Virus record (IMG/VR): IMGVR_UViG_3300016263_001265 | Location: 1-64,000 of that record | DNA: 64,000 bases | Source of the DNA: a virus | Lineage: Duplodnaviria > Caudoviricetes | Strand: one strand, 5' to 3' | Position numbers and translations under genes: made by a program | Shown: positions 1-64,000 of the stretch, piece by piece | How the letters are laid out: every line of letters begins with the position of its first letter | How positions within the stretch are numbered: position 1 is the first letter of the stretch | The notes under the pieces: generated by a model | The model's input: the letters and a program-made list of their open reading frames with translations, nothing else | The model's database searches: none | What the model was told of the DNA's origin: nothing

Positions 1-217
1 AGCGGCTCGATCATCTCCGACAGGAGATAGTGGACTTCCGCGTCCTCTGGGAGCATCCCTGCGCGCTCCTTGACGAGCGCATCGTGATTGAACAGTTCAC
101 TCATGATCCGAATACCCCCTTGACGATGTTGGCTCCAAGCCAGATGATCGAGCCAATCCACAGAAGATTGACCGCAACGATCACAACGATAACCGTCAGT
201 CCCTTGATGATGTCCAC

Positions 218-658
218 CTATTCACCCTCCTTCAAGTATTCTGCGCAGACCGCGCAGCCCTTTGCGCAGAACAGGTTGCCAAGAGCAACCTGCGCCGCGT
301 GGAACGCACCCTCGCACTCGCTTGGGCTTTCGTGGCACTCAAACGGAACGCCGTGCCCCTCCGCGCTGCGCGTGTCGCAGTCGGAGAGGAAGTCGCTGTG
401 CGCTTGCTTGCCGCGCTGCTCCCACAGCAGCGTGTACCACCCATAGCAGACCTCCGCGAGCGAGAAGTCGGTGTTGCCCTCGATTGCGTCCTCCATACAG
501 GAGTAGACGCTGTACCGAAGACCGCTATCGCCGCGCACGAAGATCAGATTCTTCACCTCTTCGTTGAGCCACGCCTCGACCGAAAGATCGGCTCGCGGCT
601 GCTCCTCGTGGACTGGAATCCAAGTCGCCATGATCAGACCTCCGTGTTGATGATCCAC
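218..658 (-). CDS. hypothetical Cys/His-rich protein
   Basis: ORF overlapping the next upstream ORF in a leftward operon. Confidence 0.6.
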   Translation of the reverse strand: MDHQHGGLIMATWIPVHEEQPRADLSVEAWLNEEVKNLIFVRGDSGLRYSVYSCMEDAIEGNTDFSLAEVCYGWYTLLWEQRGKQAHSDFLSDCDTRSAEGHGVPFECHESPSECEGAFHAAQVALGNLFCAKGCAVCAEYLKEGE

Positions 659-876
659 TCTTCACCATCGCTGCCGTCTTCCAAGATTTCAACGATAGAT
701 GTCGCGGTGGTGTTGGCTTCCACAAAGTCCCAGTCGCCGATGCCCTGCTCGGACACATCGTTGGCGACTGACGCAAGAAGTTCTTTGCCCTCAAGGCCAT
801 CGAGTTCATCGTCCTCGTACGCCACCTCTGCGATAAAGTCGTCTACCTTCTGAATGAACACCCTGTATCGCTTCAT
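634..876 (-). CDS. small acidic hypothetical protein
   Basis: ORF with AGGAGG SD at about 884-890. Confidence 0.7.
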   Translation of the reverse strand: MKRYRVFIQKVDDFIAEVAYEDDELDGLEGKELLASVANDVSEQGIGDWDFVEANTTATSIVEILEDGSDGEEWIINTEV

Positions 877-1082
877 CCGAATAGCCCTCCTATGAATCCA
901 ACAATCGACTCAAACGCGAGTCTAATGATTGTGATGGCAAATAGCAATCCGATTTGCCACGGCGCAATGTCTTCATCCATCACATACCTACGAACATGAT
1001 CAGACCCATGAGCCACGAGTATCGTCGTCGCACCCTTCGCGACCTCACATAGCGGTATGACCCCATGCGACCTCCTTCTCAA
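873..1082 (-). CDS. small hypothetical protein with C-terminal hydrophobic helix; start uncertain
   Basis: ORF track; stop overlaps the start of the downstream gene. Confidence 0.45.
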   Translation of the reverse strand: MRRRSHGVIPLCEVAKGATTILVAHGSDHVRRYVMDEDIAPWQIGLLFAITIIRLAFESIVGFIGGLFG

Positions 1083-1108
1083 CGGCAGGGACTTCCTGCG
1101 CTCCGAGC

Positions 1109-1138
1109 ATTGTAAGCGTGTGGTGGGGACTTGGTCAA
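1109..1138 (-). promoter_or_regulatory. sigma70-like promoter TTGACC-N18-TACAAT, leftward
   Basis: Plus strand attgta 1109-1114 and ggtcaa 1133-1138; followed by a short leader hairpin (1085-1100). Confidence 0.7.
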
Positions 1139-1401
1139 CTTGGCCTAGGGCGGGTTAGGGCGAGGACTTGACAGGGGTTGTTATTAGTGGTAGCCGAGCT
1201 CCCGCAGGAGCGAGGGTCGAACCACCGGTTAGTTAGGCTGTTCAGGTTAGTTAGGTTATTCGAGTTAGTTATATTATTAGTTCGGCCCCAGAGGACTGCG
1301 GCCCTCTGGGATAGAACCAGAAGCACCTACTTGACTCGCTGGTATCGGCTGCCTTACAATGGTCGGGCAGGGGCTTCCCTGTGAGTAGTAAGGAGGTCAT
1401 C

Positions 1402-2220
1402 ATGCCTAACTGGTGTGTGAACCAAGTGGACATACAGGGCGACGAGGCAGAGGTCGCACGATTGGTGGCGTTCGTCAAGGGCGACGACGAGAAGGACAAC
1501 GGAAACGATTTCTCGTTTGCCAAGATTGTTCCACCACCGAGGAGTGAAATCTATGGCGCGACAGATACGCAAAACGATTTCCAATGTGGTTGTAAGAAAG
1601 AGTGGATTACCACAAAGGAAGCCGTCGGCGAGCCGATGACCGAAGGGTTTGTGCCGCAGGAAGGCTACTGGGCGGTCAATGGCGTGAAGGTCGGAACCAA
1701 GATTCTTGCCAACGGCACGATTGAGGACAATGTTGCGATGATGTTCGGTGGCTCGGCGGTCTGCCCGATTCACGACCAGCCGCAGATTTCATCGCACCCA
1801 GATTGGTGGTACAACTGGAACTGCGCCAACTGGGGAACGAAGTGGAGCGCGGGAGATGTGTGGCACGACCGCTCTGACGACAGCAACGCTGTTGTTGAGG
1901 GAAAGACCTCGTACGGATTTGATACGGCGTGGTCTCCCGCGGAGCCTGTTGTTCTTGCTCTTTCGGCTCTCTTTCCGACGCTCCACATTACGCACCGATA
2001 CTGCGAAGGCGGTATGGGATACGCAGGTGAGGCGATGTATTTCGGTGGCGACGAGGTGTCGCGGCAGGAATACAACAGCGAGGGCGACAACCTCCCTGAC
2101 GAGGCGTGGCTGACCGATGAAAATGGCGAGCGTTCATACGAGCGGGACTACGACAAAGTGCCGATGACTCCGTTTGAGCGATTCTGCGATGAGCATTTCG
2201 GCGGAGTAGTTGGAGGCTGA
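1402..2220 (+). CDS. DUF1281/YubB-like ferredoxin-fold protein
   Basis: MPNWCxN N-terminus, WGTKW and FDTAWSP motifs; AAGGAGG SD before ATG 1402. Confidence 0.75.
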   Translation: MPNWCVNQVDIQGDEAEVARLVAFVKGDDEKDNGNDFSFAKIVPPPRSEIYGATDTQNDFQCGCKKEWITTKEAVGEPMTEGFVPQEGYWAVNGVKVGTKILANGTIEDNVAMMFGGSAVCPIHDQPQISSHPDWWYNWNCANWGTKWSAGDVWHDRSDDSNAVVEGKTSYGFDTAWSPAEPVVLALSALFPTLHITHRYCEGGMGYAGEAMYFGGDEVSRQEYNSEGDNLPDEAWLTDENGERSYERDYDKVPMTPFERFCDEHFGGVVGG

Positions 2221-2257
2221 TGTCATAGGGTAAAGGGACGCTACTCCCCTCTACCTG

Positions 2258-2291
2258 AATAATCCCCGTCGCGTTTGCGACGGGGATTATT
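2258..2291. terminator. bidirectional intrinsic terminator
   Basis: aataatccccgtcgc-gttt-gcgacggggattatt. Confidence 0.75.
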
Positions 2292-2410
2292 TATTATGTT
2301 CGCCCCCTCATGGCCGCCGCCATGAGGGATAGAACGCTTGACAGGTTGCTATGAGCCGTGAGATGATTCGGTTGTCGGGGCTTCCCGATGGGTAGCAAGA
2401 AGGAGGCAGT

Positions 2411-2965
2411 ATGCCGCTCAACTGGTATGTGGGGAACATCAAGAACGCGGACGATGTTTGTTGGATCACCGCAACACGCGACAGCGTGATGAACGGGCGT
2501 GTTCGCGGCGAGGAGTATCTCAATCCGATCACCGATCACTTCATCTGGGCGACGATGACGATCGGTCTGAACGAGATCACCGAGGAGAACATTGACGAGT
2601 GGGAGAAGCGACTCGCACTCGCCTATCAAATCGGTTGGTTGGACAAGATGGTCGTTTGGAACGGCAACGAGCCAGACGCAGACGGCAAGAACGCGCATTG
2701 CTTTGAGGCTCGCCCTCTCACTCGCGCAGACTTGGAGCGACACATCGGGCTTTCCACGAACGCCTCGTACGAGTCGGCGAGCGAGTGGCGCAAGCGCGTC
2801 GTTGAGCGACTGACGAAGGAAGGTCTGCGCGAGGCGAAGTACGACGAGAAGCGCAACGAGGAACTTGACGCGATCTGGCAGAAGGAGAGCATTGAGTTGC
2901 GCGACCGAATCCGACGCGGCGAGATCACGAAAGAACAAGCAGCAAAAGAGCCTGTGCCAGCGTAA
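2411..2965 (+). CDS. hypothetical protein
   Basis: ORF with SD and own promoter. Confidence 0.8.
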   Translation: MPLNWYVGNIKNADDVCWITATRDSVMNGRVRGEEYLNPITDHFIWATMTIGLNEITEENIDEWEKRLALAYQIGWLDKMVVWNGNEPDADGKNAHCFEARPLTRADLERHIGLSTNASYESASEWRKRVVERLTKEGLREAKYDEKRNEELDAIWQKESIELRDRIRRGEITKEQAAKEPVPA

Positions 2966-2986
2966 GTCTGGAAAGCAAATCGGAAT

Positions 2987-3016
2987 AAACAACCCGCCCT
3001 TCGGGGCGGGTTGTTT
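2987..3016. terminator. intrinsic terminator, UUCG loop
   Basis: aaacaacccgccc-ttcg-gggcgggttgttt. Confidence 0.8.
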
Positions 3017-3132
3017 ATTTTGTTCAGCCCCAAGAGACGGCGGTCTCTTGGGATAGAACCACTTGACAGGCTGCTAGGTTTGATGAGACAATCTGGTTGC
3101 CCCGACTTGGGGTGAGTAGAAAGGAGTGGCAA

Positions 3133-3582
3133 ATGGGGTACGACATCTTCTCGTTGCTGCCAGACCGAAAGGCAGCAGAGGCTCACGCAAAGAAGCACCG
3201 CTCAATGTGGATAAACGAGGACGGCTCGTATGATGAGAAGGCTCCTGAAACGCTGTATTTCAGGCTGAACATCTGGGGTATGCCGATGCTACGCGAGTTC
3301 CACGACTCCATCGGATTTGATTCAGTAAACGAAAACCTGATGGACAACAGCGGAAATGTAATCAAGGACTATGAGTGCCGAGAACTCGCGGAGAAAATCG
3401 CAGGGACGAGCGATGAGGCGATTCTGGAAATCATGACCGAGATTATCAGGGCAAATCCCTATAGCAGCGACAAGAGCAAGATTGACCCATCAGAGGAAGC
3501 GGGCTATTGGCTTGAGATTGTGAGGGAGTGGCAAGACTTCCTGTTTGGGTGCGCCGACCTGAAAGGCTGTGAAGTCCTATGA
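3133..3582 (+). CDS. hypothetical protein
   Basis: AAGGAG SD before ATG 3133. Confidence 0.75.
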   Translation: MGYDIFSLLPDRKAAEAHAKKHRSMWINEDGSYDEKAPETLYFRLNIWGMPMLREFHDSIGFDSVNENLMDNSGNVIKDYECRELAEKIAGTSDEAILEIMTEIIRANPYSSDKSKIDPSEEAGYWLEIVREWQDFLFGCADLKGCEVL

Positions 3583-3755
3583 AGAAGTGGGGCGTTCACT
3601 TGGAGATCGTCGGACATAAGTGGATTGAGGTAGAGGCAGATACCGCCGAACAGGCAAGAGAGATCGGTCTAGACATCGGAGTCAAAACGGACATCGGCGA
3701 GTTTACGGACAACACGGAAGTCGTCGTCGCCGATGTGGTGCTAGACGATGAGTAA
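3579..3755 (+). CDS. 58-aa DpnD/PcfM-like protein (not in ORF track)
   Basis: MKKWGVHLEIVGHKWIEVEADTAEQAREIG...; ATGA overlap with the upstream gene. Confidence 0.65.
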   Translation: MKKWGVHLEIVGHKWIEVEADTAEQAREIGLDIGVKTDIGEFTDNTEVVVADVVLDDE

Positions 3756-3945
3756 TCTGTTTCCGACCTCGCAACGGCAGTCCTGCGACTGCCCGACCGA
3801 CAGGCGCGACGCGCATTGGCTTTGGTCGGACTGCGAAGTCGCTGGGCACGAAGAGGGTTGTTATGTGGTCATGTGTAAGTCATGTGATCTCTGGTCGAGC
3901 GACTGCGACGAAGATTGGAAGCCGATCCCAGAAGATTGGAAATAG
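3748..3945 (+). CDS. small Cys-rich protein
   Basis: CxC and CxxC motifs, overlapping start. Confidence 0.55.
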   Translation: MSNLFPTSQRQSCDCPTDRRDAHWLWSDCEVAGHEEGCYVVMCKSCDLWSSDCDEDWKPIPEDWK

Positions 3946-4064
3946 TCGTTATTAGGTTATAGCCCGGAGAGCTGCGGCTCTTCGGGATAGAACCACTTGA
4001 CGGGTTGCTAGGTTTCTGCTTATGATGTGGTCAGCCCGATTGGGTGAAGTAGCAAGGAGGCGGT

Positions 4065-4277
4065 ATGGGCAAGGAATACAAGGTCATAGACTTCACATTT
4101 ACGGACGGGGGGTCGGTGTGCCTTCTCACGCCAGCGACACGGGACGCTCGGCGATGGCTGGCAGAGAACATCGGCGACGGCGCGATGTATCTGGGAGACT
4201 CGCTTGCGATTGAGCGTCGCTATGTTCAGGAGATTCTTGATGGTATTCGCGGCGACGGGTACGAGGTGGCTGTGTGA
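4065..4277 (+). CDS. hypothetical protein
   Basis: SD plus promoter. Confidence 0.75.
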   Translation: MGKEYKVIDFTFTDGGSVCLLTPATRDARRWLAENIGDGAMYLGDSLAIERRYVQEILDGIRGDGYEVAV

Positions 4278-4522
4278 GCGACCACTTTGAGATTCCCGTT
4301 GGAGACCCGCAGAACATCATCTTTACCTGCGACTGCGGCAAAGATGGTGAATACTGCTCCGACAATAACGCGAGCGGACATGCCGAGTGGTATTGCGCCG
4401 ACTGCGAAAACGATCGTTCGTTCAGGTACGGCTGTGCGATGTTCGTTGCCGAGGGTTGCGGCTGCGTTCCAGGCGGCGAGGACTGCGCCTGCGGTTGTGG
4501 CGGTACGGGGGTGATCAAATGA
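4274..4522 (+). CDS. Cys-rich microprotein
   Basis: About 11 Cys; GTGA and ATGA overlaps with neighbours. Confidence 0.6.
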   Translation: MSDHFEIPVGDPQNIIFTCDCGKDGEYCSDNNASGHAEWYCADCENDRSFRYGCAMFVAEGCGCVPGGEDCACGCGGTGVIK

Positions 4523-4845
4523 GCAGAAACGACGCTGCGTTCTTTACATACGATCACGGATCTATGCTCGTATGGCAGACGGAGGACAAGATGGTTCGCG
4601 TCTACAAAAACGGAGAAATGCGTATTCACTATGGCGACCGCGTTCTGCGATACACGGAAGACTTGGACGAAAACGGGTTTGATACCGATGAGAAACTTTC
4701 GCAGGCGACCAACGACGGGCTTCTTGATTGGTGGGAGAATCCGTGGTTTGAGGTTGTGTGGTCGGACAACGAAGACGGCGAGATCTTCCACGGATACGAA
4801 GAGGCTGTTGATTACGCAAAGAGGGTTCGCTCAGGCGACCTGTAA
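4519..4845 (+). CDS. hypothetical protein
   Basis: ATGA-coupled start at 4519. Confidence 0.7.
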   Translation: MSRNDAAFFTYDHGSMLVWQTEDKMVRVYKNGEMRIHYGDRVLRYTEDLDENGFDTDEKLSQATNDGLLDWWENPWFEVVWSDNEDGEIFHGYEEAVDYAKRVRSGDL

Positions 4846-4970
4846 TCTCGCTTATTATTGTTAGACCCCAAAGGGCGGCGGCCCTTTGGGCTAGAACTTG
4901 ACACAATCTTGGCGGGTATGAGACAATCTGCCTAGCGGCACTTGCCGTTGAGTAGTAAAGGAGGACGGAA

Positions 4971-5933
4971 ATGGCACACGAAATAGAAACGATGGCATAC
5001 AACAAGGAGCGCGGTATGCCGTGGCATGGACTCGGCGTTGCGAACGCTGGTCTCACCACGAGCGCGGAGATGATCGTCGCGGCTGGTCTTGATTGGAAGG
5101 TCAAGCAGCAGCCGATCTTCACCGACTACAACGGCGCGACCATCGCGATCAACGGCAAGCGCGCAAATGTGCGCGACACCGACGGCGCGGTTCTCGGTGT
5201 GGTGGGCGACCGCTACACACCGATCCAGAACGACGAGGTGATGTCGTTTGCGGACGCGCTGCTTGACGAAGGTGCGCGCTACGAGGCGGCGGGGTCGCTG
5301 CGTGGTGGGCAGATCGTCTTCACCGCGTTGGAGATCCCAGAGAAGATCGCGATCAAGGGCGACAACGGCGGCACGACGACCTACCTCGTCGTTGCCAACG
5401 GGCACAACGGGCTGTTTCCGCTCAAAGCGATGATCACCCCGATCCGCGTTGTTTGTATGAACACGCTGAACGCTGCTCTTGGCGGCGCGAAGATGTCGTT
5501 CACGCTCCGACACACGGCTCGCCTAGACGAGAAGGTGAAGGAGGCGAAGCGCGCTCTCGGCATCGCCTCAAAGGTGGTTGATGAGTTCTCGGAAGTCGCC
5601 TCTCGCATGGTTGCCGAGAAGGTGGAGCGAGATGAAGTCTTCCGCGTGATCACCACACTCTTCCCGCTCTCCCAGAAGGAGCGCGAAGACAAGGAAGTGC
5701 TTTCGGATCGCGCAAAGGCGACTCTCGCGATTCTCAACAACGCCGAGAACCTTGATGGTCTTCGGGATACGAAGTGGGGTTTGTATAACGCCATCGCGGA
5801 GTATCTTGATCACGGCGTTTCGTATCGCGGCGGCGTGCGCTCAACGGCAAACGACGCTCGCGCTTCTAGCGTGATGTTGGATACAGGCTTCGCTGCGAAG
5901 ACGAAGCGCGAGGCGATCGCGATTCTCGCGTAG
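4971..5933 (+). CDS. DUF932/DUF945-family phage/plasmid protein
   Basis: MAH...PWHGLG N-terminus, YTPIQN, GSLRGG, RVVCMNTL, HT and KWGLYNAIAEYLDH motifs. Confidence 0.85.
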   Translation: MAHEIETMAYNKERGMPWHGLGVANAGLTTSAEMIVAAGLDWKVKQQPIFTDYNGATIAINGKRANVRDTDGAVLGVVGDRYTPIQNDEVMSFADALLDEGARYEAAGSLRGGQIVFTALEIPEKIAIKGDNGGTTTYLVVANGHNGLFPLKAMITPIRVVCMNTLNAALGGAKMSFTLRHTARLDEKVKEAKRALGIASKVVDEFSEVASRMVAEKVERDEVFRVITTLFPLSQKEREDKEVLSDRAKATLAILNNAENLDGLRDTKWGLYNAIAEYLDHGVSYRGGVRSTANDARASSVMLDTGFAAKTKREAIAILA

Positions 5934-5952
5934 TCTCTGGTATCGCGTAAAT

Positions 5953-5982
5953 AAATAAGCCGCCCTTCGGGGCGGCTTATTT
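5953..5982. terminator. intrinsic terminator, identical to the copy at 6597-6626
   Basis: aaataagccgccc-ttcg-gggcggcttattt. Confidence 0.8.
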
Positions 5983-6096
5983 ATTATGTTCGGCCCCAAG
6001 GGGCCGCCGCCCCTTGGGATAGAACGCTTGACACGCTGCCAACCGAGGTAATACAATGATGAGGCTCCGCTTGGAGTAGAGTAGCAAGGAGGCGAA

Positions 6097-6588
6097 ATGA
6101 GTTGGAAGCGGTACAAGGTTGAGGTCGTAAGGCACGAGATTGCCGAGGCAAAGCCGTTCAGGATTGAGCGACCTACGGCGGCGGTGGATTTGTTCAGAGA
6201 GGACGCGAGCCGTCTGATGACTGAATCGCTTTGGGTGATGACGCTAGACGGACGCAACGGACTGATGGGCATTGAGCAGGTCTACTCTGGGACGGCAACA
6301 GGCACGAGCGTCCGAGTCGGTGAGTTGTTTAGGTACGCAGTCTCCTCTGGTGGTTGCGCCATCGTGTTGGTTCACAACCACCCAAGCGGAGACGCAACGC
6401 CGAGCGACGAGGACATTAGGCTTACGAGCGAAGTAATCGCAGCGTCCAAACTATTGGACATTGAGGTTCTTGACCATCTCGTTCTTGGCACAGGCGGCGT
6501 GTTTACGAGCATTAGGTCGCAGCGCACAAGTCTCTGGGACAGCAACAGCATAGTTGATGTGATTGAGGCTGTCGGCGCAACAAACTGA
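6097..6588 (+). CDS. RadC-like JAB-domain protein
   Basis: HNHPSGDATPSDEDIRLT and VLDHLVLG motifs. Confidence 0.9.
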   Translation: MSWKRYKVEVVRHEIAEAKPFRIERPTAAVDLFREDASRLMTESLWVMTLDGRNGLMGIEQVYSGTATGTSVRVGELFRYAVSSGGCAIVLVHNHPSGDATPSDEDIRLTSEVIAASKLLDIEVLDHLVLGTGGVFTSIRSQRTSLWDSNSIVDVIEAVGATN

Positions 6589-6596
6589 AACGAAGT

Positions 6597-6626
6597 AAAT
6601 AAGCCGCCCTTCGGGGCGGCTTATTT
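6597..6626. terminator. intrinsic terminator
   Basis: Same sequence as 5953-5982. Confidence 0.8.
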
Positions 6627-6742
6627 ATTATGTTCGCTCGCAAAGGGCGGCGGCCCTTTGCGGTAGAACGCTTGACGAGTCTGGGGAGATGGATTTACAA
6701 TGTGGACACCCTGCTTGGGGTGCTGTGAAAAAGGAGGCGACA

Positions 6743-7006
6743 ATGGGATTCCTGCGAGCGTCAATGACGATGTGTGGCAACGGCGATTGCTACTACGACC
6801 AATGCGAGTGCGAAACGCACGACCACCCGATGGTTCAGGAGTGCGATGGCGAAACGCATTTGAGTCTTGATAAGCGTTGTCCGTTTGAGGGCAAGGACAG
6901 GCGGGTCAAGTTTGGTTGGAACGGCTATGAACTCGCCTATGACGAGGTGATTTCGCTCTGCGACGACTGCTGGGACGCTGCGATGTCCGTTGCGAGTGAA
7001 TACTAA
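6743..7006 (+). CDS. Cys-rich hypothetical protein
   Basis: AAGGAGG SD before ATG 6743. Confidence 0.7.
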   Translation: MGFLRASMTMCGNGDCYYDQCECETHDHPMVQECDGETHLSLDKRCPFEGKDRRVKFGWNGYELAYDEVISLCDDCWDAAMSVASEY

Positions 7007-7199
7007 TGGACGCGCAGGGCGCGTTCTATTTGATGTTCGGTTCGCTGCTTCTCTGGGCGTACTTCCTCACGAGGAGGTAGTCCCTATTATTATGGGGTGG
7101 CGCAAGCAGCCGCCGCTGCTTGCGATAGAACGCTTGACGAGTCGGGTATACCTGTGGGAGAATACGCTTGTCGGAGAACCGACAGAAGGAGGCAAGACA

Positions 7200-7469
7200 A
7201 TGGACGCTACACCAATCGCGTGGCAGTACGAGGCTTCTGTTCATTGCGTAAAGTGCGCCGAGGGCAAGTGGGGTGCTGCGCTAAACGACGAAGGAACACT
7301 TGATAGCGAAGGCAACAATCTTCACCCCGTCTTTGACTGGGACGATGTGAATCTGTGCGGTGAGTCTTGCGGGACTTGCCTTGACTGGGCGATTGAGCCA
7401 GTACCGCACGAGCCAGCCAGTTGTCTGCTAGGATACGACTGCCGACTGCCACAGGCGGCGGCACTATGA
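7200..7469 (+). CDS. Cys-rich hypothetical protein
   Basis: SD before ATG 7200; CxxC motifs. Confidence 0.7.
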   Translation: MDATPIAWQYEASVHCVKCAEGKWGAALNDEGTLDSEGNNLHPVFDWDDVNLCGESCGTCLDWAIEPVPHEPASCLLGYDCRLPQAAAL

Positions 7470-7660
7470 CTACGGATAGGTAGAAGAGCCTCCACCTATC
7501 CATCACGAGCGGAGCAGTTGCGTCGCAGCCAACTGCTCCGCTTCTTATTGTTCAAGCCCAAAGAGCCGCAGCTCTTTGGGATAGAACGCTTGACGGGCGG
7601 CTCACAATGGGATTACAATGGGCGCAGCCCACTTGGGCGGGTAGCAGTAAGGAGGCTCAA

Positions 7661-7999
7661 ATGTTCTGGAAGGCTCTGGCAGTTTCGCTCACGAACGGCG
7701 ACTTTATCCGCGAAGGCGACGATTGGATTGTTGACCCAAAGCACAATGCGCGCCTTGACGGATTCGCCGAAAAGTTCTCTCAAATCTACAACGACACGCT
7801 GAACGGCTGGCATCACCCAGACGATTCTCTGGAAACCGAGCAGGACGGCGTGTACGACAAGTATGGAGTCGTAATCGTACATTGGCGCAACGACGGATTC
7901 ATTGACTTCGTTGCGTTTGACTCCGAAGATGGAGCGAAGCGCGAGTGGAGCGACATCGCCGATGTGTACGACCTAATGCCAAACGGCAAGACTTTCTGA
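7661..7999 (+). CDS. hypothetical protein
   Basis: SD before ATG 7661. Confidence 0.75.
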   Translation: MFWKALAVSLTNGDFIREGDDWIVDPKHNARLDGFAEKFSQIYNDTLNGWHHPDDSLETEQDGVYDKYGVVIVHWRNDGFIDFVAFDSEDGAKREWSDIADVYDLMPNGKTF

Positions 8000-8118
8000 A
8001 CATAATAAGTTCGGCTCCAAGAGGCGGCGGCCTCTTGGACTAGAACCCTTGACGGCTGGGTTCTGGTCGTTATAGAATCGGGTAGTGCCAAATGGCACAG
8101 GCATAGAAGGAGGCAGAA

Positions 8119-8409
8119 ATGGGAAAGGCAATCAAACTCGCAGAGGCAGCGGAGATGATTCGCAACAGCAACGGCGCAATCTTCGGGGTGGACTTCGTGA
8201 AGCGCACGACGGGCGAGGTTCGCAAGATGACGGCGCGGCTCGGAGTGAAGAAGCACCTGAAAGGCGGCGAGGCGGCGTATGACGCGGCGGCGAAGAATCT
8301 CATCTTCGTCTACGACATCGCGGCGAAGGGATACCGCACCATCGCGCTTGACGCAATCAAGGCGGTGCGATTCGGCGGCGAGCAGTATGAAGTTGAGGAG
8401 GCACGATGA
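8119..8409 (+). CDS. SH3-fold DUF2693/WYL-like protein
   Basis: FGVDFVKRTTGEVRKM...VYDIAAKGYRTI pattern. Confidence 0.6.
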   Translation: MGKAIKLAEAAEMIRNSNGAIFGVDFVKRTTGEVRKMTARLGVKKHLKGGEAAYDAAAKNLIFVYDIAAKGYRTIALDAIKAVRFGGEQYEVEEAR

Positions 8410-8642
8410 ACGGCGTTGCGAGCGTTGAGCCAGCGGTCTGGTATCAAATCCACACAAACGGAGCGACGACGACCTTCGCCCGATACTATCGGCAGGACGA
8501 TGGGCTTTATCGCTTCCAGAAACTCGCAGCCGACCACACGGCGGAGCCAACAGGATTCGCGGAAATCTTTGGCGACGAAGTGATGGAATCGCTTGGCGAG
8601 GTTTCGCTTCGTATGACTCGCGCAATCGTAAGCAAAGAATAA
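8406..8642 (+). CDS. hypothetical protein
   Basis: ATGA-coupled. Confidence 0.65.
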   Translation: MNGVASVEPAVWYQIHTNGATTTFARYYRQDDGLYRFQKLAADHTAEPTGFAEIFGDEVMESLGEVSLRMTRAIVSKE

Positions 8643-8765
8643 CGCTCATTATAGTTCAGCCCCAAGTGGCCGCCGCCACTTGGGATAGAACCACTTGACG
8701 GCTGGCTGAATAGTATGCGACAATCCGATAGACGGCGACTGCCGTTGTAGTAGCAAGGAGGCAAG

Positions 8766-9071
8766 ATGGCTGCGAACTTCGCAAAGACCGAGGAGTACCT
8801 TGAAAACGCAAAGGGTATCGCGTGGGATACCTGCCACAAGATTTATGTCCTGATGGACGACGAGCAGATGGCGCAGATGAAAGAATACGGGTATGACCCG
8901 CTTATCCCTGCAAGCGAACTCACGCCGAGCGAGATGCTTCACCAAGTTCGGTATTGGTACGCACAATCCTGCGGCTTGCGGTTCGTTCAAGCGGTTTACA
9001 CAAACCACAATAATCCGAACGACGGATTCGTTGCCCTGATTGAGCAGGGAGATGATTACGAGGAGGAGTAG
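8766..9071 (+). CDS. hypothetical protein
   Basis: SD plus promoter. Confidence 0.75.
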   Translation: MAANFAKTEEYLENAKGIAWDTCHKIYVLMDDEQMAQMKEYGYDPLIPASELTPSEMLHQVRYWYAQSCGLRFVQAVYTNHNNPNDGFVALIEQGDDYEEE

Positions 9072-9195
9072 GTAGTCCTCAAATAATAAGGGCGGGGAAA
9101 CCCGCCCTTATTATTGTTATAGCCCAACAAGCGGCGGCTTGTTGGGATGGAACCAAAGATGGGGGCTTGACAAGCGGCTTGGGATGCCTGATACT

Positions 9196-9428
9196 CCCTT
9201 TGTCGGGAGCGATCCTAGGAGCAGCAAACGACAGGGTGAGACTCGTGGACGAGCGAGCAGGTCAGCCGCAGCCCTAAATGCGGGATGACGAGAGGCAAAG
9301 GACGATGACCGCTAGGTGCCAATGGATCGGCGGAGCGGTAGGAAAAGGAGCCGAGGGAAGTGATTAGCCCTCGGTGAATAATCCGAAAGAAGCCCCTTGG
9401 AGCCGACGGGTTCCGAGGGGCTTCTTAT
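9196..9428 (+). ncRNA. candidate structured sRNA 1
   Basis: Promoter at 9167 and terminator at about 9389-9428; no convincing ORF; several helices. Confidence 0.55.
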
Positions 9429-9504
9429 TAGGTTCAGCTCCAAGCAGCCGCCGCTGCTTGGAATAGAACGCTTGACTTTCGCATTTGTCCGTGGGACAAT
9501 CGTT

Positions 9505-9748
9505 CCACGAGCCGCTCTGGTGCCGCTGTGAAGGTGGCGGGCTTATGGGGCTGCGGCTGGTTGGTAGTTGCAGACAAACTACTCGCGACGATAAGGACGA
9601 GCGGGGTGGGTGAATAACCAACACCTATGCCGCTTGCAAGAGGTAGCCGAGAGGTAGAGCCTCTCTCCGCAAGGGGATAAGCGTCAAGGCGGCGATACGC
9701 CGATGAGGGTCTGGTTGGTGTGGTGCCAGCCAGACCCTCATCATTTTG
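9505..9748 (+). ncRNA. candidate structured sRNA 2
   Basis: Promoter at 9472 and terminator at about 9703-9748; no long ORF; nested helices. Confidence 0.55.
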
Positions 9749-9856
9749 TTCGTCCTCAAAGGGCGGCGGCCCTTTGAGATAGAACGCTTGACGAGTTGCC
9801 AAGTGTTCGCGTAGTATTCAGGTGCGGGGACTTCCCGCGAAGCATAGGAGGCTCAG

Positions 9857-10177
9857 ATGGCAGACGGATACAACGGCTGGACGAACTGGGAAACTTGGGT
9901 GACGAATCTCTGGATTCAGGAGGGGCTGCTTGACCTCTTTGAGGCTGGCGAGCAGGCGCGCTACTTCGCCGAGCAGGACGAGGACACAGCCGCCTACGAG
10001 ATGGGCAAGTGGATTCGCGAGCAGGTTGAGGAGATTATCGGGGAGCAGCCCGCGGGACTTGTCGCGGACTTTGTCGGCGGCGCGCTCGGCTCGGTTGATT
10101 GGACGGAAATCGGCGAACACTTCACCGACGAAGCAATCCAGAACGAGCGCGAACAAACAGAGAACGCGGACGAATAG
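9857..10177 (+). CDS. conserved phage hypothetical protein (YNGWTNWETW motif)
   Basis: Motif recurrent in phage accessory proteins; SD plus promoter. Confidence 0.75.
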   Translation: MADGYNGWTNWETWVTNLWIQEGLLDLFEAGEQARYFAEQDEDTAAYEMGKWIREQVEEIIGEQPAGLVADFVGGALGSVDWTEIGEHFTDEAIQNEREQTENADE

Positions 10178-10297
10178 CGGCATAATAAAGTAAGACTCCA
10201 AGCACCCGCCGGTGCTTGGAATGGAACCCTTGTGCGTTCGTGGAAGTTCGTGTAGTATTGCCTAGCGGCGGTTGCCGTGAGTAGTAAGGAGGCTGAG

Positions 10298-10558
10298 ATG
10301 GCAGAGTATAAGGTTCGCGGGTGCGCCGTTCTGAGCAGCGGGAAGGTCTGGTCGGATACGATTCTGGTCAAGGGCAATGTGAGCCGCGACAATGCGCTCG
10401 GCAAGGCGCGCCGTATGTTGGAACTATGGAAGGGCGCGGACAATGTTCGCCGAACCGCATTCTGGTTCGCTGATGACCCTGATAGCGTTGCCGAAGGCGA
10501 GAGCAGCGCGCGCCTTATGCTCCGCGAGGCTGAGGCAAGGGGCGAGATTACCGCCTAG
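10298..10558 (+). CDS. hypothetical protein
   Basis: SD before ATG 10298. Confidence 0.7.
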   Translation: MAEYKVRGCAVLSSGKVWSDTILVKGNVSRDNALGKARRMLELWKGADNVRRTAFWFADDPDSVAEGESSARLMLREAEARGEITA

Positions 10559-10687
10559 CCTATCGGCTGCTTCATTAGTTCGGCTTGGAGCAGCCGCGGC
10601 TGCTCCAACTAGAACCTATTGACGGAATCCAAGACATCGCATAGTATTCGTTGTGCGGGGACTTCCCGCCAATAGCAGGGGGCTCAA

Positions 10688-10921
10688 ATGGCAGGAGAAA
10701 GATACACAAACGGCATTATGGAAGGTATGCTTTCTGGGCGCGTAAACTATGCGCTTGACGCAAGCCTAGACGCAAAGGGCGAGAAGCGAGAAGCCTACCT
10801 CAAGGCGGCGCAATACGCGCAAGCCGCTCTGTTCGCCTACGAGGTAAACGGAGATTCGGATGAGGTACGCCAACTCACGACACTTTCGTTTGATTGGATG
10901 GATAAAGCAAACGAAATCTAG
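10688..10921 (+). CDS. hypothetical helical protein
   Basis: SD plus promoter. Confidence 0.7.
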   Translation: MAGERYTNGIMEGMLSGRVNYALDASLDAKGEKREAYLKAAQYAQAALFAYEVNGDSDEVRQLTTLSFDWMDKANEI

Positions 10922-11045
10922 GGCATAAATAGTTCGGCTCCTATTGGCCGCCGCCAATAGGATTAGAACGCTTGACGGCTCGCGCTGTGTTGGCGTAGTA
11001 TTCAGGGGCGGGGACTTCCCGCGAGTAGTAAAAGGGGGCAAAAAA

Positions 11046-11474
11046 ATGGGGAAGGCAATCAAGTTTGCGGTGGGGCAGTTTCTAGACGGAACGCCAACAC
11101 CCGCGCTGTTCAATTGGATTGAGATCGTGGACTTCAACGATGACGGCAACACGCTCAAAGAGCTTTACCGAGTCGGCGAGTGGTACATGACCGAGGTCGC
11201 CGCTTCTGGTAAGTACGGTGCTACGAGTGTCGTGCTCTGGTGCGATGAGGAAGGGCTTTATCATCAGCCCGTCATTCGCAATCAGGCGGCAACTTCGCTG
11301 CGAAACGAAATCCTCGGCGGTCGCTTTGACGCTCTGTTTGGGAACTGCGTACTCACCGCAGAGGACGAGGACGGCAAGACGCTTGCGCTCACCGATGAGC
11401 AGGTTTCGGAAATCAAGACGCTGCTAGAACTTGGCGGGTATCCAATCATCACGGACAACTCAACCAAGAACTAG
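11046..11474 (+). CDS. DUF3846-like protein
   Basis: LWCDEEGL...N..AT...LFGNCVLT motif. Confidence 0.7.
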   Translation: MGKAIKFAVGQFLDGTPTPALFNWIEIVDFNDDGNTLKELYRVGEWYMTEVAASGKYGATSVVLWCDEEGLYHQPVIRNQAATSLRNEILGGRFDALFGNCVLTAEDEDGKTLALTDEQVSEIKTLLELGGYPIITDNSTKN

Positions 11475-11639
11475 GCGCGAAAGAGTCATAAACAGACAAG
11501 CGGGGCGATTGCCCCGCTTGTTTGTTTGTTCAGCTCCAATCTGCCGCGGCAGATTGGAATAGAACCCCTTGACGAATCCGAATCGGCGTGCCTACAATGG
11601 GCGTAGCCCGATTGGGCTGGCTGCGAATAAAGGGGGGCT

Positions 11640-11780
11640 ATGGTGGACGAGTTTCTTGAGTGCAAGTGCGTATGCGGTTGCGAGGCATACGCGGGCGAAT
11701 ACTCCTGGTGTGTGGACTGCCTGGAAGGTACGCACCAGAACAACAACAAACTAGACGATGGCGAACTAGGCAAAGAGTAG
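11640..11780 (+). CDS. 46-aa Cys-rich microprotein (not in ORF track)
   Basis: MVDEFLECKCVCGCEAYAGEYSWCVDC...; SD upstream. Confidence 0.55.
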   Translation: MVDEFLECKCVCGCEAYAGEYSWCVDCLEGTHQNNNKLDDGELGKE

Positions 11781-11794
11781 AAGGAGATAGAGAG

Positions 11795-11998
11795 ATGTGC
11801 GATTGGTGCAACGAGGTAATCGCTCCAGACGCTCCGAGGTGGATGGACGAACACGCGGGACTCTACTACCACGACTACTGCGGCGCGGAACTCCGAGCGG
11901 AGTTGCGAGCCGAGGCAGCCGCGCTGCTAGGCGACCGCGAGGCGTACGCCTACGAGGACGATTGGGACGGCTCTCAGTTTCTCTGGGATAGGAGATAA
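11795..11998 (+). CDS. small Zn-finger-like protein
   Basis: CDWC...HDYC motif; AAGGAG SD. Confidence 0.6.
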   Translation: MCDWCNEVIAPDAPRWMDEHAGLYYHDYCGAELRAELRAEAAALLGDREAYAYEDDWDGSQFLWDRR

Positions 11999-12193
11999 CA
12001 CAAGCACCGATGGCGGCGGGGAAACCCGCCGCCATTATCGTTATGCTGCAAGCGTCCGCCGACGCTTGCAATCGAACGTTAGTTATGTTGTTAGTTAGAT
12101 CAGGGAGTTGCGAGATCGAACTAGATTCGATGGAGAGATGAGATTGAACCACCCCGCCCGCCGCGCGTCCGCGGCGAGCGGGGTGTTCGTCTA

Positions 12194-12439
12194 CTAGATT
12201 TCGTTTACTTCGAGGTCGTCCATCCTCGGGAATTTGTCGTACGCTTCATTGTACGCTTCCTCCCACGCTTTCTCGGCGCAGCCATCGCAATTGAGAATCG
12301 CGTCCATGCGCTCATCCCATTGCTCTGTCGTTTCATCCTTTGGCTCTTTGTGCTCGTCGCACAGCATTGAATCGTAATCTTGGTCGACCTCAATAGTGTC
12401 CTCTATTGTCGCAACCACCTTGAACCTACGGCTCGGCAT
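12194..12439 (-). CDS. hypothetical protein, unit 1
   Basis: SD and repeat module upstream. Confidence 0.75.
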   Translation of the reverse strand: MPSRRFKVVATIEDTIEVDQDYDSMLCDEHKEPKDETTEQWDERMDAILNCDGCAEKAWEEAYNEAYDKFPRMDDLEVNEI

Positions 12440-12675
12440 TATCAGCCTCCTGTTTTACGATTCACACTATCAACGATAGTGCGTCGGCGTCCCGATGGAT
12501 AGATAGTGCCAAGAGCGATTAGTCAGTTTAGGTTCGTGCGATGCGAGCGGAGCGAGCAATTGAACGTTAGTTAGGGTTAGTTAGTTATCTTATGGGCTGC
12601 CGAGCTCGAACAAAGTGAGGGAGACGAGGGATACCACCGCCCCCCACCGCGCGTCCGCGGTGGGGGGCGGGGTGC

Positions 12676-12978
12676 CTATGCCTTCGACTGAGCCTTCTCA
12701 ATCGCCTTCATAGCAGAAGCCTGACGCTTCTGGAGTTCCTTGACGTTTGCTTCATAGTAGGCAAGAGCCTTGTTGGCAACATCAAGCGCGGCGTTCAGTT
12801 TCTTGACGACGCTCTTGCTGGGCTTCTCTGCTCTTGCGACTATCGCAATCTGCTCTTGCGTGAAGTCAACGGCGTCCATAGCCGCAGCACGCTGCTCAAT
12901 AGAGCGCGCGAGGAGTTTCGTGATGACCCCAAGCGACTCTGTTGCTGTGCGCTTCGCGCGCTTTACTTTCTCTCCCAT
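12676..12978 (-). CDS. coiled-coil hypothetical protein, unit 2
   Basis: SD and module. Confidence 0.8.
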   Translation of the reverse strand: MGEKVKRAKRTATESLGVITKLLARSIEQRAAAMDAVDFTQEQIAIVARAEKPSKSVVKKLNAALDVANKALAYYEANVKELQKRQASAMKAIEKAQSKA

Positions 12979-13206
12979 AAAGCCTCCTGTGCTATGACTT
13001 GATTATGCGGCGCGTCCGCCGCTACAAGAAGAATACGCGGTTTGTAAAGTTTAGTCAGGTTAGGTCGTAAGCCGCGGAGCGGCGAGTCGAACCTGGTTAT
13101 GTAGTTAGTTAGTTATCTTATGGAGTTGCGAGATCGAACAAAGTGAGATAGAGACGAGAGACCTAACCACCCGAGCCGCAGGACCTCGCGGCTCGGGTGG
13201 GTTGGA

Positions 13207-13473
13207 CTATCGGTTCGTGGAAGCTTCAACCGTGAATCCGTCAATCGCTCGGCGCAAGTACGATTGATGGCGTGATGTCGTCACGCTGTAGCGCTGATTG
13301 TTTAGATTCCAATGCGTGCCGTCAGTCTGACCAATCCACTGATTGTACGAATACACCACATAGATTTCTCCCTGCCACTCGCCACGCATACTCCCTGTGT
13401 GCGAAGAGAAATCATCTAGGCGCGAAATCGCCGCGATGACCTCTTTACGATTTAGCCGCTTACGCTTTCCCAT
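13207..13473 (-). CDS. conserved phage hypothetical protein (YSVTTSRHQS motif), unit 3
   Basis: Motif; SD before ATG 13473. Confidence 0.75.
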   Translation of the reverse strand: MGKRKRLNRKEVIAAISRLDDFSSHTGSMRGEWQGEIYVVYSYNQWIGQTDGTHWNLNNQRYSVTTSRHQSYLRRAIDGFTVEASTNR

Positions 13474-13695
13474 TACTTTCCCTCCTACTACTAGCGCGGG
13501 AAGTCCCCGCTCATCCATAATCGCGGTATCGCTTAGATAGTTTAGGTTCAGTCGTAGCGAGCGGAGCGAGCCGTGGAACGTTATGGTTATCCAGTTAGTT
13601 ATCTTAGGGATCTGCGGGATAGAACGAAGTTCTATAGAGAGGAGGAATCTACCAACCCCCCACCGCAGCGCGTCCGCTGCGATGAGGGGTTGGAT

Positions 13696-13944
13696 TTACT
13701 GAGCGATTGCTTCCCGCTCTGCCGTGAGTTGGTCCCACGCTTCCAAGAGAGCGTCCTTCGCTTTCATGTGAGCGGTGTACTCCTGGTCCCAATGGTCCAG
13801 AAGCGTATCGTACATCTTGTCATCGCCACACTTGATTTCTCTGCCGTTCAGTTTCTTCCAATGATTCTCATAAGAAGAAAGATTGGCGTATGCCGCCCTC
13901 TCCGAGAGAAAAGTAAGTGCGAACATTTTATAGAACTCGTCCAT
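13696..13944 (-). CDS. helical hypothetical protein, unit 4; paralog of 15140-15397
   Basis: Shared pattern MDxxYxxFALxxLxERxA...Y.xLxDxWD. Confidence 0.8.
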   Translation of the reverse strand: MDEFYKMFALTFLSERAAYANLSSYENHWKKLNGREIKCGDDKMYDTLLDHWDQEYTAHMKAKDALLEAWDQLTAEREAIAQ

Positions 13945-14196
13945 ACTGCCCCCTGTACTAAACGATTCACGCCATCAACGATAGCGTGTCGGCGTCCCGA
14001 TACAAGAAGAATAGGTGGCTCGAAGAGTTTAGTCAGGTTGCCGCGTTAGGCGCGGAGCGCCGAGTCGAACTTAGTTAGTGGTTATTATTAAGTTAGTTAT
14101 CCTGCGAAGTTTCGGGATAGAACGAAGTTCTATAGAGAGCATCGAACTAACCACCACCGCCAACCGCGCGTCCGCGGCTGACGGTGGTGGGGATTC

Positions 14197-14418
14197 TCAG
14201 TATCCTCGGCGCGTCCGAATCTTTTCCTTTACATGCTCAACGACGCGGTCCTCTTCACTATTCCAGAAACAATCCGCGCAGATTGCCTCGGGAAGTATGG
14301 TGTCGTAACCATAGTAGTCTTCCCAGGAATCTTGGATTTCATCCTCGCTTCCAGTGGCATCACACCAACTGCAAGTGAGGACTTTCTCCTCTTGCTCTAT
14401 CTTTTCCTCTAAGGTCAC
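14197..14418 (-). CDS. CxxC-CxxC microprotein, unit 5
   Basis: CSWC and CADC. Confidence 0.7.
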   Translation of the reverse strand: MTLEEKIEQEEKVLTCSWCDATGSEDEIQDSWEDYYGYDTILPEAICADCFWNSEEDRVVEHVKEKIRTRRGY

Positions 14419-14655
14419 TTTACACCCCCAGAACTAAACGATTCACGCAACCAACGGTAGCGCGTCGGCGTCCCGATGAATAAAGAATAGGCATTCTGAG
14501 AAGTTTAGTCAGGTTCATTCGATAGCCGCGGAGCGGCGAGTCGAACTTAGTTAGGCAGTTAGTTATCTTATGGGACTGCGAGCTCGAACGTAGTTCGAGA
14601 GAGAAGAGCGATCGACCACCCCCCGCCGCGCGTCCGCGACGAGGGGTGAGTCGAA

Positions 14656-14907
14656 TCAGATCGGAAGATCCATCAAGATCCTTGTGCGCTGATCGTCGGT
14701 GAGCATTCTCCAGATGTCAAGTTCCTTCATCTTGTCGTGAAGGTTCATGCGATCGCCGTACACGCCACCGAGCATGCCAACGATACACTCTGGATTGTCT
14801 TCATCCGTGATCTCCGTCAGGAAGTATTCTGGAATACCCTGATCGAATCCGTAGATGAACTTTCGCTCTTCGCCCTTGACGATTGCTTTAAGTCTGTACT
14901 GGCTCAT
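14656..14907 (-). CDS. hypothetical protein, unit 6
   Basis: SD and module. Confidence 0.75.
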   Translation of the reverse strand: MSQYRLKAIVKGEERKFIYGFDQGIPEYFLTEITDEDNPECIVGMLGGVYGDRMNLHDKMKELDIWRMLTDDQRTRILMDLPI

Positions 14908-15139
14908 ACCTACCTCCTATAACTACTACTACAACTATACGGCGCGTCCGCCGTGCTAATACGATCCCAGATTCGCTGGGTCAGTTTAGGGTCGTGCGTT
15001 GGACGCGGAGCGGCCTGTCGAACTTAGGTTAGGGTTAGTTAGTTATATTGTGGAGTTGCGGGATAGAACGAAGTTCTATAGAGAGCAGAGATCTACCAAC
15101 CCCCCACCGCAGCGCGTCCGCTGCGATGGGGGGTTGGAT

Positions 15140-15397
15140 TTACTGAGCGGAGAGAACCGTGAAGGTTCCCTCTGCTTTCATCTTTCGATATTCCTTGGTG
15201 AGGACTTTCTCTACGTCCTTGAGTTCAGTGTGCGCCGCGTCCCACTCGTCGACGAGTGAAGCGTATACGGCGTCCGTAGCGTACCGTGGCTCTGGCTTGC
15301 CCTGCGCAGCAGCGATTGTTTCCCACTGCTGAACATTGCGCCACGCTTCTCGCTCCGCAAGCCACGCAAGAGCGAATAGTCTGTACAAACTATCCAT
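15140..15397 (-). CDS. helical hypothetical protein, unit 7
   Basis: Paralog of unit 4. Confidence 0.8.
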   Translation of the reverse strand: MDSLYRLFALAWLAEREAWRNVQQWETIAAAQGKPEPRYATDAVYASLVDEWDAAHTELKDVEKVLTKEYRKMKAEGTFTVLSAQ

Positions 15398-15630
15398 ACT
15401 GCCTCCTGTTATCTTGACTCACGCTATCAACGATAGCGTGTCGGCGTCCCGATGAATACAGAGTAGGGAGTACGAGAGGTTTAGTAAGGTTACTGCGTAA
15501 GGCGCGGAGCGCCGAGTCGAACTTAGTTATCCAGTTAGTTATATTAGGGGCTGCCGAGATCGAACAAAGTTCGATAGAGAGAGACGACCTAACTCCCCCA
15601 GCCGCGCGTCCGCGACTGGGGGAGTAGGCT

Positions 15631-15933
15631 TCAGATTGACCAGCCGTCAGCGGGCATCTCTTCGATGATCCACTGATCGGCTTCGTTGCGCTCACGCACG
15701 CGATAGCCGATTGGCTTCAACGCATCGTTCAGCGTTGTGCGCATTCCGTCACTAGCGAACTCGTCAAGGTATCCCCTAGGGTTTGCCTTGCGGCGATAAT
15801 CCAACGCCTTGACGATTCTATCCGATACCCTATCGGTAATCTCGTTCAGCGCGGCATCATTCTCCGCCCCCGTCTTCCTATCATCGTGGCGGTATACAAC
15901 CAACCACTCGATAGGATTGTAGTGCTTACTCAT
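15631..15933 (-). CDS. hypothetical protein, unit 8
   Basis: SD and module. Confidence 0.75.
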   Translation of the reverse strand: MSKHYNPIEWLVVYRHDDRKTGAENDAALNEITDRVSDRIVKALDYRRKANPRGYLDEFASDGMRTTLNDALKPIGYRVRERNEADQWIIEEMPADGWSI

Positions 15934-16208
15934 AACTACCTCCTATAACTACTACTACTATTGCGCGGTGCGTCCACCGCCTATCCATAATCAGGGATAG
16001 GATAGTTCATTCATTGTGGTGGCGATAGGCGCGGAGCGCCGTCTAGAACGTTAGTTAGGGTTAGTTAGTTATCTTATGGAGTTGCGAGATCGAACAAAGT
16101 TCGATAGAGATCAACGCACTAACCCACCCCCCACTCGCCGCTTGCTGCGAGTGGGGGGTGGAGCGAGCGCCCTAGCAGTGAGCGCTCGCTGTGTTGCTCC
16201 CGAGTGTG

Positions 16209-16454
16209 CTAATCGGCGTTCGCCATAGCACGATTCAGATCAGCCTGAGCACGCTCAAACTCATCCTCACGATGCCATAGCACCCGATTCGCTGTCTGCA
16301 CATCGCGGTGCGAGAGCGGCGAGTTCCCCAGGTATGGGGCTCGCTGCTGTGCAACGCGGTGCTTCGCAGCGACAAAATCACACTGCGCAGCAATCAAGCG
16401 ACCGAGAGTTTCGTCTCGGCGCTTTTTTGCTGCCGCCAGATTCCTGTCGGACAT
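16209..16454 (-). CDS. hypothetical protein, unit 9
   Basis: SD before ATG 16454. Confidence 0.65.
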   Translation of the reverse strand: MSDRNLAAAKKRRDETLGRLIAAQCDFVAAKHRVAQQRAPYLGNSPLSHRDVQTANRVLWHREDEFERAQADLNRAMANAD

Positions 16455-16698
16455 AAGCACCTACCTTTCTGTCGCCACGCCTGCTATTGCGTTGCCTCGG
16501 CGACAAGAAAAGAATACGAAGACTCGCAGGGTAGTTTAGGTTGCTGCGATGGGCGCGGAGCGGCCAATCGAACGTTAGTTAGGGAGTTAGTTATATTACG
16601 GGCTGCCGAGATCGAACTCATCCGTATGGAGAGAAGGGATCGACCTACCCCCCACCGCGTTTCCGCGATGGGGGGTAGTGGAAGCGATTGGCTACTGG

Positions 16699-16956
16699 CT
16701 AGACCTTGTGCTCGTCCATCTCCGAGTCTAGGAATTTGTATTCCTTGATCTCCGTGTCGTTTGCCGGTTCGGCATTGTCGACCGTCGCATCTCCCTCGTT
16801 GGCGTAATCCGTCGCCCAACCATTAGCAACAAGATTCTCAGCAATCTCTTTTGCTTGCTCGAGATTCTTTGCCATGATCGGTAGCGGGTACTCTACAAGG
16901 ACCGATACCGTCACCATGAACGGCATCATCTCCGGTTGCTTCTTTTTCTTTCCCAT
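16699..16956 (-). CDS. DpnD/PcfM-like protein, unit 10
   Basis: PIMAKNLEQAKEIA pattern. Confidence 0.7.
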   Translation of the reverse strand: MGKKKKQPEMMPFMVTVSVLVEYPLPIMAKNLEQAKEIAENLVANGWATDYANEGDATVDNAEPANDTEIKEYKFLDSEMDEHKV

Positions 16957-17201
16957 GACAGACCTCCTGCTTTACGGTACACATAGGCGGCGCTTCCAAC
17001 CGCACATCCATAATCGCGGTTGCGTGCTTATTGTTTAGGTTGTCCCGTTAGGCGCGGAGCGCCGACTCGAACTTAGTTAGTTATTGGGTTAGTTATATTA
17101 GGGACACGCGAGATCGAACGAAGTGAGAGGGGCGAGGGATCGACCACCCCGCCCACCGCGCGTTCGCGGTGAGCGGGGTGTGGTGCGTGAGCAGCTATCG
17201 A

Positions 17202-17456
17202 CTAGCCGCGGCGAAGGAACGTCGGGAAATCGAGCCAAACGCCAGCATCCTCGAGACGCTTGATAGCAGCGTCGCCGCGGACGTTGATACTCGCAGCGTC
17301 GGCGTATCCGCCGCTGTGAATGTTTAGCACGAGCTCGCCGTTTACCCGCCCGAGCTCATACGTGAGCAACGCGGGGAAACCTCCGCCATCATTGATTTCA
17401 TAGTGGAGCGACACGACGCCGTGTCGCACGTTCCACCCTGCTAGTGCTCCTACCAT
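17202..17456 (-). CDS. hypothetical protein, unit 11
   Basis: SD and module. Confidence 0.75.
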   Translation of the reverse strand: MVGALAGWNVRHGVVSLHYEINDGGGFPALLTYELGRVNGELVLNIHSGGYADAASINVRGDAAIKRLEDAGVWLDFPTFLRRG

Positions 17457-17697
17457 TACCTACCTCCTTACTACTACGGAGCGGTTGCCCCGTGAATCCA
17501 TACTGCCCTACGCGAAAGATAGTTAAAGTCATACCGATAGGCGCGGAGCGCCGTCTCGAACGTTAGTCGGTTAGTTAGTTTATGGACCTGCGGCATCGAA
17601 CCTTGTTCAATAGAGAGAGACGACCTAACTCCCCTCCCCACCGCCGTGGCGGAGGGGAGGGGAGGGGAGTGGGGGTGTCGCATCCACCCCCACTCGA

Positions 17698-17922
17698 TTA
17701 AGCCTCGTCTACGCTGTTGAGGAACACTTCCACGCTGTGTGGATGCGCTTCCTCGCAAGATACTGCCTGCACGTCATTCGACTGATCATCCATATATGAT
17801 GGATGAGACTCAGCGATGCTGACGGCAAGATCCTTCGCAGCGTCTTCATCTTTCGCGATCACTGGGATTATTCCCTCGATCACGCGAGAAACGCTTACTA
17901 GGTACCTGCGCTTCCCCTGCAT
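17698..17922 (-). CDS. DpnD/PcfM-like protein, unit 12
   Basis: PVIAKDEDAAKDLA pattern. Confidence 0.7.
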   Translation of the reverse strand: MQGKRRYLVSVSRVIEGIIPVIAKDEDAAKDLAVSIAESHPSYMDDQSNDVQAVSCEEAHPHSVEVFLNSVDEA

Positions 17923-18206
17923 ACCTTCACCCCCTCTCTACTATTCCCCGGATTAACGTATCCGCCCTCCGAATGCGGACTCCGATGAATGGGCGTATCG
18001 CATTCCGCCCATAGGAGAATGATCGCACGCTCGTTGCGTCAGTTTATGTGGTGCCGATGGGCGCGGAGCGCCCCGTCGAACGTTAGTTAGTCGGTTAGTT
18101 ATATTACGGGGTCGCGGCATCGAACGGATGTGAGGGGTGGAGGAACCTAACCACCCCGCCCACCGCGCGTTCGCGGTGAGCGGGGTGTGTGTTGCGTTCA
18201 GCTCGA

Positions 18207-18491
18207 CTATCGGGTGAGTGTCGCTGCTCGTCGGTTGATCCGATTCTTGAGCGAGTCTGGCAGGAGGCCCCAGACCATATCGGTCTTGAGAATCGACACA
18301 GCCTTCACGCCGTCATAATAGGATACCGCACCATCACGATGCTCACGAAGGAACATCATCAGCAGACCACTCACGCCAACAGTGCAATGATACTCGGTCA
18401 CATCATTGCCGTTGTTGCAGCGTATCCTGACGATTTCATCAGGGAGCATATCCACCACTAGCCTACAACCATCACCGGGAACGTGCCACAT
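18207..18491 (-). CDS. hypothetical protein, unit 13
   Basis: GGAGG SD before MWHVP. Confidence 0.65.
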   Translation of the reverse strand: MWHVPGDGCRLVVDMLPDEIVRIRCNNGNDVTEYHCTVGVSGLLMMFLREHRDGAVSYYDGVKAVSILKTDMVWGLLPDSLKNRINRRAATLTR

Positions 18492-18712
18492 ACCGTTGAC
18501 CTCCATACTATTGCGGAGCGGTTGCCCCACGCAAGAAGAATACGAATACGCGCGAGATAGTTCAGGTGATAGCGATAGGCGCGGAGCGCCGTCTCGAACG
18601 TTAGTTAGTTAGTTAGTTATATTATGTGTATGTGGGATCGAACAGAGATGTAGAGGGAGAAGAGATCGACCACCCCGCCCACCGCCGAAGCGGTGAGCGG
18701 GGTGGGGACTGA

Positions 18713-18988
18713 CTAGACGGCGATGTGGCGCTTGCCGCACTCGCATCCGCCGCGGTCGTTGCGGTTGCGAAGCACCGCATCGAGAATCGGGAAGACCACG
18801 CGCTCTAGCGTTGCGCGGAATACCCGATAGACCGAATCGCCTGCGAGCAGACCGACGAGGATGTCCATAGCGTTGATCATACGGATCGAATCGCCATCGA
18901 ATCCAAGAACGCCGTGCTGCCACGCGAGAAGATTCGCCGCCACGATGACGGTGAAGATTGCCCGAAGTGCCTTGCCGATTGTGTCCAC
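18713..18988 (-). CDS. small membrane protein with C-terminal CxCxxxH, unit 14
   Basis: Two hydrophobic helices; SD. Confidence 0.7.
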   Translation of the reverse strand: MDTIGKALRAIFTVIVAANLLAWQHGVLGFDGDSIRMINAMDILVGLLAGDSVYRVFRATLERVVFPILDAVLRNRNDRGGCECGKRHIAV

Positions 18989-19221
18989 GATTGCCTCCTA
19001 TCTACTTCTCGGGGAAGTCCCCCGTACAAGAACAATACGGGGAACGCGCAGCGTGTCTTGGGTCGACCGATAGCCCCGGAGGGGCGAGTCTAACCCCTCG
19101 CGTGCGCCCTTTGGCCCCCCACCCCTACCTGCGCTAAGGGGGTCGGGGGATTTTTTATATATACGTGGAATGGGGGTTCGATAATCGCTCTCAGGGAGCC
19201 TTCCAGAAGCCCCGGAAATGC

Positions 19222-19413
19222 CTATTTGCGGCCCGTAGAGCCCTGCTGATTAGACTTCCGCATCATGAGCTCCCAGGCGATCCTGCAGACCGCCATCCAG
19301 TCGCCGTCCACGAACGCGCGATGAATTGCAGCGAGGATGAAGCCGTCGGCGGCAAGTCTGGCCTCAGCCTCCTCGTGGGAGAGAACCGCGTAGTCCCGCC
19401 AGGACTCGCTCAT
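19222..19413 (-). CDS. hypothetical protein
   Basis: ATGA-coupled to the upstream gene. Confidence 0.55.
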   Translation of the reverse strand: MSESWRDYAVLSHEEAEARLAADGFILAAIHRAFVDGDWMAVCRIAWELMMRKSNQQGSTGRK

Positions 19414-19709
19414 TCTGTCCTCTTCTTGACGAGGTTTGCAATCGCTTCTGCAATCGTTTCTCCAGCCGCGTATCCGACAGTCACCCAATCGCCCTTTGGC
19501 TTCTCGATGTTGTCGAGATACTCAAGCGAGTTTAAGTAGTTTTCCTCTTCTGGGTCCCACACCTGCGAAGATGCAGACCACACGTTTGCCTCCTTGAGAA
19601 ACTCCAGCATGTGGAGACGCTCCCCTTCCGGTAGCATGGAAGACAGCTTGTTCAGCTGCTCAGAGATCCCGTCGGCAAGTTTCTGTAGATCCTTATTCGG
19701 GTCGCTCAT
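19410..19709 (-). CDS. hypothetical protein
   Basis: ORF track; SD. Confidence 0.7.
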   Translation of the reverse strand: MSDPNKDLQKLADGISEQLNKLSSMLPEGERLHMLEFLKEANVWSASSQVWDPEEENYLNSLEYLDNIEKPKGDWVTVGYAAGETIAEAIANLVKKRTE

Positions 19710-20499
19710 GTTCCACTCCCTTCACATAATGCGCTGCGAGCTTTGAGAAATCGCACTCATAGCCGAACGATCCGTAGTGTACGGTTCGCGCGTCAATGAG
19801 TGCGTGCACGTCAACGCCAGCTGCTCGCATGTCCTGGCAGAATCCGTAGTCCTCGCCCCACTGCTCTTGCGTCTCTGGATTTGTCCAGAAGCGGAAGAAC
19901 TCGCCGAGCGTATCTCCGGTGATGGTGTTGTGATAGAAGCGCGACGGATACGCGGCAACGAATTTTTCCAGAGCAGACCTGGAGATGATCATTGCGCCGG
20001 TACCGATATGACCGACCTTGAGCGTCATGTCTGGTTCCGGCTGGGCCTCGCTGTCGATCGGCAGGAAATTCACACCGCCGATGTACGCCGGAAGATTGCG
20101 CGCTGGCACCTCTGGGTACTTCCTCATGACCTCGACGGCAAGTTCGAAATTCGCTGTCCGCTTCGCGCACGGCAATCCGACGATGTCTTTCCCGGTTGCA
20201 ATCGCACGCAAGACATCCTTTCCGGAAAACTCGATGTCGGAGTCCACCATGAACAGGTGGCTGTATCCGCTTTCCAGGAACTGCTTGCAGACGATGTTTC
20301 TTGCGTCTGGCAAAACCGACGAGCCGTGGATGATCTTCCACTTGAACGGAATCTCCATCTTCGAGCAGTCGCGCTGGAGCTCCATGAGCCCCATGGCGTT
20401 TCTCGGGTGGATCTCGTGTGCAACAGGCCCACCGGCATAGACAGAGATCTTCGGTCGCTGCTGTGCCTTGTTCTTTTCCTGCTTTGCTTTCTTACCCAT
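19693..20499 (-). CDS. GT-A fold (GT2-like) glycosyltransferase
   Basis: ARN...FL, LFMVDSDI (DxD) and GEDYGFC motifs. Confidence 0.75.
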   Translation of the reverse strand: MGKKAKQEKNKAQQRPKISVYAGGPVAHEIHPRNAMGLMELQRDCSKMEIPFKWKIIHGSSVLPDARNIVCKQFLESGYSHLFMVDSDIEFSGKDVLRAIATGKDIVGLPCAKRTANFELAVEVMRKYPEVPARNLPAYIGGVNFLPIDSEAQPEPDMTLKVGHIGTGAMIISRSALEKFVAAYPSRFYHNTITGDTLGEFFRFWTNPETQEQWGEDYGFCQDMRAAGVDVHALIDARTVHYGSFGYECDFSKLAAHYVKGVEHERPE

Positions 20500-20707
20500 G
20501 ATGCTCCTTCTTCGCGGCATCGATCATCTTTCTGACCGCCTCAATCGGGCTTTGTGATGCGCCCCTGACGATTCGGTGCTGCGAACCGGAATAGTTTACC
20601 GCAGTCGCAATCCACAGGAGCAGACCGCGAGACATGCCGTCAAATATCCATGAGTCGGGAAGTTCGTTGTCTACAGAGTTCCATAGTTCGTCGAGCGGGT
20701 GTTTCAC
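20492..20707 (-). CDS. hypothetical protein
   Basis: GTGA-coupled. Confidence 0.55.
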   Translation of the reverse strand: MKHPLDELWNSVDNELPDSWIFDGMSRGLLLWIATAVNYSGSQHRIVRGASQSPIEAVRKMIDAAKKEHHG

Positions 20708-21363
20708 TTTTCCCCCTTTGTGATGATCTGGTTTGGCTCGTATGTCCATGCGTCCTGGTCGCCGAGCGGACTGAAGCGCTCACCCTCTGCCGAGTATTCG
20801 ACCGTGCTGACCTTGAAGTCCGGTGTCTTCTTGTTCTTGAATACCAGCGCCTCGTCGTCCCACAGGATGCGGTTGTTCGGCTGGGCCGCGAACTGTCCGT
20901 TCTCCAGTCGGATGAAATTGTACGACTTGTGTTCCGACGGAAGTCTCGAGTAGCCCGTGTCTAGCTCGTTTGGGTCGCCCTCGACAAGGTCGACAGTGAA
21001 CATGTATGTGCCGTCGTGCCACGAGCCCTTGGTGTCGCGGAACTTGCACCCCATCCCCTTGAGGAACGACTTCTCTATGACAGAGATCGCGTTCGTTCCG
21101 ACATCCCAGAGTTGCAGTGTTCCGAGCGGAAGGTCTGGGCTTGGGGTTCTAGGGCTCGTGGTGAATGCGCTGATCGGCAACTTGTCGTACAGCGCGCCGT
21201 ATTCCGGCAGAAATGCTTCGATGTAGAGTGCGCGGTGCCTCAGCGCCTTGACAGAAACCCAGTAGCACGGGGTGAACTCGCCGTGACCATCCTGCAGGTC
21301 GCGCAGGTACTCCTTGCGGACATAGCAGGAAATCGGCGGAAGGTTGGCAAGCGGCTGCGGCAT
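20704..21363 (-). CDS. conserved phage hypothetical protein
   Basis: Long ORF, coupled start and stop. Confidence 0.8.
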   Translation of the reverse strand: MPQPLANLPPISCYVRKEYLRDLQDGHGEFTPCYWVSVKALRHRALYIEAFLPEYGALYDKLPISAFTTSPRTPSPDLPLGTLQLWDVGTNAISVIEKSFLKGMGCKFRDTKGSWHDGTYMFTVDLVEGDPNELDTGYSRLPSEHKSYNFIRLENGQFAAQPNNRILWDDEALVFKNKKTPDFKVSTVEYSAEGERFSPLGDQDAWTYEPNQIITKGEK

Positions 21364-21527
21364 CGTGCCCTCCGATCAGGAAAGCGCCCTGGCGATGCCA
21401 GCGGCGATTGCGACGATAGCGACGAGAAGGATCACCGTCGCGTAGACACCAGAGCCGTGCTGATTCAGTTCGCTTGGCTTTCCGGTGTAGACGAATTTAG
21501 ATCCAGAAACCTGCTTGATCTTCTTCT

Positions 21528-21992
21528 TCATGCGTCCTCCCTATTGATGCTGCGTTCGATAGAGAACCCCTTCGGATATCTCATCCTCAGCTTCCGCTCG
21601 TTGATCTGGGCAACCTCCCCAAGGTCGATCCCGGTGACCGTGGCAATCTCGGAGATGTACCAGAGGATATCGCCGAGTTCCATGGTGAGGTAGGCGCGAT
21701 CAAGTTCGTGCCCGTGCCCGACCCACTTCTTCAGGTGGTCGATCAGTTCTCCAGACTCGCCAGCCAGCCCCATGCAGGCGATGGCGGCGCGGCCTTTCGG
21801 TCCGGGGATTTCGACGTTCCCACGCGCCGTGACTGCCGCACCCGCCTGGTACGAACTGAAACTGAGCGGGACGTTCCCGCGGGTTTCGACACTGTGGTCG
21901 CAGCAGTTGCCCTCAGAGCACCCGACACACGCACAGTTGCATGCTTGTCCCAGAATCATCGTCGTTCCTCCGCTATCGCAATTCAGGCACAC
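21528..21992 (-). CDS. MazG-like nucleotide pyrophosphohydrolase; start uncertain
   Basis: GLAGESGELIDHLKK...ELGDILWY motif. Confidence 0.85.
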   Translation of the reverse strand: MCLNCDSGGTTMILGQACNCACVGCSEGNCCDHSVETRGNVPLSFSSYQAGAAVTARGNVEIPGPKGRAAIACMGLAGESGELIDHLKKWVGHGHELDRAYLTMELGDILWYISEIATVTGIDLGEVAQINERKLRMRYPKGFSIERSINREDA

Positions 21993-21995
21993 GGA

Positions 21996-22154
21996 TCAAC
22001 CCTTGAAGTGGGCGACGATCATGTAGCCCAGGGTGATCCCGACCACCCCAAGGACGCCGGGGATGTTCGGCGGCGCTGGGACATACGCCCCAACAAGAGA
22101 GAAAAGCGCGCCAACCGCGGCACCGGTGACCAATGGAAGAATGTACTCGCCCAT
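21996..22154 (-). CDS. XapX/DUF1427-like small membrane protein (not in ORF track)
   Basis: MGEYILPLVTGAAVGALFSLVGAYVPAPPNIPGVLGVVGITLGY. Confidence 0.7.
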   Translation of the reverse strand: MGEYILPLVTGAAVGALFSLVGAYVPAPPNIPGVLGVVGITLGYMIVAHFKG

Positions 22155-22332
22155 GTGAACTCCTTACTTGTCTGCCAGCCAGCACAACTCGCAATCGGTT
22201 GTGTCTGGAAGGTAGTATTCCTTGCACTCGTGTTCCTTGAGTGCGTTGTCGAAGCAGTCATCGCAATGGAACGTGAACTGCTGATCTTTCGAGAACTTCG
22301 GATCGTGCTGTGCGCAGGGATCGAAATCTACC

Positions 22333-22677
22333 TCACCCACACTCGCACTCCTTCTGCATGATGGCAAACACCGGCATGCCAGGCTGGATATACGCACCCT
22401 CGACGTTGAAGGAGATGTACTCGTCTGCATCGGAGAAGAACCGCTCTTCGTCCTCGAGTTCGACAGTCCGTGCGCCGTTTGCTGCGTGCTCGTCCATCAT
22501 CTCACGCGCAAGCCGTTCCACCATCTTGTTCCTGTCGTAGATCGCCACGGTCTTCGGGCCGTCGCTGCCGTGGAAGATCGTCCCGTGTCCGATCAGGCAG
22601 TCGTCCCACCCGTCGGCATACAGCACGTCGTCGATCCTCTCTATTGCTGGTCTCACGATGGTTGTCTGTTCGTCCAT
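22333..22677 (-). CDS. conserved phage hypothetical protein
   Basis: ADGWDDCLIG...AIYD...ADEYISFNVEGAY; GGAGG SD. Confidence 0.7.
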   Translation of the reverse strand: MDEQTTIVRPAIERIDDVLYADGWDDCLIGHGTIFHGSDGPKTVAIYDRNKMVERLAREMMDEHAANGARTVELEDEERFFSDADEYISFNVEGAYIQPGMPVFAIMQKECECG

Positions 22678-22811
22678 CTCTTGAATCCTCCATACTCCGT
22701 GCGGCACACCGTAGGTGTTGTACCCGACGATGTGCATCCTGCCGTTTGGCAGTATAGCCCCGTAGAGCCTGATGTGCAAACCACGTACCGTGGCGCACAC
22801 ACCCAACCGTT

Positions 22812-23108
22812 TCATCTTTTCCTGATCTTTTCCAGCGACCTCGGGTCGATAGGGGTGCTGACGTACCATGCGTCGAGCACCCATCGGGTCCAGAGATCTG
22901 GGTAGTACCCTGGGGCGTACCTGCTGGCAATCAGTTGCCTGTAGCGGCGGTCGGGTAGCAGGCGTATGTGGTTCACAGCAGAACTAGCCGCTACCTCAAT
23001 TTTTCCGCAAAAAATTTTCCCTTCTTTCACATCGTAACGAAGCAAAGAAAAAGGAACGACTTGGACAGTATCTTCTTTGATGGCGATAACCATGCGATTC
23101 TGTTTCAT
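22812..23108 (-). CDS. hypothetical protein
   Basis: ORF track. Confidence 0.5.
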   Translation of the reverse strand: MKQNRMVIAIKEDTVQVVPFSLLRYDVKEGKIFCGKIEVAASSAVNHIRLLPDRRYRQLIASRYAPGYYPDLWTRWVLDAWYVSTPIDPRSLEKIRKR

Positions 23109-23301
23109 CTTGAGCCGCGCGCGAGGATCACGTGTTCCCGTACCCAAGAGCCAGATGAAAACTCTTGGGTACGGGTCTCCGAAGGAGAGGCGACATTGTT
23201 ATCTATTGACGATTCTGAACCAGAGGGTCCAGAGAGCCAACGACAACGTAGAGCCGACGACGACGGCTGCGACGTAACTGAAGAACGTACCGATATCCAT
23301 G

Positions 23302-23676
23302 TTAGAACGGGATGTCGGAGAAGTCTGGCTCTTCAGCCTCGGCCTTCGATCCGCCAGAACCCTTGCCTTTTGCCAGGAGATCGAACGTCTGCGCCGTGAT
23401 CTGGATCGACGCCTTGTTCTCTCCGCTTCTTGTCGTGAATGTCTTGACGCTCGGGCTTCCAGCAACGCACACAAGGTCGCCCTTGTCGAGAAGGCGAACC
23501 GCCAACTCGGCCTGCTTCTCCCACACCGATACGTCGTACCAATTCGTGGTCTCCTCGCCTGCGCGCTTGTTCTTGACGGCGACGCTGAACGAGCTGACCT
23601 GCTTGCCGTTCTTGGTTGATCGCAGCTCTGGCTTTGCGCCGAGTCGACCGGTGATTTCCAATCTCTCCTTAGCCAT
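23302..23676 (-). CDS. ssb: single-stranded DNA-binding protein
   Basis: GRLGAKPELR...FSVAV...WYDVSVW...KGDLVCVAG and acidic DIPF tail. Confidence 0.92.
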   Translation of the reverse strand: MAKERLEITGRLGAKPELRSTKNGKQVSSFSVAVKNKRAGEETTNWYDVSVWEKQAELAVRLLDKGDLVCVAGSPSVKTFTTRSGENKASIQITAQTFDLLAKGKGSGGSKAEAEEPDFSDIPF

Positions 23677-24054
23677 TTACAACTCCTGACTGAGAACCAG
23701 GACGATGTGTTCGTTCTTGTTCCCAAACTCTAGTTCCCACACACGTGGTATGAACCAGCGGTCGTTCACTTGAAGCCCCGTCGCGACCGCATCGAGCGTG
23801 AGCTTCAGCAAATTGTCCGCGTCCATCGGGCGATTGAGATGCGCCCAGATGTCGATGACGATTCGCTTCTTATCCACCGGAATAAAGTCCGGCCTCTTGA
23901 TTATAGCAGACCTCGTGACCAGCGCAACCATCTCTTTCCACGCCTTTGCTTCTCGCGTCATGTAGATGATCCTTCCGGCAACTCGGTATGCCCTGTTCCA
24001 CGAAGGTGGCCTTCCCTGCAACACAACAACGAGCGGGTCAGTCCAGCCTTCCAA
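23677..24054 (-). CDS. RusA-like Holliday junction resolvase; start uncertain
   Basis: PPSWN...DADNLLKLTLDA...ND motif. Confidence 0.75.
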   Translation of the reverse strand: MEGWTDPLVVVLQGRPPSWNRAYRVAGRIIYMTREAKAWKEMVALVTRSAIIKRPDFIPVDKKRIVIDIWAHLNRPMDADNLLKLTLDAVATGLQVNDRWFIPRVWELEFGNKNEHIVLVLSQEL

Positions 24055-24673
24055 GCCTGATACGCTGGTCTTCCCCTCCCACTTTGACAGCGCGACAGGT
24101 TTGCTGTAGGCGGGAGACGAGAGCCCCATATCCAAGGGCGTCGAGCTCGTCGAGTCCGCGGTTCGTCGTGGCGATCGTCGAGAGGCAGGCACTGTATCGG
24201 CTTTCGACAAGGACGTAGAGCCGTTCGGCAGCCCAGTCTGTTGCCTTCTCCTTCCCCAAGTCATCCAAGACGACGACGGATGCGCGCGTCACGCAGAAGT
24301 CAAACAGGTCGATGACTTCGCTGTCATTATACTTCATCGACTGGCGAATCTTATCCAAAAAGATCGGCACGTTGATGAACCTGATGTTTGTCGTCCCCGC
24401 GGCAATCTTCTCTCTGATCGCCCCGACGGCGAGGTGGGTCTTTCCCGTGCCTGGCGGTCCGACGAAAAGCAGGCCTCTCTCGCCAAGCGGAGCCCGTGCC
24501 CACTCCTCGGCAGCCTTGAGGGCCGTATTAGAGCCATTCTGAGCCTTGAAATTCTCCAGGGTGCTGTCTAGGTACCTTTTTGGAATTCCTGCGCTCTGGA
24601 GCGCTCTGGGGAGGTCCTGCGGGGCCTTCGAGGTGTTCATCACCTCGTCTAGGTAGACCACGTCCTGGCTCAT
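24038..24673 (-). CDS. DnaC/IstB-like ATPase (helicase loader)
   Basis: GPPGTGKTHLA Walker A, LDDLGKE Walker B, TTN. Confidence 0.9.
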   Translation of the reverse strand: MSQDVVYLDEVMNTSKAPQDLPRALQSAGIPKRYLDSTLENFKAQNGSNTALKAAEEWARAPLGERGLLFVGPPGTGKTHLAVGAIREKIAAGTTNIRFINVPIFLDKIRQSMKYNDSEVIDLFDFCVTRASVVVLDDLGKEKATDWAAERLYVLVESRYSACLSTIATTNRGLDELDALGYGALVSRLQQTCRAVKVGGEDQRIRLGRLD

Positions 24674-24767
24674 CGGTCATCCTTCCAGCCAGTAAACGCG
24701 GCAACCAGGAACATGATCGCCAGCAGGGCCATGAACAAGATCCCAGCCTTTGTCGTCGCTTCCATGC

Positions 24768-25439
24768 CTACTCCTCCAAATGGGCGTCTCGGACACTTGC
24801 CGAAATCGCAACCCTTTTGTTGTTTCCGTTTTTCGACATTGCTGTCAGGTACGCAATCGGATCTCCCTTCAAATCTCGTAGCGCAGCCTCGCAGACCGCC
24901 GCCATCAGCGCGGGGATTCCGCCAGGATATTCGCGCATCAACTTTGCGATTCTGGAATAGTCGTTTTTCTGCGGCACGATTCCATGCATCTGACCCATGA
25001 ACTCGACCATCCTGCCCTGCTTGTTGCTGCTCGACACGATGTACTCGAGCCACTCTTTCATGCTTCTCGATGGAATCTCTTTTTCCCCAGTGACTCGCGC
25101 CATCCTGCTTCTCGCCGAAAGCGCCATCGCCTCTCTTGCCGCCTTCAGACCGTCGTCTGGCTCCTGCCACTCGTCCCAATCGTGGACAACAAGACCGTCG
25201 AGAAGTCCGACCCTGCGAAACTGGATGATGAATTTTGCGTTCTGCGTTCCGATCATCGCTTCGATGTGCTGATCAGACTCGAACACTCCGTTGGTTTCGG
25301 ATGCAGCGCACAGAAGAACGATCCACGCCCACCGCGCATTGTTGTCCGAGAGCCTCCACAGTTTCTTGTGTCGTGGAAGATCGCTGTAGCAGCGCCAGTA
25401 AACTCGGTGAGCTTCCAGCTCGTCAATCGGGATAATCAT
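24768..25439 (-). CDS. putative replication initiator
   Basis: Upstream of the DnaC-like gene; VHDWDEWQ motif after an HTH-like region. Confidence 0.55.
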   Translation of the reverse strand: MIIPIDELEAHRVYWRCYSDLPRHKKLWRLSDNNARWAWIVLLCAASETNGVFESDQHIEAMIGTQNAKFIIQFRRVGLLDGLVVHDWDEWQEPDDGLKAAREAMALSARSRMARVTGEKEIPSRSMKEWLEYIVSSSNKQGRMVEFMGQMHGIVPQKNDYSRIAKLMREYPGGIPALMAAVCEAALRDLKGDPIAYLTAMSKNGNNKRVAISASVRDAHLEE

Positions 25440-25448
25440 CGTCTCTCC

Positions 25449-26318
25449 TTATTCCCAATCTGGCCAAAGATTTTTCTTCAGCGACGGAACAAGTCCGTAC
25501 AGCTCCTTCCTGTTCTCGGTGATCGGCTGTGGGTGGCTTTCCCACTTGTTGCACAAAGACTTGAATTCGCATGTTGCGTGGGCAAACGCTGTCGGATTCG
25601 GATACACTGCGCCCTTCTCTATCGCATCCAGAAACGCGCGAGCGCCGATGTACATCTTGTCGATGTCGTCCTGCGTTCTCGTAGTGACTCGCCTGTCGAC
25701 GTTCACGCCCTTGGCGGAGTTGCTGATGATGTTGAACGTCACGCTAGGGTTGTGCTCGAAATTTTCCCGTACCGCGTTCACATACGCTGTCGCCTGGATG
25801 TCCCCATGCTCGCGTTCCTTTTCCCATCGACGCTGCGCCGTCTTGTGCTCGACAACGTTGAAGTCCTTGTTCAACATGTCTAGGTTTGTCTTGAGAAGAA
25901 TCGGAAGCTTCCCAAGCTTTGAATGCTTGATGTCGGACATCAACGTGTGCTCGACATACTTTGCCTCCCAGTTGTCGCCCTCAAGTATTGCCGCCCGAAG
26001 CATCTCCTCGCCGCCAAATCCTTCGCTGAGAAGGTCGCGCTCTTTTTCGGAGGACCAATCGACCTTCTCGGACTCAAGCGCCCAGACCTTTCTGTAATGG
26101 TTGTATACCGCAGAAAGATCTCCTGTTTTCTTGTGCCCAGTTATCGGGTCGTACCATCTCTGAAGCCCGGCGTGAACCGATGTGCCCACGGCAAAGTACG
26201 CCGTGGTCCTGTCGGTCCACATGCCAAGTCGGTACTTGTACCACCAGCGCAACGGGCAGGAGAGAAACTCTCGCAGCTCGCTTACACTGATGTGCTCTGG
26301 GTGTCGCTCCTCAATCAT
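25449..26318 (-). CDS. PD-(D/E)XK (RecB/Cas4-like) exonuclease
   Basis: SVS.L.EF..CP, GT.VH, D...EHKT, Q...Y and C.FK.LC motifs. Confidence 0.85.
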   Translation of the reverse strand: MIEERHPEHISVSELREFLSCPLRWWYKYRLGMWTDRTTAYFAVGTSVHAGLQRWYDPITGHKKTGDLSAVYNHYRKVWALESEKVDWSSEKERDLLSEGFGGEEMLRAAILEGDNWEAKYVEHTLMSDIKHSKLGKLPILLKTNLDMLNKDFNVVEHKTAQRRWEKEREHGDIQATAYVNAVRENFEHNPSVTFNIISNSAKGVNVDRRVTTRTQDDIDKMYIGARAFLDAIEKGAVYPNPTAFAHATCEFKSLCNKWESHPQPITENRKELYGLVPSLKKNLWPDWE

Positions 26319-26917
26319 CCAAGAATCTCCGCTCGGCGGCTCTTGAACTTCTTGACAAGCATCTCCCTTGAGACCTCGTCAATTTCAATACCGTCTGCGG
26401 ACGAGTTGTTTACGCGCTGGCCGATGGCGTTCAACTGCTCGATGGTCTTTGCCGCGTCAAACTCTGCGACAAACTTCTCGATGTGCGGGGGAAGGACGAC
26501 ATCGTCAAACACCTCCGCTGCGGCCCTGGCAATGGACTTTGATGCTCCGCCCTTTGCCTTGATCTCGTCATCCGACGCGATGCGCTTTGACGGAAGCCCG
26601 GCCATGACCAGCGCACGGCCGACTGCCGATGTCTCGCAGTTCTCAATCTCAGATCCGCGAGTGTACGGCGTGCTGCCTGGAATCTGCATCGCACTGTGAC
26701 CGATGCCAGCAGGGCGATCGTCCATGAACCCAAGCTCGTCGTTTGCGCCGCTATCGCCCTTGACTCCGCGATATGCACGCGCCTCGATTACAACGCGCTT
26801 TTCTGTGTGCTCGACAATGCGCGTTTCAATGCGCGCATTGGGGTACGCCTCGTACCATGCGCGGATTCTCTCCGCGACATCAACGTAATCCTTCAGAACG
26901 CTCTTATCGAATGCCAT
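26315..26917 (-). CDS. putative single-strand annealing protein (Rad52/Sak-like)
   Basis: YVDVAERI...ENCETSAVGRAL; adjacent to the exonuclease. Confidence 0.65.
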   Translation of the reverse strand: MAFDKSVLKDYVDVAERIRAWYEAYPNARIETRIVEHTEKRVVIEARAYRGVKGDSGANDELGFMDDRPAGIGHSAMQIPGSTPYTRGSEIENCETSAVGRALVMAGLPSKRIASDDEIKAKGGASKSIARAAAEVFDDVVLPPHIEKFVAEFDAAKTIEQLNAIGQRVNNSSADGIEIDEVSREMLVKKFKSRRAEILG

Positions 26918-26918
26918 C

Positions 26919-27185
26919 TCAGCCCTCCTTGCTCATATACTGATCGAGATCCTCGAACAGCTTCTTCTCTTCAATGCCGAGAAACTCTGCAATGCGCTGT
27001 CGCATTGGCTTGCTTATCGGCGCCTGTCCGTACTGTACCTGATTCAGGTAACCATAGGAAACCCCAAGGTGCCGCGCCAGAAACCTTCTTTTGATTCCAG
27101 TCTCTTCTAGGAGTCTCCAAACCTGAGCAGTCTTTTTCCTTTGGATCAAGCGCTGCTCTGCAAAATTAGGACCTGTCTGCTTCAT
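26919..27185 (-). CDS. Xre-type HTH regulator
   Basis: LARHLGVSYGYLNQVQYG...RIAEFLG. Confidence 0.8.
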   Translation of the reverse strand: MKQTGPNFAEQRLIQRKKTAQVWRLLEETGIKRRFLARHLGVSYGYLNQVQYGQAPISKPMRQRIAEFLGIEEKKLFEDLDQYMSKEG

Positions 27186-27189
27186 GAAT

Positions 27190-27432
27190 TCACTCCGCCC
27201 TATTGCTTTCTGTCGCTCCGACCAGCCACTCCTGGAGAGCATAGTTTATGCCCTCGTTGTACGCAACGTGGTCAGAGGGCTCTAGCATCGGCTCCATTGC
27301 CGCGGCGGCGTTCGCCGCCTCAAATCCGATAACCTCTCTAGGCTTGTCCAGAGATTCCGTCTTCTGAAGAATGCTGCTCAACTGCAGCTTGAATCTCCAA
27401 CTCCCCAGTTGCGTCATTTCCAGTTCCGTCAT
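27190..27432 (-). CDS. hypothetical protein
   Basis: ORF track; SD. Confidence 0.55.
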   Translation of the reverse strand: MTELEMTQLGSWRFKLQLSSILQKTESLDKPREVIGFEAANAAAAMEPMLEPSDHVAYNEGINYALQEWLVGATESNRAE

Positions 27433-27814
27433 CTTCCTGTTTCCCCTTTCCGTGGAAAGAGCATTCCTCCAATATGCAAGAGGACTTTGCTGCCCCCGGC
27501 TTGTCGACGGTCTCTTCAAAGCTCATCATCCTGCCACCGCGCTTGCAGTGCTCGTTGGAGCAAAACAAGCCACCTGTGACCAGTTCGTAGAGCTTCCCGC
27601 CACAAGCGTAGCAGGACCGCCACCAGATACCAACTTCGGCCATATACCCTCCTTTCGGATATGACCTTACTTGATTATATCACCCTTTGTCAAGGGCCTA
27701 TCCGGCAGGCAGGCAATGTGAAATTTCTGGTTGCCCTTTTTCACAATAGGGCCAAGGCCCCTGCCGATGATCCCGGCAGACCTTGCCATGCAGACCCTGC
27801 TGTCGCAGAGAATC

Positions 27815-28129
27815 CTAGGAAATCTCTTTGCTTCGATCATACCCAAAACCCTCCAGATACTCGTACAGGGCCTCTCGCCATCTCCTGGACGATTCGGTCT
27901 TAATCCTGTGGTGCCACCCACAAAGTGTTACAAGATTCCACATCTCCGATGGGCCGCGTTTTCCCATCCCCGAATTGAAGACATGGTCTAGCTCCAAGTC
28001 TATTCTTCCGCCCGGGCCAAACTGACTTCCACATTCGTCGTGCATCCCAAGCCTCGGACCAACGCACCCGCGGTCCCTTAGCAAAACGCTTTTCCTTATG
28101 GCTGGAGTAACCGGATCTTTGTGAGCCAT
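27815..28129 (-). CDS. HNH endonuclease
   Basis: LRDRGC...ELDHV...NLVTLCGWHHRIKT. Confidence 0.85.
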   Translation of the reverse strand: MAHKDPVTPAIRKSVLLRDRGCVGPRLGMHDECGSQFGPGGRIDLELDHVFNSGMGKRGPSEMWNLVTLCGWHHRIKTESSRRWREALYEYLEGFGYDRSKEIS

Positions 28130-28261
28130 TATTTTCTTTTTCGCCCATTCTTCTTCTTCTCAAGGTCTCGCTCTTCAAGCATAGACTTGGTGGCTGGAAT
28201 CTCTCCGTTTTTTCTCATCACCTTGCAGGGAATGCAAAAGCATGGCTGCTGGTGATAAAGC

Positions 28262-30442
28262 TCACGACTTGCCATTTCTTTCTTTCGCCTCGACAGATCT
28301 CATTACCTTGTTTGACCATGCCTTCCCCGGGTCTCCGCCCCAGAGTGCCCAGGCGATTCTGCCAGCAGAGGGGAATCCCTTTTGGCCTGGTGCCCATCCC
28401 TCTCCGCGCTTGTCAACCTCGTGCCTGGCAAGGTAAGAGCGCATCTTTCTAACTCTGGCAATCGTCATCTTGTTGCCGATGAGCATTCGTGCGGTCTGCT
28501 GGCCAGGGCCAATTCCTCCGCGGCCAAACTCTCTTCTCCAATCAAGGCCACGACGCGCTTCTGACTTGACCCCAGATGGCACGTTCAGGTTTATTCCGTC
28601 TGCGTTTTGCTTTTCAACATTTGCAATATTTTTTGCATTCGGATAGGAGGCGGCATATGCCTTTGCGATCTCTTTGTCCTCGTCATAGAAGGCTACGATT
28701 TCGTATCCGTTTCTTGCCGCCTTCTGGGCCTCGTATCGCTTGAACTGCAGCGTTGCATCTGAAGGGAACGTGTTTGGAATGACCTCTTCTACCCTGATTC
28801 CGCAATCCTCCATCATGCCCTTGACCGCTTCGTTGTCGATCTTTGACTTCGTGATCGCAATGACGTGAACACCGGCTTCGATGTACATGTCAATTTCATC
28901 TATGACCTCAGAGGGGCAGTTTTCGCTTGCCACGTCGTCTGACTCGATAATGATCGCGGACTTCTTTCCCGATTGCTGTCTTGCATTCATATCTGGATTT
29001 GGCCTTTCTTCAAGCTGGTCTTTTCCTTGTGCACCCGGGCCGCCCCTCTCGTTGCCGCCAGGGCCTGGCTCGCCACCAACAGGCTCTGGGTTGCTCGGGT
29101 CTCCAACCTTGCCCTTGAGGTACAGCTCGTAATACCTCAAAGGCATGTAGCCCAACGGGCTTGGCATCCAGATCTCGTTGCCCAAATCGCCAACGGAATC
29201 CTGTCCGCGCTCCTTGAGCGCGTCATTGAGCCTGAGCCACGGCAGGCCAGCAAGCGCTGCCTTGTAGTAGTCCGCAACCGCCTGTGCCGACTCCCTGCCG
29301 ACATCCGTGTATACAAACCTAAGGTTTTTGTCGTACAACCAGACGATCTCGCGGGTAATGTAATCCGCGATCAGCTCGCATAGCGGTGCGATACCGTTGT
29401 CGGCAGTGAATGCCGCGCCGTACTCGGATGTGCTCTTGTTAACGTCAAAGTTCAAGCCGATGTCTTGCGGCTGCACGCCAAACACGGCACAGATCTTCCT
29501 CGCGAGGTAGATCTGCCATTCCATGAACTGCATGTCGCGGTTTGACTGGGCCATTGGAATCCACTTAACGCCCTTACCACCACCAGTAATGGCCGTCTGG
29601 CTCTTTCCGGCAATTTCGCCTTCCCAATATGACTTGAATGCGTCGACCTGGTCTGGCCTCACGCCCTCGCCCAAATCGATAATTCCAGGAGGCGTTGCCT
29701 GCTCGACAATGTTGTTGTTGTATTTCGCGGCCCTAAGATCCGCCTCAATTGTCTCCGCAAGGACTTCCAGCGGTGAGAGCCCAAGCGGGGAATACGTTAC
29801 CTTGTTGGCAACAATGACAACCATCTCTTCGTTCTTGTATTCGGCAACGACCTTGCCGGTGTCGTCGTATTCGTAGTACCTTGGCTTCTTGATGTTTGAG
29901 CCGTCCCAATTTGGATCAAAAGCAATCCTTGATCCGTCTTTTGGCCAAAGGTTTTTGATCGGGTCCGAAGACTTTCCGGCTCGCGCCCCGACCGTCAGCT
30001 CCTTTTCAATGCATCCCTGATCAAGAACAAGAATGTCTTCGACAATCGGCTCAATGAAAGATCTCCACGAATCCATTCTTGTATTTGGATCTCTTAAGAG
30101 CGTTTTAATCTTCTCTACAGCAACTGCGTTTGGCGTATTTTCTCCGTCAACCGTGACAATGTCCCACCTGGCCCTGCTGATCTGCTGTCTTCTAAGATTG
30201 ATGGCGGCACGAATCCAGGGGTTGTTTCGCGACCACTTTCGCAGCATGTTGACAGATCGTTTCTGCACTGCGCTTTGACCGGCACCTCGCGCGTACGGCT
30301 GCGCGTCATAATTAGGAATAAGAATTGCGTCTTTTATGGCCTCAACATCTGCTGCGGCTTGCGTTTCTGTTTGGGTGCGCTTAATGCGCTCCCACGGCAT
30401 CATTACCACGTAATCTGCTCCTTCGGCTTTCTTGTTCGCCAA
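28262..30442 (-). CDS. portal protein with C-terminal HAD-like and head-associated domains
   Basis: GLSPLE, PPGII, NRDMQFME...ICAVFGVQP, NDAL.ERG portal motifs, then about 250 extra aa. Confidence 0.88.
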   Translation of the reverse strand: MANKKAEGADYVVMMPWERIKRTQTETQAAADVEAIKDAILIPNYDAQPYARGAGQSAVQKRSVNMLRKWSRNNPWIRAAINLRRQQISRARWDIVTVDGENTPNAVAVEKIKTLLRDPNTRMDSWRSFIEPIVEDILVLDQGCIEKELTVGARAGKSSDPIKNLWPKDGSRIAFDPNWDGSNIKKPRYYEYDDTGKVVAEYKNEEMVVIVANKVTYSPLGLSPLEVLAETIEADLRAAKYNNNIVEQATPPGIIDLGEGVRPDQVDAFKSYWEGEIAGKSQTAITGGGKGVKWIPMAQSNRDMQFMEWQIYLARKICAVFGVQPQDIGLNFDVNKSTSEYGAAFTADNGIAPLCELIADYITREIVWLYDKNLRFVYTDVGRESAQAVADYYKAALAGLPWLRLNDALKERGQDSVGDLGNEIWMPSPLGYMPLRYYELYLKGKVGDPSNPEPVGGEPGPGGNERGGPGAQGKDQLEERPNPDMNARQQSGKKSAIIIESDDVASENCPSEVIDEIDMYIEAGVHVIAITKSKIDNEAVKGMMEDCGIRVEEVIPNTFPSDATLQFKRYEAQKAARNGYEIVAFYDEDKEIAKAYAASYPNAKNIANVEKQNADGINLNVPSGVKSEARRGLDWRREFGRGGIGPGQQTARMLIGNKMTIARVRKMRSYLARHEVDKRGEGWAPGQKGFPSAGRIAWALWGGDPGKAWSNKVMRSVEAKERNGKS

Positions 30443-30642
30443 GATCTAATTGCACTAGTAATTGCTGTCTGATCAAGGTCTTTGTTTACAATCTGTCTAG
30501 CCTCTGTGTAATTGAATGGTATCATACGAACCCCGTCTACCATTCCTATTCCGCGAAAAGATGGGAGCCTAGACCACCACTTTGGCACGACGTATCTCCC
30601 GTCTTCAAATTGCATTTCTACGCTTTCGCTGATATCAAGCAT
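30403..30642 (-). CDS. hypothetical protein
   Basis: ORF track. Confidence 0.55.
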   Translation of the reverse strand: MLDISESVEMQFEDGRYVVPKWWSRLPSFRGIGMVDGVRMIPFNYTEARQIVNKDLDQTAITSAIRSWRTRKPKEQITW

Positions 30643-31174
30643 TTTCCTCTTCGTCCTCGGACATCATTTCCGACAGTGCATCTGGAGATATGTCGAGCCT
30701 CGCAATATCTTCCGGATCAAGGGGGTTTTCTTCCCTGAACTTTTTCCAAAAACCATCATAAACCTTATCATCCTCATCTGCCACCCTGACCAATTCTTCT
30801 TCAACATGCCTTTGATACTTGATCTGCTGGGGCACGCTTCTCTTGAGCCTTGCGAGAAGCTTGTGGCAGTCGGCACACACTGCGTACCGCTTTTGGCCCT
30901 TTGCCCTGGGGACCATTGGCTCCGGTATCAGGTCAATCTCCATGTGGTCAGAGCCGACCATGATCGTGCACAGCGCGCACCTTGGGTGGGCCCTATGTAT
31001 CTCCTCATACCTTTTCATGATCGGGGTGAGGGTTTTCTGTATCTTCCTCATGGCAAGGACGACCTCAATGAGGCCGCTTTCGGCCTCGTTTAGCTCCTTG
31101 CACAGGCGGCACTTGACTGCCGTTTTTTCACACATGCTGACAGTATACACATATCCATGCATCTTGTCTAACAT
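30635..31174 (-). CDS. Zn-binding hypothetical protein
   Basis: CRLC, CALC and CADC motifs. Confidence 0.6.
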   Translation of the reverse strand: MLDKMHGYVYTVSMCEKTAVKCRLCKELNEAESGLIEVVLAMRKIQKTLTPIMKRYEEIHRAHPRCALCTIMVGSDHMEIDLIPEPMVPRAKGQKRYAVCADCHKLLARLKRSVPQQIKYQRHVEEELVRVADEDDKVYDGFWKKFREENPLDPEDIARLDISPDALSEMMSEDEEENA

Positions 31175-31334
31175 TTGGTGTATTATTATGCGTAGGAATC
31201 AATAGCCTTGAAATTTGAAGCTATTAGGGGGATTATTCAGTGGTGCTTATACGGGACTATCTACTGACACAGTCGTCTACCAGCCTGCCTGGTAGGCCTG
31301 TCCAAATAGCAACCAATCACGGTAGCCGGGGGAT

Positions 31335-33395
31335 ATGATTTTGGACTTCAAGATTTACACCAACGCCCTTAAGGCATACGAGTCAGAAGAGGGTGAAAAG
31401 TTCGTTTCGGGAACCACATCATCAACCATTAGGGATCTCCATGGAGACGAGATGTCTCTTGATGCCCTTAAGAGCATGGCGGACACCGCAAGACAGAACA
31501 TGACGGTGTTTCTAAATCACAACTACAATGTTCCAGAGGATCTTTTTGGCTCAGCTACAAGCGCAGATATTGTTAAGCGATACGACCAAGAAAGTGGCCA
31601 GGAAGTATATGACCTCGATCTCAACATCCGCGTTGTTGGCGAGGATGAAAACCCAGAGGCAATGCGAGCGTATCGCGCAATAAAGAGAGGCGTAAAGCTT
31701 GGATTGTCCATTGGCGCAAGAGTTGAGAAGGCAAAGAGAAAGGCCGCAGAAGATGGCAAACCTGAATCAATCTTGATTGAGAAAGTGAGGCTTCTCGAAG
31801 CCAGCGTTGTTGGCATTCCAGCCAATCAGAGATCCTATCTGCAAAATGCCGTCAAGAGCCTGAAGTCTGCAACGGAAATTGACAGCGATGTCTTCGTTGA
31901 CGAGCCGTCAGACGAGAAGGCCGCGAAGTACAGTGTTGGCGACATGGTTCGCTGGGGGTCAAGCGGCGGCGATGCCACCGGCAAGATCACAAAGATAGTT
32001 TCAAACGGCAAACTTGATGTGCCAGGCTCTTCATTTACAATAAACGGAACACCAGATGACCCGGCCGTCTTGATCCGCGTCTACAGAGACGGAAAGCCAA
32101 CAGAAACTCTTGTTGGCCACAAGATGTCAACTCTTAGAAGCGCCAAGGACGCTGTTGAGGTAATCGACTCGGTAAAGGCTGTTGAGGTTGAGGGTGAAAC
32201 TTCCCCCGAGAAGGCGCCGCTTGTCGGTGCGCTTTACAACCTTCTTGCCGAGGCCACTGCATTCTATCTTAAGGCTCACGGCGCCCATTGGAATGTTATT
32301 GGCGATGACTTCGCCACCTATCATGATCTTTTTGGTGAAATCTATGAGGATGTGCACGGGTCTCTTGATCCGATTGCAGAAAGCCTCAGAAAGCTCAACT
32401 CTCCGGCGCCCGCTGAGTTGAAGGATCTTGCCAGAATGACAGTTTCCAGCGAAATTGCCGAGGATTATGAGGCCGAGAGCCTTGCCGCGGCACTTTATGC
32501 TGCAAACGAGTCCCTTATTGAGGTGATTATGGTTGCCTTCAAGGCTGCCACCGATCAAAACCAGCAAGGGATTGCAAACTTCCTGGCAGAGCGTCAGGAC
32601 ATGCACCAGAAGTGGTCATGGCAGCTTCGCTCCTCGCTTGCCGAGGAATCCGAAGAGGAAACCGACGGAGTGTCGGGTGAACAGTCCGATGAAAATAGCG
32701 ACGAGCAGGAGAAAAATATGGACAACGATTTGGAGAAGAAGACTCGCGTCACCGTCACGGTAAGCACCGACGGCGACGAGAAGCAGCCAGCGGCAGTCGC
32801 CGCGCAGCCAGAAGCAGCTGACCAGGATGTCACAGAGGACAAAGAAGAGGTCAAGGCTTCTGCTGAGCCGGGTGACGGCGAGGCGGCAGAAACTGTTGAA
32901 GAGGAAGTCGCGGCAGAGGAGACCGAGAAGGATCCATCTGTCGAGGCCCTTGAGGCGCTTGGCGCCACGCTTGTCGAAGCCGAGAAGTCGGCCGACGGCG
33001 AAAATGAATCGTCCGCACAGCCAGAAGTGGCCGAGGCGGAAGTTGTTGCCGGGGCGGCCGAAGAGGTCGTTGCGGCGGCGGAGAATGTCGAGGCTGACGA
33101 GGCCCCGTCGATAGACGAGGTTAAGTCAATCGCAAAGTCCGCTCTCGATGCAGCCAATGCTGCCCACGAGGAGGTCGCTGCCCTTTCGGCAAAGGTGACC
33201 GAACTTGCTGAGGCCAAGGCCAAGGTCGAAGAGGATCTTTCGAAGGCGCTGGACCTTATTGAGCGCATTAGCGCACTTGGGGTTGGCCGAAAGTCTTATG
33301 ACCGTCCGCAGGAAGTTCGTGTGAAGTCACCGGAGCTTGCTCCGTGGCTGAGCCCATATGTACAGCGCGTTCTTGAAGCGCGCGATGAGGAGTAA
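31335..33395 (+). CDS. HK97-type prohead protease fused to Tudor-like, Dps/ferritin and acidic scaffold domains
   Basis: D.HGD...FLNH...GLSIG...LLEASVVGIPAN; VGDMVRW; HWNV.G..F...H..F.E.Y...D.IAE; acidic tail. Confidence 0.88.
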   Translation: MILDFKIYTNALKAYESEEGEKFVSGTTSSTIRDLHGDEMSLDALKSMADTARQNMTVFLNHNYNVPEDLFGSATSADIVKRYDQESGQEVYDLDLNIRVVGEDENPEAMRAYRAIKRGVKLGLSIGARVEKAKRKAAEDGKPESILIEKVRLLEASVVGIPANQRSYLQNAVKSLKSATEIDSDVFVDEPSDEKAAKYSVGDMVRWGSSGGDATGKITKIVSNGKLDVPGSSFTINGTPDDPAVLIRVYRDGKPTETLVGHKMSTLRSAKDAVEVIDSVKAVEVEGETSPEKAPLVGALYNLLAEATAFYLKAHGAHWNVIGDDFATYHDLFGEIYEDVHGSLDPIAESLRKLNSPAPAELKDLARMTVSSEIAEDYEAESLAAALYAANESLIEVIMVAFKAATDQNQQGIANFLAERQDMHQKWSWQLRSSLAEESEEETDGVSGEQSDENSDEQEKNMDNDLEKKTRVTVTVSTDGDEKQPAAVAAQPEAADQDVTEDKEEVKASAEPGDGEAAETVEEEVAAEETEKDPSVEALEALGATLVEAEKSADGENESSAQPEVAEAEVVAGAAEEVVAAAENVEADEAPSIDEVKSIAKSALDAANAAHEEVAALSAKVTELAEAKAKVEEDLSKALDLIERISALGVGRKSYDRPQEVRVKSPELAPWLSPYVQRVLEARDEE

Positions 33396-33398
33396 AAA

Positions 33399-34634
33399 AT
33401 GTCTGAAGTAAGAGAGAAGCTTCAGGACGTTGCTAAGGGACTTGATTCCCTTAATGACGCCCCGATTGGCAGAGAAATCGATACGGAGAAGAAGTCATCG
33501 TTCGATCCCGCCGAGGCCTTCGCCGTTCAGCGCGAGCTTCGCAAGAAGTTCTCAAAGCTGTCGACGATCGAGCTCAACGAGATGCTCGATGTTCAGGCCT
33601 CGACCCAGGCTGGCAAGCAGGCTGACTCAGCCGTGCTCAATCAGCTTGCGATGTCGAACCCACAGATTGCAAAGGCCCTTGATAGCTCGGCCGGTACGGC
33701 GCTTATCCGCCAGGACCTCGAGCCAATCCTTTACAGCCTGTTTGTAAAGAAGTTCCCGTTCTTTGAGCGCATCCGCAAGGAGCCTGCAAACGGCCTCGTG
33801 CATGCGTTCAACCAGCAGACCGCCTACGGCGACGCAGTCTTCCAGACGGAGACCGGCACCGTGACGGACGATACCGCGACCTACAGCCGCCAGACGACCA
33901 ATGTGGCCGTTCTTGCGACCCGCCGTGGTATCACGCTCAAGAATCAGTTTGCGCTTGGCCAGGGCGGCTCGCCGTTCAATGGCCTTTCGCAGGAGCTTGG
34001 CAGCGGCGTGACCGCCATTGCGCACAAGCTTCAGAAGACCCTGTTCCAGGGCAACGCAACCGTCACGGCGAGCGCCGGATCCAACACCGAGCTTGGTGCT
34101 TATGACGCCAACTCGTTTGATGGTCTCCGCAAGCTCCTCGGGACGGCCGCCTCGGCTGGCAACGAGATCGTTGGCAAGGGTACGGCTTCGTACCTCTCGA
34201 CGATCAACACGGCCGTCGCTGGTGTTCTGGACAACGGTGGCGCTCCGTCGGCCATCGTCTGCACCCCAACCGACTACGCTGGCCTTGTAAACGAGCTTAC
34301 AAACCTCGTCCGCTACAATGCCCCGTCGCAGGTTGACCAGGCTGCAGGCGCAACCTTCGGTTCGGTTGTAACGGCTGCGGGTTCACTCCCGATTCTTGCC
34401 GTTCCAGGCGATGCCATTGGTCAGTACGCAATCTCCAGCACGGACTACCGCGATCTTTACATCGTGGACGAATCCGGATGGTCGATGCCATACCTCGGAT
34501 CTGACTCGATCACGACGCTCGAGATTCCGATTGGTGTCAACGGTGCCCTTACGCGCCTCTACATCATGTATGTGATGTTCGGGTTTGCCAACAAGGCCCC
34601 GCAGTTCCAGGCGAAGGTTCGCGTCACGGTCTAA
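33399..34634 (+). CDS. major capsid protein
   Basis: Follows the protease, 411 aa, followed by a hairpin terminator. Confidence 0.85.
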   Translation: MSEVREKLQDVAKGLDSLNDAPIGREIDTEKKSSFDPAEAFAVQRELRKKFSKLSTIELNEMLDVQASTQAGKQADSAVLNQLAMSNPQIAKALDSSAGTALIRQDLEPILYSLFVKKFPFFERIRKEPANGLVHAFNQQTAYGDAVFQTETGTVTDDTATYSRQTTNVAVLATRRGITLKNQFALGQGGSPFNGLSQELGSGVTAIAHKLQKTLFQGNATVTASAGSNTELGAYDANSFDGLRKLLGTAASAGNEIVGKGTASYLSTINTAVAGVLDNGGAPSAIVCTPTDYAGLVNELTNLVRYNAPSQVDQAAGATFGSVVTAAGSLPILAVPGDAIGQYAISSTDYRDLYIVDESGWSMPYLGSDSITTLEIPIGVNGALTRLYIMYVMFGFANKAPQFQAKVRVTV

Positions 34635-34647
34635 TCTAGTTTGCTGA

Positions 34648-34675
34648 ATGGGCCCCAGGGAGACCTGGGGCCCAT
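34648..34675 (+). terminator. hairpin after the capsid gene
   Basis: atgggccccagg-gaga-cctggggcccat. Confidence 0.65.
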
Positions 34676-34695
34676 AAGGCAAGAGGGAGCATAAA

Positions 34696-35013
34696 ATGTT
34701 TGACGATAAGAAGGAAGCTCCTGCAGTAGATTCCTCGGCAGTTGCCAAGAAGGCCGTAAACGCGGCCAAGGCGGCGGTTGCCGACGACCAGATTGTCAAG
34801 GTTCGCACCCACGATGGTCTTTCTTCAATTGTTTTCGGTGACGGGACAATGGCAAGATTCCATCTTGGAGTTGCCAACATCAAGGCAAAGTATCTCGTTC
34901 AGGCGGTTGCCCAGGGCTGCACAGTTGAATCTGACGCACCGGCGGCAAAGCCAGAAGCGCTCAGCGCGGCACAAAAGGCCGAGCTGGAAAAGGTCTTTGG
35001 GAAGTCTGAGTAA
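34696..35013 (+). CDS. virion-associated hypothetical protein
   Basis: Position after the capsid gene; SD. Confidence 0.7.
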   Translation: MFDDKKEAPAVDSSAVAKKAVNAAKAAVADDQIVKVRTHDGLSSIVFGDGTMARFHLGVANIKAKYLVQAVAQGCTVESDAPAAKPEALSAAQKAELEKVFGKSE

Positions 35014-35092
35014 TCAATTTCAGTAGCTTGTGATGGGGCTCGCAGGACCTATTTTAGGTGATTTGCGGGCCCCATTGCTTTAGGATGTGAGC

Positions 35093-36007
35093 ATGACAAG
35101 AATTACAATCAACATCACGGATCCGACATCTGCGGCTGCGACTTACACGCACATACAGGTTGGCAGGGCGTCGAGCGAGGATGACGCCAATTCTCAGTCT
35201 GGAAGCTTTGTAAATCTTGGGTCTGTTGCGACCCTGAACCAGTATGTTGGCGTATACCAGCACATAGACTCTGGATCTCCGGTCGGATACTGGTACGTGT
35301 ACAGGCTCTGGTCATCTAGCTCTGCTGGCTCATGGTCTTCCGCATTTCAGGGCAAAGAGCTTGGGTATATTACCGTGTCGGAGCTAAGAGACTACGAGAT
35401 CGGCGCGCTTTCAATGCCTGACGGGACCGAGTCAACCGACAACAGGCTTGAAAGACTCATATCCGTTGCATCTTCAATGGTTGACAGTTACTGCGGTTTC
35501 TCCTTCCAGTATATGGAGTCAACAGAGCAGCACAGCTGGGATCAAAACACAAGAAGGGTATATCCCTACAATAGTCCGATCATCTCAGTAGAATCCCTTG
35601 AGGTTTTTGTCAGCAACCAGCAAAAGGCCACCTTCAGCACAAATGACCTTTTTGTAAACACATCCCAGAACTACGTTGAAGTCACCAGCCTTGCCAACGT
35701 CACGTATTCTCTTTTCCCGGCAATAGTCGCACTTGGGCTCATCCAGCCGGTTGCAAAATTGACGTATAGACACGGGTTCAAGGTAACTCCACACGAAATA
35801 AAAGACGCAACCGCCCTCATCGCCATAGACCTTGCGGCAAGAGACTCGCTGTACCAAAGTGGCATGGGCCTGCTGACCAAGCTGACGGTAGGGGATACAA
35901 CGATGGAGCGCCTGCCGCAGGTTGCTGCCGGTAGGTACTCTGCCCTATCCGTTCCGCCAACCGCGGCCGCAATCCTTGATCAATACATCTCGGTGTCCCT
36001 GAGATGA
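35093..36007 (+). CDS. head-tail adaptor with N-terminal beta-rich extension
   Basis: YITVSEL...LISVASSMVDSYCG...P..IKDAT pattern. Confidence 0.75.
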   Translation: MTRITINITDPTSAAATYTHIQVGRASSEDDANSQSGSFVNLGSVATLNQYVGVYQHIDSGSPVGYWYVYRLWSSSSAGSWSSAFQGKELGYITVSELRDYEIGALSMPDGTESTDNRLERLISVASSMVDSYCGFSFQYMESTEQHSWDQNTRRVYPYNSPIISVESLEVFVSNQQKATFSTNDLFVNTSQNYVEVTSLANVTYSLFPAIVALGLIQPVAKLTYRHGFKVTPHEIKDATALIAIDLAARDSLYQSGMGLLTKLTVGDTTMERLPQVAAGRYSALSVPPTAAAILDQYISVSLR

Positions 36008-36339
36008 TTCCTGGAGCTATGGCAAAGGTCACCCTTAAAAGAAAGGGCCTGTCAAGCCAGGCGGCAGACGGAACGCCCATCACAACAGAAGAGATCATTT
36101 GGATCAAGAATTGTCACTATCAATCCCTGAGGGAAGACGGAAGCAGGGAGCGAGCAACGCCAACCGGACCGGCATCAAAGCAACTGTATCGATTTTGGAC
36201 CCCGTACCTCACCGGAAGAGAGAGGCCAAAGGTAGACGACAGGATGGAAACGGAAGGCCTCGAATTCCGCGTCATTGCGCTGGACTTCGAGGCCATCCGA
36301 CACCATCTTCTTATCAGAGCGGAACGAATCGAGCGTTAG
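36004..36339 (+). CDS. head closure protein
   Basis: Size, position, beta-rich sequence. Confidence 0.65.
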   Translation: MIPGAMAKVTLKRKGLSSQAADGTPITTEEIIWIKNCHYQSLREDGSRERATPTGPASKQLYRFWTPYLTGRERPKVDDRMETEGLEFRVIALDFEAIRHHLLIRAERIER

Positions 36340-37541
36340 CTAGTCCTGCATCTCAGGACCTTTAGGTCGTCCCATCCGTCTTTGCTTACAACAAGGGTAA
36401 GAATTCCCGCTGGGGCTTCAACGCCAGCCACCTCCTTGAACCACTGGGACCCACCATCAAGGCTTGGGGACTGGATGTGGGTCCTTGCACCGTGCGTTGC
36501 AACTGCAAGGTTGTGGTAGTGACCAGTAAGCAGCAGCGTCGCGTCTGAAACTGGCTGCATTCCAAGCGCCTGCCTTGCCCACCATCCCTCAATCTTCCCG
36601 ACGGCATTTCCGCCGCCCCGTTTTGCCTGATGCCCGTGGGCAAGCGCAACAATCGTACCGTAAACGTCAAGCGTGACGGTAAGATCATTTTTGGGAATTA
36701 TGAACTTGACGTGGCCATACGCCTCTTGGTTTGCATCAAGTATCTCGGCAACCTGCTCAAATACGGCAACGTCGTCGTTGTCACCAAAAGAGGTAAACGC
36801 CTTGCCGCCTTTCCTGTTTTCACCATGATTTCCAGGAACGCAGGCAACAAGAATTTCAGGGGCAAATCGCGACCACTGGGTAATCGCCTTTGTGATAAGC
36901 CTTCTTGCAACCGTTACCTGCTCTCTCCTGTCAAGGTCGGCCTGGAAGGCCTGCATGTCGTAGTGGCCATCGCAGTTCTCAATGATGTCACCGAGACCAA
37001 CAACCACCAGCTTGGAGAGCGGCGTACCAGACTTTCTAAGATCTTTCCACCTGGACTCGACCTCGTTGATGCCAGCAAGGAATCTCTCGACAATCTTCTT
37101 GCTACCGCCGCCTTCACCCTTTCCGAGCTGGAGGTCGGATATCGTAACCACGAGCGCAGAGCCGCCATCTTCTACAGACGGCCTTGAGAACTTGTGCTTT
37201 TTTATCTCGTCTATGATTTCTTTTACTTCTGCGCCTGACTCTGCCGTCTTTCTTACAACCTTTCCCTTCCACTGCCTATTGAGAACGCCAAGCGTGTCTC
37301 CCCAAACATTGAAAAGAACTGGCTCAACAACTTCAAACTTTTCTGGGTCAAGACCCCAGACCTTGAGTACGGTGCTCCAGTCTGGCGCATTTTCTGCTGG
37401 CATACCAGTGGTTGTGACAGTGCCTTCGTTTCCGTTCCACGTAACCCCTGGCTCCCAGCCCTCTGGGTGCTGTCTCTTTGGCCTTCTTTCAGCCTGCAGT
37501 TCTGTTTGTATTGCTTTTATCTCGTCTATCGGACTAGACAT
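36336..37541 (-). CDS. calcineurin-like metallophosphoesterase
   Basis: SDLQLGK, GLGDIIE, PGNHGE, AHGH and TGHYH motifs. Confidence 0.85.
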   Translation of the reverse strand: MSSPIDEIKAIQTELQAERRPKRQHPEGWEPGVTWNGNEGTVTTTGMPAENAPDWSTVLKVWGLDPEKFEVVEPVLFNVWGDTLGVLNRQWKGKVVRKTAESGAEVKEIIDEIKKHKFSRPSVEDGGSALVVTISDLQLGKGEGGGSKKIVERFLAGINEVESRWKDLRKSGTPLSKLVVVGLGDIIENCDGHYDMQAFQADLDRREQVTVARRLITKAITQWSRFAPEILVACVPGNHGENRKGGKAFTSFGDNDDVAVFEQVAEILDANQEAYGHVKFIIPKNDLTVTLDVYGTIVALAHGHQAKRGGGNAVGKIEGWWARQALGMQPVSDATLLLTGHYHNLAVATHGARTHIQSPSLDGGSQWFKEVAGVEAPAGILTLVVSKDGWDDLKVLRCRTS

Positions 37542-37780
37542 TATTCACACCTACATTCTTTCCTGCGATGACGGCCAAGCGTATGGGGCCTAGCGTCATG
37601 GCCGTTTTTGAGCAGCCACCTAGATATGGCAACAAGCTCTATTGTTGAATCTCCAAACGCACGTGTAAGAGCCTCCTTTTCATCGCCGCCGAGCGACTCG
37701 AAGATTAGCCCTACGCTGCATTGGGGCCCCTTCTTCTTGGGGCTCCTCCTCATTTCGTCCAAGATCTGATCTACGGACAT
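37541..37780 (-). CDS. small HTH-like protein
   Basis: Coupled to the phosphoesterase; basic. Confidence 0.6.
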   Translation of the reverse strand: MSVDQILDEMRRSPKKKGPQCSVGLIFESLGGDEKEALTRAFGDSTIELVAISRWLLKNGHDARPHTLGRHRRKECRCE

Positions 37781-37880
37781 GCTTTCTCCTTGTCTTTTCG
37801 GCAGGAAGATTCCTGCAGATGGATACTATCACGTATGCGTATACTTGTCCACATAGATACAAAAATGTGGTGGATATATA

Positions 37881-37912
37881 AGAGGCCCTGGCGGGGCGAC
37901 GCCAGGGCCTCT
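37881..37912. terminator. 13-bp perfect hairpin
   Basis: agaggccctggcg-gggcga-cgccagggcctct, downstream of the histone-like gene. Confidence 0.6.
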
Positions 37913-37937
37913 TGTGGTGGGGGCGCGGGACCCCCTG

Positions 37938-38087
37938 CTACCTACCGAAGATTCTGCTCAAGATTCCGCCGCTCTTAGCAGCCGCACTCTTCTTCTTTTC
38001 CGCCTTTTTCGTAGCTTTTGGGGCCGACTTCTTCTTTCCAGCAGCCTTCTTGCTAACCGGCTTCTTTGGAGCTTTCTTACCAGACAT
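37938..38087 (-). CDS. 49-aa Lys/Ala-rich histone-H1-like peptide (not in ORF track)
   Basis: MSGKKAPKKPVSKKAAGKKKSAPKATKKAEKKKSAAAKSGGILSRIFGR. Confidence 0.75.
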   Translation of the reverse strand: MSGKKAPKKPVSKKAAGKKKSAPKATKKAEKKKSAAAKSGGILSRIFGR

Positions 38088-38142
38088 TTCAGTGCCCTTT
38101 CACTTTATTACTACCAAGCGGTAGCAAGGCAAGTATACCAGA

Positions 38143-38526
38143 TTACTTCTTGTCTTCAACTTCGTCTGGGTCGTAGGCTTCGTTTGCCAGGCTCCCAGCC
38201 AGCTCGTCAGCAATGCCGTCACCGTCGGTATCAATGGCTGAACCGGCGATATGGGCAGTAGAGGCCTTTTCGGCGGCTACAGCCTTGGCCTTCCCAACCC
38301 CGAACTTGCCATCCTCTGGGTTCAGGGCGCGGACAATAACCTGCAGGCACGCGGCCAGACCGGCTGAAATGACCGTCCTGAAGTCCCCGCCACTGATGTC
38401 GAGAAGGGGAATGCCGAGACCCAAGGCAACCGCGATTGACGTTGCAATGAATGCGCGAGCTGCTTCCAGAAGCATTTCGTCAATACCGGTGTTGTCCTTA
38501 ATCCAAATTAGTGCGCTCTTAATCAT
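38143..38526 (-). CDS. putative holin
   Basis: Two TM helices, next to the peptidase. Confidence 0.65.
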   Translation of the reverse strand: MIKSALIWIKDNTGIDEMLLEAARAFIATSIAVALGLGIPLLDISGGDFRTVISAGLAACLQVIVRALNPEDGKFGVGKAKAVAAEKASTAHIAGSAIDTDGDGIADELAGSLANEAYDPDEVEDKK

Positions 38527-38539
38527 TTAATATCTCCTA

Positions 38540-39163
38540 TCACTTCTTCTCGATAATAATGACGTGCTTGAATGGCGGAGCGTTGTGCTCGCCCGACACG
38601 CGCTTTGAGTCGGCAATTGCCTTGAGCTGAGCCTCGGTCACATTGACCGCAAACTGCTCCTTGCCCTTGCCAGACCTTGTTGGGCAGGCCCACATCCAGC
38701 CCTCTACGGGGTCCCAAGCAGCCGCGGTCATATGACCATAGCCACTGGTAATGTGAGTCTTGTCTTTCTTTGCCCAATACTTGGCCCAACCGGCGTGCCA
38801 GGCGCTAACCTCAACCTCTTTCGGGTAGCCAATCGGCTGCTGGACCCACACAATCAGGGCGGCGCCCTTCTTGCAGCTGTTCACAACATCAGTCCAGTCC
38901 TTTGCCCATCTGGCGTTTGCGCCGAGCACTTTGGCGGTTTTCATAAGGTCGCCAAGTGAAGAGCCGTTGTCGGACACGCCCTGCTTGTCCTTATGCCCGG
39001 TTGCCTTCTCTTTGGCGGCAATACCATCGGCAGCAGAGTAGTCCTTGCCAGGGGCGTATTGGAACACCCACGAAACTGCGGCAGCCGTGCTGGACGGACC
39101 ACAGTCGTCTAGAATTCCGCCCTTTTCCTCATGATCAAGCTGAGACTTTACCTTGAACTTCAT
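38540..39163 (-). CDS. C39-like cysteine peptidase, putative endolysin
   Basis: Q...CGPSS.A, GH and (C)P motifs; next to the holin. Confidence 0.65.
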   Translation of the reverse strand: MKFKVKSQLDHEEKGGILDDCGPSSTAAAVSWVFQYAPGKDYSAADGIAAKEKATGHKDKQGVSDNGSSLGDLMKTAKVLGANARWAKDWTDVVNSCKKGAALIVWVQQPIGYPKEVEVSAWHAGWAKYWAKKDKTHITSGYGHMTAAAWDPVEGWMWACPTRSGKGKEQFAVNVTEAQLKAIADSKRVSGEHNAPPFKHVIIIEKK

Positions 39164-39221
39164 GAAAACCCCCTAACTAGAACCTCATTTGAGGCACTGT
39201 CATTTTACCAGCGGGTGGGGG

Positions 39222-42200
39222 CTATTTCCTGTTTTCCAGTTCTGCGATCTTTGATTCGGCCAAAGAAAGTCTTGCCCTTGCGTCCTTTAGCGAGGATATC
39301 AGCGCATATGCAATCTGATAGATGTCTATTCCGGCAATCGTATCTTTTGTTTTTGGCGTCATGGCAGAAGGAAGAACGGACGCAATCTCTTGCGCGATTA
39401 CGCCTATGGATACTCCCTCCTTTGAGGGGGTAAAGTACCCTTCTGACCTTACCTTTTCCAGATCCCACTCAAATGAGTATATGTTTATCTTGTCTATTGC
39501 CGAAGGGTCGATTTGATACAAAGATATGTTTTTCTTATAGTCTGCGTCAGAAAACGAGTTGCTTGTGCTCAATGTGCCCCTAATCAGCAGGCCGCCGGTT
39601 TCATTCAAGACCATGTTTTTTGTCAGCGATGACCCGTTCCACTCGCCAAATGTTACCGACTCTCCGCTCGGAACAGCAAAGTCACCCTCTGCACCAGAGG
39701 CGGAAACATACAGTGCTGGCGCCCCACTTGGGTTCAAGTTGACGTTTTGCATAACCGCATCAACGGCTGTTAGCGTACCTCCGTTGCTTACGTCAAAGTT
39801 GCCTCCTATTGACAAGGAACCGCCTGTAATCGTAATGTCAGATGCGGAAACCGCCCCAGCAGTGTCTACGGTGAATGCATCGTTGATGTTGATTGATCCG
39901 CCAGTAATAGAGCCACCTGTAACGTCAATATTTGCCGCCGTGACTGCACCTGAATTTGAAACCTGAAAATCACCGCTTCCAAAATTTATTCCGCCACCGG
40001 TTATTGTAATGTCACTCGCGGTTACCCTTCCGTCAAAGTCCACAGTGAAATTAGGGGAAGATATTGCAAGGTCGTCAACCTTGATTTCTACCGTTCCTGT
40101 GATTTGCGTCAAAGGAACAGAGCCGCTTGAGTTGCTTGTAAACCTGATGACTCTGCCGTTTGACACCGTACCGTTCGTGTCGGACTGCGGGGTGATGTCG
40201 CCAGCGGATAGATTAAACAGCCTTATAGTTCTTCCAGTTGTTGCCGATGCATACGGAGATATCGAGGTGAGTGAGACGGGCGTTGCCGCAGATGTCGCGT
40301 GCGTGTAGTTTATTGTCCTGTAGTTGTTGAACGAGCCACCGCTGGCAGATCCTGGCGTGACAAATGCGGCTGTCAGTCCTGATACAACCAGAGTCTTTCC
40401 GTTGTCAACTTTTGCCCCAGACAAAACCTGCGTATCAGACACTGGAACTAGTGCCACGGGCGAACCACCAGTTCCAGCAGATATTGGAAGTGTATAGGTT
40501 ACAGAACAGTAGTTTGTCGCGTACGCCGCAGTCGTTGTGGCAATGTTTATGTTTGAACCGGCAGCAAGATACACATAGAAGTTTTTCCCAGTGTCGGCAA
40601 TCCCAGACGCCGCTGTCAATGCAACGTTTGGCGTGTTTAGCGAGTATGTGAATGTGCTTGGATTGTTTCCAGAAGGAACGGTTGCAATAAACGATCCGCT
40701 GTACGGGACGGGCAGGCCGGTGATTTTCACCGTGTCGCCGCTCAATATACCATGCGCCATTGCCGTTGTTATTGTAACCACGTTGCTCGTGACTTGATAT
40801 GATATTATGCTTGCTCCGGTTCCAACAACCTTTTTCCCTCCGTTGTAGTCACTGGCGGCACCAGAAATAGAAACGTAGTCTCCGTTTTTAAATGCAACGG
40901 GGGTAGATGTAGAAAATATACCGTATCTTACCGGCGGAGTAGAGTCGTATACAGCGATTGCAAACGTGGCGACTGTATCTGATGGGGTATATGCCCATAC
41001 ACCTGGATCGTCTGATGTTGCTGTTGTCAGGGTTTTTGTTGCAAGTGCAATTGTTGCGTTTGTTCCGGAAGTGTTTGTTCCATGTTTGGAAAAACCAAGA
41101 AGTGAGTATCCTGCAGGTGGCGTTACCGAGGTGACGTTTACGTCGTCAATTGCAAGCCCGGTGAGGATGACTGCGTTCTGCGTTGATCCAGGAACAGTTA
41201 CAAGACCGGGATCAACAGTATTGCCAGTGTTGACATACGTAGAAAGAGCAATCGTTCTTCCGGAACCGCTAGACCTAAAGACCTGGGTTCTTGCGACTGT
41301 TGCGGTGCTTGTCCCGGTGACTACAAGGGTTGGAACCGTTACGCCCGATTGAACAGTGTAAGAAAACAGAGAAACAGAAGGATCTGATCCACCTGTATTT
41401 GATCCAACCTTTACCCACCCAACGCTTGTCGTTGCGTGCTGTGTTCCAGTGCTTTCGTCAGATGCAACCGCGCAAACAATGAGGTCTCCAACCTTGAGAT
41501 CTGCTGCCGCTGGAGGCGTAACCTGCACAGATGTCGTACCAGTTGCCTGAGTTGTCAAACCGGAAACCACGCTTATTGACGGAGGAACAGAAGAAATATT
41601 GAAAGCTTGCGTCCTTATGATTGGAGAGTCTGTCCTTGTTGCGGTAAAAACCCCGTCATACGGAGACCCAAGGCCAGAAACCACTATCGTCTCGTTTGCC
41701 GATATTCCGTGATACCTTGAAGTTCTTATCGTGGCAACGTTTGATACTCGGGAATAGTCTTCGACCGCAGATCCAAAGTCATGCGCTGTCCTGGTGCCAT
41801 TTATTCCGGCAGTTCCTGTTGCAAGGATTTCAACGGAGTCTCCAGAGACAACCGAATGGGGAGTCGTAGAAACAAGAGTTGCGTACGTGTCTTGTCCTTG
41901 CGTCGGGACAAGGTCTGTGCCGAGGGCAGTCGGTACTCCCTGCGCCTTGAGCGCAGTGGCGTTCAATATGCTTCCTATGGACGTGGCTGTCGTGTTGGCG
42001 TCTGTGTCTGCACCCGTTATTGTTACCGAGTTTCCAGAGTCAAAGGCGTGCCAGTTGAGCGTTCTTACCGACACGGCTGATCCCCACTTGGTTTTGTGGG
42101 TAACGTCTTCGTCGGTGTGCTCAGCCGGAACGTCGGTCAGATTCATCGACGTATCTATTCCAGTTATCGTCACAAGCTGACCAGGAGATATTGCGTGTTC

Positions 42201-45200
42201 CTGGTTAAGCGATATTGCTCCTGTGGTACCGTTTTTTGCCTTTCTTGAGGTTGGAACGCTTAGTTCAGATATCGTTCTCGCCCCGTCAAATCCAGTCCCG
42301 GCTCCAGCGATGTTGATGGTAAGCCCTGTCTCTGTAACACCATGTTCTCTTAGCGTCCAAACAGTCGCGTTGCTTCCGGATCTGTACTTGTAATAAAGGG
42401 TTCTTGTTCCAAGCGTTTCACCCCACCTGTTGTCTATGGTAATTTTCCCAGCCTTGAGTACCGATGCGTCTATTCCCGCAGCAGAAATAAGTCCCGTTGT
42501 GATAGAGCCAACAACAACGTCTGAGGTGTTGATTGCGTTTTCCCAGGTCGTTCCCCCAACGGCAACCTTCCGCAGGCCAGGCGGCGTTCCGCCAAGGTGA
42601 TACACGATCATTCCCTCTGGATATCTTGCCCTTAGCGCAGCACTGTTTGCTATGTCTGGCAAATCGCTTCCAGATATGATTTGAAGCGGTCTGAGGCTTG
42701 ATTCAAGTTTATCAATTGTTATAGATCCGTCTCCAATGTCAATTTGCGTTGCGTTGGGGGTTGTTGGATTTGTCGGATCTGAGTATTTACTGAATGTTCC
42801 ATCTGTTGATATGGCCCTTACCCTATATCGATACTGAAGAGCCGTTATCAAGCCAGTGTCGTTTGCATACGTTGCATTTGTGTTTTGAATTGTTCTAAAG
42901 TCGTTGAAGTTGTAGTAGGCATATCCGTCTACGTCTACGCTGTCTATTGTTCCGCTTTCCAGGCAAACGTATTCAAAGCTGTTTGTGTACGTTTGTGAAA
43001 CTACCCACTGGCCGTTTAAGGATAAAATGCTTTCGTCTTCTGAGTCTATCTCTATTCTAACTGTGTCATTTGCAACCATTCCGTGTGGAGTCTCTGTTTC
43101 AACCGTAACAGTTGATCCCGAGCGAGAAACGGTAGCTATTTCCTTGAATATTGCGTCTTGCCTTTGAAGCTCAAACGAAGAAAGGTTTTTGTTTATTTCA
43201 ACATCTTGATCAAATCTCCAGGAAAGAGATATCATTTTTTCGTTTGCGGAAACGGTCACATCCGTTGGTGTGTCCGGAACTGGCGGAACTGGATTTACAT
43301 CGTCAAGCTCTTTTATCTTTTCGCTCAGGCGTATAAACGCGCTTCTCTGAAGGCGGATGTCGCCGCCGACCGTGATCGTATAGACGACATCCATTCCCAT
43401 CATTCTCGCCTGCACCGACTTGACAATAAGCGGCTTGGCAACGCCAACAAGCGTCCACAGGAAAGGTATTACCTGGCCAACTTCAGGTACAGGGTAGGTT
43501 GAGCCAGATGCGCTTGATGGGCGCATCTCAAAGGTATACGATTCGATCGGCAAGCCGTTTTCTTTCCAGAAACCTTCTGCGGCAAGTTCTGCATCCTCAA
43601 GGGTTTCTACCCTTTCGTCGGTGATTGCCGCCTCAACTATCTTCCCGTTTGTTGCCCATATTCCTGGAACAAAGTCGTAGTCGACATACTGTACTGGATT
43701 TCCGCTGCCGTCTGTCAGCGCGACCTTGTTTCCGTTTTCGTCTTTTGTCCTGAAAACGGCGTACAGATGAAGCCTGTTTACCGATGCGCCAGACTCTACC
43801 GGGCTGCTTGGAACTTCCATCTCGTAAACTGGGACAGCGTATGAAACAGAGTCCTCAAAGTCGCCATATGCCATTTGGCCAGTAATTTCTATTGCACTCC
43901 AGTCGGTAAACGATGCAGATCCGTGTTGCTGGGTCGTGCATGTCCCCCTCAGGCCAAATGAAACAGCATTGGCAGGAACTTCAACAATCTTCCAGATTCT
44001 TTCCCAAGAATGAACCGATTCTCCAGTGAGGTTTCCTATATGAGTTGAACTTATCTCTGCCCCGGCAGAGTTGTACCAATCAACATATGCGCCCCATCTA
44101 TTTTGATGATCTGATACATGCCCCCTGACGGAAACAAAATACTTTTTCCCAACAGATGTAGGGACTCTTTTGTCTGTTGATGTCTCTATTGACGTGTTGG
44201 ACGTGCTTGATAGAACCGTGTATCCGTGGCCGTATGGGCCGCTTGTTGACGATTGCAACGAAAACCCAGAGGCGGTTGTCCACCCGTCGATGTTTCCATC
44301 GTACATCCCGTTGAACACAAGCTCTTTCGGAGTCTTTGCTCGATAGTGCAGTTTGCAAGAGTAGTTACCAGACCCGTCTAGCTGCCCCCTGTCTACCCAG
44401 TATTCTGCACCTGTTTTTTCTGATATGTAGTCAAGAACGTTCCTAACAGTTCTTCCTCCGTACTGCTCGGCATTTGCAGTATCGCTCTCTGGAAGATACG
44501 GGCTAAATCGATACTGCGTGTCTACTGCCTCAACTGCTGACGTAACGTCTAGCCCTATCTGGGAAAGCCAGGTTTTTTCAAAAAGACCGCCAAACACGGA
44601 AACCGGATATAGCCAACTTCTGATGTTGTCTTTTCCAACGCCAAGCCTGTAGTAGCCGCTGTCAAACCAGTTTCCGGAAAGAGTTTGCGTGCTGGCTGGA
44701 GTTGAGGCTGGCGAGGTCAGTTTGTACATTTCGCCGTCCGCGTATCCACGGGGTGATCCGTAGTAGATATCCTCTGGTGATTGCGTGGTCGAGTACGAGG
44801 ATATATATGCTGCGCCGCCAGACGATAGAATTGCGTTTGTTATTGAGGCGGCACCGTCTTCACCGTTGTTTTTGTATGTGATCCTGTTTTGCGCTGGAAC
44901 GCTGTTGATAACCACATAATCTTCAATCGCAACGGAAAATCCTGGAGTCTGAGGAATGCTAACAACAATCGGGTCTCCAACCGAAAGGCCGTGAGAAGAC
45001 TCTGTTTGAATTGTTACTATGTTTGAAGATCTTGATGCCGATGTTATCTTGATCGAAGAAAGAAGCGCCCTCGACTCTCTTGCCAGATAACTTTCGCTTG
45101 AAGACCCACTTCCGGCAGTTTTTACTATATAAATCCTGTGCCTATTTGCGTTTCCTGCGGTTTTCCACTTTACCTTGATGCTTTGAGTTGAGGTCCCGGC

Positions 45201-45878
45201 CGAAAGCGTAATTGTATACGGCTTTGTAACTGGACCAATTTGTGGCGCCTGACCGTCTCTTCCTGGGATTGTTGTTGACAGCGCTTGCGCCCTGATCTCA
45301 TATGTTCCGTCCGTAAGAGAGCCGCCAGTAGACTGCGATGTCGCCGAGAGACCGTCAACCTGGCCAACAACAGCAGGAAGGGCGCCAGCGAGGGTGTATG
45401 TCGTCTCTGTGCTGCCGGTGATGATATCAATGTCTCTCGAGTCTCTTGGCGCGTAATAGTCGGCAACAATGTGCTCTTCAAGCATCGCAGTGTTGTCGGC
45501 GCATTCAATATTCTGAGTTACCGTTCCACCTTCTCTTGATGTTGAAACCCTGGTGACCACGCCAGAAAACAAGACGGTGTCTGGAGATGTTGAGGTATCA
45601 AATATGATGACTTCTGTCTTGTTTGGGATTTCAATGACAAAAGACTCGTCAAGTATTGCCGCATTAAGCTTGTCTGCAAACGTCGCCCCAGAGTAGTCGT
45701 ATACCGTCCCTTGGTATGCTGGCAATATTGTCCACAGCTTTATCGTGGCTGTTGCGCTTGTTCCCTCGCTATTGCTTTCCCAGCTCAGGTTTTCGTAGTC
45801 GACGCGCGGGCTGATGTCATAGAAAGCCTGGGTCTGCCCCTCGTACTTAAGCCGAGCAAATATCTTTACCGTTGCCAT
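39222..45878 (-). CDS. giant minor tail / tail-tip / fibre protein with C-terminal S74-type chaperone
   Basis: Directly after the TMP; FN3- and CBM-like segments, repeated HG..GD.V.I modules, SD...KKNI...GVIAQE end. Confidence 0.85.
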   Translation of the reverse strand: MATVKIFARLKYEGQTQAFYDISPRVDYENLSWESNSEGTSATATIKLWTILPAYQGTVYDYSGATFADKLNAAILDESFVIEIPNKTEVIIFDTSTSPDTVLFSGVVTRVSTSREGGTVTQNIECADNTAMLEEHIVADYYAPRDSRDIDIITGSTETTYTLAGALPAVVGQVDGLSATSQSTGGSLTDGTYEIRAQALSTTIPGRDGQAPQIGPVTKPYTITLSAGTSTQSIKVKWKTAGNANRHRIYIVKTAGSGSSSESYLARESRALLSSIKITSASRSSNIVTIQTESSHGLSVGDPIVVSIPQTPGFSVAIEDYVVINSVPAQNRITYKNNGEDGAASITNAILSSGGAAYISSYSTTQSPEDIYYGSPRGYADGEMYKLTSPASTPASTQTLSGNWFDSGYYRLGVGKDNIRSWLYPVSVFGGLFEKTWLSQIGLDVTSAVEAVDTQYRFSPYLPESDTANAEQYGGRTVRNVLDYISEKTGAEYWVDRGQLDGSGNYSCKLHYRAKTPKELVFNGMYDGNIDGWTTASGFSLQSSTSGPYGHGYTVLSSTSNTSIETSTDKRVPTSVGKKYFVSVRGHVSDHQNRWGAYVDWYNSAGAEISSTHIGNLTGESVHSWERIWKIVEVPANAVSFGLRGTCTTQQHGSASFTDWSAIEITGQMAYGDFEDSVSYAVPVYEMEVPSSPVESGASVNRLHLYAVFRTKDENGNKVALTDGSGNPVQYVDYDFVPGIWATNGKIVEAAITDERVETLEDAELAAEGFWKENGLPIESYTFEMRPSSASGSTYPVPEVGQVIPFLWTLVGVAKPLIVKSVQARMMGMDVVYTITVGGDIRLQRSAFIRLSEKIKELDDVNPVPPVPDTPTDVTVSANEKMISLSWRFDQDVEINKNLSSFELQRQDAIFKEIATVSRSGSTVTVETETPHGMVANDTVRIEIDSEDESILSLNGQWVVSQTYTNSFEYVCLESGTIDSVDVDGYAYYNFNDFRTIQNTNATYANDTGLITALQYRYRVRAISTDGTFSKYSDPTNPTTPNATQIDIGDGSITIDKLESSLRPLQIISGSDLPDIANSAALRARYPEGMIVYHLGGTPPGLRKVAVGGTTWENAINTSDVVVGSITTGLISAAGIDASVLKAGKITIDNRWGETLGTRTLYYKYRSGSNATVWTLREHGVTETGLTINIAGAGTGFDGARTISELSVPTSRKAKNGTTGAISLNQEHAISPGQLVTITGIDTSMNLTDVPAEHTDEDVTHKTKWGSAVSVRTLNWHAFDSGNSVTITGADTDANTTATSIGSILNATALKAQGVPTALGTDLVPTQGQDTYATLVSTTPHSVVSGDSVEILATGTAGINGTRTAHDFGSAVEDYSRVSNVATIRTSRYHGISANETIVVSGLGSPYDGVFTATRTDSPIIRTQAFNISSVPPSISVVSGLTTQATGTTSVQVTPPAAADLKVGDLIVCAVASDESTGTQHATTSVGWVKVGSNTGGSDPSVSLFSYTVQSGVTVPTLVVTGTSTATVARTQVFRSSGSGRTIALSTYVNTGNTVDPGLVTVPGSTQNAVILTGLAIDDVNVTSVTPPAGYSLLGFSKHGTNTSGTNATIALATKTLTTATSDDPGVWAYTPSDTVATFAIAVYDSTPPVRYGIFSTSTPVAFKNGDYVSISGAASDYNGGKKVVGTGASIISYQVTSNVVTITTAMAHGILSGDTVKITGLPVPYSGSFIATVPSGNNPSTFTYSLNTPNVALTAASGIADTGKNFYVYLAAGSNINIATTTAAYATNYCSVTYTLPISAGTGGSPVALVPVSDTQVLSGAKVDNGKTLVVSGLTAAFVTPGSASGGSFNNYRTINYTHATSAATPVSLTSISPYASATTGRTIRLFNLSAGDITPQSDTNGTVSNGRVIRFTSNSSGSVPLTQITGTVEIKVDDLAISSPNFTVDFDGRVTASDITITGGGINFGSGDFQVSNSGAVTAANIDVTGGSITGGSININDAFTVDTAGAVSASDITITGGSLSIGGNFDVSNGGTLTAVDAVMQNVNLNPSGAPALYVSASGAEGDFAVPSGESVTFGEWNGSSLTKNMVLNETGGLLIRGTLSTSNSFSDADYKKNISLYQIDPSAIDKINIYSFEWDLEKVRSEGYFTPSKEGVSIGVIAQEIASVLPSAMTPKTKDTIAGIDIYQIAYALISSLKDARARLSLAESKIAELENRK

Positions 45879-48800
45879 TTATATCCTTCCGACGCCAGAT
45901 GACCTGAGAAGTGATCGCTGCGCCCTCGAGACTTCTTCGGCAAGCTTCCTTATGTCCTGATCGTTTCTGACCGTTGGATTGTTGATTATAACACTTGCGT
46001 TGACCGAACCGCCAGAACCGCCAGCAGCGCCTATGCCGTGTATGGGGCGTATTCTCCTCGGGAACACCCTGGCGACGCCGCCAGGAACCACTTGCAACGT
46101 TTCCCTTCCGGCTTCCCCGACAGTAAACATCCCTGGGCCCATGATTGTACCGCCGCTTGCAAAATTTGCTATAGGATCATCTTTGCCAAGAATTTTGGTC
46201 AAAGACTTCAGGCTCAAAAGTCCAGCGGCAAATCTTTGCTCAATTGACTGCGCGTTTGCTCCTGTTTTTGTAGAATCAACGTATATTTGCCTCATCGGCG
46301 CACCAAACGCAAACCTGCCCAATGCGTTTGACATAATGCGACCAAACGTCATTGCAAAGGATATGCCCTTTTGTATTGGTCCGGCCGCCGCCTTGTCTTG
46401 AAGGGCTTTCCAGAGCCCCATGAATCTCAGCCTTACTGCATGAAGCGCAAGCTTCTGCGTGCTCTCCGTCATTGAGGCGGTTTCCTGGGCAACCTGGTTT
46501 GTTATGGTCATCCCGTGCCCCTGCCAGTTGTCGTATGGCCTTCCGCCAAGAGAGTCTGGTGAATTATTGGAGAAACCGGTTGTATCTGTTTCCACGTCGC
46601 CCGTGTCTCTCGGGTCGTTGAGTGACTTTATTGCACGCTTCAGTCTCTTTATCTGGGCTATGAATTTATCGACAACCTTCTTTAGCTTATCAATGATTGG
46701 GTCCCATGTTCCAACAAAATTATCACCAAATTCTGCCGCGTCTTGAACAAGATTTGCGTCCAGGTCTCCAACAATGGCAAACGACTCGCTGTAGAGCGCT
46801 TGTATCTTTGCAATTGCCTCATCGCCAGTAATTTTTCCGGCCTCAAGCTGAGCAAGTATGTCTTCCATTCCCTCTTGGAACTTAAGTCTGACAGATTCAA
46901 ATTTTTGCTCAAGGTCTGTGACGGCGTTTTTGTACGGAGTCGATGTCAACGCCTCGTCGAGGGCAATCTTCTTCCTTTCTAGGGCCGCCTCCCTCACGGC
47001 CGCGGTCTTTGCCTCTTCTGCTTCACGCATTCTTGCCGCCGCCTCTAGCGGGTCGACGCTTGCGTCGTACTGAGCAAGCCTTGCCAGCTCAACGTTCCTT
47101 GTTGCCTCTCTGATCCTCTTTTCAATTTCAAGAAGCCTGTTCTTTTTCTCTTGTGCTTCAATTTCATCTCGCAAAGCTTTTACGTTTGTCGTAACTCCGT
47201 CGTACACAACTTCGAACGTCGAGTCAAGCGTGTCCCTCGCTTTTTCAAGGTCTTTTTGAAGTCTTTCGTCAAAAAGCATCATGATTCTGTTTGATAGCCT
47301 TCCAGAAAGCTTTTGTATTGTTGACCTAAGCTTGTCTACTGCAGCTTGAAGCTTGCTAACCTTTTTCTGAGCCGCCTCCGCAGCAGCACCGGCGTTGTAT
47401 AGGTTGTACGGAAGGTTGTCAAGCTTGATTCCAAATTCTTTTGCAAGCACAGAAACAAACTCTTGCAGCTGCTCTAGGCTTGTAAACTTTGGCGCCTGCG
47501 CAAGCCTTATAGCGAGTTCTGCCATAGCCGCCTTGCCAGCATTTGAGTATGCAGTCCAGTCCCCAGCACCCTTTGCAACCGCCTGATTTTGCCTTGTCAT
47601 TTCGTCGGTAATAAGATTCAAGACCTTAAGCGTGTCTGCAAATTCTTTCTTTCCTATTGGAAGTCTTGCGGATACTGATTGGAGCATTTCAGATGTGCTT
47701 GGCAGTGTGTTTCCAGTGCCCTTCATGGCGCCAACAATTTCGTCAATTCTTATGTCATAGTTTTGAAGAAGGCCGTTAATCTCCTCAACGGTAAGCTTCG
47801 TGTCGGCAAATGCGTCCCTGAGAGCTATGGCCCTTTGGACCTCTGGACTGTCTACGATTCCGCCCTCTGCCTGCTGGGCCGCAACGTCTGGCATTCCAAG
47901 TGAGTCTGCAACACTTGTTCCGATGCCAGCTGTAACATTTGACGCAAGCACTGAGCCAAGGATCGGAAGAAGAAGTGCGCCGACACCGCCGGTAAGCCCT
48001 ATCATTCCTGCGATTCCAGCGCCGATGGCGGCACCGCCAAGTGTTCCAAGAAGGTCAAACCCGCTTTCAACCGCCACCCTTCCGGTGTCCTCTCCAGACG
48101 ATATTCTCCCGGCCGCGCTTGCAAGGGTGAGTCCGCTTGCAACAAGACCGCTTGTTCCTATCTTCTTCAACGCCCCAGCGCCAAAGTTAAGTGCTGTCTT
48201 TCCTCCAGTGATTGCCAATGTCCCAAGTCCCTTAATTCCAGTAAGCCCTGCGGACTTGCCCTTTGTAAGCGCGGCAAGAGCAAGGGCCGGAAGCCCAAGG
48301 CTTGTAATTTTTCCGAGCAACGAAGAGCCAGCTGTAACGGCGCCTGCCTTTGCTGCCTGCGCAAATGTTTTTACAGAGCTTGCAAACGCCGACACAGCAG
48401 TCTGGAATCTGCCAAATGTGCTTACCGGGCCAAGCGCGCTTGTCTGTATTGGGGACCTGACAGTAAATCTATTTGCGGCAAAGTCAAGAGCGCTAGTAAA
48501 TGGCCTTGCAACGGCCTGCCTTATTCTTTGCCCAATTGGCGCCATCGCCCCCTGCTCGCCCCAGTTGCCAACACCTGGGAATACTTTAGACATCGTTGCG
48601 CTTCTTGCCGAGAGAATTCCTCTGTATGCTGAGTCAAATGCTCCGATAGATAATGTTATAACTTTGTTAAAAGCCGCAGTAAAACCAGAAGTAAATTTGC
48701 CGGAAATAAGATTTTTTATCTTTGGGATTGTATCCTGAACAACCCATGGCCACGTAAACAATTTGTACATCGCCTTGATGTATACGTCGATGGCCTTGTC

Positions 48801-51800
48801 TACGATTCTTAAACCTGATGCCTTAAGTCTTGACCCCATGTCAGCAACTGATGCACTCATTCTCTTAATTGCCGACGGTATATTTTCAATATTTTCTGCA
48901 AGATAAATAAGTGGCTTGTGCAGCCTGACCATGGCTTCGGCATACCTTTCCGCAGCCATAATCATCCTTTCAATCATGGTCAACTTTGCTATGCCCCTGA
49001 TCGGACTTTGATCTGGAAGTCTAAGACCAAGGCTTTCTGCTGCGGCTGGGAGCAGTCCGGCTATCTTGGGTCCCGGAAGGAGTTTTTGGGCATTGATTGC
49101 CCCGGCTCCAAGCTGAAGATTCCCAGGGCCGAGAAGAAGCTGACGTGTCTGAGGAACTATGCTCGACAGCCCGCCAAACCTGAACCTCTTGTAATAGTCT
49201 CCAATTCTGCCCATTGGGCCGCCTACAAGGGCCATAATCGCCTCTCTCAGGCTCATTACCCTTCTCTGGAGTATTTCATCGGCCGTTGCAGAGAAATTTC
49301 CGGCATTAAGGCCAGCCCTTAAGGCAACCGACCTTCCAACCGTTGTTCCGCCACGGGCGCTCCTTGCTGTATATCCAAGAACGTCTCTTGCCCCAGCAAG
49401 CCCCCTGTTTTGAATGGCCTGGGCCAAAACAGACCTGAATGCGCCAGATGCCCTTGCGGCTCCGCCGGACGGCAGCGCACCCCTTGCCTCCATTGCCGCA
49501 AATCTTCTTGCAGAGAGCATCCCTGCCTCTGCGCTGCTTGGACCAATTCCAGCAAGCCTGGCGACAGCTCCTCCGCGCATATAGATACTGTTGTAAAGAT
49601 TTCTTAGCGCATTATCCAGGCCGCCCATGATCCCAAGTTTTCCAGGAACAACCTGACCAGACCTTGGATCTATTGCAGACTGTGTTCCAAGAATCATTTG
49701 GTTTATTGGTACAACCATCTTTTTTAGGAGAACGTAAGAAGTTGCAAGTCCAAGGGATTCGCTCAATCCTGGCATTGAGGTAAATGCCCTCATAATTAGC
49801 TCTACAACGTGAAGCATCTTTTCTAGCAGCGGGGTGGCAACTTTTAGGAATGTGAGGAATGTTGCACCAAACGCCCCAGAGGCAATAGTGGCAATTCTTT
49901 GAAGAAGCGGTCCAATCGTCGACTTCATCGTGTTGACCGCCATAATCATGCTGCCAAACATGCTTGTCATTTCATTTGTTTTTGACTCTCCAAGCATTGT
50001 GTTGATTGCTGAAATTCCAACAACTATTCCAGAAATCATTAGAAGCATTGGGTTTAGCCCGGCAGCCATTGAGAGAGCTTTTACGGCAATGATTACGCCA
50101 ACAATTGACTGGGCTAGATCTGTTCTCATTATGTCGGCAAGTATTGCAATGCCGTCGCCAAACCTTTCGATGGCGCTCATTCCCTCTCCGCCGTCGTTCA
50201 GCGAGCTGAAAAGACCATTGAAGGCATTGAAAACTCCATTGGCTGAGTTTGTGGCAATCGAGGTAAGGTCATTGAGTGTTTTGGTTGCCGGTGGAATTAA
50301 CTTTGCAAATCCATCGGCAAACTGAGTAACAAGTCTTTGTGCGTATGTTGATTGAAAGAAAAGACCAAGGTCAATAACCGCATCTCTAGTTGCCTCGAAT
50401 ATTGGCCTTGTCACCCTGGCAACAAAGTATTGGCTTACGTCTGCAAGCGTCGAGAGACCGCCCTCAAATGTCTTTGAGAGCTTCTTCATTCCTCCGCCAT
50501 AGTTCTGCGAAAGGCCGTCAATAATTGCGTCAGCCGCGCCCCTTCCGATTTTTCCGCCAGAAGTCAGGTCTCGAATGGCCTCAATCGGGTCTTCTGATAT
50601 CCTTGTGAATATCGCCGCAATCTCTGAGCTACTTGATTTTGCAAGCCTTACCTGATTTCTTGTTGCCTTGTCTGTTACTTTTGTCGTTGCCGTGACCAGC
50701 GCAGCCTGCCCCTCAACAGTTTGAACATACGCCTTATCTATTGTTTTCCCGTTGTATTCAAGAGTAATGTCTCCAGTTTTAACAAAGTCTTGCAAAAGTG
50801 CCCTGGAAAGGATTTCGTATCCAGCAATACCGGCATTTGCAAGCTGCATCATGTCGTTTTGGTATACTCGACCGGCTGATCGCATCTGACCAAGCGCGTA
50901 TGTGATTCTTCTGATCTTGTCGTCTTCGCCACCGAGGGCCGCGACGGCGTCTCCTATTGATTGCAAGTTTGGAAGAATTTCTTTTGTCTCAAATCCAAAC
51001 GCGCGCATTTTTCTTGCGGCTTCGACAAGTTCAGGGAACCTAAACGGAGTGATGTTGGCGAATCTTTGAATAGATTCAACCATGTACGTTGCTTCCTGAG
51101 TTGCCTTGCCGACATCAACAGTTTCGCCCTGCTTTTTCATTTCATTTTCAAAGAGGGTCTGGAACGCAACTGTTGAAGTTTCAAGTGTTGCATTGAACTT
51201 TATGATTCCGTCTTTGAAGTGCGCAAGAACTGCGCCAAGCGCCTGGGAAATTTCTCTTGTTATCTCTTGAGAGAAACCGAACTGAATTTGCTGCTTAAGA
51301 TTGCCAAGTATCCCCATTGTGTCGTTTGCAAACTTGGTAACACCATCAGTTCCGATTTGCGGTCCCGGTATGACCATGCCGCCAAATCCACCCATACCAA
51401 AACCACCGGCACCGCGAAGCGGGCCGCCAACCCCTCCTCCGCCACCGCCGCCAAACCCACCAGTTCTGACCGCGTATCCCGGGGGCCTCTGAGATCCGCC
51501 CCTGTCAAATGTAACGGCTCGCTGCGCTGCCGCAGACCTGATTGGAGCAGTTGTGGCCCTGAACGCCGACCTTGCCTCTCGCAAAATTTCGGTTTGTATT
51601 GATGCAAGCTGTCTTGGGAACATCTGTGCCATTCTTGTGATTGCGGCGGCCCTGGCTCTTCCCTGCATCTGCAAAGCCATTTGTGGACCGAGAGAGAGAT
51701 TCCCCTCTGCATCAGACGCATATCCAGTCGCTGGCCTTCCAGCCCGTACCGCCCTCTGGGCTCGTGAGATTGCCCTTGATTCAAGCCCTTTGAAAATCTC

Positions 51801-54800
51801 TGATTGAATCCTGTCCAGCTCTGAGCCAATTGTGGTTCTTTGTCCTCCCCGAACAATACCTGGAAGAATTTTCCCAAGAATTGCCCCAGACTTTATCTGA
51901 TCTACACTGGCAGAAAGGGCCTTTTTCCTTGCCGCGTCGTAATCTGCTGCAGCCTTTTGATACTGAGCTTGCTCTGAGTCGACAAATCTGAATGGTCGGC
52001 CAGTCTTTGTTGCAGCGTTATAAAGCCTTGCCCCGATAGATCTGCCTGCGCCACCCTGCATTTTTCCGGCAATGCCGCCCTTGATGCCTGATGCGGTATC
52101 AAGTATTTCTTGTACTTTCTGGAGCGCAATAACAATCTTTTGAAGATTCCCAATGTTTGGAGATCTGATTTTTCCAATTTGATCCAACATGGTCCCAACC
52201 GGGCCAAGGTCGATATTCGGTATTCTCCCACCAACGGCATGGCCAGCAACCGACTCAACGGCCCCAACGGCAGCCTCTGTAACGGTTTTTGCCGCACCTT
52301 TCGATGCAAATGCTGGAGTGACAATCTTTCTTGGTGCTCTTGTCGGAAGAATTCCAGCGGCTCGGTTTGGAAGCGGGCTTTGATCACCAAAATCAATTCT
52401 TCTTTCGAGTGGTATTTTCCCGGTTGCGTATCTTGCCGCAGCATTTGCTTGCCAATCTGCTCTTGCTTTTATTTGACTTCGTACGTTTGCCCGGAAGGCC
52501 TTCCTCTGGGCTGCGGCCGCCTTGGCGGCCTCAAACTGGCCCCTAAGGCTCGACATGTTTTCTGGAGAAAGATCAATTCCGGCTCTTTTCCCAATCTCAC
52601 GAAGAGTTTCTTCGCTTCCGAATTTCTTTAAGAATCCTTTTCTTAAGACTTTTTCGCTTGGCGGCTTTGCCCTTCTCATTTGGGATGCAAGCCATTCGGC
52701 AGCCGTCATTCCGCTCTTGCCAGACCTGATGGTCTCGCTCTTCATGACATCGTCTATTGCTGACTTAATCGCCTCTTTTTGCTTCGGCGTTAGGCTTGGC
52801 CCTCCGGCCTGCTTCCCTCCGTGAATTGCCTTATACAAATCGAAGGCGCCAGTCTGAGCAAGCGGAACTCCGGTTGATGGGTCAAATCGCATCCCACTTG
52901 CGCGAACAGCATTTACCATTGAAAGCATGGCTTTTCCTGCGTCGCCAAGTTTTGCCGCAGCTGCAGTTGCCTCTACATCAATTCCCTGCTTTTTCCCGCG
53001 GACTTTTGGTTGCATGACAAGCTGATCTGCAGAAGAGATCAGTCCCTGCTTGACAAGGTATTTTTCTAGGCCGCTAATTCCCGTCGGCGGCTTGCCCTGG
53101 CCCGGGGCGGCAAACCTGTCCCCCTTTGCGCCAACAACAAACGGCCTTCCCTTTTCGTCGACGGGAACTCCTTGCTCGTTTACACCGGCGGCAGTACTGA
53201 GCTTCCCGGATGCCCTTGTCGCCCTGGATGACTTTTCTTTTGCCGAAGCGGCTTTTGCCTCTTGCCTTGCAAGCTTTGCCTGATCCCTCAGCCTTCCCAT
53301 TTCTTCTGCGACCTGCTCTTTTGTGAGCGGTCTTTCTACCAGCTTTGAGGTTGCGCTTTCTGGCGTTGCCTTAAGCTGGCGAACACCTTCTTTTGTCAGG
53401 TCGTCAAACCAGGACTGAATGAGCTTTTTTGAGTAGCTTTCGTTGGGGAATATGTTTTTGAAAATGTCTTGAAGGGTTCCTTCTCCCTTAAGCCCAATAG
53501 ACCTGAAGTCAAGACTTCCTCCTTTTCCAATGCCAAGACTTGCAAGAAGAGAGTCGATTCTTCTTGGGTCTACAGCTTCCCTGTCAATTCTTGAGCCGAG
53601 TTGCTGCCTTAGGAACCCAAAAAGCTCCATCCTGGCAGCGCGACCGACGGCGTCCTCTCCGCTAACGGCAAACAAGCGCTTCAATATCTTTTCTGGATTC
53701 ATTTTTGCCGCAGCTTCTGCTTGAATAAGATCTTCTTGAATTTGCTGATTCGTTTTTCCCTGGGCCCTCATCACGCTTTGCATTGTTCCGTTTGTAGAAG
53801 ATGGGCTAAGGCCCATCTCCCTTAGCTGATCGTACGTTATGATTCCCTTAGCGCTAAACACCCGATTGGCAACGCCCTCAAAACGTTCCATCTTGCCCAG
53901 GTACTTTAGGTCAATTGACGTGTAAAGTAGCTTGCCGCTTGCATCTTTATACGGCACTTTTCCACCGCCGATAACCTTCATTACCTCCTTATATCTTTGA
54001 GTTATTCCAAGAAGTTCTTCAACGGCAAGTCTTCCCTCCGGGGTAATTCTTCCAAGACTGTCAAAAAGCTTTCCTGAAAGATGCAAATTTGCAATTTCTG
54101 CGTTTTTTGACGCTATGTGATTAGCAATACCGGCTCGAATGTTTGACATTGTGGTGTCGTCGGAAAACACCGAGCTCCTGAATATCGGCATATGTCTGCC
54201 CTGGAGGGGAAGATCCGATTTATCCCTAACTTCTGCTTGTATTTGCGCAAACTTTAGAATTGCAGCTTCAGTTTCAGATAGCGCTCCGGCATATCCTGTT
54301 GTCTTTCTTGCCCCATACGATGTCGCAAGCTCTTGAAGTATTTTTCTAGACGAAGAGATTTCTGGATCAAGAGCTTTTACAGTGTCTTTTACTTTTTGCC
54401 TGTACTCTTCTTGCCTCTCTTGCGGACTCTTTCCCCTAAAAATTTCACTGGGGCGCAAAATAATCTTTGCTTTTCCCATGCCAAGCTTTGGCAGCCTGGC
54501 GGCAAGTCCCTTTCCGCCCTTCTTGTCTACAAGTCCAGGGACAAGCCTCCTAATGGACGGCGGCATTCCACGCAAATGTTGATACATTTCAACAAGCGCA
54601 TATTCGCTGTCAAGAGCGGCGACATACGCCCTCTCGTCATCTTTTCTTCCCTTGCGGGTTGTGCCCTGCAAATCTTTCCCAAGTCTGATTGCAAGCTTTT
54701 TTCTTTCTTCCGTTATTGCACTAATTGTGCTAACGATAAAGGCTTTTGTTAGTCCGCCCTTAGGGATTCTTGAGCCATATTTTGTTTGCGATATTTCATC

Positions 54801-56303
54801 ATGCATAGCCTCCAGCAAATTTTTTAGTTGTGATTCTAGTTCTTTTGTCTTTTCAATCTTGGCCGACCTTACCGCCCTTCTTTCGCCTCGCCTTGCTTCG
54901 GCCATTTTTTCTTGGCCTAGTTTTATTTCTGCTTGGGTTTCTATTGTTTCTCTTGAGCGATGAAGCTCCTTAAGGATTTTGACAACATCCCTTGCCTGTG
55001 ACGATCCAGAGATCGCCATCTCTGCAGCCCGGAAATACCTTTTAAGTTGCTCTGCGGCTTTTGGATCAACAAGTATTTGATCGCCGCTAATAACTCTTTT
55101 TATTTGTATAGCTGATGCATTTACAAAAACCCATGATTTCGCTTTTGCATCCCAACGGTAAAGCTCCGGTCCGTCTTTTGTAGTATCGACAAAGTACCCC
55201 TTGTTTCCTGTTGGCGGAGGGGCTTTAGAAACATCACCAGATTGATACTTTCCGTCTTTTACCGCTTTTAGTGCAAGCTTGAGTCTTGTTTCCTGATCTT
55301 GCATTGCGCCAGGGTTTTTTGACGCATATGCAAGAAACGCCTGGACTATCTTGTCTGATGATGAGCCGGTCAAGGAAACTTTTTCTCCGGCAAGTTTTCC
55401 AGTAGCAAGAATTTCTGCTATTTTTTGAAAATCTGATGCCGTGCTTTTTATTACATTTCTATCCGCTACGTTTCCGCTAAAGGTTATCTGGCCTGTTTTT
55501 GGATTTATCTTCAAAGAACCTTTTGTTCCAGGGTAAACAATTGAAGCCATCAATACTGAAATAGCTAGCTCTGGGTCTTTTTCAAATATGTTTCCTATCT
55601 GGGCCGCAAGCCCAGTTCTTTTTCCTCCAGAACCAAATCCAAGAACGCTAAAGGCTTTTCCAAGCTCGGTGACCCCTCTTCCTTCCGAATACTCAGAAAG
55701 AATTCCCTCCACTATTGCGTCTAGTGGACCGCCGAAACCCCTAATGCGAACCGCAGCCGGAACCTTTTTACCATCAAGTTCGTAAACTTTTTGAGACTCT
55801 TTTGACTGCCAAAATTCCCTGTCAAGCTTTGCAAATGGTCCCTGACGCATTGCTCTCGCGGCCGCAGAAACAAATCTTCTTTGAAGCCTTGCCTTGGCTC
55901 TATCTGCAACAGATACTTTTGCTCTTGTTCTTGCTCCTTGAACTCGAGATGCCTCTGCGGAAACTCGAAAAGCTGATGTAACCCCTGCATTCTTAATGCT
56001 TTCAAAAAGCTTTGGGTCTTTTGATCTTATTTTTGTAAGAACTTCTAATACTTTCTTTCGCCCGGATGGCGTGTTTGGAATATCTTTTGGCACACCATAG
56101 CTATCTAGAGGAACACCAACTGATTTAAGAAATTTAGTTATTCTCGGCCAGTCTGGCTCGGTATCAAATCCCTCGGCAAATTGAAAATCAACCGAACCAG
56201 CCCTTGTTACGCTTCCGGGAACAAGCTTATTCCAGACAAGGCCTTGAATGATATCTAGCGAATCATCTGTATCTAGAATAAAATCGTCTTTTTCTTTTGC
56301 CAT
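45879..56303 (-). CDS. tape measure protein with about 1650-aa N-terminal extension
   Basis: FA..TPF..PEL...A....AFG...RITYALGQM tape-measure motif; position after the chaperones. Confidence 0.85.
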   Translation of the reverse strand: MAKEKDDFILDTDDSLDIIQGLVWNKLVPGSVTRAGSVDFQFAEGFDTEPDWPRITKFLKSVGVPLDSYGVPKDIPNTPSGRKKVLEVLTKIRSKDPKLFESIKNAGVTSAFRVSAEASRVQGARTRAKVSVADRAKARLQRRFVSAAARAMRQGPFAKLDREFWQSKESQKVYELDGKKVPAAVRIRGFGGPLDAIVEGILSEYSEGRGVTELGKAFSVLGFGSGGKRTGLAAQIGNIFEKDPELAISVLMASIVYPGTKGSLKINPKTGQITFSGNVADRNVIKSTASDFQKIAEILATGKLAGEKVSLTGSSSDKIVQAFLAYASKNPGAMQDQETRLKLALKAVKDGKYQSGDVSKAPPPTGNKGYFVDTTKDGPELYRWDAKAKSWVFVNASAIQIKRVISGDQILVDPKAAEQLKRYFRAAEMAISGSSQARDVVKILKELHRSRETIETQAEIKLGQEKMAEARRGERRAVRSAKIEKTKELESQLKNLLEAMHDEISQTKYGSRIPKGGLTKAFIVSTISAITEERKKLAIRLGKDLQGTTRKGRKDDERAYVAALDSEYALVEMYQHLRGMPPSIRRLVPGLVDKKGGKGLAARLPKLGMGKAKIILRPSEIFRGKSPQERQEEYRQKVKDTVKALDPEISSSRKILQELATSYGARKTTGYAGALSETEAAILKFAQIQAEVRDKSDLPLQGRHMPIFRSSVFSDDTTMSNIRAGIANHIASKNAEIANLHLSGKLFDSLGRITPEGRLAVEELLGITQRYKEVMKVIGGGKVPYKDASGKLLYTSIDLKYLGKMERFEGVANRVFSAKGIITYDQLREMGLSPSSTNGTMQSVMRAQGKTNQQIQEDLIQAEAAAKMNPEKILKRLFAVSGEDAVGRAARMELFGFLRQQLGSRIDREAVDPRRIDSLLASLGIGKGGSLDFRSIGLKGEGTLQDIFKNIFPNESYSKKLIQSWFDDLTKEGVRQLKATPESATSKLVERPLTKEQVAEEMGRLRDQAKLARQEAKAASAKEKSSRATRASGKLSTAAGVNEQGVPVDEKGRPFVVGAKGDRFAAPGQGKPPTGISGLEKYLVKQGLISSADQLVMQPKVRGKKQGIDVEATAAAAKLGDAGKAMLSMVNAVRASGMRFDPSTGVPLAQTGAFDLYKAIHGGKQAGGPSLTPKQKEAIKSAIDDVMKSETIRSGKSGMTAAEWLASQMRRAKPPSEKVLRKGFLKKFGSEETLREIGKRAGIDLSPENMSSLRGQFEAAKAAAAQRKAFRANVRSQIKARADWQANAAARYATGKIPLERRIDFGDQSPLPNRAAGILPTRAPRKIVTPAFASKGAAKTVTEAAVGAVESVAGHAVGGRIPNIDLGPVGTMLDQIGKIRSPNIGNLQKIVIALQKVQEILDTASGIKGGIAGKMQGGAGRSIGARLYNAATKTGRPFRFVDSEQAQYQKAAADYDAARKKALSASVDQIKSGAILGKILPGIVRGGQRTTIGSELDRIQSEIFKGLESRAISRAQRAVRAGRPATGYASDAEGNLSLGPQMALQMQGRARAAAITRMAQMFPRQLASIQTEILREARSAFRATTAPIRSAAAQRAVTFDRGGSQRPPGYAVRTGGFGGGGGGGVGGPLRGAGGFGMGGFGGMVIPGPQIGTDGVTKFANDTMGILGNLKQQIQFGFSQEITREISQALGAVLAHFKDGIIKFNATLETSTVAFQTLFENEMKKQGETVDVGKATQEATYMVESIQRFANITPFRFPELVEAARKMRAFGFETKEILPNLQSIGDAVAALGGEDDKIRRITYALGQMRSAGRVYQNDMMQLANAGIAGYEILSRALLQDFVKTGDITLEYNGKTIDKAYVQTVEGQAALVTATTKVTDKATRNQVRLAKSSSSEIAAIFTRISEDPIEAIRDLTSGGKIGRGAADAIIDGLSQNYGGGMKKLSKTFEGGLSTLADVSQYFVARVTRPIFEATRDAVIDLGLFFQSTYAQRLVTQFADGFAKLIPPATKTLNDLTSIATNSANGVFNAFNGLFSSLNDGGEGMSAIERFGDGIAILADIMRTDLAQSIVGVIIAVKALSMAAGLNPMLLMISGIVVGISAINTMLGESKTNEMTSMFGSMIMAVNTMKSTIGPLLQRIATIASGAFGATFLTFLKVATPLLEKMLHVVELIMRAFTSMPGLSESLGLATSYVLLKKMVVPINQMILGTQSAIDPRSGQVVPGKLGIMGGLDNALRNLYNSIYMRGGAVARLAGIGPSSAEAGMLSARRFAAMEARGALPSGGAARASGAFRSVLAQAIQNRGLAGARDVLGYTARSARGGTTVGRSVALRAGLNAGNFSATADEILQRRVMSLREAIMALVGGPMGRIGDYYKRFRFGGLSSIVPQTRQLLLGPGNLQLGAGAINAQKLLPGPKIAGLLPAAAESLGLRLPDQSPIRGIAKLTMIERMIMAAERYAEAMVRLHKPLIYLAENIENIPSAIKRMSASVADMGSRLKASGLRIVDKAIDVYIKAMYKLFTWPWVVQDTIPKIKNLISGKFTSGFTAAFNKVITLSIGAFDSAYRGILSARSATMSKVFPGVGNWGEQGAMAPIGQRIRQAVARPFTSALDFAANRFTVRSPIQTSALGPVSTFGRFQTAVSAFASSVKTFAQAAKAGAVTAGSSLLGKITSLGLPALALAALTKGKSAGLTGIKGLGTLAITGGKTALNFGAGALKKIGTSGLVASGLTLASAAGRISSGEDTGRVAVESGFDLLGTLGGAAIGAGIAGMIGLTGGVGALLLPILGSVLASNVTAGIGTSVADSLGMPDVAAQQAEGGIVDSPEVQRAIALRDAFADTKLTVEEINGLLQNYDIRIDEIVGAMKGTGNTLPSTSEMLQSVSARLPIGKKEFADTLKVLNLITDEMTRQNQAVAKGAGDWTAYSNAGKAAMAELAIRLAQAPKFTSLEQLQEFVSVLAKEFGIKLDNLPYNLYNAGAAAEAAQKKVSKLQAAVDKLRSTIQKLSGRLSNRIMMLFDERLQKDLEKARDTLDSTFEVVYDGVTTNVKALRDEIEAQEKKNRLLEIEKRIREATRNVELARLAQYDASVDPLEAAARMREAEEAKTAAVREAALERKKIALDEALTSTPYKNAVTDLEQKFESVRLKFQEGMEDILAQLEAGKITGDEAIAKIQALYSESFAIVGDLDANLVQDAAEFGDNFVGTWDPIIDKLKKVVDKFIAQIKRLKRAIKSLNDPRDTGDVETDTTGFSNNSPDSLGGRPYDNWQGHGMTITNQVAQETASMTESTQKLALHAVRLRFMGLWKALQDKAAAGPIQKGISFAMTFGRIMSNALGRFAFGAPMRQIYVDSTKTGANAQSIEQRFAAGLLSLKSLTKILGKDDPIANFASGGTIMGPGMFTVGEAGRETLQVVPGGVARVFPRRIRPIHGIGAAGGSGGSVNASVIINNPTVRNDQDIRKLAEEVSRAQRSLLRSSGVGRI

Positions 56304-56645
56304 TTATCTTGCCTGTTTTTCTGCGCGCTTCCTCAGCGCCTCGATTCTTTCATTAACCAGCTGTTGCTTTGCTTCCGGTGAGCCAAATTGCATAACAAGT
56401 GCCTCAATGGAAGACTGCTTATCCGGCGCGTCAAGCATCTTTTTGCCACTGCCGGTTTTAGATACGGCGGAAGACGCTTTCATCTTCTTGTCGCGGCTTT
56501 CCATGTACCTGCCAAAAGATGCAATTTGGGGAAGGGTCATACGCATAAAATCGTCTGGTGTGTATCCAAACGCATCTGCGTACGACCCCATAATGACCCC
56601 CCAATCGATGTCTGACCAGCTTACGCCGGATTTGCTGCTTTTCCC
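56304..56645 (-). CDS. tail assembly chaperone T segment, reached by -1 frameshift
   Basis: The -1 frame is open from GGGAAAA (56639-56645) into ORF 56304-56591. Confidence 0.8.
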   Translation of the reverse strand, partial: GKSSKSGVSWSDIDWGVIMGSYADAFGYTPDDFMRMTLPQIASFGRYMESRDKKMKASSAVSKTGSGKKMLDAPDKQSSIEALVMQFGSPEAKQQLVNERIEALRKRAEKQAR

Positions 56646-56920
56646 ACCTGCTCGCCCTCCTCAGGCTCTTCCGGCAGGAGTCCGCTGTCTCTAAGAACCT
56701 TGGTTACCGTCTCCTGCATCGTTCTGATGTCGAAGCGATCACCAACTTCTCTTTCGGTGATTTCCGGTTCATTTCTCTTGATTGCAAGCCAAAGCACATA
56801 TCTAAGGACGTTGAACTTATTGAAGTCAATCTTGTCAATCGCCCCGTATTTGTCCTCAAGATCCGCCAGGTCATTGAGGTTTAGTGCCTTCTTCGGGCTG
56901 ATTTCTACCAGGTTTGCCAT
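56621..56920 (-). CDS. tail assembly chaperone G
   Basis: Between the tail tube and TMP genes; slippery heptamer near its end. Confidence 0.8.
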   Translation of the reverse strand: MANLVEISPKKALNLNDLADLEDKYGAIDKIDFNKFNVLRYVLWLAIKRNEPEITEREVGDRFDIRTMQETVTKVLRDSGLLPEEPEEGEQVGKAANPA

Positions 56921-57001
56921 ATCTCCCTATCTCCTATACTTCCAATCACGGCAAGTCGCCGCGTGGATATCATAGCGCAACCAGCGCTAGATAATTTATA
57001 A

Positions 57002-57040
57002 AACAGAAAACCCCCGAGAACAAGTCTCGGGGGTTCTGTT
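57002..57040 (-). terminator. intrinsic terminator after the tail tube gene
   Basis: cccccgaga/tctcggggg stem with a U tract on the minus strand. Confidence 0.8.
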
Positions 57041-57062
57041 GGGCTTATGCCCTGAGCTTAGA

Positions 57063-57614
57063 TTAGCTCTCGATCTCCACGCGGACGATCTGGTCGCCAG
57101 CCGTGAGGGTCGTGTCAACAATGGCATTGAAGTCAATGTCCATCGTCGAAATGTCTTCTCGCATGAACGGGAAGTTCAGAGCCGTTGAGAATGCCTTGAA
57201 GAGGTGAACGACCACCTTCTTGTCAGGATCATCCGTGCGGCTGTGGACAAACTTCACATACATCGCGGACGGCTTGTCGTCGTACTCCGCCGTGAAGACG
57301 TTGTGCGTCGCCGTCAGGTTTCCTGCCGTGTTGCTCACCGTGCTCTTGGCAACGGTGAAGAAGCGGGCAAGGTTCTCGAAGTTGAGCTCGACCGAGCGGG
57401 CGGCTGCGGTGACGTTGCCACCGTAGTATCCGCGAGCGATCACGAAGTTCGACTGGCCGCGGAATTCCGCTTCCTGGAACTCGATGTTGAGCTCAACGTC
57501 ACCACCGACTTCGCCGATGGTGTAAATGGTCGTGTAGGTCGTCGAAAGCGCGGCTGGGTCCGCACCAGCGACCCACGGGGCGACCGAAAGGGTACCCGAT
57601 CCAAGAGTCAGCAT
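57063..57614 (-). CDS. major tail (tube) protein
   Basis: Size, position, own terminator, different codon style. Confidence 0.8.
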   Translation of the reverse strand: MLTLGSGTLSVAPWVAGADPAALSTTYTTIYTIGEVGGDVELNIEFQEAEFRGQSNFVIARGYYGGNVTAAARSVELNFENLARFFTVAKSTVSNTAGNLTATHNVFTAEYDDKPSAMYVKFVHSRTDDPDKKVVVHLFKAFSTALNFPFMREDISTMDIDFNAIVDTTLTAGDQIVRVEIES

Positions 57615-57626
57615 GCTAGTTACTCC

Positions 57627-58022
57627 TCAAACTACTATCAACTTGTATCGAAGGCGCCTTCGATACTCCAATGTCGCCTCGTCGTACTCATCTTGCTCGG
57701 CGATCTTTTTAACAAGATGAATCTTTATGCCCGATCCCGCGAAGTTCTTTGTGTTGATCAGAGCGTCAACACGGTTTGAGATCTCGCTCAGTTGCGGGGC
57801 CCCAGCGGTAGAAACCACCAGCACTTCCACTTCCGGTCGATTTATCCCAAATGCCGCATCTGACGTTCCGCTCTCGACAGAGATCTTTATCGCTGGCAAG
57901 GCAGTCCGGACTGTTGCGGTGATCGGGTATATCTTCTTGTCGTTGGCAGTCCCGCTGAGCGAGGTTTGCAAGGTTGCATCCCCGCCAAGCTTGCTGAACA
58001 GCGACTCATATATTCCCTTCAC
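57627..58022 (-). CDS. tail terminator / completion protein
   Basis: L.GD.TL...IYP...P.I pattern. Confidence 0.7.
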   Translation of the reverse strand: MKGIYESLFSKLGGDATLQTSLSGTANDKKIYPITATVRTALPAIKISVESGTSDAAFGINRPEVEVLVVSTAGAPQLSEISNRVDALINTKNFAGSGIKIHLVKKIAEQDEYDEATLEYRRRLRYKLIVV

Positions 58023-58076
58023 AAAGAAGATAGTACGCTATCTGACTCTCGCCGCAAGGGTGGGCCGTTCTACGCC

Positions 58077-58526
58077 CTATTCTTCAACGTCGTCCCAGCC
58101 CATCGGTACGGCCTTTGGATGAAGCGGCTTCGGGCTAAACGGTCTTAACGGACAATCGGTAATCCTGCAAAATCTGTCGCCAAGAGTGCAACCAGCGCAC
58201 ATGCGGTTTATGACCATCTGCCTTGCCCTTGCCTCTTTTTCCGCCTCTGGCATCGAGACCCTGAAATAGCCTCTATTGCTTTGCTGGTAGTCGAGTGAAA
58301 TTCCAACCTTTTCCATTGCCTTGGGTGGAATAGACCTTGCGCCAGTAAGCCATTGGCTAACAGATGATTTGCTGTATCCGAGCTTTGCGGACCAGTGCTC
58401 CACAAATCCCTTGACCGTCATCCCGGAGCACTCTTTTTCGGTGAGCATCTGAAACTCTCGCAGCGGACCCTCTTTCGAGAGGTGTCTCCAAAATTCGGTT
58501 TCCTTTAGTACCAGTCCGCCCATCAA
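58077..58526 (-). CDS. HTH protein with C-terminal Cys cluster
   Basis: AKLGYSKSSVSQWLTG; CAGC...C...CPL. Confidence 0.65.
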   Translation of the reverse strand: MMGGLVLKETEFWRHLSKEGPLREFQMLTEKECSGMTVKGFVEHWSAKLGYSKSSVSQWLTGARSIPPKAMEKVGISLDYQQSNRGYFRVSMPEAEKEARARQMVINRMCAGCTLGDRFCRITDCPLRPFSPKPLHPKAVPMGWDDVEE

Positions 58527-58547
58527 GCGATCCCCTTTCTTTCGGGG

Positions 58548-59000
58548 CTAACGCTGGTTGAGCCCCCTAATTGCCGGGTCGAGTCGTCCGCCGTAGTACT
58601 TGCACGTGCGGCACTCTCGATCACCGTTCTTTCTCCAATAGGTGTTTTCCCACGTGTATTCGTGTCCGTGTCGGCAATGGGTTGCCCGTAGTTTTCCTGC
58701 ATCGCCCCTCCTTGTGTTCATTCTCGGGGTAACGACCTCGAGATGCTCAAGGTTAACGCAGCCGCGATTTCTACACAAGTGGTCAATTTGCAACCCTTTC
58801 ACAATAGGGCCGTGCACGTTTTCGTAGTGCCACTTGTGAGCATTGATCTTCTTGCCGTGCTGGTCCTTGAACGCCCCGTATCCTGACGGGTCCTTTGCTC
58901 CAACCCAGTTCCAGCATCCGTTTTCGGCCTTCGAGACGTGACGAAGAAACCGCGTCAGCGGCTCGGTTCTTGGTCTCCCGCGCTTGGTTTCTTTTTCCAT
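58548..59000 (-). CDS. HNH homing-type endonuclease
   Basis: CWNWVG...GYG...DHLCRNRGCVNLEHLE...THCRHGH. Confidence 0.88.
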   Translation of the reverse strand: MEKETKRGRPRTEPLTRFLRHVSKAENGCWNWVGAKDPSGYGAFKDQHGKKINAHKWHYENVHGPIVKGLQIDHLCRNRGCVNLEHLEVVTPRMNTRRGDAGKLRATHCRHGHEYTWENTYWRKNGDRECRTCKYYGGRLDPAIRGLNQR

Positions 59001-59028
59001 GCAGGGAGTATAGCATAACGTTTATCGG

Positions 59029-59238
59029 CTATTCGCTCTTGGAGATCCTCAACGGCATTGTGACAGCCCACGCAATTGTAAGAACAAGAAGCGTACCGCC
59101 AACGAAGTTTCTGGTGTCTCCGTCTGGAAGGACAATCCAGCCGATAAGAAGGCCAAAAATCGTCCACGATTGGGCAATAAGATCGTTTGCAATTGCCCCA
59201 AGAGTTTCCCTGTTAATAATATCTAGAATGTTACGCAT
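59029..59238 (-). CDS. small 2-TM membrane protein
   Basis: Hydropathy. Confidence 0.6.
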
Positions 59239-60436
59239 TGTTTGATCTCCCCCGTAGCGTTCTTGACGCAGCGGACGCAGCCGCTACGGCTGACTGCGCC
59301 ACTTGGGTGATAATCACCGCAGCAACAATTGTTGGCCGAGCCTCTTCTCTCTCGGCCTCCGTGACATCTGATCCAAGCTTTGCGACGGCCGCAAGTGCCT
59401 CTCCTGGGGCTCCGACAATGTCTGACGCAACATCAAACACTGCTTCAACCGCAGCTCCAACAGCCTCTGCAACCGCCTCTACGGCAGCCGACACAACGGG
59501 CTGTTCTGGCTCAGGAGAAGGAACGCTACTGGGATCAGGAGAAGGGGTGATATCCGGCGAAACACTTGGCGCCACGGTTCCTTCGGGCGTCGGCTCGGGT
59601 GAGGAAGTCGGGTCTGGTGTTGGTTCATTTGTCACCTCTGGGCTTGGAGTCGGCTCTTCAGTCGGCTCTGGACTTGGGGTTGGCTCTGGGGATGGCTCTA
59701 CAGAAGGCTCTGGCGTGGGCGTAGGAGCCACGCTAGGGCTCGGCGTTGGCGGCTCTGGTGTAGGAGAAGGGGTTGGCTCAATTGAAGGCTCTGGAGTGGG
59801 CTCTGGGGTAGGCGTTGGTTCTGGCGTCGGCTCTGGGGTCGGCTCTGGGGTCGGGGTTGGCTCAACGGTCGGCTCTGGGGTCGGGCTGGGCGGCGGTGGG
59901 GTTGGGGTCCACTCTGGGGCTGGCGGGTTTGGGTCAAGCGTGGCTTCGACGTTTGTCCACAGCAGATAAAAACCGTTGTTGTAAAACTGCGCCTCTGGGT
60001 CGCCGCAGCATCGGCCCGCTCGAAGTCGATATTCGGAAACCGGAAGGTCGTTGATGATGATGTAAGAAGCCAGGGAGTATCCGCCGGTGTGCTCCGTGTA
60101 TGCGTCGTCGTTGGCGGCAATCAGGTTTCCCTGGTTGTCATACAGCCACAACATTGAGTCAACGATGTTGCCGCACCATCCGCTGGTGGTGCCTTCGCAC
60201 AGATCAGTCCAGATTTCAAGAGTTCCTGGCTCGTTGAGCGTGATCCAGTAATCCTGTGTTTCTGTGACAACGTACGGAGTCGGTTCTGGGGTTGGTTCTG
60301 GCGTAGGCGACGGCTCTTCTGTTGGCACGGGGTCGCCCTCAACGCCAAGCGCAGCACTTGGCGTTATTGCATAAACAGAAAGTGTCAGAACGATCAAAAA
60401 CCAGGTGATAAGAAGAACTTGGATATCTTTGCGCAT
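59231..60436 (-). CDS. membrane or secreted protein with PPC-like domain and PEPT-repeat stalk
   Basis: N-terminal [17 protein letters not shown] motif, (PTPE)n. Confidence 0.75.
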
Positions 60437-60654
60437 TACTTCCCCTGTACGGAGAACCAGGCGATCAGGGATCCAATTCCGGTGACGCCAAGCAGGCCGA
60501 CAATAAACTTGGCAAGCCTGTACGCACCGCGTGTTTCCGCCATCTCAACGCGCATGGCAGAAATCTCTTCTTCGATCTTATCGAGCCGATCGATGATTTG
60601 CTGGATGTTGTTTGCAGTCATACACCATCCTTGTGTGCTAAATGATTTCAGCAC
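60436..60654 (-). CDS. coiled-coil plus TM protein
   Basis: Coiled coil then a hydrophobic C-terminus. Confidence 0.6.
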
Positions 60655-60724
60655 AACTATATGTGGTGTAATCTACTTGCGCAATACTTTTTTGCTCTGC
60701 GTTATTATTCTGCTGTTGACTGTA

Positions 60725-61393
60725 CTATGGTTTCACCCAGATATTGACATACGACTTCAGAACCGGGGCAACTCCGTTATCCAAAAAGAATGCATTCACA
60801 TATCTGTCTTTTCCAAAATAACGTTCGCAGTCATCAACGGCAATCATGCATCCAGAGCGAAGATTCTCATAGACGCAAGCTAATTCAGACAAATGATGAA
60901 GTGGCGCCCTATAGTCTCCGGTGGCATCGTAACTATCAAGAAAAAGGAGATCTATGTCCTTGAGATTTGATAGTCCCCTTAGTCCGGTTATGGAGTCAGA
61001 CTCAATAACCTCTACGTTTTTAACCATTGCCCTGCACGCTGATACCGAGTCTTTTGATATGTCAAAAGAGCGGGCGGTCCCGCCGACCCTCCCTATGATC
61101 CAGTCCCAAATAATTGTTGACTGACCATCATCTATCCATGCGCCAGGTCTTCTCACGCATCCTGTTTCTACTATGTGCACAGGTCGGTCAAGAGATAAAA
61201 GTCTTTTCCCAATGTATGAAAAAGCCTTCCACCTTGGACCCCAACTAAGCTTTGGGCTAAGCCAGTCCTTGAATTCAGAGTAGTTACTTGAATTTGAAGT
61301 CAAACTGAATTCCCTCAATTTCTTCCTCAAGCCGAGAAATGATGGGACCCCAATATGTCTTGTAGACATGCTCCACATCGTATTCCGACGCAA
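60725..61393 (-). CDS. class I SAM-dependent methyltransferase; start uncertain
   Basis: IVETG, SFDI, LLFLDS and IAVDD motifs. Confidence 0.75.
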   Translation of the reverse strand: MRRNTMWSMSTRHIGVPSFLGLRKKLREFSLTSNSSNYSEFKDWLSPKLSWGPRWKAFSYIGKRLLSLDRPVHIVETGCVRRPGAWIDDGQSTIIWDWIIGRVGGTARSFDISKDSVSACRAMVKNVEVIESDSITGLRGLSNLKDIDLLFLDSYDATGDYRAPLHHLSELACVYENLRSGCMIAVDDCERYFGKDRYVNAFFLDNGVAPVLKSYVNIWVKP

Positions 61394-62489
61394 ACCTTAC
61401 GGCTTTGCTGCGCTTATCTTTGGAGTCGCCAGAAGAAGACTTTAGTTTGTACGATTCTTCTAGCGCCTGCGTAATCTCATCTACATCCGGAACGCCCCAC
61501 CATCCCTGCTGAAATTCGTCCCATTCCTTTCGGGCGCTCACCATCCACCCTGGTCCAACAAGTTCTGTTTGGGCGGTGAAATCAGTCACAATGACTGGGG
61601 CCCCGCATGCCTGCGCCTCAATGGTTGGAACCCCAAAGCCCTCCCCTCGAGACGTTGAAAGGAACACATCTGTCTCAGAATACGCCTCTGCCATATAGGA
61701 CTGCGGCATGCCCTGACGGTAGGAAAACTGATCAACAAATACCACCCTCTCGTCTGGTGCCCCAACCATCTGCAGGTACCTTGGAATATTTACACCCTCT
61801 GTGAGGCCATAGATTTCAGTATGTATATACAAATATGCGTCGTCGTGATTTTCTGCAAATTGCGACCAGGCGGAGATCATCTCTGGGAAGCACTTCCGAA
61901 TTGGGGCAAGCCCTTTGTTGGCCGCTACAATCGTTGTCAAATGCGCATCTTTTGGAATGCCAAGATTTTTCCTAAACTCAGATTGTGTTGGCTTGTATGT
62001 CTTGGTGTCAACCGCGTGCGGCGAGTACATCACCATTGACTCTGGCATCCCAGCCTCAAGCATCTTTTCTTTTCCAAACTTAGACATGGCAATTGGCCAC
62101 TTTGGCTTACCTTCCATAGAGAAAAATCTAGCGACGCCGGGCGTCACATTGGCGTGATCAATAGGGGTCCACGCTGCAATAGGTATTTCTGACCACGCAA
62201 CATTTTGTAGCGGCCATACGTCGTATAGCATGATACCAATGCCTTTTCCTTCTGGCTTTCTGGTCATCCACCAAGCCATTTGGAGCGGAGCCAAATCCTC
62301 ACTTGCCGGACCAACCCCGTGCGGCATGACTTTTATGCCATTGTAGTCAATGCTATCCCCGCCAAGACCATAGTTTGAGGCAATTGCAACAGGGTGGCCA
62401 TCACGAAGAAGGCGTTGAGTGATAAGGTCGGTCTGAACGCCGTATCCACCAGGGACCCACGGCGCATTTGAATACCATGAAATTCTCAA
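61284..62489 (-). CDS. GT-B (GT4-like) glycosyltransferase
   Basis: TSRGEGFGVPTIEAQACGAPVI motif. Confidence 0.88.
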   Translation of the reverse strand: MRISWYSNAPWVPGGYGVQTDLITQRLLRDGHPVAIASNYGLGGDSIDYNGIKVMPHGVGPASEDLAPLQMAWWMTRKPEGKGIGIMLYDVWPLQNVAWSEIPIAAWTPIDHANVTPGVARFFSMEGKPKWPIAMSKFGKEKMLEAGMPESMVMYSPHAVDTKTYKPTQSEFRKNLGIPKDAHLTTIVAANKGLAPIRKCFPEMISAWSQFAENHDDAYLYIHTEIYGLTEGVNIPRYLQMVGAPDERVVFVDQFSYRQGMPQSYMAEAYSETDVFLSTSRGEGFGVPTIEAQACGAPVIVTDFTAQTELVGPGWMVSARKEWDEFQQGWWGVPDVDEITQALEESYKLKSSSGDSKDKRSKAVRFASEYDVEHVYKTYWGPIISRLEEEIEGIQFDFKFK

Positions 62490-62510
62490 CTTATCCTCCT
62501 TACGAAATTT

Positions 62511-62744
62511 CTACTTTAGGATGGCAGAAATCTCTTCATCCGTCAAACCGACTGCCTTAAGCTTTGAAATCGCAGAAGCCTTAAGCGCTGCAGCTTCGGC
62601 AGCCGCAGCCTCGGCAGCAATACGATTTGCTTCGTCTTGTGCAGCAAGCGCCAAGGAGTCCGCAATTTCCTGCTCAGTCATTGGACGGGTTACCTGCTCT
62701 CCAGTTGCGCAGTTTACCTCAACAACAACATACTCTTCGCTCAT
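62511..62744 (-). CDS. small tail-fibre-associated hypothetical protein
   Basis: EVNCATGEQVTRPMT.QEI pattern. Confidence 0.65.
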   Translation of the reverse strand: MSEEYVVVEVNCATGEQVTRPMTEQEIADSLALAAQDEANRIAAEAAAAEAAALKASAISKLKAVGLTDEEISAILK

Positions 62745-62757
62745 ATTAACCTCCTTT

Positions 62758-63558
62758 CTATTTTAGCCCGTAGGCGTATGCCGCCCAGCGTCTAATTGTA
62801 TTCGATGATCCCCATTGAAACGAGATTGATGTAATCTCCGCCGATGCAGTGGTGCTATTTACGCCTATGGTTCCCGTTGAATAAAACATTGTGTTAAAAC
62901 TTGGGCTCCCTGTCATTGCGCACGACTTCAGTGTGAATGGTTTTTCTGCCTTTGCTTGGTTTGCATAGTCAAAAATTGTTAACTCTGCCCACGCGACTTG
63001 GTTTGTCTCGCTGCTTGCGGTAAACAAAAGCGGGTTGTTGTCGTCTACAGTAGCCGCGGTTGCAAGAGCTGTTGATGATGCAGTATTTCCCAATCGCTGG
63101 AATGAAAACAATCCGTTGTTTGCAGTTCCCCACGTAAGACCGTTGATGGACGTAATATATACGGATTCGCTTGTACTTCCAACCTGGCAATACAGGATAA
63201 ACTTCACCGCTTGAAATATCTGCGGGATTGAAGTAAAGCTTAATATTGGCTGTACCGTTCCGCCAGATGTTGAAACAGAAGAACCTAGGTAAAACATATT
63301 TGGGTAGTGATCTGCCGCCCATCCTACGCCAGCCGTCTTAGTGCTGTCGGCCTCGAGCAAGAATCCCGGACGGTTCTCAATTGGTATGGCTACCGATGTT
63401 GACCCAGTTGAACCAATAATTTGACCAGCACTGGTTACACCAAATGTCTGAGCAGCTATTTTTGTGTCAATATCTGTGGCAAGGTTTTGCGTATCTGTTG
63501 CAATGTTTACTGCATCAGATGACAGCGGATACCGTATTCCGTTTGTCGTTGTTGCCAT
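62758..63558 (-). CDS. putative tail fibre / virion protein
   Basis: TTNGIRYP...D.QNLA.DID N-terminus, Ser/Thr-rich. Confidence 0.65.
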   Translation of the reverse strand: MATTTNGIRYPLSSDAVNIATDTQNLATDIDTKIAAQTFGVTSAGQIIGSTGSTSVAIPIENRPGFLLEADSTKTAGVGWAADHYPNMFYLGSSVSTSGGTVQPILSFTSIPQIFQAVKFILYCQVGSTSESVYITSINGLTWGTANNGLFSFQRLGNTASSTALATAATVDDNNPLLFTASSETNQVAWAELTIFDYANQAKAEKPFTLKSCAMTGSPSFNTMFYSTGTIGVNSTTASAEITSISFQWGSSNTIRRWAAYAYGLK

Positions 63559-63559
63559 C

Positions 63560-64000
63560 TTACTTCACCCCGTACAACTTAAATATGCCGCTTGCAAAAG
63601 TAACACCTGTTGTGGTTATGCTTGAGATTGCCGTATTGCCTTCTGCATACCTTACAGAGCTCAGCGACAATACACTTGCCAGGTCTCCACCAACAAAAAA
63701 TGCTGCTGTTGATCCGGCGGTGCCGTGGGCAATTCCGGTAGTTGCGGTTCCGGGAGAATACCACAAAGATCTGGTCATATAGAGATAAGCGCCATCGTTA
63801 AAACTTGTTGCGGCAATTGTTCCGGCAACCCCACTATTGTACGTGACGATAGATGTGCCGCTTGTTGTGACGCTTGCCGCAGTCCATGTTCCGTTAATGC
63901 CAAGTGCCGTTCCGCTATATCCAGCAATGACAAATGTATCGCCAGTCATCAGGCCTGGTCTTTGCGTTGTGGAAAGATTAATTGTCACGGTTCCATTTGT
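63560..64000 (-). CDS. C-terminal part of a virion fibre-like protein (truncated by the window)
   Basis: Frame open to the window edge; ends FKLYGVK, like YAYGLK of the next gene. Confidence 0.6.
   Translation of the reverse strand, partial: TNGTVTINLSTTQRPGLMTGDTFVIAGYSGTALGINGTWTAASVTTSGTSIVTYNSGVAGTIAATSFNDGAYLYMTRSLWYSPGTATTGIAHGTAGSTAAFFVGGDLASVLSLSSVRYAEGNTAISSITTTGVTFASGIFKLYGVK

What the first reader, a model, noticed from the sequence alone, without database searches (positions are those of the whole stretch)
12539..19085. Template-strand GGA-triloop hairpins with N4 virion-RNAP-like geometry
Seen: 14 copies of CG-N3-G-NN-(G/C)C-GGA-G(C/G). Stems covary: GGCGC/GCGCC, GCCGC/GCGGC and GCCCC/GGGGC (19073-19085); four copies have shorter stems. 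They lie on the template strand of the leftward genes. Established: GC-GNA-GC DNA mini-hairpins are exceptionally stable, and N4 virion RNA polymerase promoters are template-strand hairpins with such a loop centred at -11. Seen: with the central G at -11, +1 is C in 14 of 14 copies, giving a G-start transcript. Inference: promoters for a hairpin-reading, possibly virion-delivered polymerase, or binding sites for an activator. No such polymerase is recognisable in this window.
Basis: partly seen in the sequence, partly recalled or inferred. Interest (0 to 1): 0.85.

Follow-up and report, generated by a model that had tools for sequence, protein, structure and literature searches.

The report
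N4-type DNA mini-hairpins before phage genes
Fourteen small genes of an uncultured 84.6-kb long-tailed phage are each preceded by a tiny, very stable DNA hairpin whose core is letter for letter that of the coliphage N4 hairpin promoters; yet no polymerase of the phage's own was found, so the hairpin most likely helps the host polymerase start at a weak promoter 54 bases downstream.

Summary
The window has 14 GGA-loop inverted repeats (12543-19086), one in front of each of 14 leftward one-gene cassettes. Three related phages add 34 more.

- **Real structure:** across 48 copies, 6 of 7 stem pairs covary.
- **Which strand folds:** every enclosed non-Watson-Crick opposition is purine-purine or G-T on the template (+) strand. 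The neighbouring terminators and 5'-leader hairpins carry G-U pairs on the mRNA strand. So this is a DNA hairpin, not an mRNA one.
- **N4 likeness:** the core GCGGAGC, the 5-bp stem and the strand match N4 promoter P2.

No T7/N4-like or two-barrel RNA polymerase and no sigma factor was detected in this complete genome. No DxDxD signature stands in the giant tape-measure proteins of any of the six phages. The tape-measure N-terminal extension is not detectable in one hairpin-bearing relative.

The hairpin is rigidly spaced, with no indels, to a -10-like xATTcT (A and T each 36/37). A purine follows 7 nt later, then an RNA-level 5' hairpin. The -35 is poor.

Best reading (about 0.4): a supercoil-extruded structural upstream element of a delayed-early class of host-RNAP promoters. 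A true hairpin promoter read by an unrecognised enzyme stays possible (about 0.2). This scan has noted similar C-GGA-G hairpins in other phages, which were said to have polymerases of their own.

The parts
12040..19165 (-). Array of 14 leftward one-gene cassettes (genes 12194-18988), each made of promoter module, 5'-leader hairpin, RBS, ORF of 73-100 aa and GC-rich terminator hairpin. It is closed at 12040-12130 by a module without a GGA hairpin.
12543..12557 (+). GGA hairpin 1: GCGAGC-GGA-GCGAGC, a 6-bp stem with tandem G.A/A.G. -10-like CACTAT at 12503-12508(-), predicted start 12496. Gene 12194-12439(-).
13070..13084 (+). GGA hairpin 2: GCCGC/GCGGC. -10-like TATTCT at 13030-13035(-), predicted start 13023. 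Gene 12676-12978(-).
13557..13571 (+). GGA hairpin 3: tandem G.A type. -10-like GATTAT at 13517-13522(-), predicted start 13510. Gene 13207-13473(-).
14048..14062 (+). GGA hairpin 4: GGCGC/GCGCC. -10-like TATTCT at 14008-14013(-), predicted start 14001. Gene 13696-13944(-).
14524..14538 (+). GGA hairpin 5: GCCGC/GCGGC. -10-like TATTCT at 14484-14489(-), predicted start 14477. Gene 14197-14418(-).
15001..15015 (+). GGA hairpin 6: GGACGC/GCGGCC with an internal A.G. -10-like GATCGT at 14961-14966(-), predicted start 14954. Gene 14656-14907(-).
15500..15514 (+). GGA hairpin 7: GGCGC/GCGCC. -10-like TACTCT at 15460-15465(-), predicted start 15453. Gene 15140-15397(-).
16027..16041 (+). GGA hairpin 8: GGCGC/GCGCC. 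-10-like GATTAT at 15987-15992(-), predicted start 15980. Gene 15631-15933(-).
16551..16565 (+). GGA hairpin 9: GGGCGC/GCGGCC with an internal G.G. -10-like TATTCT at 16511-16516(-), predicted start 16504. Gene 16209-16454(-).
17050..17064 (+). GGA hairpin 10: GGCGC/GCGCC. -10-like GATTAT at 17010-17015(-), predicted start 17003. Gene 16699-16956(-), a Gp2-like fold.
17539..17553 (+). GGA hairpin 11: GGCGC/GCGCC. -10-like CAGTAT, shifted by 1 nt, near 17500-17505(-). Gene 17202-17456(-).
18059..18073 (+). GGA hairpin 12: GGGCGC/GCGCCC, 6 bp. -10-like GATCAT at 18019-18024(-), predicted start 18012. Gene 17698-17922(-).
18577..18591 (+). GGA hairpin 13: GGCGC/GCGCC. -10-like TATTCT at 18537-18542(-), predicted start 18530. 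Gene 18207-18491(-).
19072..19086 (+). GGA hairpin 14, first cassette: GCCCC/GGGGC with core CCGGAGG. It lacks the upstream TAAC-repeat/TAAGAT block but keeps GTTAGA, the hairpin, CTATCG and -10-like TATTGT at 19032-19037(-). Gene 18713-18988(-).
12560..12600 (-). Example of the upstream block found in 13 of 14 modules, read on the - strand: palindrome ATCGAAC-N3-GTTCGAT, TAAGAT/TAATAT, a variable number of TAAC repeats, then GTTCGA 10-15 nt upstream of the loop centre.
1190..1330 (+). A related module at the left end of the rightward early arm: a hairpin with a CGCA loop, TCGAAC, GTTAG repeats, TATATTA and a 38-bp GTTC...GAAC hairpin. It lies between divergent consensus sigma-70 promoters.

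Best explanation
Each GGA element is a DNA mini-hairpin that forms on the template (+) strand. It is the upstream part of a rigid promoter module of about 85 nt that heads every cassette of a second, delayed-early class of phage genes.

Reading the mRNA-sense strand, with the loop centre as 0, the module is:
- GTTCGA at -15 to -10
- the stem-loop at -7 to +7
- an invariant C at +10, then G at +11
- AAC at +16 to +18
- a conserved box CT.AA that is unlike a -35
- a sigma-70-type -10 (xATTcT) at +42 to +47
- a purine at +54, taken as the RNA start
- directly after it, an RNA-level 5' hairpin, the RBS and the gene.

Inferred mechanism: once the injected genome is circular and negatively supercoiled, the 13-bp palindrome extrudes, as N4 promoter hairpins with the same core do. 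The very stable template-strand GCGGAGC mini-hairpin persists. It is then bound by a factor not yet identified, either a phage early protein or a host protein. That factor stands in for the missing -35 contact and lets host RNA polymerase fire.

Shown here: the structure, the strand, the rigid spacing, the -10 signature and the failure to detect a phage polymerase. Inferred: extrusion, the binding factor, the start site and the timing.
For: (1) Structure. Across 48 copies from 4 phages, 6 of 7 pairs change on both sides: 65 such cells against 21 +/- 3.4 in shuffles, covariation score 0.515 against 0.123, 0 of 500 shuffles as high, slid controls at most 0.126 (40 copies).
(2) Strand. All 30 non-Watson-Crick oppositions enclosed by Watson-Crick pairs are A.G, G.A, G.G or G.T on the + strand. 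On the mRNA strand they would be pyrimidine-pyrimidine or A.C. One tandem-G.A stem even shows a G-C to A-T change in its outer pair. Internal controls go the other way. 5'-leader hairpins fold better in mRNA sense in 34 of 37 cases, with 34 G-U pairs against 14. Most terminators also fold better in mRNA sense.
(3) Rigid coupling. An ungapped profile of 37 modules keeps A at +43 and T at +47 (36/37 each), T at +45 (34/37) and a purine at +54 (36/37). The spacers between them carry almost no information, yet have no indels.
(4) The slot is a host promoter in a relative. In G007, which lacks GGA hairpins, the tool calls TTGACT-16-TATTCT twice in the array. One call (5829-5856) sits just before the same kind of 5'-leader hairpin; other cassettes read by eye as TTGCGC-17/18-TATxxT.
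(5) Weak -35. The best match to TTGACA is 3.1 of 6, against 5-6 of 6 in the 18 early promoters. The strict sigma-70 scan finds 0 sites in the array (5.3 expected) but 19 in 1-12.1 kb (4.6 expected).
(6) No phage RNAP or sigma detected.
(7) From the literature: hairpins with this core extrude at physiological superhelicity, and the template-strand hairpin resists SSB (PMC4496689). GCGGAGC melts at 73 C (PMC13037366).
Against: - No transcript ends are available, so the start at +54 is inferred.
- No binding factor is identified.
- The -10 flavour (T at hexamer position 4 in 34 of 37, C at position 5) differs from the early promoters' TAcAAT, so another sigma or factor may read it.
- The distance from hairpin to -10 differs by 4 nt between lineages (42 in this phage, 46 in G008). 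That is awkward for a face-of-helix activator.
- An upstream cruciform would not obviously need the hairpin to sit on the template strand, whereas an N4-type promoter does.
- Strand, polarity, the 4-nt spacer and the pyrimidine 11 nt from the loop centre are just what an N4-type promoter needs.
- A possible Gp2-like host-RNAP inhibitor is encoded in the array itself.
Confidence: 0.4

Rival explanations
1. True N4-type hairpin promoters. An enzyme that reads the template-strand hairpin starts RNA at the conserved pyrimidine 11 nt 5' of the loop centre. The enzyme would be an unrecognised phage polymerase, or host RNAP recruited to the hairpin by a phage early protein in the way Drc or gp2 recruit RNAPII in N4-like phages.
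For: - Identical heptamer GCGGAGC, 3-nt loop, 5-7 bp stems that covary, template strand and polarity as in N4 P2 (PMC13492108, PMC4496689).
- C at the N4-like +1 in 14 of 14 window copies, and an invariant neighbouring G.
- LUZ7 early and middle promoters are also hairpins with a G start 13-15 nt from the centre (PMC9163698).
- The first cassette keeps the hairpin but not the upstream block.
- No strict sigma-70 promoter in the array.
- A protein whose best structural matches are T7 Gp2, though with a non-significant E-value, is encoded in the array. In T7 that protein goes with a phage polymerase.
Against: - No RNAP of any known kind was detected in this genome, and no DxDxD signature in the giant proteins of the hairpin-bearing relatives.
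- The tape-measure N-terminal extension is absent or unrecognisable in hairpin-bearing G008.
- A conserved -10 signature, a purine and a 5'-terminal RNA hairpin sit at a fixed distance downstream. This model leaves them unexplained.
- The '+1' base is C, T or A in relatives.
- There are 14 internal copies behind a host-promoter arm, unlike the few promoters at the entering end of N4.
Confidence: 0.2
2. Not a transcription signal. The mini-hairpins would be single-strand initiation (priming) signals or structure-specific recombination sites on the + strand, which also serve as swap points for cassette shuffling.
For: - GCGNAGC and CCGAAGG mini-hairpins mark primase sites in G4-type origins and in RSF1010 ssiA (PMC13037366).
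- All copies lie on one strand, about 500 bp apart.
- Cassette content and order differ between close relatives while the modules stay alike. G002 shows three local order swaps, and G001 shares only 5 of 14 cassettes.
- This resembles the PeSL cassettes of T4-type phages (PMC2839356, PMC4122927).
Against: - One hairpin per gene, with indel-free spacing to the -10 element and leader, argues for coupling to transcription.
- No primase, HUH nuclease, tyrosine recombinase or integron integrase was found.
- The hairpins are confined to a 7-kb stretch.
- Homologous recombination between the 100-nt modules would need no hairpin.
Confidence: 0.13
3. An RNA element. Transcripts start upstream, at the TAAGAT/TAATAT or TAAGTT -10-like boxes, and the hairpin acts in the mRNA leader as GGCGC-UCC-GCGCC, in stabilisation, processing or antitermination.
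For: -10-like hexamers with A at position 2 and T at position 6 lie upstream in 13 of 14 modules. One of them would put the RNA start at the base of the stem in both this phage and G008.
Against: - Seven of the first 40 copies (tandem-G.A type), and five more with one internal purine-purine or G.T opposition among all 48, would carry pyrimidine-pyrimidine or A.C mismatches in the mRNA strand.
- No G-U pair occurs on the mRNA strand within the stem, unlike the real RNA hairpins next door.
- The first cassette lacks these upstream boxes.
- No Rfam family matches.
Confidence: 0.07
4. No function of its own. The palindrome rides along in a module homogenised by gene conversion, and its covariation comes from template-switch correction of quasi-palindromes.
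For: Copies within a genome are close kin, so the shuffle controls overstate significance, as the tool itself warns. Distant relatives G003 and G007 do without the hairpin.
Against: - The loop and closing pair are invariant in 48 of 48 copies, while the stems take at least 10 forms across lineages whose flanks have diverged.
- The mismatches are one-sided in strand.
- The core is identical to that of a hairpin with a proven function (PMC4496689).
Confidence: 0.1

Closest known systems
Early promoters P1-P3 of coliphage N4, read by virion RNA polymerase gp50 (also LUZ7/LIT1 early promoters)
   Same: A template-strand DNA hairpin with a 3-nt GGA loop closed by C-G, and the heptamer GCGGAGC. Stems of 5-7 bp are free to vary as long as they pair. 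A short single-stranded spacer leads to a pyrimidine 11 nt from the loop centre. Stability comes from a sheared G.A in the loop (PMC4496689, PMC13492108, PMC9163698).
   Different: No vRNAP or other phage RNAP was detected. There are 14 copies per genome, one per small gene, inside the genome and behind a host-promoter arm. The hairpin is rigidly tied to a sigma-70-type -10 lying 42-47 nt downstream. The spacer is (A/T)(T/A)A plus an invariant G rather than AAAA. GTTCGA and repeat blocks lie upstream.
PeSL composite promoter/stem-loop cassettes of T4-type phages
   Same: Arrays of small, mostly unknown early genes. Each is framed by a conserved promoter-plus-stem-loop motif. Gene content is shuffled between close relatives while the motifs persist (PMC2839356, PMC4122927).
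   Different: PeSLs carry ordinary early sigma-70 promoters and RNA terminators. Here the promoter has a poor -35 and an added strand-specific DNA mini-hairpin.
T4 middle promoters (MotA/AsiA sigma appropriation), as a functional analogue only
   Same: A second temporal class that keeps a sigma-70-type -10 but replaces the -35 with a phage-specific upstream element. It follows an early class with consensus promoters.
   Different: The MotA box is a duplex sequence at -30. Here the conserved upstream element includes a structure-constrained hairpin at about -54. No MotA or AsiA homologue was found.
Mini-hairpin single-strand initiation signals (phage G4 origin, RSF1010 ssiA)
   Same: GCGNAGC or CCGAAGG mini-hairpins that resist SSB and mark a start site on one strand (PMC13037366). 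The first-cassette variant here is CCGGAGG.
   Different: Those act on single-stranded replication intermediates, with a primase. Here there is one per gene, fixed to promoter elements, and no primase was found.
Tape-measure-fused virion RNAP of Thermus phage P23-45
   Same: A long-tailed siphovirus with a giant tape-measure protein carrying a long N-terminal extension, here about 1480 aa of 3474 (PMC10770324).
   Different: The defining DxDxD metal site is absent. P23-45 promoters are AT-rich or GC-rich motifs, not hairpins. The extension is not conserved in hairpin-bearing relatives. The structure model was too poor to use.

Membership tests
N4-type virion-RNAP hairpin promoter | Inverted repeat giving a 5-7 bp stem and a 3-nt loop, with stem identity free as long as it pairs | tested here: met
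   48 copies, 6 of 7 pairs covary, 0 of 500 shuffles as high
N4-type virion-RNAP hairpin promoter | GC-rich heptamer GCGGAGC (-8G, -9C, -10G, -11G, -12A) on the template strand | tested here: met
   GCGGAGC in 36 of 48 copies and CCGGAGG in 12; CGGAG invariant; + strand is the template of the leftward genes (PMC4496689, PMC13492108)
N4-type virion-RNAP hairpin promoter | Transcription starts 11 nt from the loop centre on a template C (G start) | not testable with these tools
   C in 14 of 14 here, but C, T or A in relatives.
N4-type virion-RNAP hairpin promoter | A cognate hairpin-reading T7-like RNAP encoded by the phage (virion gp50-like) | tested here: not met
   PF00940 gave no match, but its control also rang nowhere. 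No RNAP family in Pfam/PHROGs scans of about 100 ORFs of this genome. The 3474-aa ORF is a tape-measure protein.
N4-type virion-RNAP hairpin promoter | A few copies at the genome end that enters first, driving the earliest operons | tested here: not met
   14 copies at 12.5-19.1 kb, one per gene, beside 18 consensus sigma-70 promoters at 0.1-11.6 kb
Bacterial sigma-70-type promoter | -10 hexamer with A at position 2 and T at position 6, and a purine start about 7 nt downstream | tested here: met
   A 36/37, T 36/37, purine at +54 in 36/37
Bacterial sigma-70-type promoter | -35 hexamer like TTGACA at 16-18 nt | tested here: not met
   Best match 3.1 of 6 (background 2.1); the strict scan finds 0 in the array
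PeSL-like mobile regulatory cassette | A conserved composite promoter/stem-loop motif flanking each small ORF, with cassette shuffling between relatives | tested here: met
   Modules conserved; cassette proteins 30-93% identical; order swaps and replacements in G001 and G002
Intrinsic (Rho-independent) terminator | GC-rich hairpin directly followed by a U run on the transcribed strand | tested here: not met
   No T run after the GGA hairpin on either strand
Two-barrel phage RNAP fused to the tape-measure protein (P23-45 gp96 type) | DxDxD metal-binding signature in the N-terminal part of the tape-measure protein | tested here: not met
   No D.D.D anywhere in P0001. In the tape-measure ORFs of the five relatives it stands only at residue 3 (G008) and residue 3200 (G002), not in an N-terminal polymerase region (PMC10770324).
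Mini-hairpin priming signal (ssi) | Acts with a primase on single-stranded replication intermediates near an origin | not testable with these tools
   No primase family found; origin unknown

The most novel reading that the evidence does not exclude
A hairpin-dependent way of starting transcription in a siphovirus that has no T7/N4-like polymerase. A small phage early protein would recognise the template-strand GCGGAGC mini-hairpin and hand it to the host multisubunit RNAP, or an unrecognised small polymerase would read it. RNA would then start 11 nt from the loop centre, or the hairpin would serve as an obligatory structural 'minus-35'. This would show that the N4 promoter principle is not tied to the N4 polymerase.
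Probability: 0.2. Interest if true: 0.85.

Novelty: new variant of a known kind. Interest (0 to 1): 0.62.

Why it matters
DNA-hairpin promoters are textbook oddities known from N4-like phages and their own polymerases. Here the same mini-hairpin core is used 8 to 14 times per genome, in four related uncultured phages. No RNA polymerase was detected in this one, and no polymerase signature in the giant proteins of its relatives. The hairpin is locked to a host-type -10 with a poor -35.

If it is an upstream structural element, it would be a clear natural case of a strand-specific, probably supercoil-gated DNA structure controlling a temporal class of host-RNAP promoters. It would also be a compact, portable part for synthetic biology. 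If it is a real hairpin promoter, an unknown reading enzyme or recruiting factor awaits discovery.

The cassettes it controls are small genes of mostly unknown function. One encodes a possible Gp2-like RNAP binder. They lie next to an early arm that carries gene families typical of anti-defence regions.

Tried and rejected
- **DNA similarity to cultured phages:** no match for the array or for one module. The large terminase is at most 27% identical to any cultured phage, so no annotated relative helps.
- **Module pattern in 185,579 prokaryote genomes:** only single hits scattered over unrelated taxa, which I read as chance. No prophage copy and no host clue.
- **Rfam:** only chance-level hits.
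Pfam and PHROGs call it a tape-measure protein. PDB sequence search is empty. There is no DxDxD. ESM Atlas scores are below 0.8. Its first 1600 residues are matched in full only in G002 and in part in G001. The AlphaFold model of residues 1-1200 had pLDDT 41 and was not searched.
- **Sigma-54 and ECF-type readings** of the conserved boxes, by eye: spacings do not fit.
- **A hairpin-shortened spacer** joining GTTCGA to the TAAACT box, by eye: broken by 4-nt insertions in several copies.
- **Phyletic profiling** to find the hairpin-binding factor (genes shared by hairpin-bearing phages and absent from G003 and G007): too many candidates.
- **Distant relatives G003-G007** lack the element. Four further fragments (G009-G012) gave no match to my stricter pattern. 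That same pattern also missed the real G008 copies, so it proves nothing.

Full report
**Setting.** The window is the first 64 kb of a complete 84,616-bp IMG/VR phage record with a 22-bp terminal repeat and 52.6% G+C. It looks like a long-tailed siphovirus:
- portal at 28262-30442
- protease fused to a ferritin/Dps-like domain at 31335-33395
- major capsid protein at 33399-34634
- a 3474-aa tape-measure protein at 45879-56303
- a 2218-aa fibre at 39222-45878
- large terminase at 70495-71955.

Replication and recombination genes are of the host-dependent kind: a DnaC-like loader, RusA and a PD-(D/E)XK exonuclease. No cultured phage is close. The large terminase is at most 27% identical to any.

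**The observation.** The window holds 13 hits in all, against 0.78 expected. Two more copies, at 12539 and 13553, differ only at one flank letter. The 14 loop centres lie 456-528 bp apart, one ahead of each of 14 leftward ORFs of 73-100 aa. Perfect GGA-loop hairpins read on the + strand number 11 in the whole genome, 10 of them here. Shuffles give 1.2, and the opposite strand has 3.

**The structure is real.** A DNA pattern scan of IMG/VR found two complete relatives with the same module, G001 (82.9 kb) and G002 (85.2 kb). A syntenic third, G008, carries 8 copies with other stems. Stems seen around the invariant C-GGA-G include:
- GGCGC/GCGCC, GCCGC/GCGGC, GCCCC/GGGGC, GGCCC/GGGCC
- GACGC/GCGTC, AGCGC/GCGCT, GACCC/GGGTC
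- CTCGCC/GGCGAG, CACGCC/GGCGTG, CGCGCC/GGCGCG, AGCATCC/GGATGCT.

On 48 copies, 6 of 7 pairs change on both sides. There are 65 such cells against 21 +/- 3.4 in shuffles. The covariation score is 0.515 against 0.123, reached by 0 of 500 shuffles, and slid controls stay at or below 0.126 (40 copies). The copies are kin, so these numbers overstate independence. Even so, at least ten different complementary stems around a fixed loop are hard to get without selection for pairing.

**Which strand folds.** All 30 non-Watson-Crick oppositions that are enclosed by Watson-Crick pairs are A.G, G.A, G.G or G.T when read on the + strand. On the mRNA-sense strand they would be C.U, U.C, C.C or A.C.
This type recurs in three phages.
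- One copy of this type has its outer G-C replaced by A-T.
- By my count these are about seven independent events, all with the same sign.

The same array supplies controls of the opposite sign. The 5'-leader hairpins fold better in mRNA sense in 34 of 37 modules, with 34 G-U pairs against 14. Most terminator hairpins fold better in mRNA sense by 2-9 kcal/mol. So terminators and leaders are RNA elements of the leftward transcripts, whereas the GGA element is selected as a structure of the template DNA strand. An antisense RNA would share that sequence. No promoter-like site on either strand supports one, and Rfam finds nothing.

**Likeness to N4.** The literature describes N4 early promoters as a GC-rich heptamer centred at -11 and flanked by inverted repeats.
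- Contacts are made to -11G, -10G, -9C and -8G.
- A sheared -10G:-12A pair sits in the loop.
- The duplex/single-strand junction lies between -5 and -4.
- The start lies 8 nt beyond -8 (PMC4496689).

The P2 oligonucleotide used for cryo-EM ends in CAGCC-AAAA-GAAGC-GGA-GCTTC-AAC (PMC13492108). Its core GCGGAGC is the heptamer found here in 36 of 48 copies; the other 12 have CCGGAGG. GCGNAGC mini-hairpins are exceptionally stable, with Tm 73 C for N=G, and also mark primase sites (PMC13037366). Strand, polarity and stem length match N4. The base at the N4-like +1 is C in all 14 window copies but C, T or A in relatives. Its neighbour G is invariant in 48 of 48.

**Is there a polymerase to read it?** I found none.
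- PF00940 gave nothing in the six-frame search, though that control rang nowhere either.
- There is no sigma region 2. The one region-4-like helix-turn-helix sits just upstream of the terminase gene and is probably the small terminase.
- Pfam and/or PHROGs scans of about 100 ORFs of this genome gave no RNAP family. The relatives' genomes were not scanned with profiles.
- The 3474-aa ORF recalls both N4 gp50 in size and the tape-measure-fused virion RNAP of Thermus phage P23-45 (PMC10770324). But it matches tape-measure families at residues 1731-1868 and nothing in the PDB.
- No [DN]xDxDGD or DxDGD motif stands anywhere in the six-frame translation, and bare DGD only outside the two giant proteins. 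The protein has no D.D.D motif at all.
- The tape-measure proteins of the five relatives have none in their N-terminal regions; the only two sites are at residue 3 (G008) and residue 3200 (G002).
- Its first 1600 residues are matched over their whole length only in G002 (59% identity), partly in G001, and not detectably in G008, which has hairpins.
- The ESM Atlas gave no lead. The AlphaFold model of residues 1-1200 was too poor to search, at pLDDT 41.

**What the hairpin is attached to.** Take the loop centre as 0 on the mRNA-sense strand. An ungapped profile of 37 modules shows:
- GTTCGA at -15 to -10 (GTTC invariant)
- CGCTCCGCG across the loop
- C at +10 (37/37) and G at +11 (33/37)
- AC at +17 and +18 (36 and 37 of 37), followed by CT.AA
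- A at +43 (36/37), T at +45 (34/37) and T at +47 (36/37)
- a purine at +54 (36/37)
- the G-rich start of the 5'-leader hairpin at +56 to +59.

The stretches between these have almost no information content, yet there are no indels. The spacing is therefore under selection. The +42 to +47 hexamer (TATTCT, GATTAT and the like) has the A2/T6 signature of a -10. The purine 7 nt later would put the RNA 5' end 1-2 nt before a stable RNA hairpin, a common stabilising design.

The -35 position matches TTGACA in only 3.1 of 6 letters, where background is 2.1. The strict promoter scan finds none in 11.9-19.4 kb, where 5.3 are expected. It finds 19 in 1-12.1 kb, where 4.6 are expected. Eighteen of those are rightward, typically TTGACG-18-TAcAAT, and one is a leftward site at 1138-1109. 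The phage thus has a clear host-RNAP early arm whose genes belong to families common in anti-defence regions: DUF932, RadC, DUF1281 and DUF3846. The array forms a second promoter class.

In G008 the same hairpin sits 46 nt from a conserved GATGAT, again without indels. G007, a more distant relative with 72% capsid identity, lacks GGA hairpins. There the tool calls TTGACT-16-TATTCT twice in the array. One call (5829-5856) lies just before the same kind of leader; other cassettes read by eye as TTGCGC-17/18-TATxxT. That supports reading the xATTcT box as a working -10.

The first cassette of each phage keeps the hairpin and everything downstream. It lacks the upstream palindrome, the TAAGAT box and the TAAC repeats, so those are not part of the minimal unit.

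**Model.** I read the GGA hairpin as a structural upstream element, centred near -54, of weak host-RNAP promoters. The inferred steps are:
1. Extrusion once the genome is supercoiled, as shown for N4 hairpins with this core at physiological superhelicity (PMC4496689).
2. Persistence of the template-strand mini-hairpin.
3. Recognition by an unidentified phage early protein or a host protein that compensates for the poor -35.

This would make the class delayed-early and dependent on gyrase.

Weak points: the start site is not measured. The -10 flavour differs from that of the early promoters. The 4-nt difference in spacing between lineages is awkward. Strand specificity follows more naturally from an N4-type promoter. 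I therefore keep a true hairpin promoter, read by something unrecognised, at about 0.2.

**Other rivals.**
- A role in the mRNA leader is disfavoured by the strand asymmetry.
- A priming or recombination role is disfavoured by the one-per-gene, indel-free tie to promoter elements and by the lack of a primase or recombinase. Still, the modules clearly also serve as shuffling points. Cassette proteins are 30-93% identical between this phage and G002, with three local order swaps, and G001 shares only 5 of 14 cassettes. This is as in the PeSL cassettes of T4-type phages (PMC2839356, PMC4122927).

**A side finding that bears on the question.** The 85-aa product of 16699-16956 weakly matches PHROG 1307, 'RNA polymerase inhibitor' (E 6e-4). 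It has a paralogue at 17698-17922. Its model (pLDDT 67) has T7 Gp2 as its best PDB matches, though the E-value is not significant (0.14; probability 0.95; TM 0.69 on the target; 28% identity). From memory, the two arginines that T7 Gp2 needs for binding are not visibly conserved, so this is a lead only. In T7, Gp2 goes with a phage polymerase, which keeps the rival alive.

**Earlier notes of this scan.** They report C-GGA-G hairpins with N4 geometry in other phages. By those notes, which I did not check, those phages encode polymerases of their own. The present case differs in that I detected none.

Noticed in passing
window 16699-16956 (-) and 17698-17922 (-): Two paralogous small acidic proteins. 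The first weakly matches PHROG 'RNA polymerase inhibitor' (E 6e-4). Its model has T7 Gp2 as the best PDB matches, but the E-value is not significant (0.14; probability 0.95, 28% identity). From memory, the arginines Gp2 uses for binding are not evident.
   Followed up: partly
window 120-11598 (+): Eighteen rightward consensus sigma-70 promoters (TTGACG/A, 17-18 nt, TAcAAT), one per early cassette, plus one leftward site at 1138-1109. That is 19 against 4.6 expected. The cargo includes DUF932, RadC, DUF1281, DUF3846 and DUF7249.
   Followed up: partly
window 45879-56303 (-): A 3474-aa tape-measure protein with an N-terminal extension of about 1480 aa rich in K, R, A and G, then a glycine-rich linker. 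The extension is matched in full only in G002 and varies greatly in the family, where tape-measure proteins run from 2794 to 5438 aa. It has no DxDxD motif, and the structure model was unusable.
   Followed up: partly
L096 (G007) 5900-10800: In a distant relative the equivalent intergenic modules carry seven G-quadruplex motifs (GGGGTNNGGGGT...), all on the strand that corresponds to the template strand. TGAATGA repeats stand where this phage has GTTA repeats.
   Followed up: partly
window 12566-18620; L101 (G003) 1990-6150; L118 (G008) 4600-8800: Every lineage has its own short A/T-rich tandem repeat in the same module slot: GTTAGTTA here, TGTAACAA and GGCTTAT in G003, ATAAGTAA in G008. Copy number varies between modules.
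   Followed up: no
window 12600-18700, after each gene stop: The array's terminator hairpins have stems of 12-19 bp, often with a GGAC/GACG apex, and no U run. In G007 the equivalent terminators do have T runs (21 found, 6.2 expected).
   Followed up: partly
window 12040-12130: After the last cassette stands a module in which a 38-bp GTTA...GAAC hairpin of the rightward-arm type occupies the slot of the GGA hairpin next to TCGAAC and the GTTA repeats. No gene follows it.
   Followed up: partly
window 19100-19165: A hairpin CCCCCCACCCC...GGGGGTCGGGGG followed by TTTTTT on the + strand. It sits at the boundary between the replication-gene block and the array and looks like a two-way terminator.
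   Followed up: no

Follow-up and report, generated by a model that had tools for sequence, protein, structure and literature searches.

The window, that is the whole 64,000-nucleotide stretch of DNA analysed here (positions 1 to 64,000 of the IMG/VR record IMGVR_UViG_3300016263_001265), belongs to an uncultured freshwater phage. The IMG/VR record gives its genome as complete (84,616 bp) with terminal repeats; the lineage originates from lake-water metagenomes. The window exhibits, flanked by the genes of the portal and the major capsid protein, a single uninterrupted ORF on the forward strand (31335..33395, 686 amino acids in translation). The ORF list, Pfam and PHROG matches and a full-length AF2 model delineate in it, from N- to C-terminus, a prohead protease, a Tudor domain, a Dps (mini-ferritin) domain, an acidic linker and a scaffold-like end. 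An earlier sequence-only reading had placed an HK97 protease (to about 31870), a Tudor-like segment (31925-32135) and a Dps domain (32220-32640) in this one ORF. All three have Pfam matches above the gathering scores, and the boundaries given in that reading were correct within a few codons. In the full-length model the protein consists of four folded modules separated by disordered linkers, like beads on a string, a 55-residue helix being the last element.

The portal gene lies on the reverse strand (28262..30442; Pfam Phage_portal at residues 75-409, PHROG 2662/12). The portal of the window bears C-terminal passengers of its own: it has a C-terminal extension of about 200 aa, which has no match in Pfam, and its last domain (residues 605-721) matches PHROG 2859. 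The major capsid gene (33399..34634, forward strand, 411 aa; Pfam SU10_MCP, E-value = 9.2e-10; PHROG 752/212, major head protein) starts 4 nt past the stop of the 686-aa ORF. No close cultured relative of this capsid protein was found, so the link to SU10-type phages comes solely from the SU10_MCP match. Besides the portal and a head-tail adaptor (35087-36007, profile match), the genome also encodes tail genes. In the ORF list no further ORF separates the protease-scaffold gene from the capsid gene, and a distinct scaffold gene is likewise missing ahead of the latter. A tblastn search of 50,697 deposited phages returned separate Tudor or Dps matches only, and no fused relative of the whole 686-aa protein. 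From the lake RNA libraries X8 and X13, contigs of 151 nt map to positions 32347-32716 with 1-3 mismatches; we dropped their reading as transcription, since contigs of RNA libraries can be carried-over DNA.

The N-terminal domain is an S78 (HK97-type) prohead serine protease (residues 1-180, 31335..31874, forward strand like all features described below). Pfam Peptidase_S78 (PF04586) matches residues 55-176 (E-value = 1.5e-7; 32.1 bits against a cut-off of 21), and the domain also matches PHROG 80, head maturation protease. His62 and Ser125, the latter within G-L-S-I-G, are invariant in 48 homologues and are candidates for the catalytic pair. At the opposite end of the protein, two helices (residues 593-647 and 674-685; 33111..33392) are predicted by AF2 with a pLDDT of 85-88. 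Pfam returned no match for this end, and a local profile (CTERM) finds it in all architectures of the protein; we presume that it is the scaffold or capsid-docking part. A complex prediction with the capsid protein and the C-terminal 97 residues of the protease-scaffold, using alignments for both, scored 0.20 against a mark of 0.32, which speaks neither for nor against docking.

The Dps domain and the helical end are separated by an Ala/Glu-rich linker of 156 residues (437-592; 32643..33110), which is disordered in the full-length model (pLDDT of about 30), poorly conserved and variable in length. With 33% Asp+Glu and a net charge of -43, it corresponds well to the acidic segment that had been noticed downstream of the Dps domain. 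The motif T-R-V-T-V-T-V (32742..32762), C-terminal to all passengers, is part of the framework of the protein: it occurs in almost every architecture, the passenger-less relative L080 included, and is conserved in 97-111 of 120 homologues. A possible internal start is found at 32707..32720, where AGGAG (32707-32711) and a 6-nt spacer precede an in-frame ATG (M462, 32718-32720). Initiation there could yield a nested, free scaffold protein of 225 aa. GGAG precedes the ATG in all 20 relatives having one at the M462 position, as compared with 73 of 506 internal ATGs overall (14%). The ATG is missing in 26 of 46 relatives, and a methionine occupies position 462 in 71 of 120 homologues.

Following the protease, an Hva1-type Tudor passenger (residues 202-270, 31938..32144) was identified by Pfam Hva1_TUDOR (PF11160) at residues 202-254, with an E-value of 4.9e-8, or 1.5e-9 when the segment is scanned alone. 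It is an all-beta barrel in the full-length AF2 model (pLDDT of about 80), and occurs in about 70 of 120 homologues. The homologue alignment also reveals a junction motif, K-A-V-E-V-E-G (32175..32195), some nine residues N-terminal of the Dps domain. Its K281, E286 and G287 are kept in 116-118 of 120 homologues, and the motif goes with the Dps module whether or not a Tudor is present. It is a candidate processing site or module joint; the cleavage rules of T4-type and phiKZ-type systems are not transferable to an S78 enzyme.

The Dps domain (residues 296-436, 32220..32642) is genuine and not a chance match. Pfam Ferritin matches residues 299-436 (E-value = 7.7e-8, above the gathering score) and PHROG 3636, a phage Dps-type "DNA binding protein", matches residues 296-435 (E-value = 2.3e-25). 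A sequence search against solved structures returned 54 Dps-type chains, the best being the Pseudomonas aeruginosa Dps (PA0962, PDB 8ff9), aligned over the whole domain (E-value = 1e-19, 33% identity, TM 0.84-0.87). Structure prediction, suggested as a check in the sequence-only reading, returned a Dps fold. The AF2 model of a 161-residue segment has a pLDDT of 89.6, and its helices (model residues 8-37, 43-70, 79-84, 97-124 and 128-152) comprise four long ones and a short BC-loop helix; Foldseek aligns it to more than 30 Dps crystal structures with TM 0.80-0.87.

The ferroxidase-type motif quoted in the same reading is likewise present (32286..32381). In the homologue alignment the residues of the centre are H318 (codon 32286-8) with the adjacent W319, H330 (32322-4), D345 (32367-9) and E349 (32379-81). 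The spacing of the four ligands (12, 15, 4) is canonical, the neighbouring Trp is present, and the ligands align with those of 8ff9. H318 is invariant. W319, H330, D345 and E349 are kept in 111-113 of about 113 Dps-bearing homologues, with two exceptions each for H330 and E349. Over 88 otherwise unrelated Dps fusion proteins, the H, W, F, H, D and E residues are all invariant. The Dps domain is under purifying selection, with dN/dS of 0.08-0.21 at saturated synonymous sites and similar values for the protease domain. We predict that the domain is catalytically competent.

In its four-helix bundle, BC-loop helix and His/His/Asp/Glu ligands with the Trp, the domain is the same as the bacterial Dps proteins of P. 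aeruginosa and E. coli. Those are free proteins of 150-190 aa, whereas here the Dps is embedded in a head protein of 686 aa. The DNA-binding subclass of E. coli type possesses a Lys-rich tail; in contrast, no Lys/Arg-rich N- or C-terminal tail is found in the phage domain or its flanks. The net charge of the domain is -12, and that of the flanks is -4 (residues 271-295) and -43 (the linker at 437-592). These properties lend no support to the suggestion that it protects DNA by binding to it. Acidic and devoid of a basic tail, the domain is probably an iron and peroxide sink and not a DNA coat, iron and peroxide scavenging being the more likely activity.

A comparison of 80 IMG/VR relatives shows that the protease and the C-terminus of this protein are constant and its middle variable: the middle is either absent or consists of Tudor, Tudor-Tudor, Dps, Tudor-Dps or Tudor-Dps-Tudor. 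Phages with capsid proteins at least 91% identical nevertheless exhibit five middles (none, Tudor, Tudor-Tudor, Dps, Tudor-Dps), and in phages with 91-93% capsid and 83-89% protease identity the Dps is missing or a different passenger is found. No ferritin gene was detected anywhere in the genomes of five Dps-less relatives, four of them 92-100% complete. The middle of the protease-scaffold is a swappable passenger slot, which is a new point. As phages with near-identical capsids lack the Dps, and Dps-less relatives have no ferritin elsewhere, the Dps is most likely accessory cargo and not a scaffold core. Any benefit it confers must be conditional, since close relatives manage without it.

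The Dps clade to which the domain belongs is mostly found fused to other domains: among its best 146 representatives, 115 are longer than 200 aa, with the Dps at any position. The Pfam partners in 88 scanned fusions include Peptidase_S78 (22 cases), Peptidase_S78_2 (3), a Mu-like protease (1) and Phage_Mu_F (2); PHROG 80, head maturation protease, was found in 25 and PHROG 2859 in 13 of the same 88. The protein-by-protein scan confirms that single proteins combine a MuF-like head morphogenesis domain with Dps, or a protease with PHROG 2859 and Dps. A survey for the fusion in other phages, which the sequence-only reading had called for, reveals that this clade has repeatedly been joined to head proteases, of three families, and to MuF-type head proteins. 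Other domains beside it are HAD phosphatase, polynucleotide kinase, RNA ligase, DNA methyltransferase, Zeta-toxin kinase and RelA/SpoT. Seven partners matching PHROG "portal protein" were rejected as portal-Dps fusions: the matches cover only profile positions 361-807, a passenger region that is also found on proteases and virion proteins. In the open-access literature, we found no description of a Dps or ferritin fusion to a prohead protease or scaffold.

Lambda C/Nu3, Mu I/Z and P2 gpO are nested or fused protease-scaffold genes. They share with the present gene an N-terminal protease and a C-terminal scaffold, here a presumed one, in one frame, directly 5' of the capsid gene. They differ in that, here, the two ends are set apart by Tudor, Dps and the acidic linker of 156 residues. 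The overlap of the C and nu3 genes has been documented (PMC11739229). From these data, we consider it probable that the gene encodes a combined head-maturation protease and scaffold, with Tudor and Dps as passengers loaded into the head. The constant ends, that is the S78 protease and the scaffold-like C-terminal part, would bring the polyprotein into the assembling procapsid. It would co-assemble within the prohead, perhaps together with a shorter scaffold initiated at M462 in the manner of lambda C/Nu3, and the protease would cleave the linkers after assembly. The freed, folded Dps would be larger than the pores of the shell and would thus remain in the head with the DNA. There it may oxidise and sequester Fe2+ with H2O2 or O2, so that the genome inside virions suspended in oxic, sunlit lake water would be spared Fenton chemistry, perhaps during delivery as well.

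Head loading of the Dps module had been put forward in the sequence-only reading. The anatomy of the gene (Dps enclosed by protease and scaffold-like end in one chain, the gene ending 4 nt before that of the capsid) and the recurrent fusions to head proteins support this proposal, whereas packaging itself is what we infer from them. Phage Dps has so far been read as a host-supporting metabolic gene; the gene architecture described here places an intact Dps where entry into the procapsid would be expected, and this placement points instead to an enzyme travelling with the genome. Scaffold fragments in S78 systems are usually digested and expelled; degradation of the Dps domain along with them is possible. 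A strongly acidic protein within a DNA-filled head is also physically unusual.

Precedents for head loading are the T4 internal proteins, which carry a capsid-targeting sequence (PMC3012670), and the effectors fused to MuF or portal proteins (PMC5512222). In both cases non-structural enzymes are likewise carried in by an assembly part, and the passengers vary between close relatives. The polyvalent and MuF effectors use a MuF or portal anchor, whereas here the carrier is the protease-scaffold itself; within the Dps clade, relatives joined to Phage_Mu_F or head-morphogenesis domains are also found. The survey of polyvalent proteins (PMC5512222) contains none of the terms Dps, ferritin and Tudor. 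These precedents also bring in a different fate for the Dps and the other passengers, namely storage in the head followed by ejection with the DNA, the Dps then shielding the genome or shifting the iron and redox state of the host early in infection. Injection has been proposed for the MuF- and portal-fused enzymes (PMC5512222), and T4 internal proteins are ejected and counter host defences (PMC3012670). Several partner domains of the Dps clade (HAD phosphatase, RNA ligase, RelA/SpoT and others) resemble early-acting enzymes. However, a Dps dodecamer of about 9 nm is too wide for the tail channel, which only a monomer or an unfolded chain could pass. Few copies would reach the cell per infection relative to the iron pool of the host itself, and the sequence bears no mark of an ejection protein. 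We regard a delivered effector as unlikely.

Free-standing Dps proteins of phages (Kuravirus/phiEco32-type, 7-11-type podophages, phage G and gut phages) possess a homologous domain in which the ligands (H-W-N-V ... H ... D..AE) are the same. Aligned by hhalign, the Dps domain matches them with E-values of 2.8e-6 and 7.6e-9 and about 35% identity over 49-69 aligned columns. They differ in being encoded as separate genes among nucleotide-metabolism genes, outside the head module; in Kuravirus-type phages, the Dps is a free middle gene beside thymidylate synthase and thioredoxin. Mass spectrometry of SU10, Privateer and phage G virion preparations has detected such Dps-like proteins, which lends weak support to head packaging of the fused Dps. 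The SU10 list also contains DNA polymerase and thioredoxin, so abundant non-structural proteins may have been carried over there. In the literature, phage Dps has been read as a DNA-binding protein or as a host-supporting oxidative-stress enzyme (PMC8008677, PMC6669764). The latter reading and the Kuravirus-type gene order would fit a Dps that limits oxidative damage in the late-infected cell, fused for co-expression only, then cleaved, degraded and lost from the virion. The normal clearing of the head interior by S78 proteases also agrees with such a loss. Yet a cytoplasmic enzyme would gain nothing from a place between protease and scaffold, where its tether to the scaffold would enclose it in the prohead, away from the cytoplasm. 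Co-expression alone hardly explains why fusions arose independently with three protease families and with MuF-type head proteins, and we judge this cytoplasmic role to be less likely again than delivery.

The Dps in the head might also serve to mineralise iron at assembly, the virion store benefiting the next infection or altering iron partitioning in iron-poor water. A Dps cage holds up to a few hundred Fe atoms, and the lake-water origin of the lineage suits this idea, as does the Ferrojan Horse hypothesis of iron in phage tails, as cited in PMC10892097. It is nonetheless very unlikely, as the iron would need to be set free and passed on through the tail, and the Dps is dispensable in close relatives.

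The 12-mers of Dps proteins are very stable and expose both termini on the outside of the cage, so an internal fusion is sterically possible. C-terminal to the Dps come a long flexible linker and a capsid-proximal helix. On these grounds, one can envisage dodecamers that collect twelve chains of the protease-scaffold in a spoke-like core and thereby nucleate the procapsid or set its size, with ferroxidase activity incidental. This role as a scaffold core, raised in the sequence-only reading, is highly improbable: in phages of 91-93% capsid identity, whose protease and C-terminus are closely similar, the Dps is absent or Tudor domains alone are found; Dps-less relatives have no ferritin elsewhere; and a purely structural role does not need four strictly conserved metal ligands.

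The preferred reading, a mini-ferritin loaded into the head with the protease-scaffold, invites comparison with encapsulins, in which a ferritin-superfamily iron enzyme is sent inside an HK97-type shell by a terminal docking segment. The parallel is an analogy of mechanism and not one of membership. Encapsulins are shells without portal or DNA, and their cargo is free and carries a short C-terminal targeting peptide; here, by contrast, the shell belongs to a DNA-packaging phage with portal, protease and tail, and the Dps-type cargo is an internal domain joined to protease and scaffold. If head loading is confirmed, an antioxidant and iron-handling enzyme would join the short list of proteins packaged in phage heads, as a natural phage parallel to the ferritin-loading encapsulins. 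It would also provide a molecular handle on why some environmental phages better resist oxidative and sunlight decay.

It is conceivable, though on the whole doubtful, that a functional mini-ferritin is a standard component of the HK97-type heads of many tailed phages from aquatic habitats. In that case, the virions would be natural ferritin-loaded compartments with their own antioxidant and possibly an iron store, a viral counterpart of, and a plausible evolutionary stepping stone to, the ferritin-loading encapsulins. Such loading, if it is this common, would be an overlooked factor in the survival of phages in sunlit water and in iron partitioning there. The passenger slot is a natural design that could be used as it stands to load proteins into HK97-type shells. 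Roseobacter phage CRP-811 and Limnohabitans phage DC31 also bear its other occupant, the Hva1-type Tudor, in proteins of their head modules.

The source record is a complete virus genome (84,616 bp, direct terminal repeats) originating from a freshwater metagenome. Its ORF at 31335..33395 (+) is single and uninterrupted and encodes 686 aa (ORF listing and translation). Peptidase_S78 (residues 55-176), Hva1_TUDOR (202-254) and Ferritin (299-436) all match it above the curated Pfam thresholds. The N-terminus is also matched by head-maturation-protease PHROGs, and residues 296-435 by PHROG 3636, a phage Dps-type "DNA binding protein" family (E-value = 2.3e-25). H62 and S125 of the protease part are invariant among 48 homologues. 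These placements agree with the domain boundaries proposed by the sequence-only reading, which had also quoted the ferroxidase-type motif correctly; the acidic tail that it described is borne out by composition (residues 437-592, 33% Asp+Glu, net charge -43). The full-length AF2 model resembles beads on a string: a beta-rich protease followed by a helix (residues 1-160, pLDDT ~70), a Tudor barrel (204-263, ~80), Dps (291-435, ~90), an acidic disordered stretch (438-590, ~30), a 55-residue helix (593-647, 85-88) and a terminal helix (674-685) of lower confidence than the preceding one. Conservation extends to two short motifs in the linkers: K-A-V-E-V-E-G (residues 281-287) accompanies the Dps module, and T-R-V-T-V-T-V (470-476) is part of the constant framework and is found in the form without any optional domain as well.

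Sequence and model both identify a true Dps domain, and it evolves under selection. In a sequence search of solved structures it matched 54 Dps-type chains, the best being Pseudomonas aeruginosa Dps (8ff9, E-value = 1e-19, residues 10-155 of 156). The AF2 model of residues 284-444 (pLDDT 89.6) exhibits four long helices and, as is typical of Dps, a short helix in the BC loop, and superposes on more than 30 Dps crystal structures with TM scores of 0.80-0.87 (Foldseek). The ferroxidase ligands H318, H330, D345 and E349 are spaced canonically (12/15/4). Among the homologues having a Dps domain (~113 of 120), H318 is invariant and the other three are kept in 111-113; the H, W, F, H, D and E columns are likewise invariant in 88 otherwise unrelated Dps fusion proteins. 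Against nine relatives, the domain exhibits dN of 0.11-0.33 with saturated synonymous sites, and dN/dS of 0.08-0.21, similar to the protease domain. Unlike E. coli Dps, which coats DNA, the domain is acidic (net charge -12) and lacks a basic tail; coating of that type thus appears unlikely.

A word-based search returned 425 homologues, most of which lie on 78-91 kb contigs, and 80 IMG/VR loci were classified with profiles made from the four modules, counting complete ORFs. Between the constant protease and C-terminal part we found Tudor (37 loci), Tudor-Tudor (16), Tudor-Dps (9), Dps (4), Tudor-Dps-Tudor (2) or nothing (1). The Tudor-Dps-Tudor proteins (L004 2610-5051 and L016 8004-10463) are 813 and 819 aa long. 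Phages with a capsid protein 91-93% identical to the window's have five different middles between them. The window's genome has one Dps copy, the ORF studied here, and five Dps-less relatives (on records of 73-91 kb; completeness 92-100% for four) exhibit no ferritin-family match genome-wide in a search to which all control genomes responded. Together these comparisons indicate that Dps is an optional passenger, not needed for building this capsid. Synonymous divergence from four relatives (L001, L003, L017 and L023) is 0.33-0.47 in the C-terminal part, which runs on into the 91-93% identical capsid gene, and has reached saturation in the protease part and in Dps. This unevenness is the mark of intragenic recombination; the gene is accordingly a mosaic whose breakpoint lies in the acidic linker or close to it.

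No description of a fusion between Dps and a head protease or scaffold was found in the literature searched, and GenBank relatives carry the bare label "DNA-binding protein Dps [uncultured Caudovirales phage]" (e.g. CAB4174567.1). New here are the comparison of the passenger slot among near-identical capsids, the Dps-less relatives without any ferritin gene, and a possible nested start at M462. Loading of enzymes into the head has precedents in T4 internal proteins (PMC3012670) and in MuF- or portal-fused effectors (PMC5512222), the survey of which mentions neither Dps, ferritin nor Tudor. The gene would be a case of this known kind, head-internal cargo loaded via assembly proteins, in a new form. 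Ferritin-loading encapsulins would be parallel in mechanism, but the phage gene is not a member of an encapsulin system. We consider it reasonably probable that the constant protease and scaffold-like ends would carry a polyprotein into the procapsid, with optional cargo in its middle, and that a catalytically competent, presumably oligomeric Dps would, assuming cleavage and retention, most likely serve as an iron and peroxide sink next to the packaged genome. Mass spectrometry of virion preparations has picked up Dps-like proteins encoded by genes of their own in SU10 (PMC4281155), Privateer (PMC7881722) and phage G (PMC12484599); this lends the reading weak support, since DNA polymerase and thioredoxin are also on the SU10 list. 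The Dps-like proteins of Kuravirus and 7-11 are remotely homologous and share the ligands, but their genes lie among nucleotide-metabolism genes, whereas the Dps studied here is part of a head-module ORF.

Ejection of Dps into the host as an effector, in the manner of the fused effectors just cited, is a distinctly less probable reading. Rather doubtful, too, is a cytoplasmic helper lost at maturation. In the literature, phage Dps is discussed as aiding the host against oxidative stress (PMC8008677; PMC6669764). An assembly hub, akin to the scaffold core that the sequence-only reading had offered, is very improbable given the varied middles beside near-identical capsids and the ferritin-free Dps-less relatives, and Dps as an iron payload is hardly to be expected.

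An exhaustive profile-free search with the Dps domain alone returned 3,378 representatives (E-value ≤1e-3), 95 of them below 1e-30; among the best 146, 115 exceed 200 aa, and the Dps domain may be N-terminal, central or C-terminal. Partner domains were scanned in 88 multi-domain representatives. Pfam partners include Peptidase_S78 (22), Peptidase_S78_2 (3), Mu-like protease (1), Phage_Mu_F (2), HAD phosphatase, Zeta-toxin kinase and others; PHROG partners include head maturation protease (PHROG 80, 25) and PHROG 2859. Individual proteins combine a MuF-like head-morphogenesis domain with Dps, or protease, PHROG 2859 and Dps. Candidate portal-Dps fusions were rejected, the "portal" PHROG matches spanning just a passenger region of that profile. 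One 777-aa representative (P0121) has two tandem Dps domains. PHROG 2859 also ends the window's portal protein (28262..30442, -), in which a Gly/Pro-rich linker is followed by a ~200-residue C-terminal extension (residues ~520-726; 28262-28930, -); the last domain (residues 605-721, E-value = 1.9e-19, no Pfam match) looks like another head-borne passenger, because the family occurs in 13 of the 88 Dps fusion proteins of other phages. Two cultured phages likewise have the Tudor domain in proteins of their head modules. Roseobacter phage CRP-811 gp45 (L082 3078-5528; 816 aa), annotated "major capsid protein" and directly following the portal gene, has the same domain (55% identity over ~70 residues). 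A protease/scaffold-capsid fusion bearing a passenger is the probable reading, and the deposited annotation thus looks incomplete.

The ORF listing shows no separate scaffold gene between the protease and capsid genes. At 32707-32720, AGGAG and a 6-base spacer precede ATG (M462), a predicted internal start from which a nested 225-aa scaffold protein could be made. GGAG precedes this ATG in 20/20 relatives having it, against 14% of background internal ATGs; the ATG is missing in 26/46 relatives. An in-frame internal start of this kind for a scaffold would resemble lambda C/Nu3.

The major capsid gene (33399..34634; Pfam SU10_MCP), for which no close cultured relative of the protein was found, starts 4 nt past the stop of the ORF, and the head-tail adaptor lies at 35087..36007. 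Transcription of the portal (-) and of the protease and capsid genes (+) is divergent, an uncommon arrangement in a head module. Between them (30443-31334) lies a Cys-rich 179-aa ORF (30635-31174, -) with several C-x-x-C pairs and no match in PHROG or Pfam. Contigs of 151 nt matching 32347-32716, in the Dps region, with 1-3 mismatches occur in two lake-water libraries from two studies, labelled as metatranscriptomes although DNA carry-over is possible. Two giant ORFs adjoin each other: one of 2,218 aa (39222-45878, -) has at its end the intramolecular-chaperone domain Peptidase_S74, as is typical of tail fibres or spikes, and one of 3,474 aa (45879-56303, -) has a ~100-residue segment matching tape-measure PHROGs. 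The assigned parts make up a minority of each ORF. A 218-aa ORF (20704-21363, -) matches PHROG 3704 ("ferredoxin", E-value = 7e-81) and no Pfam family, and could be of interest next to an iron-handling head protein.
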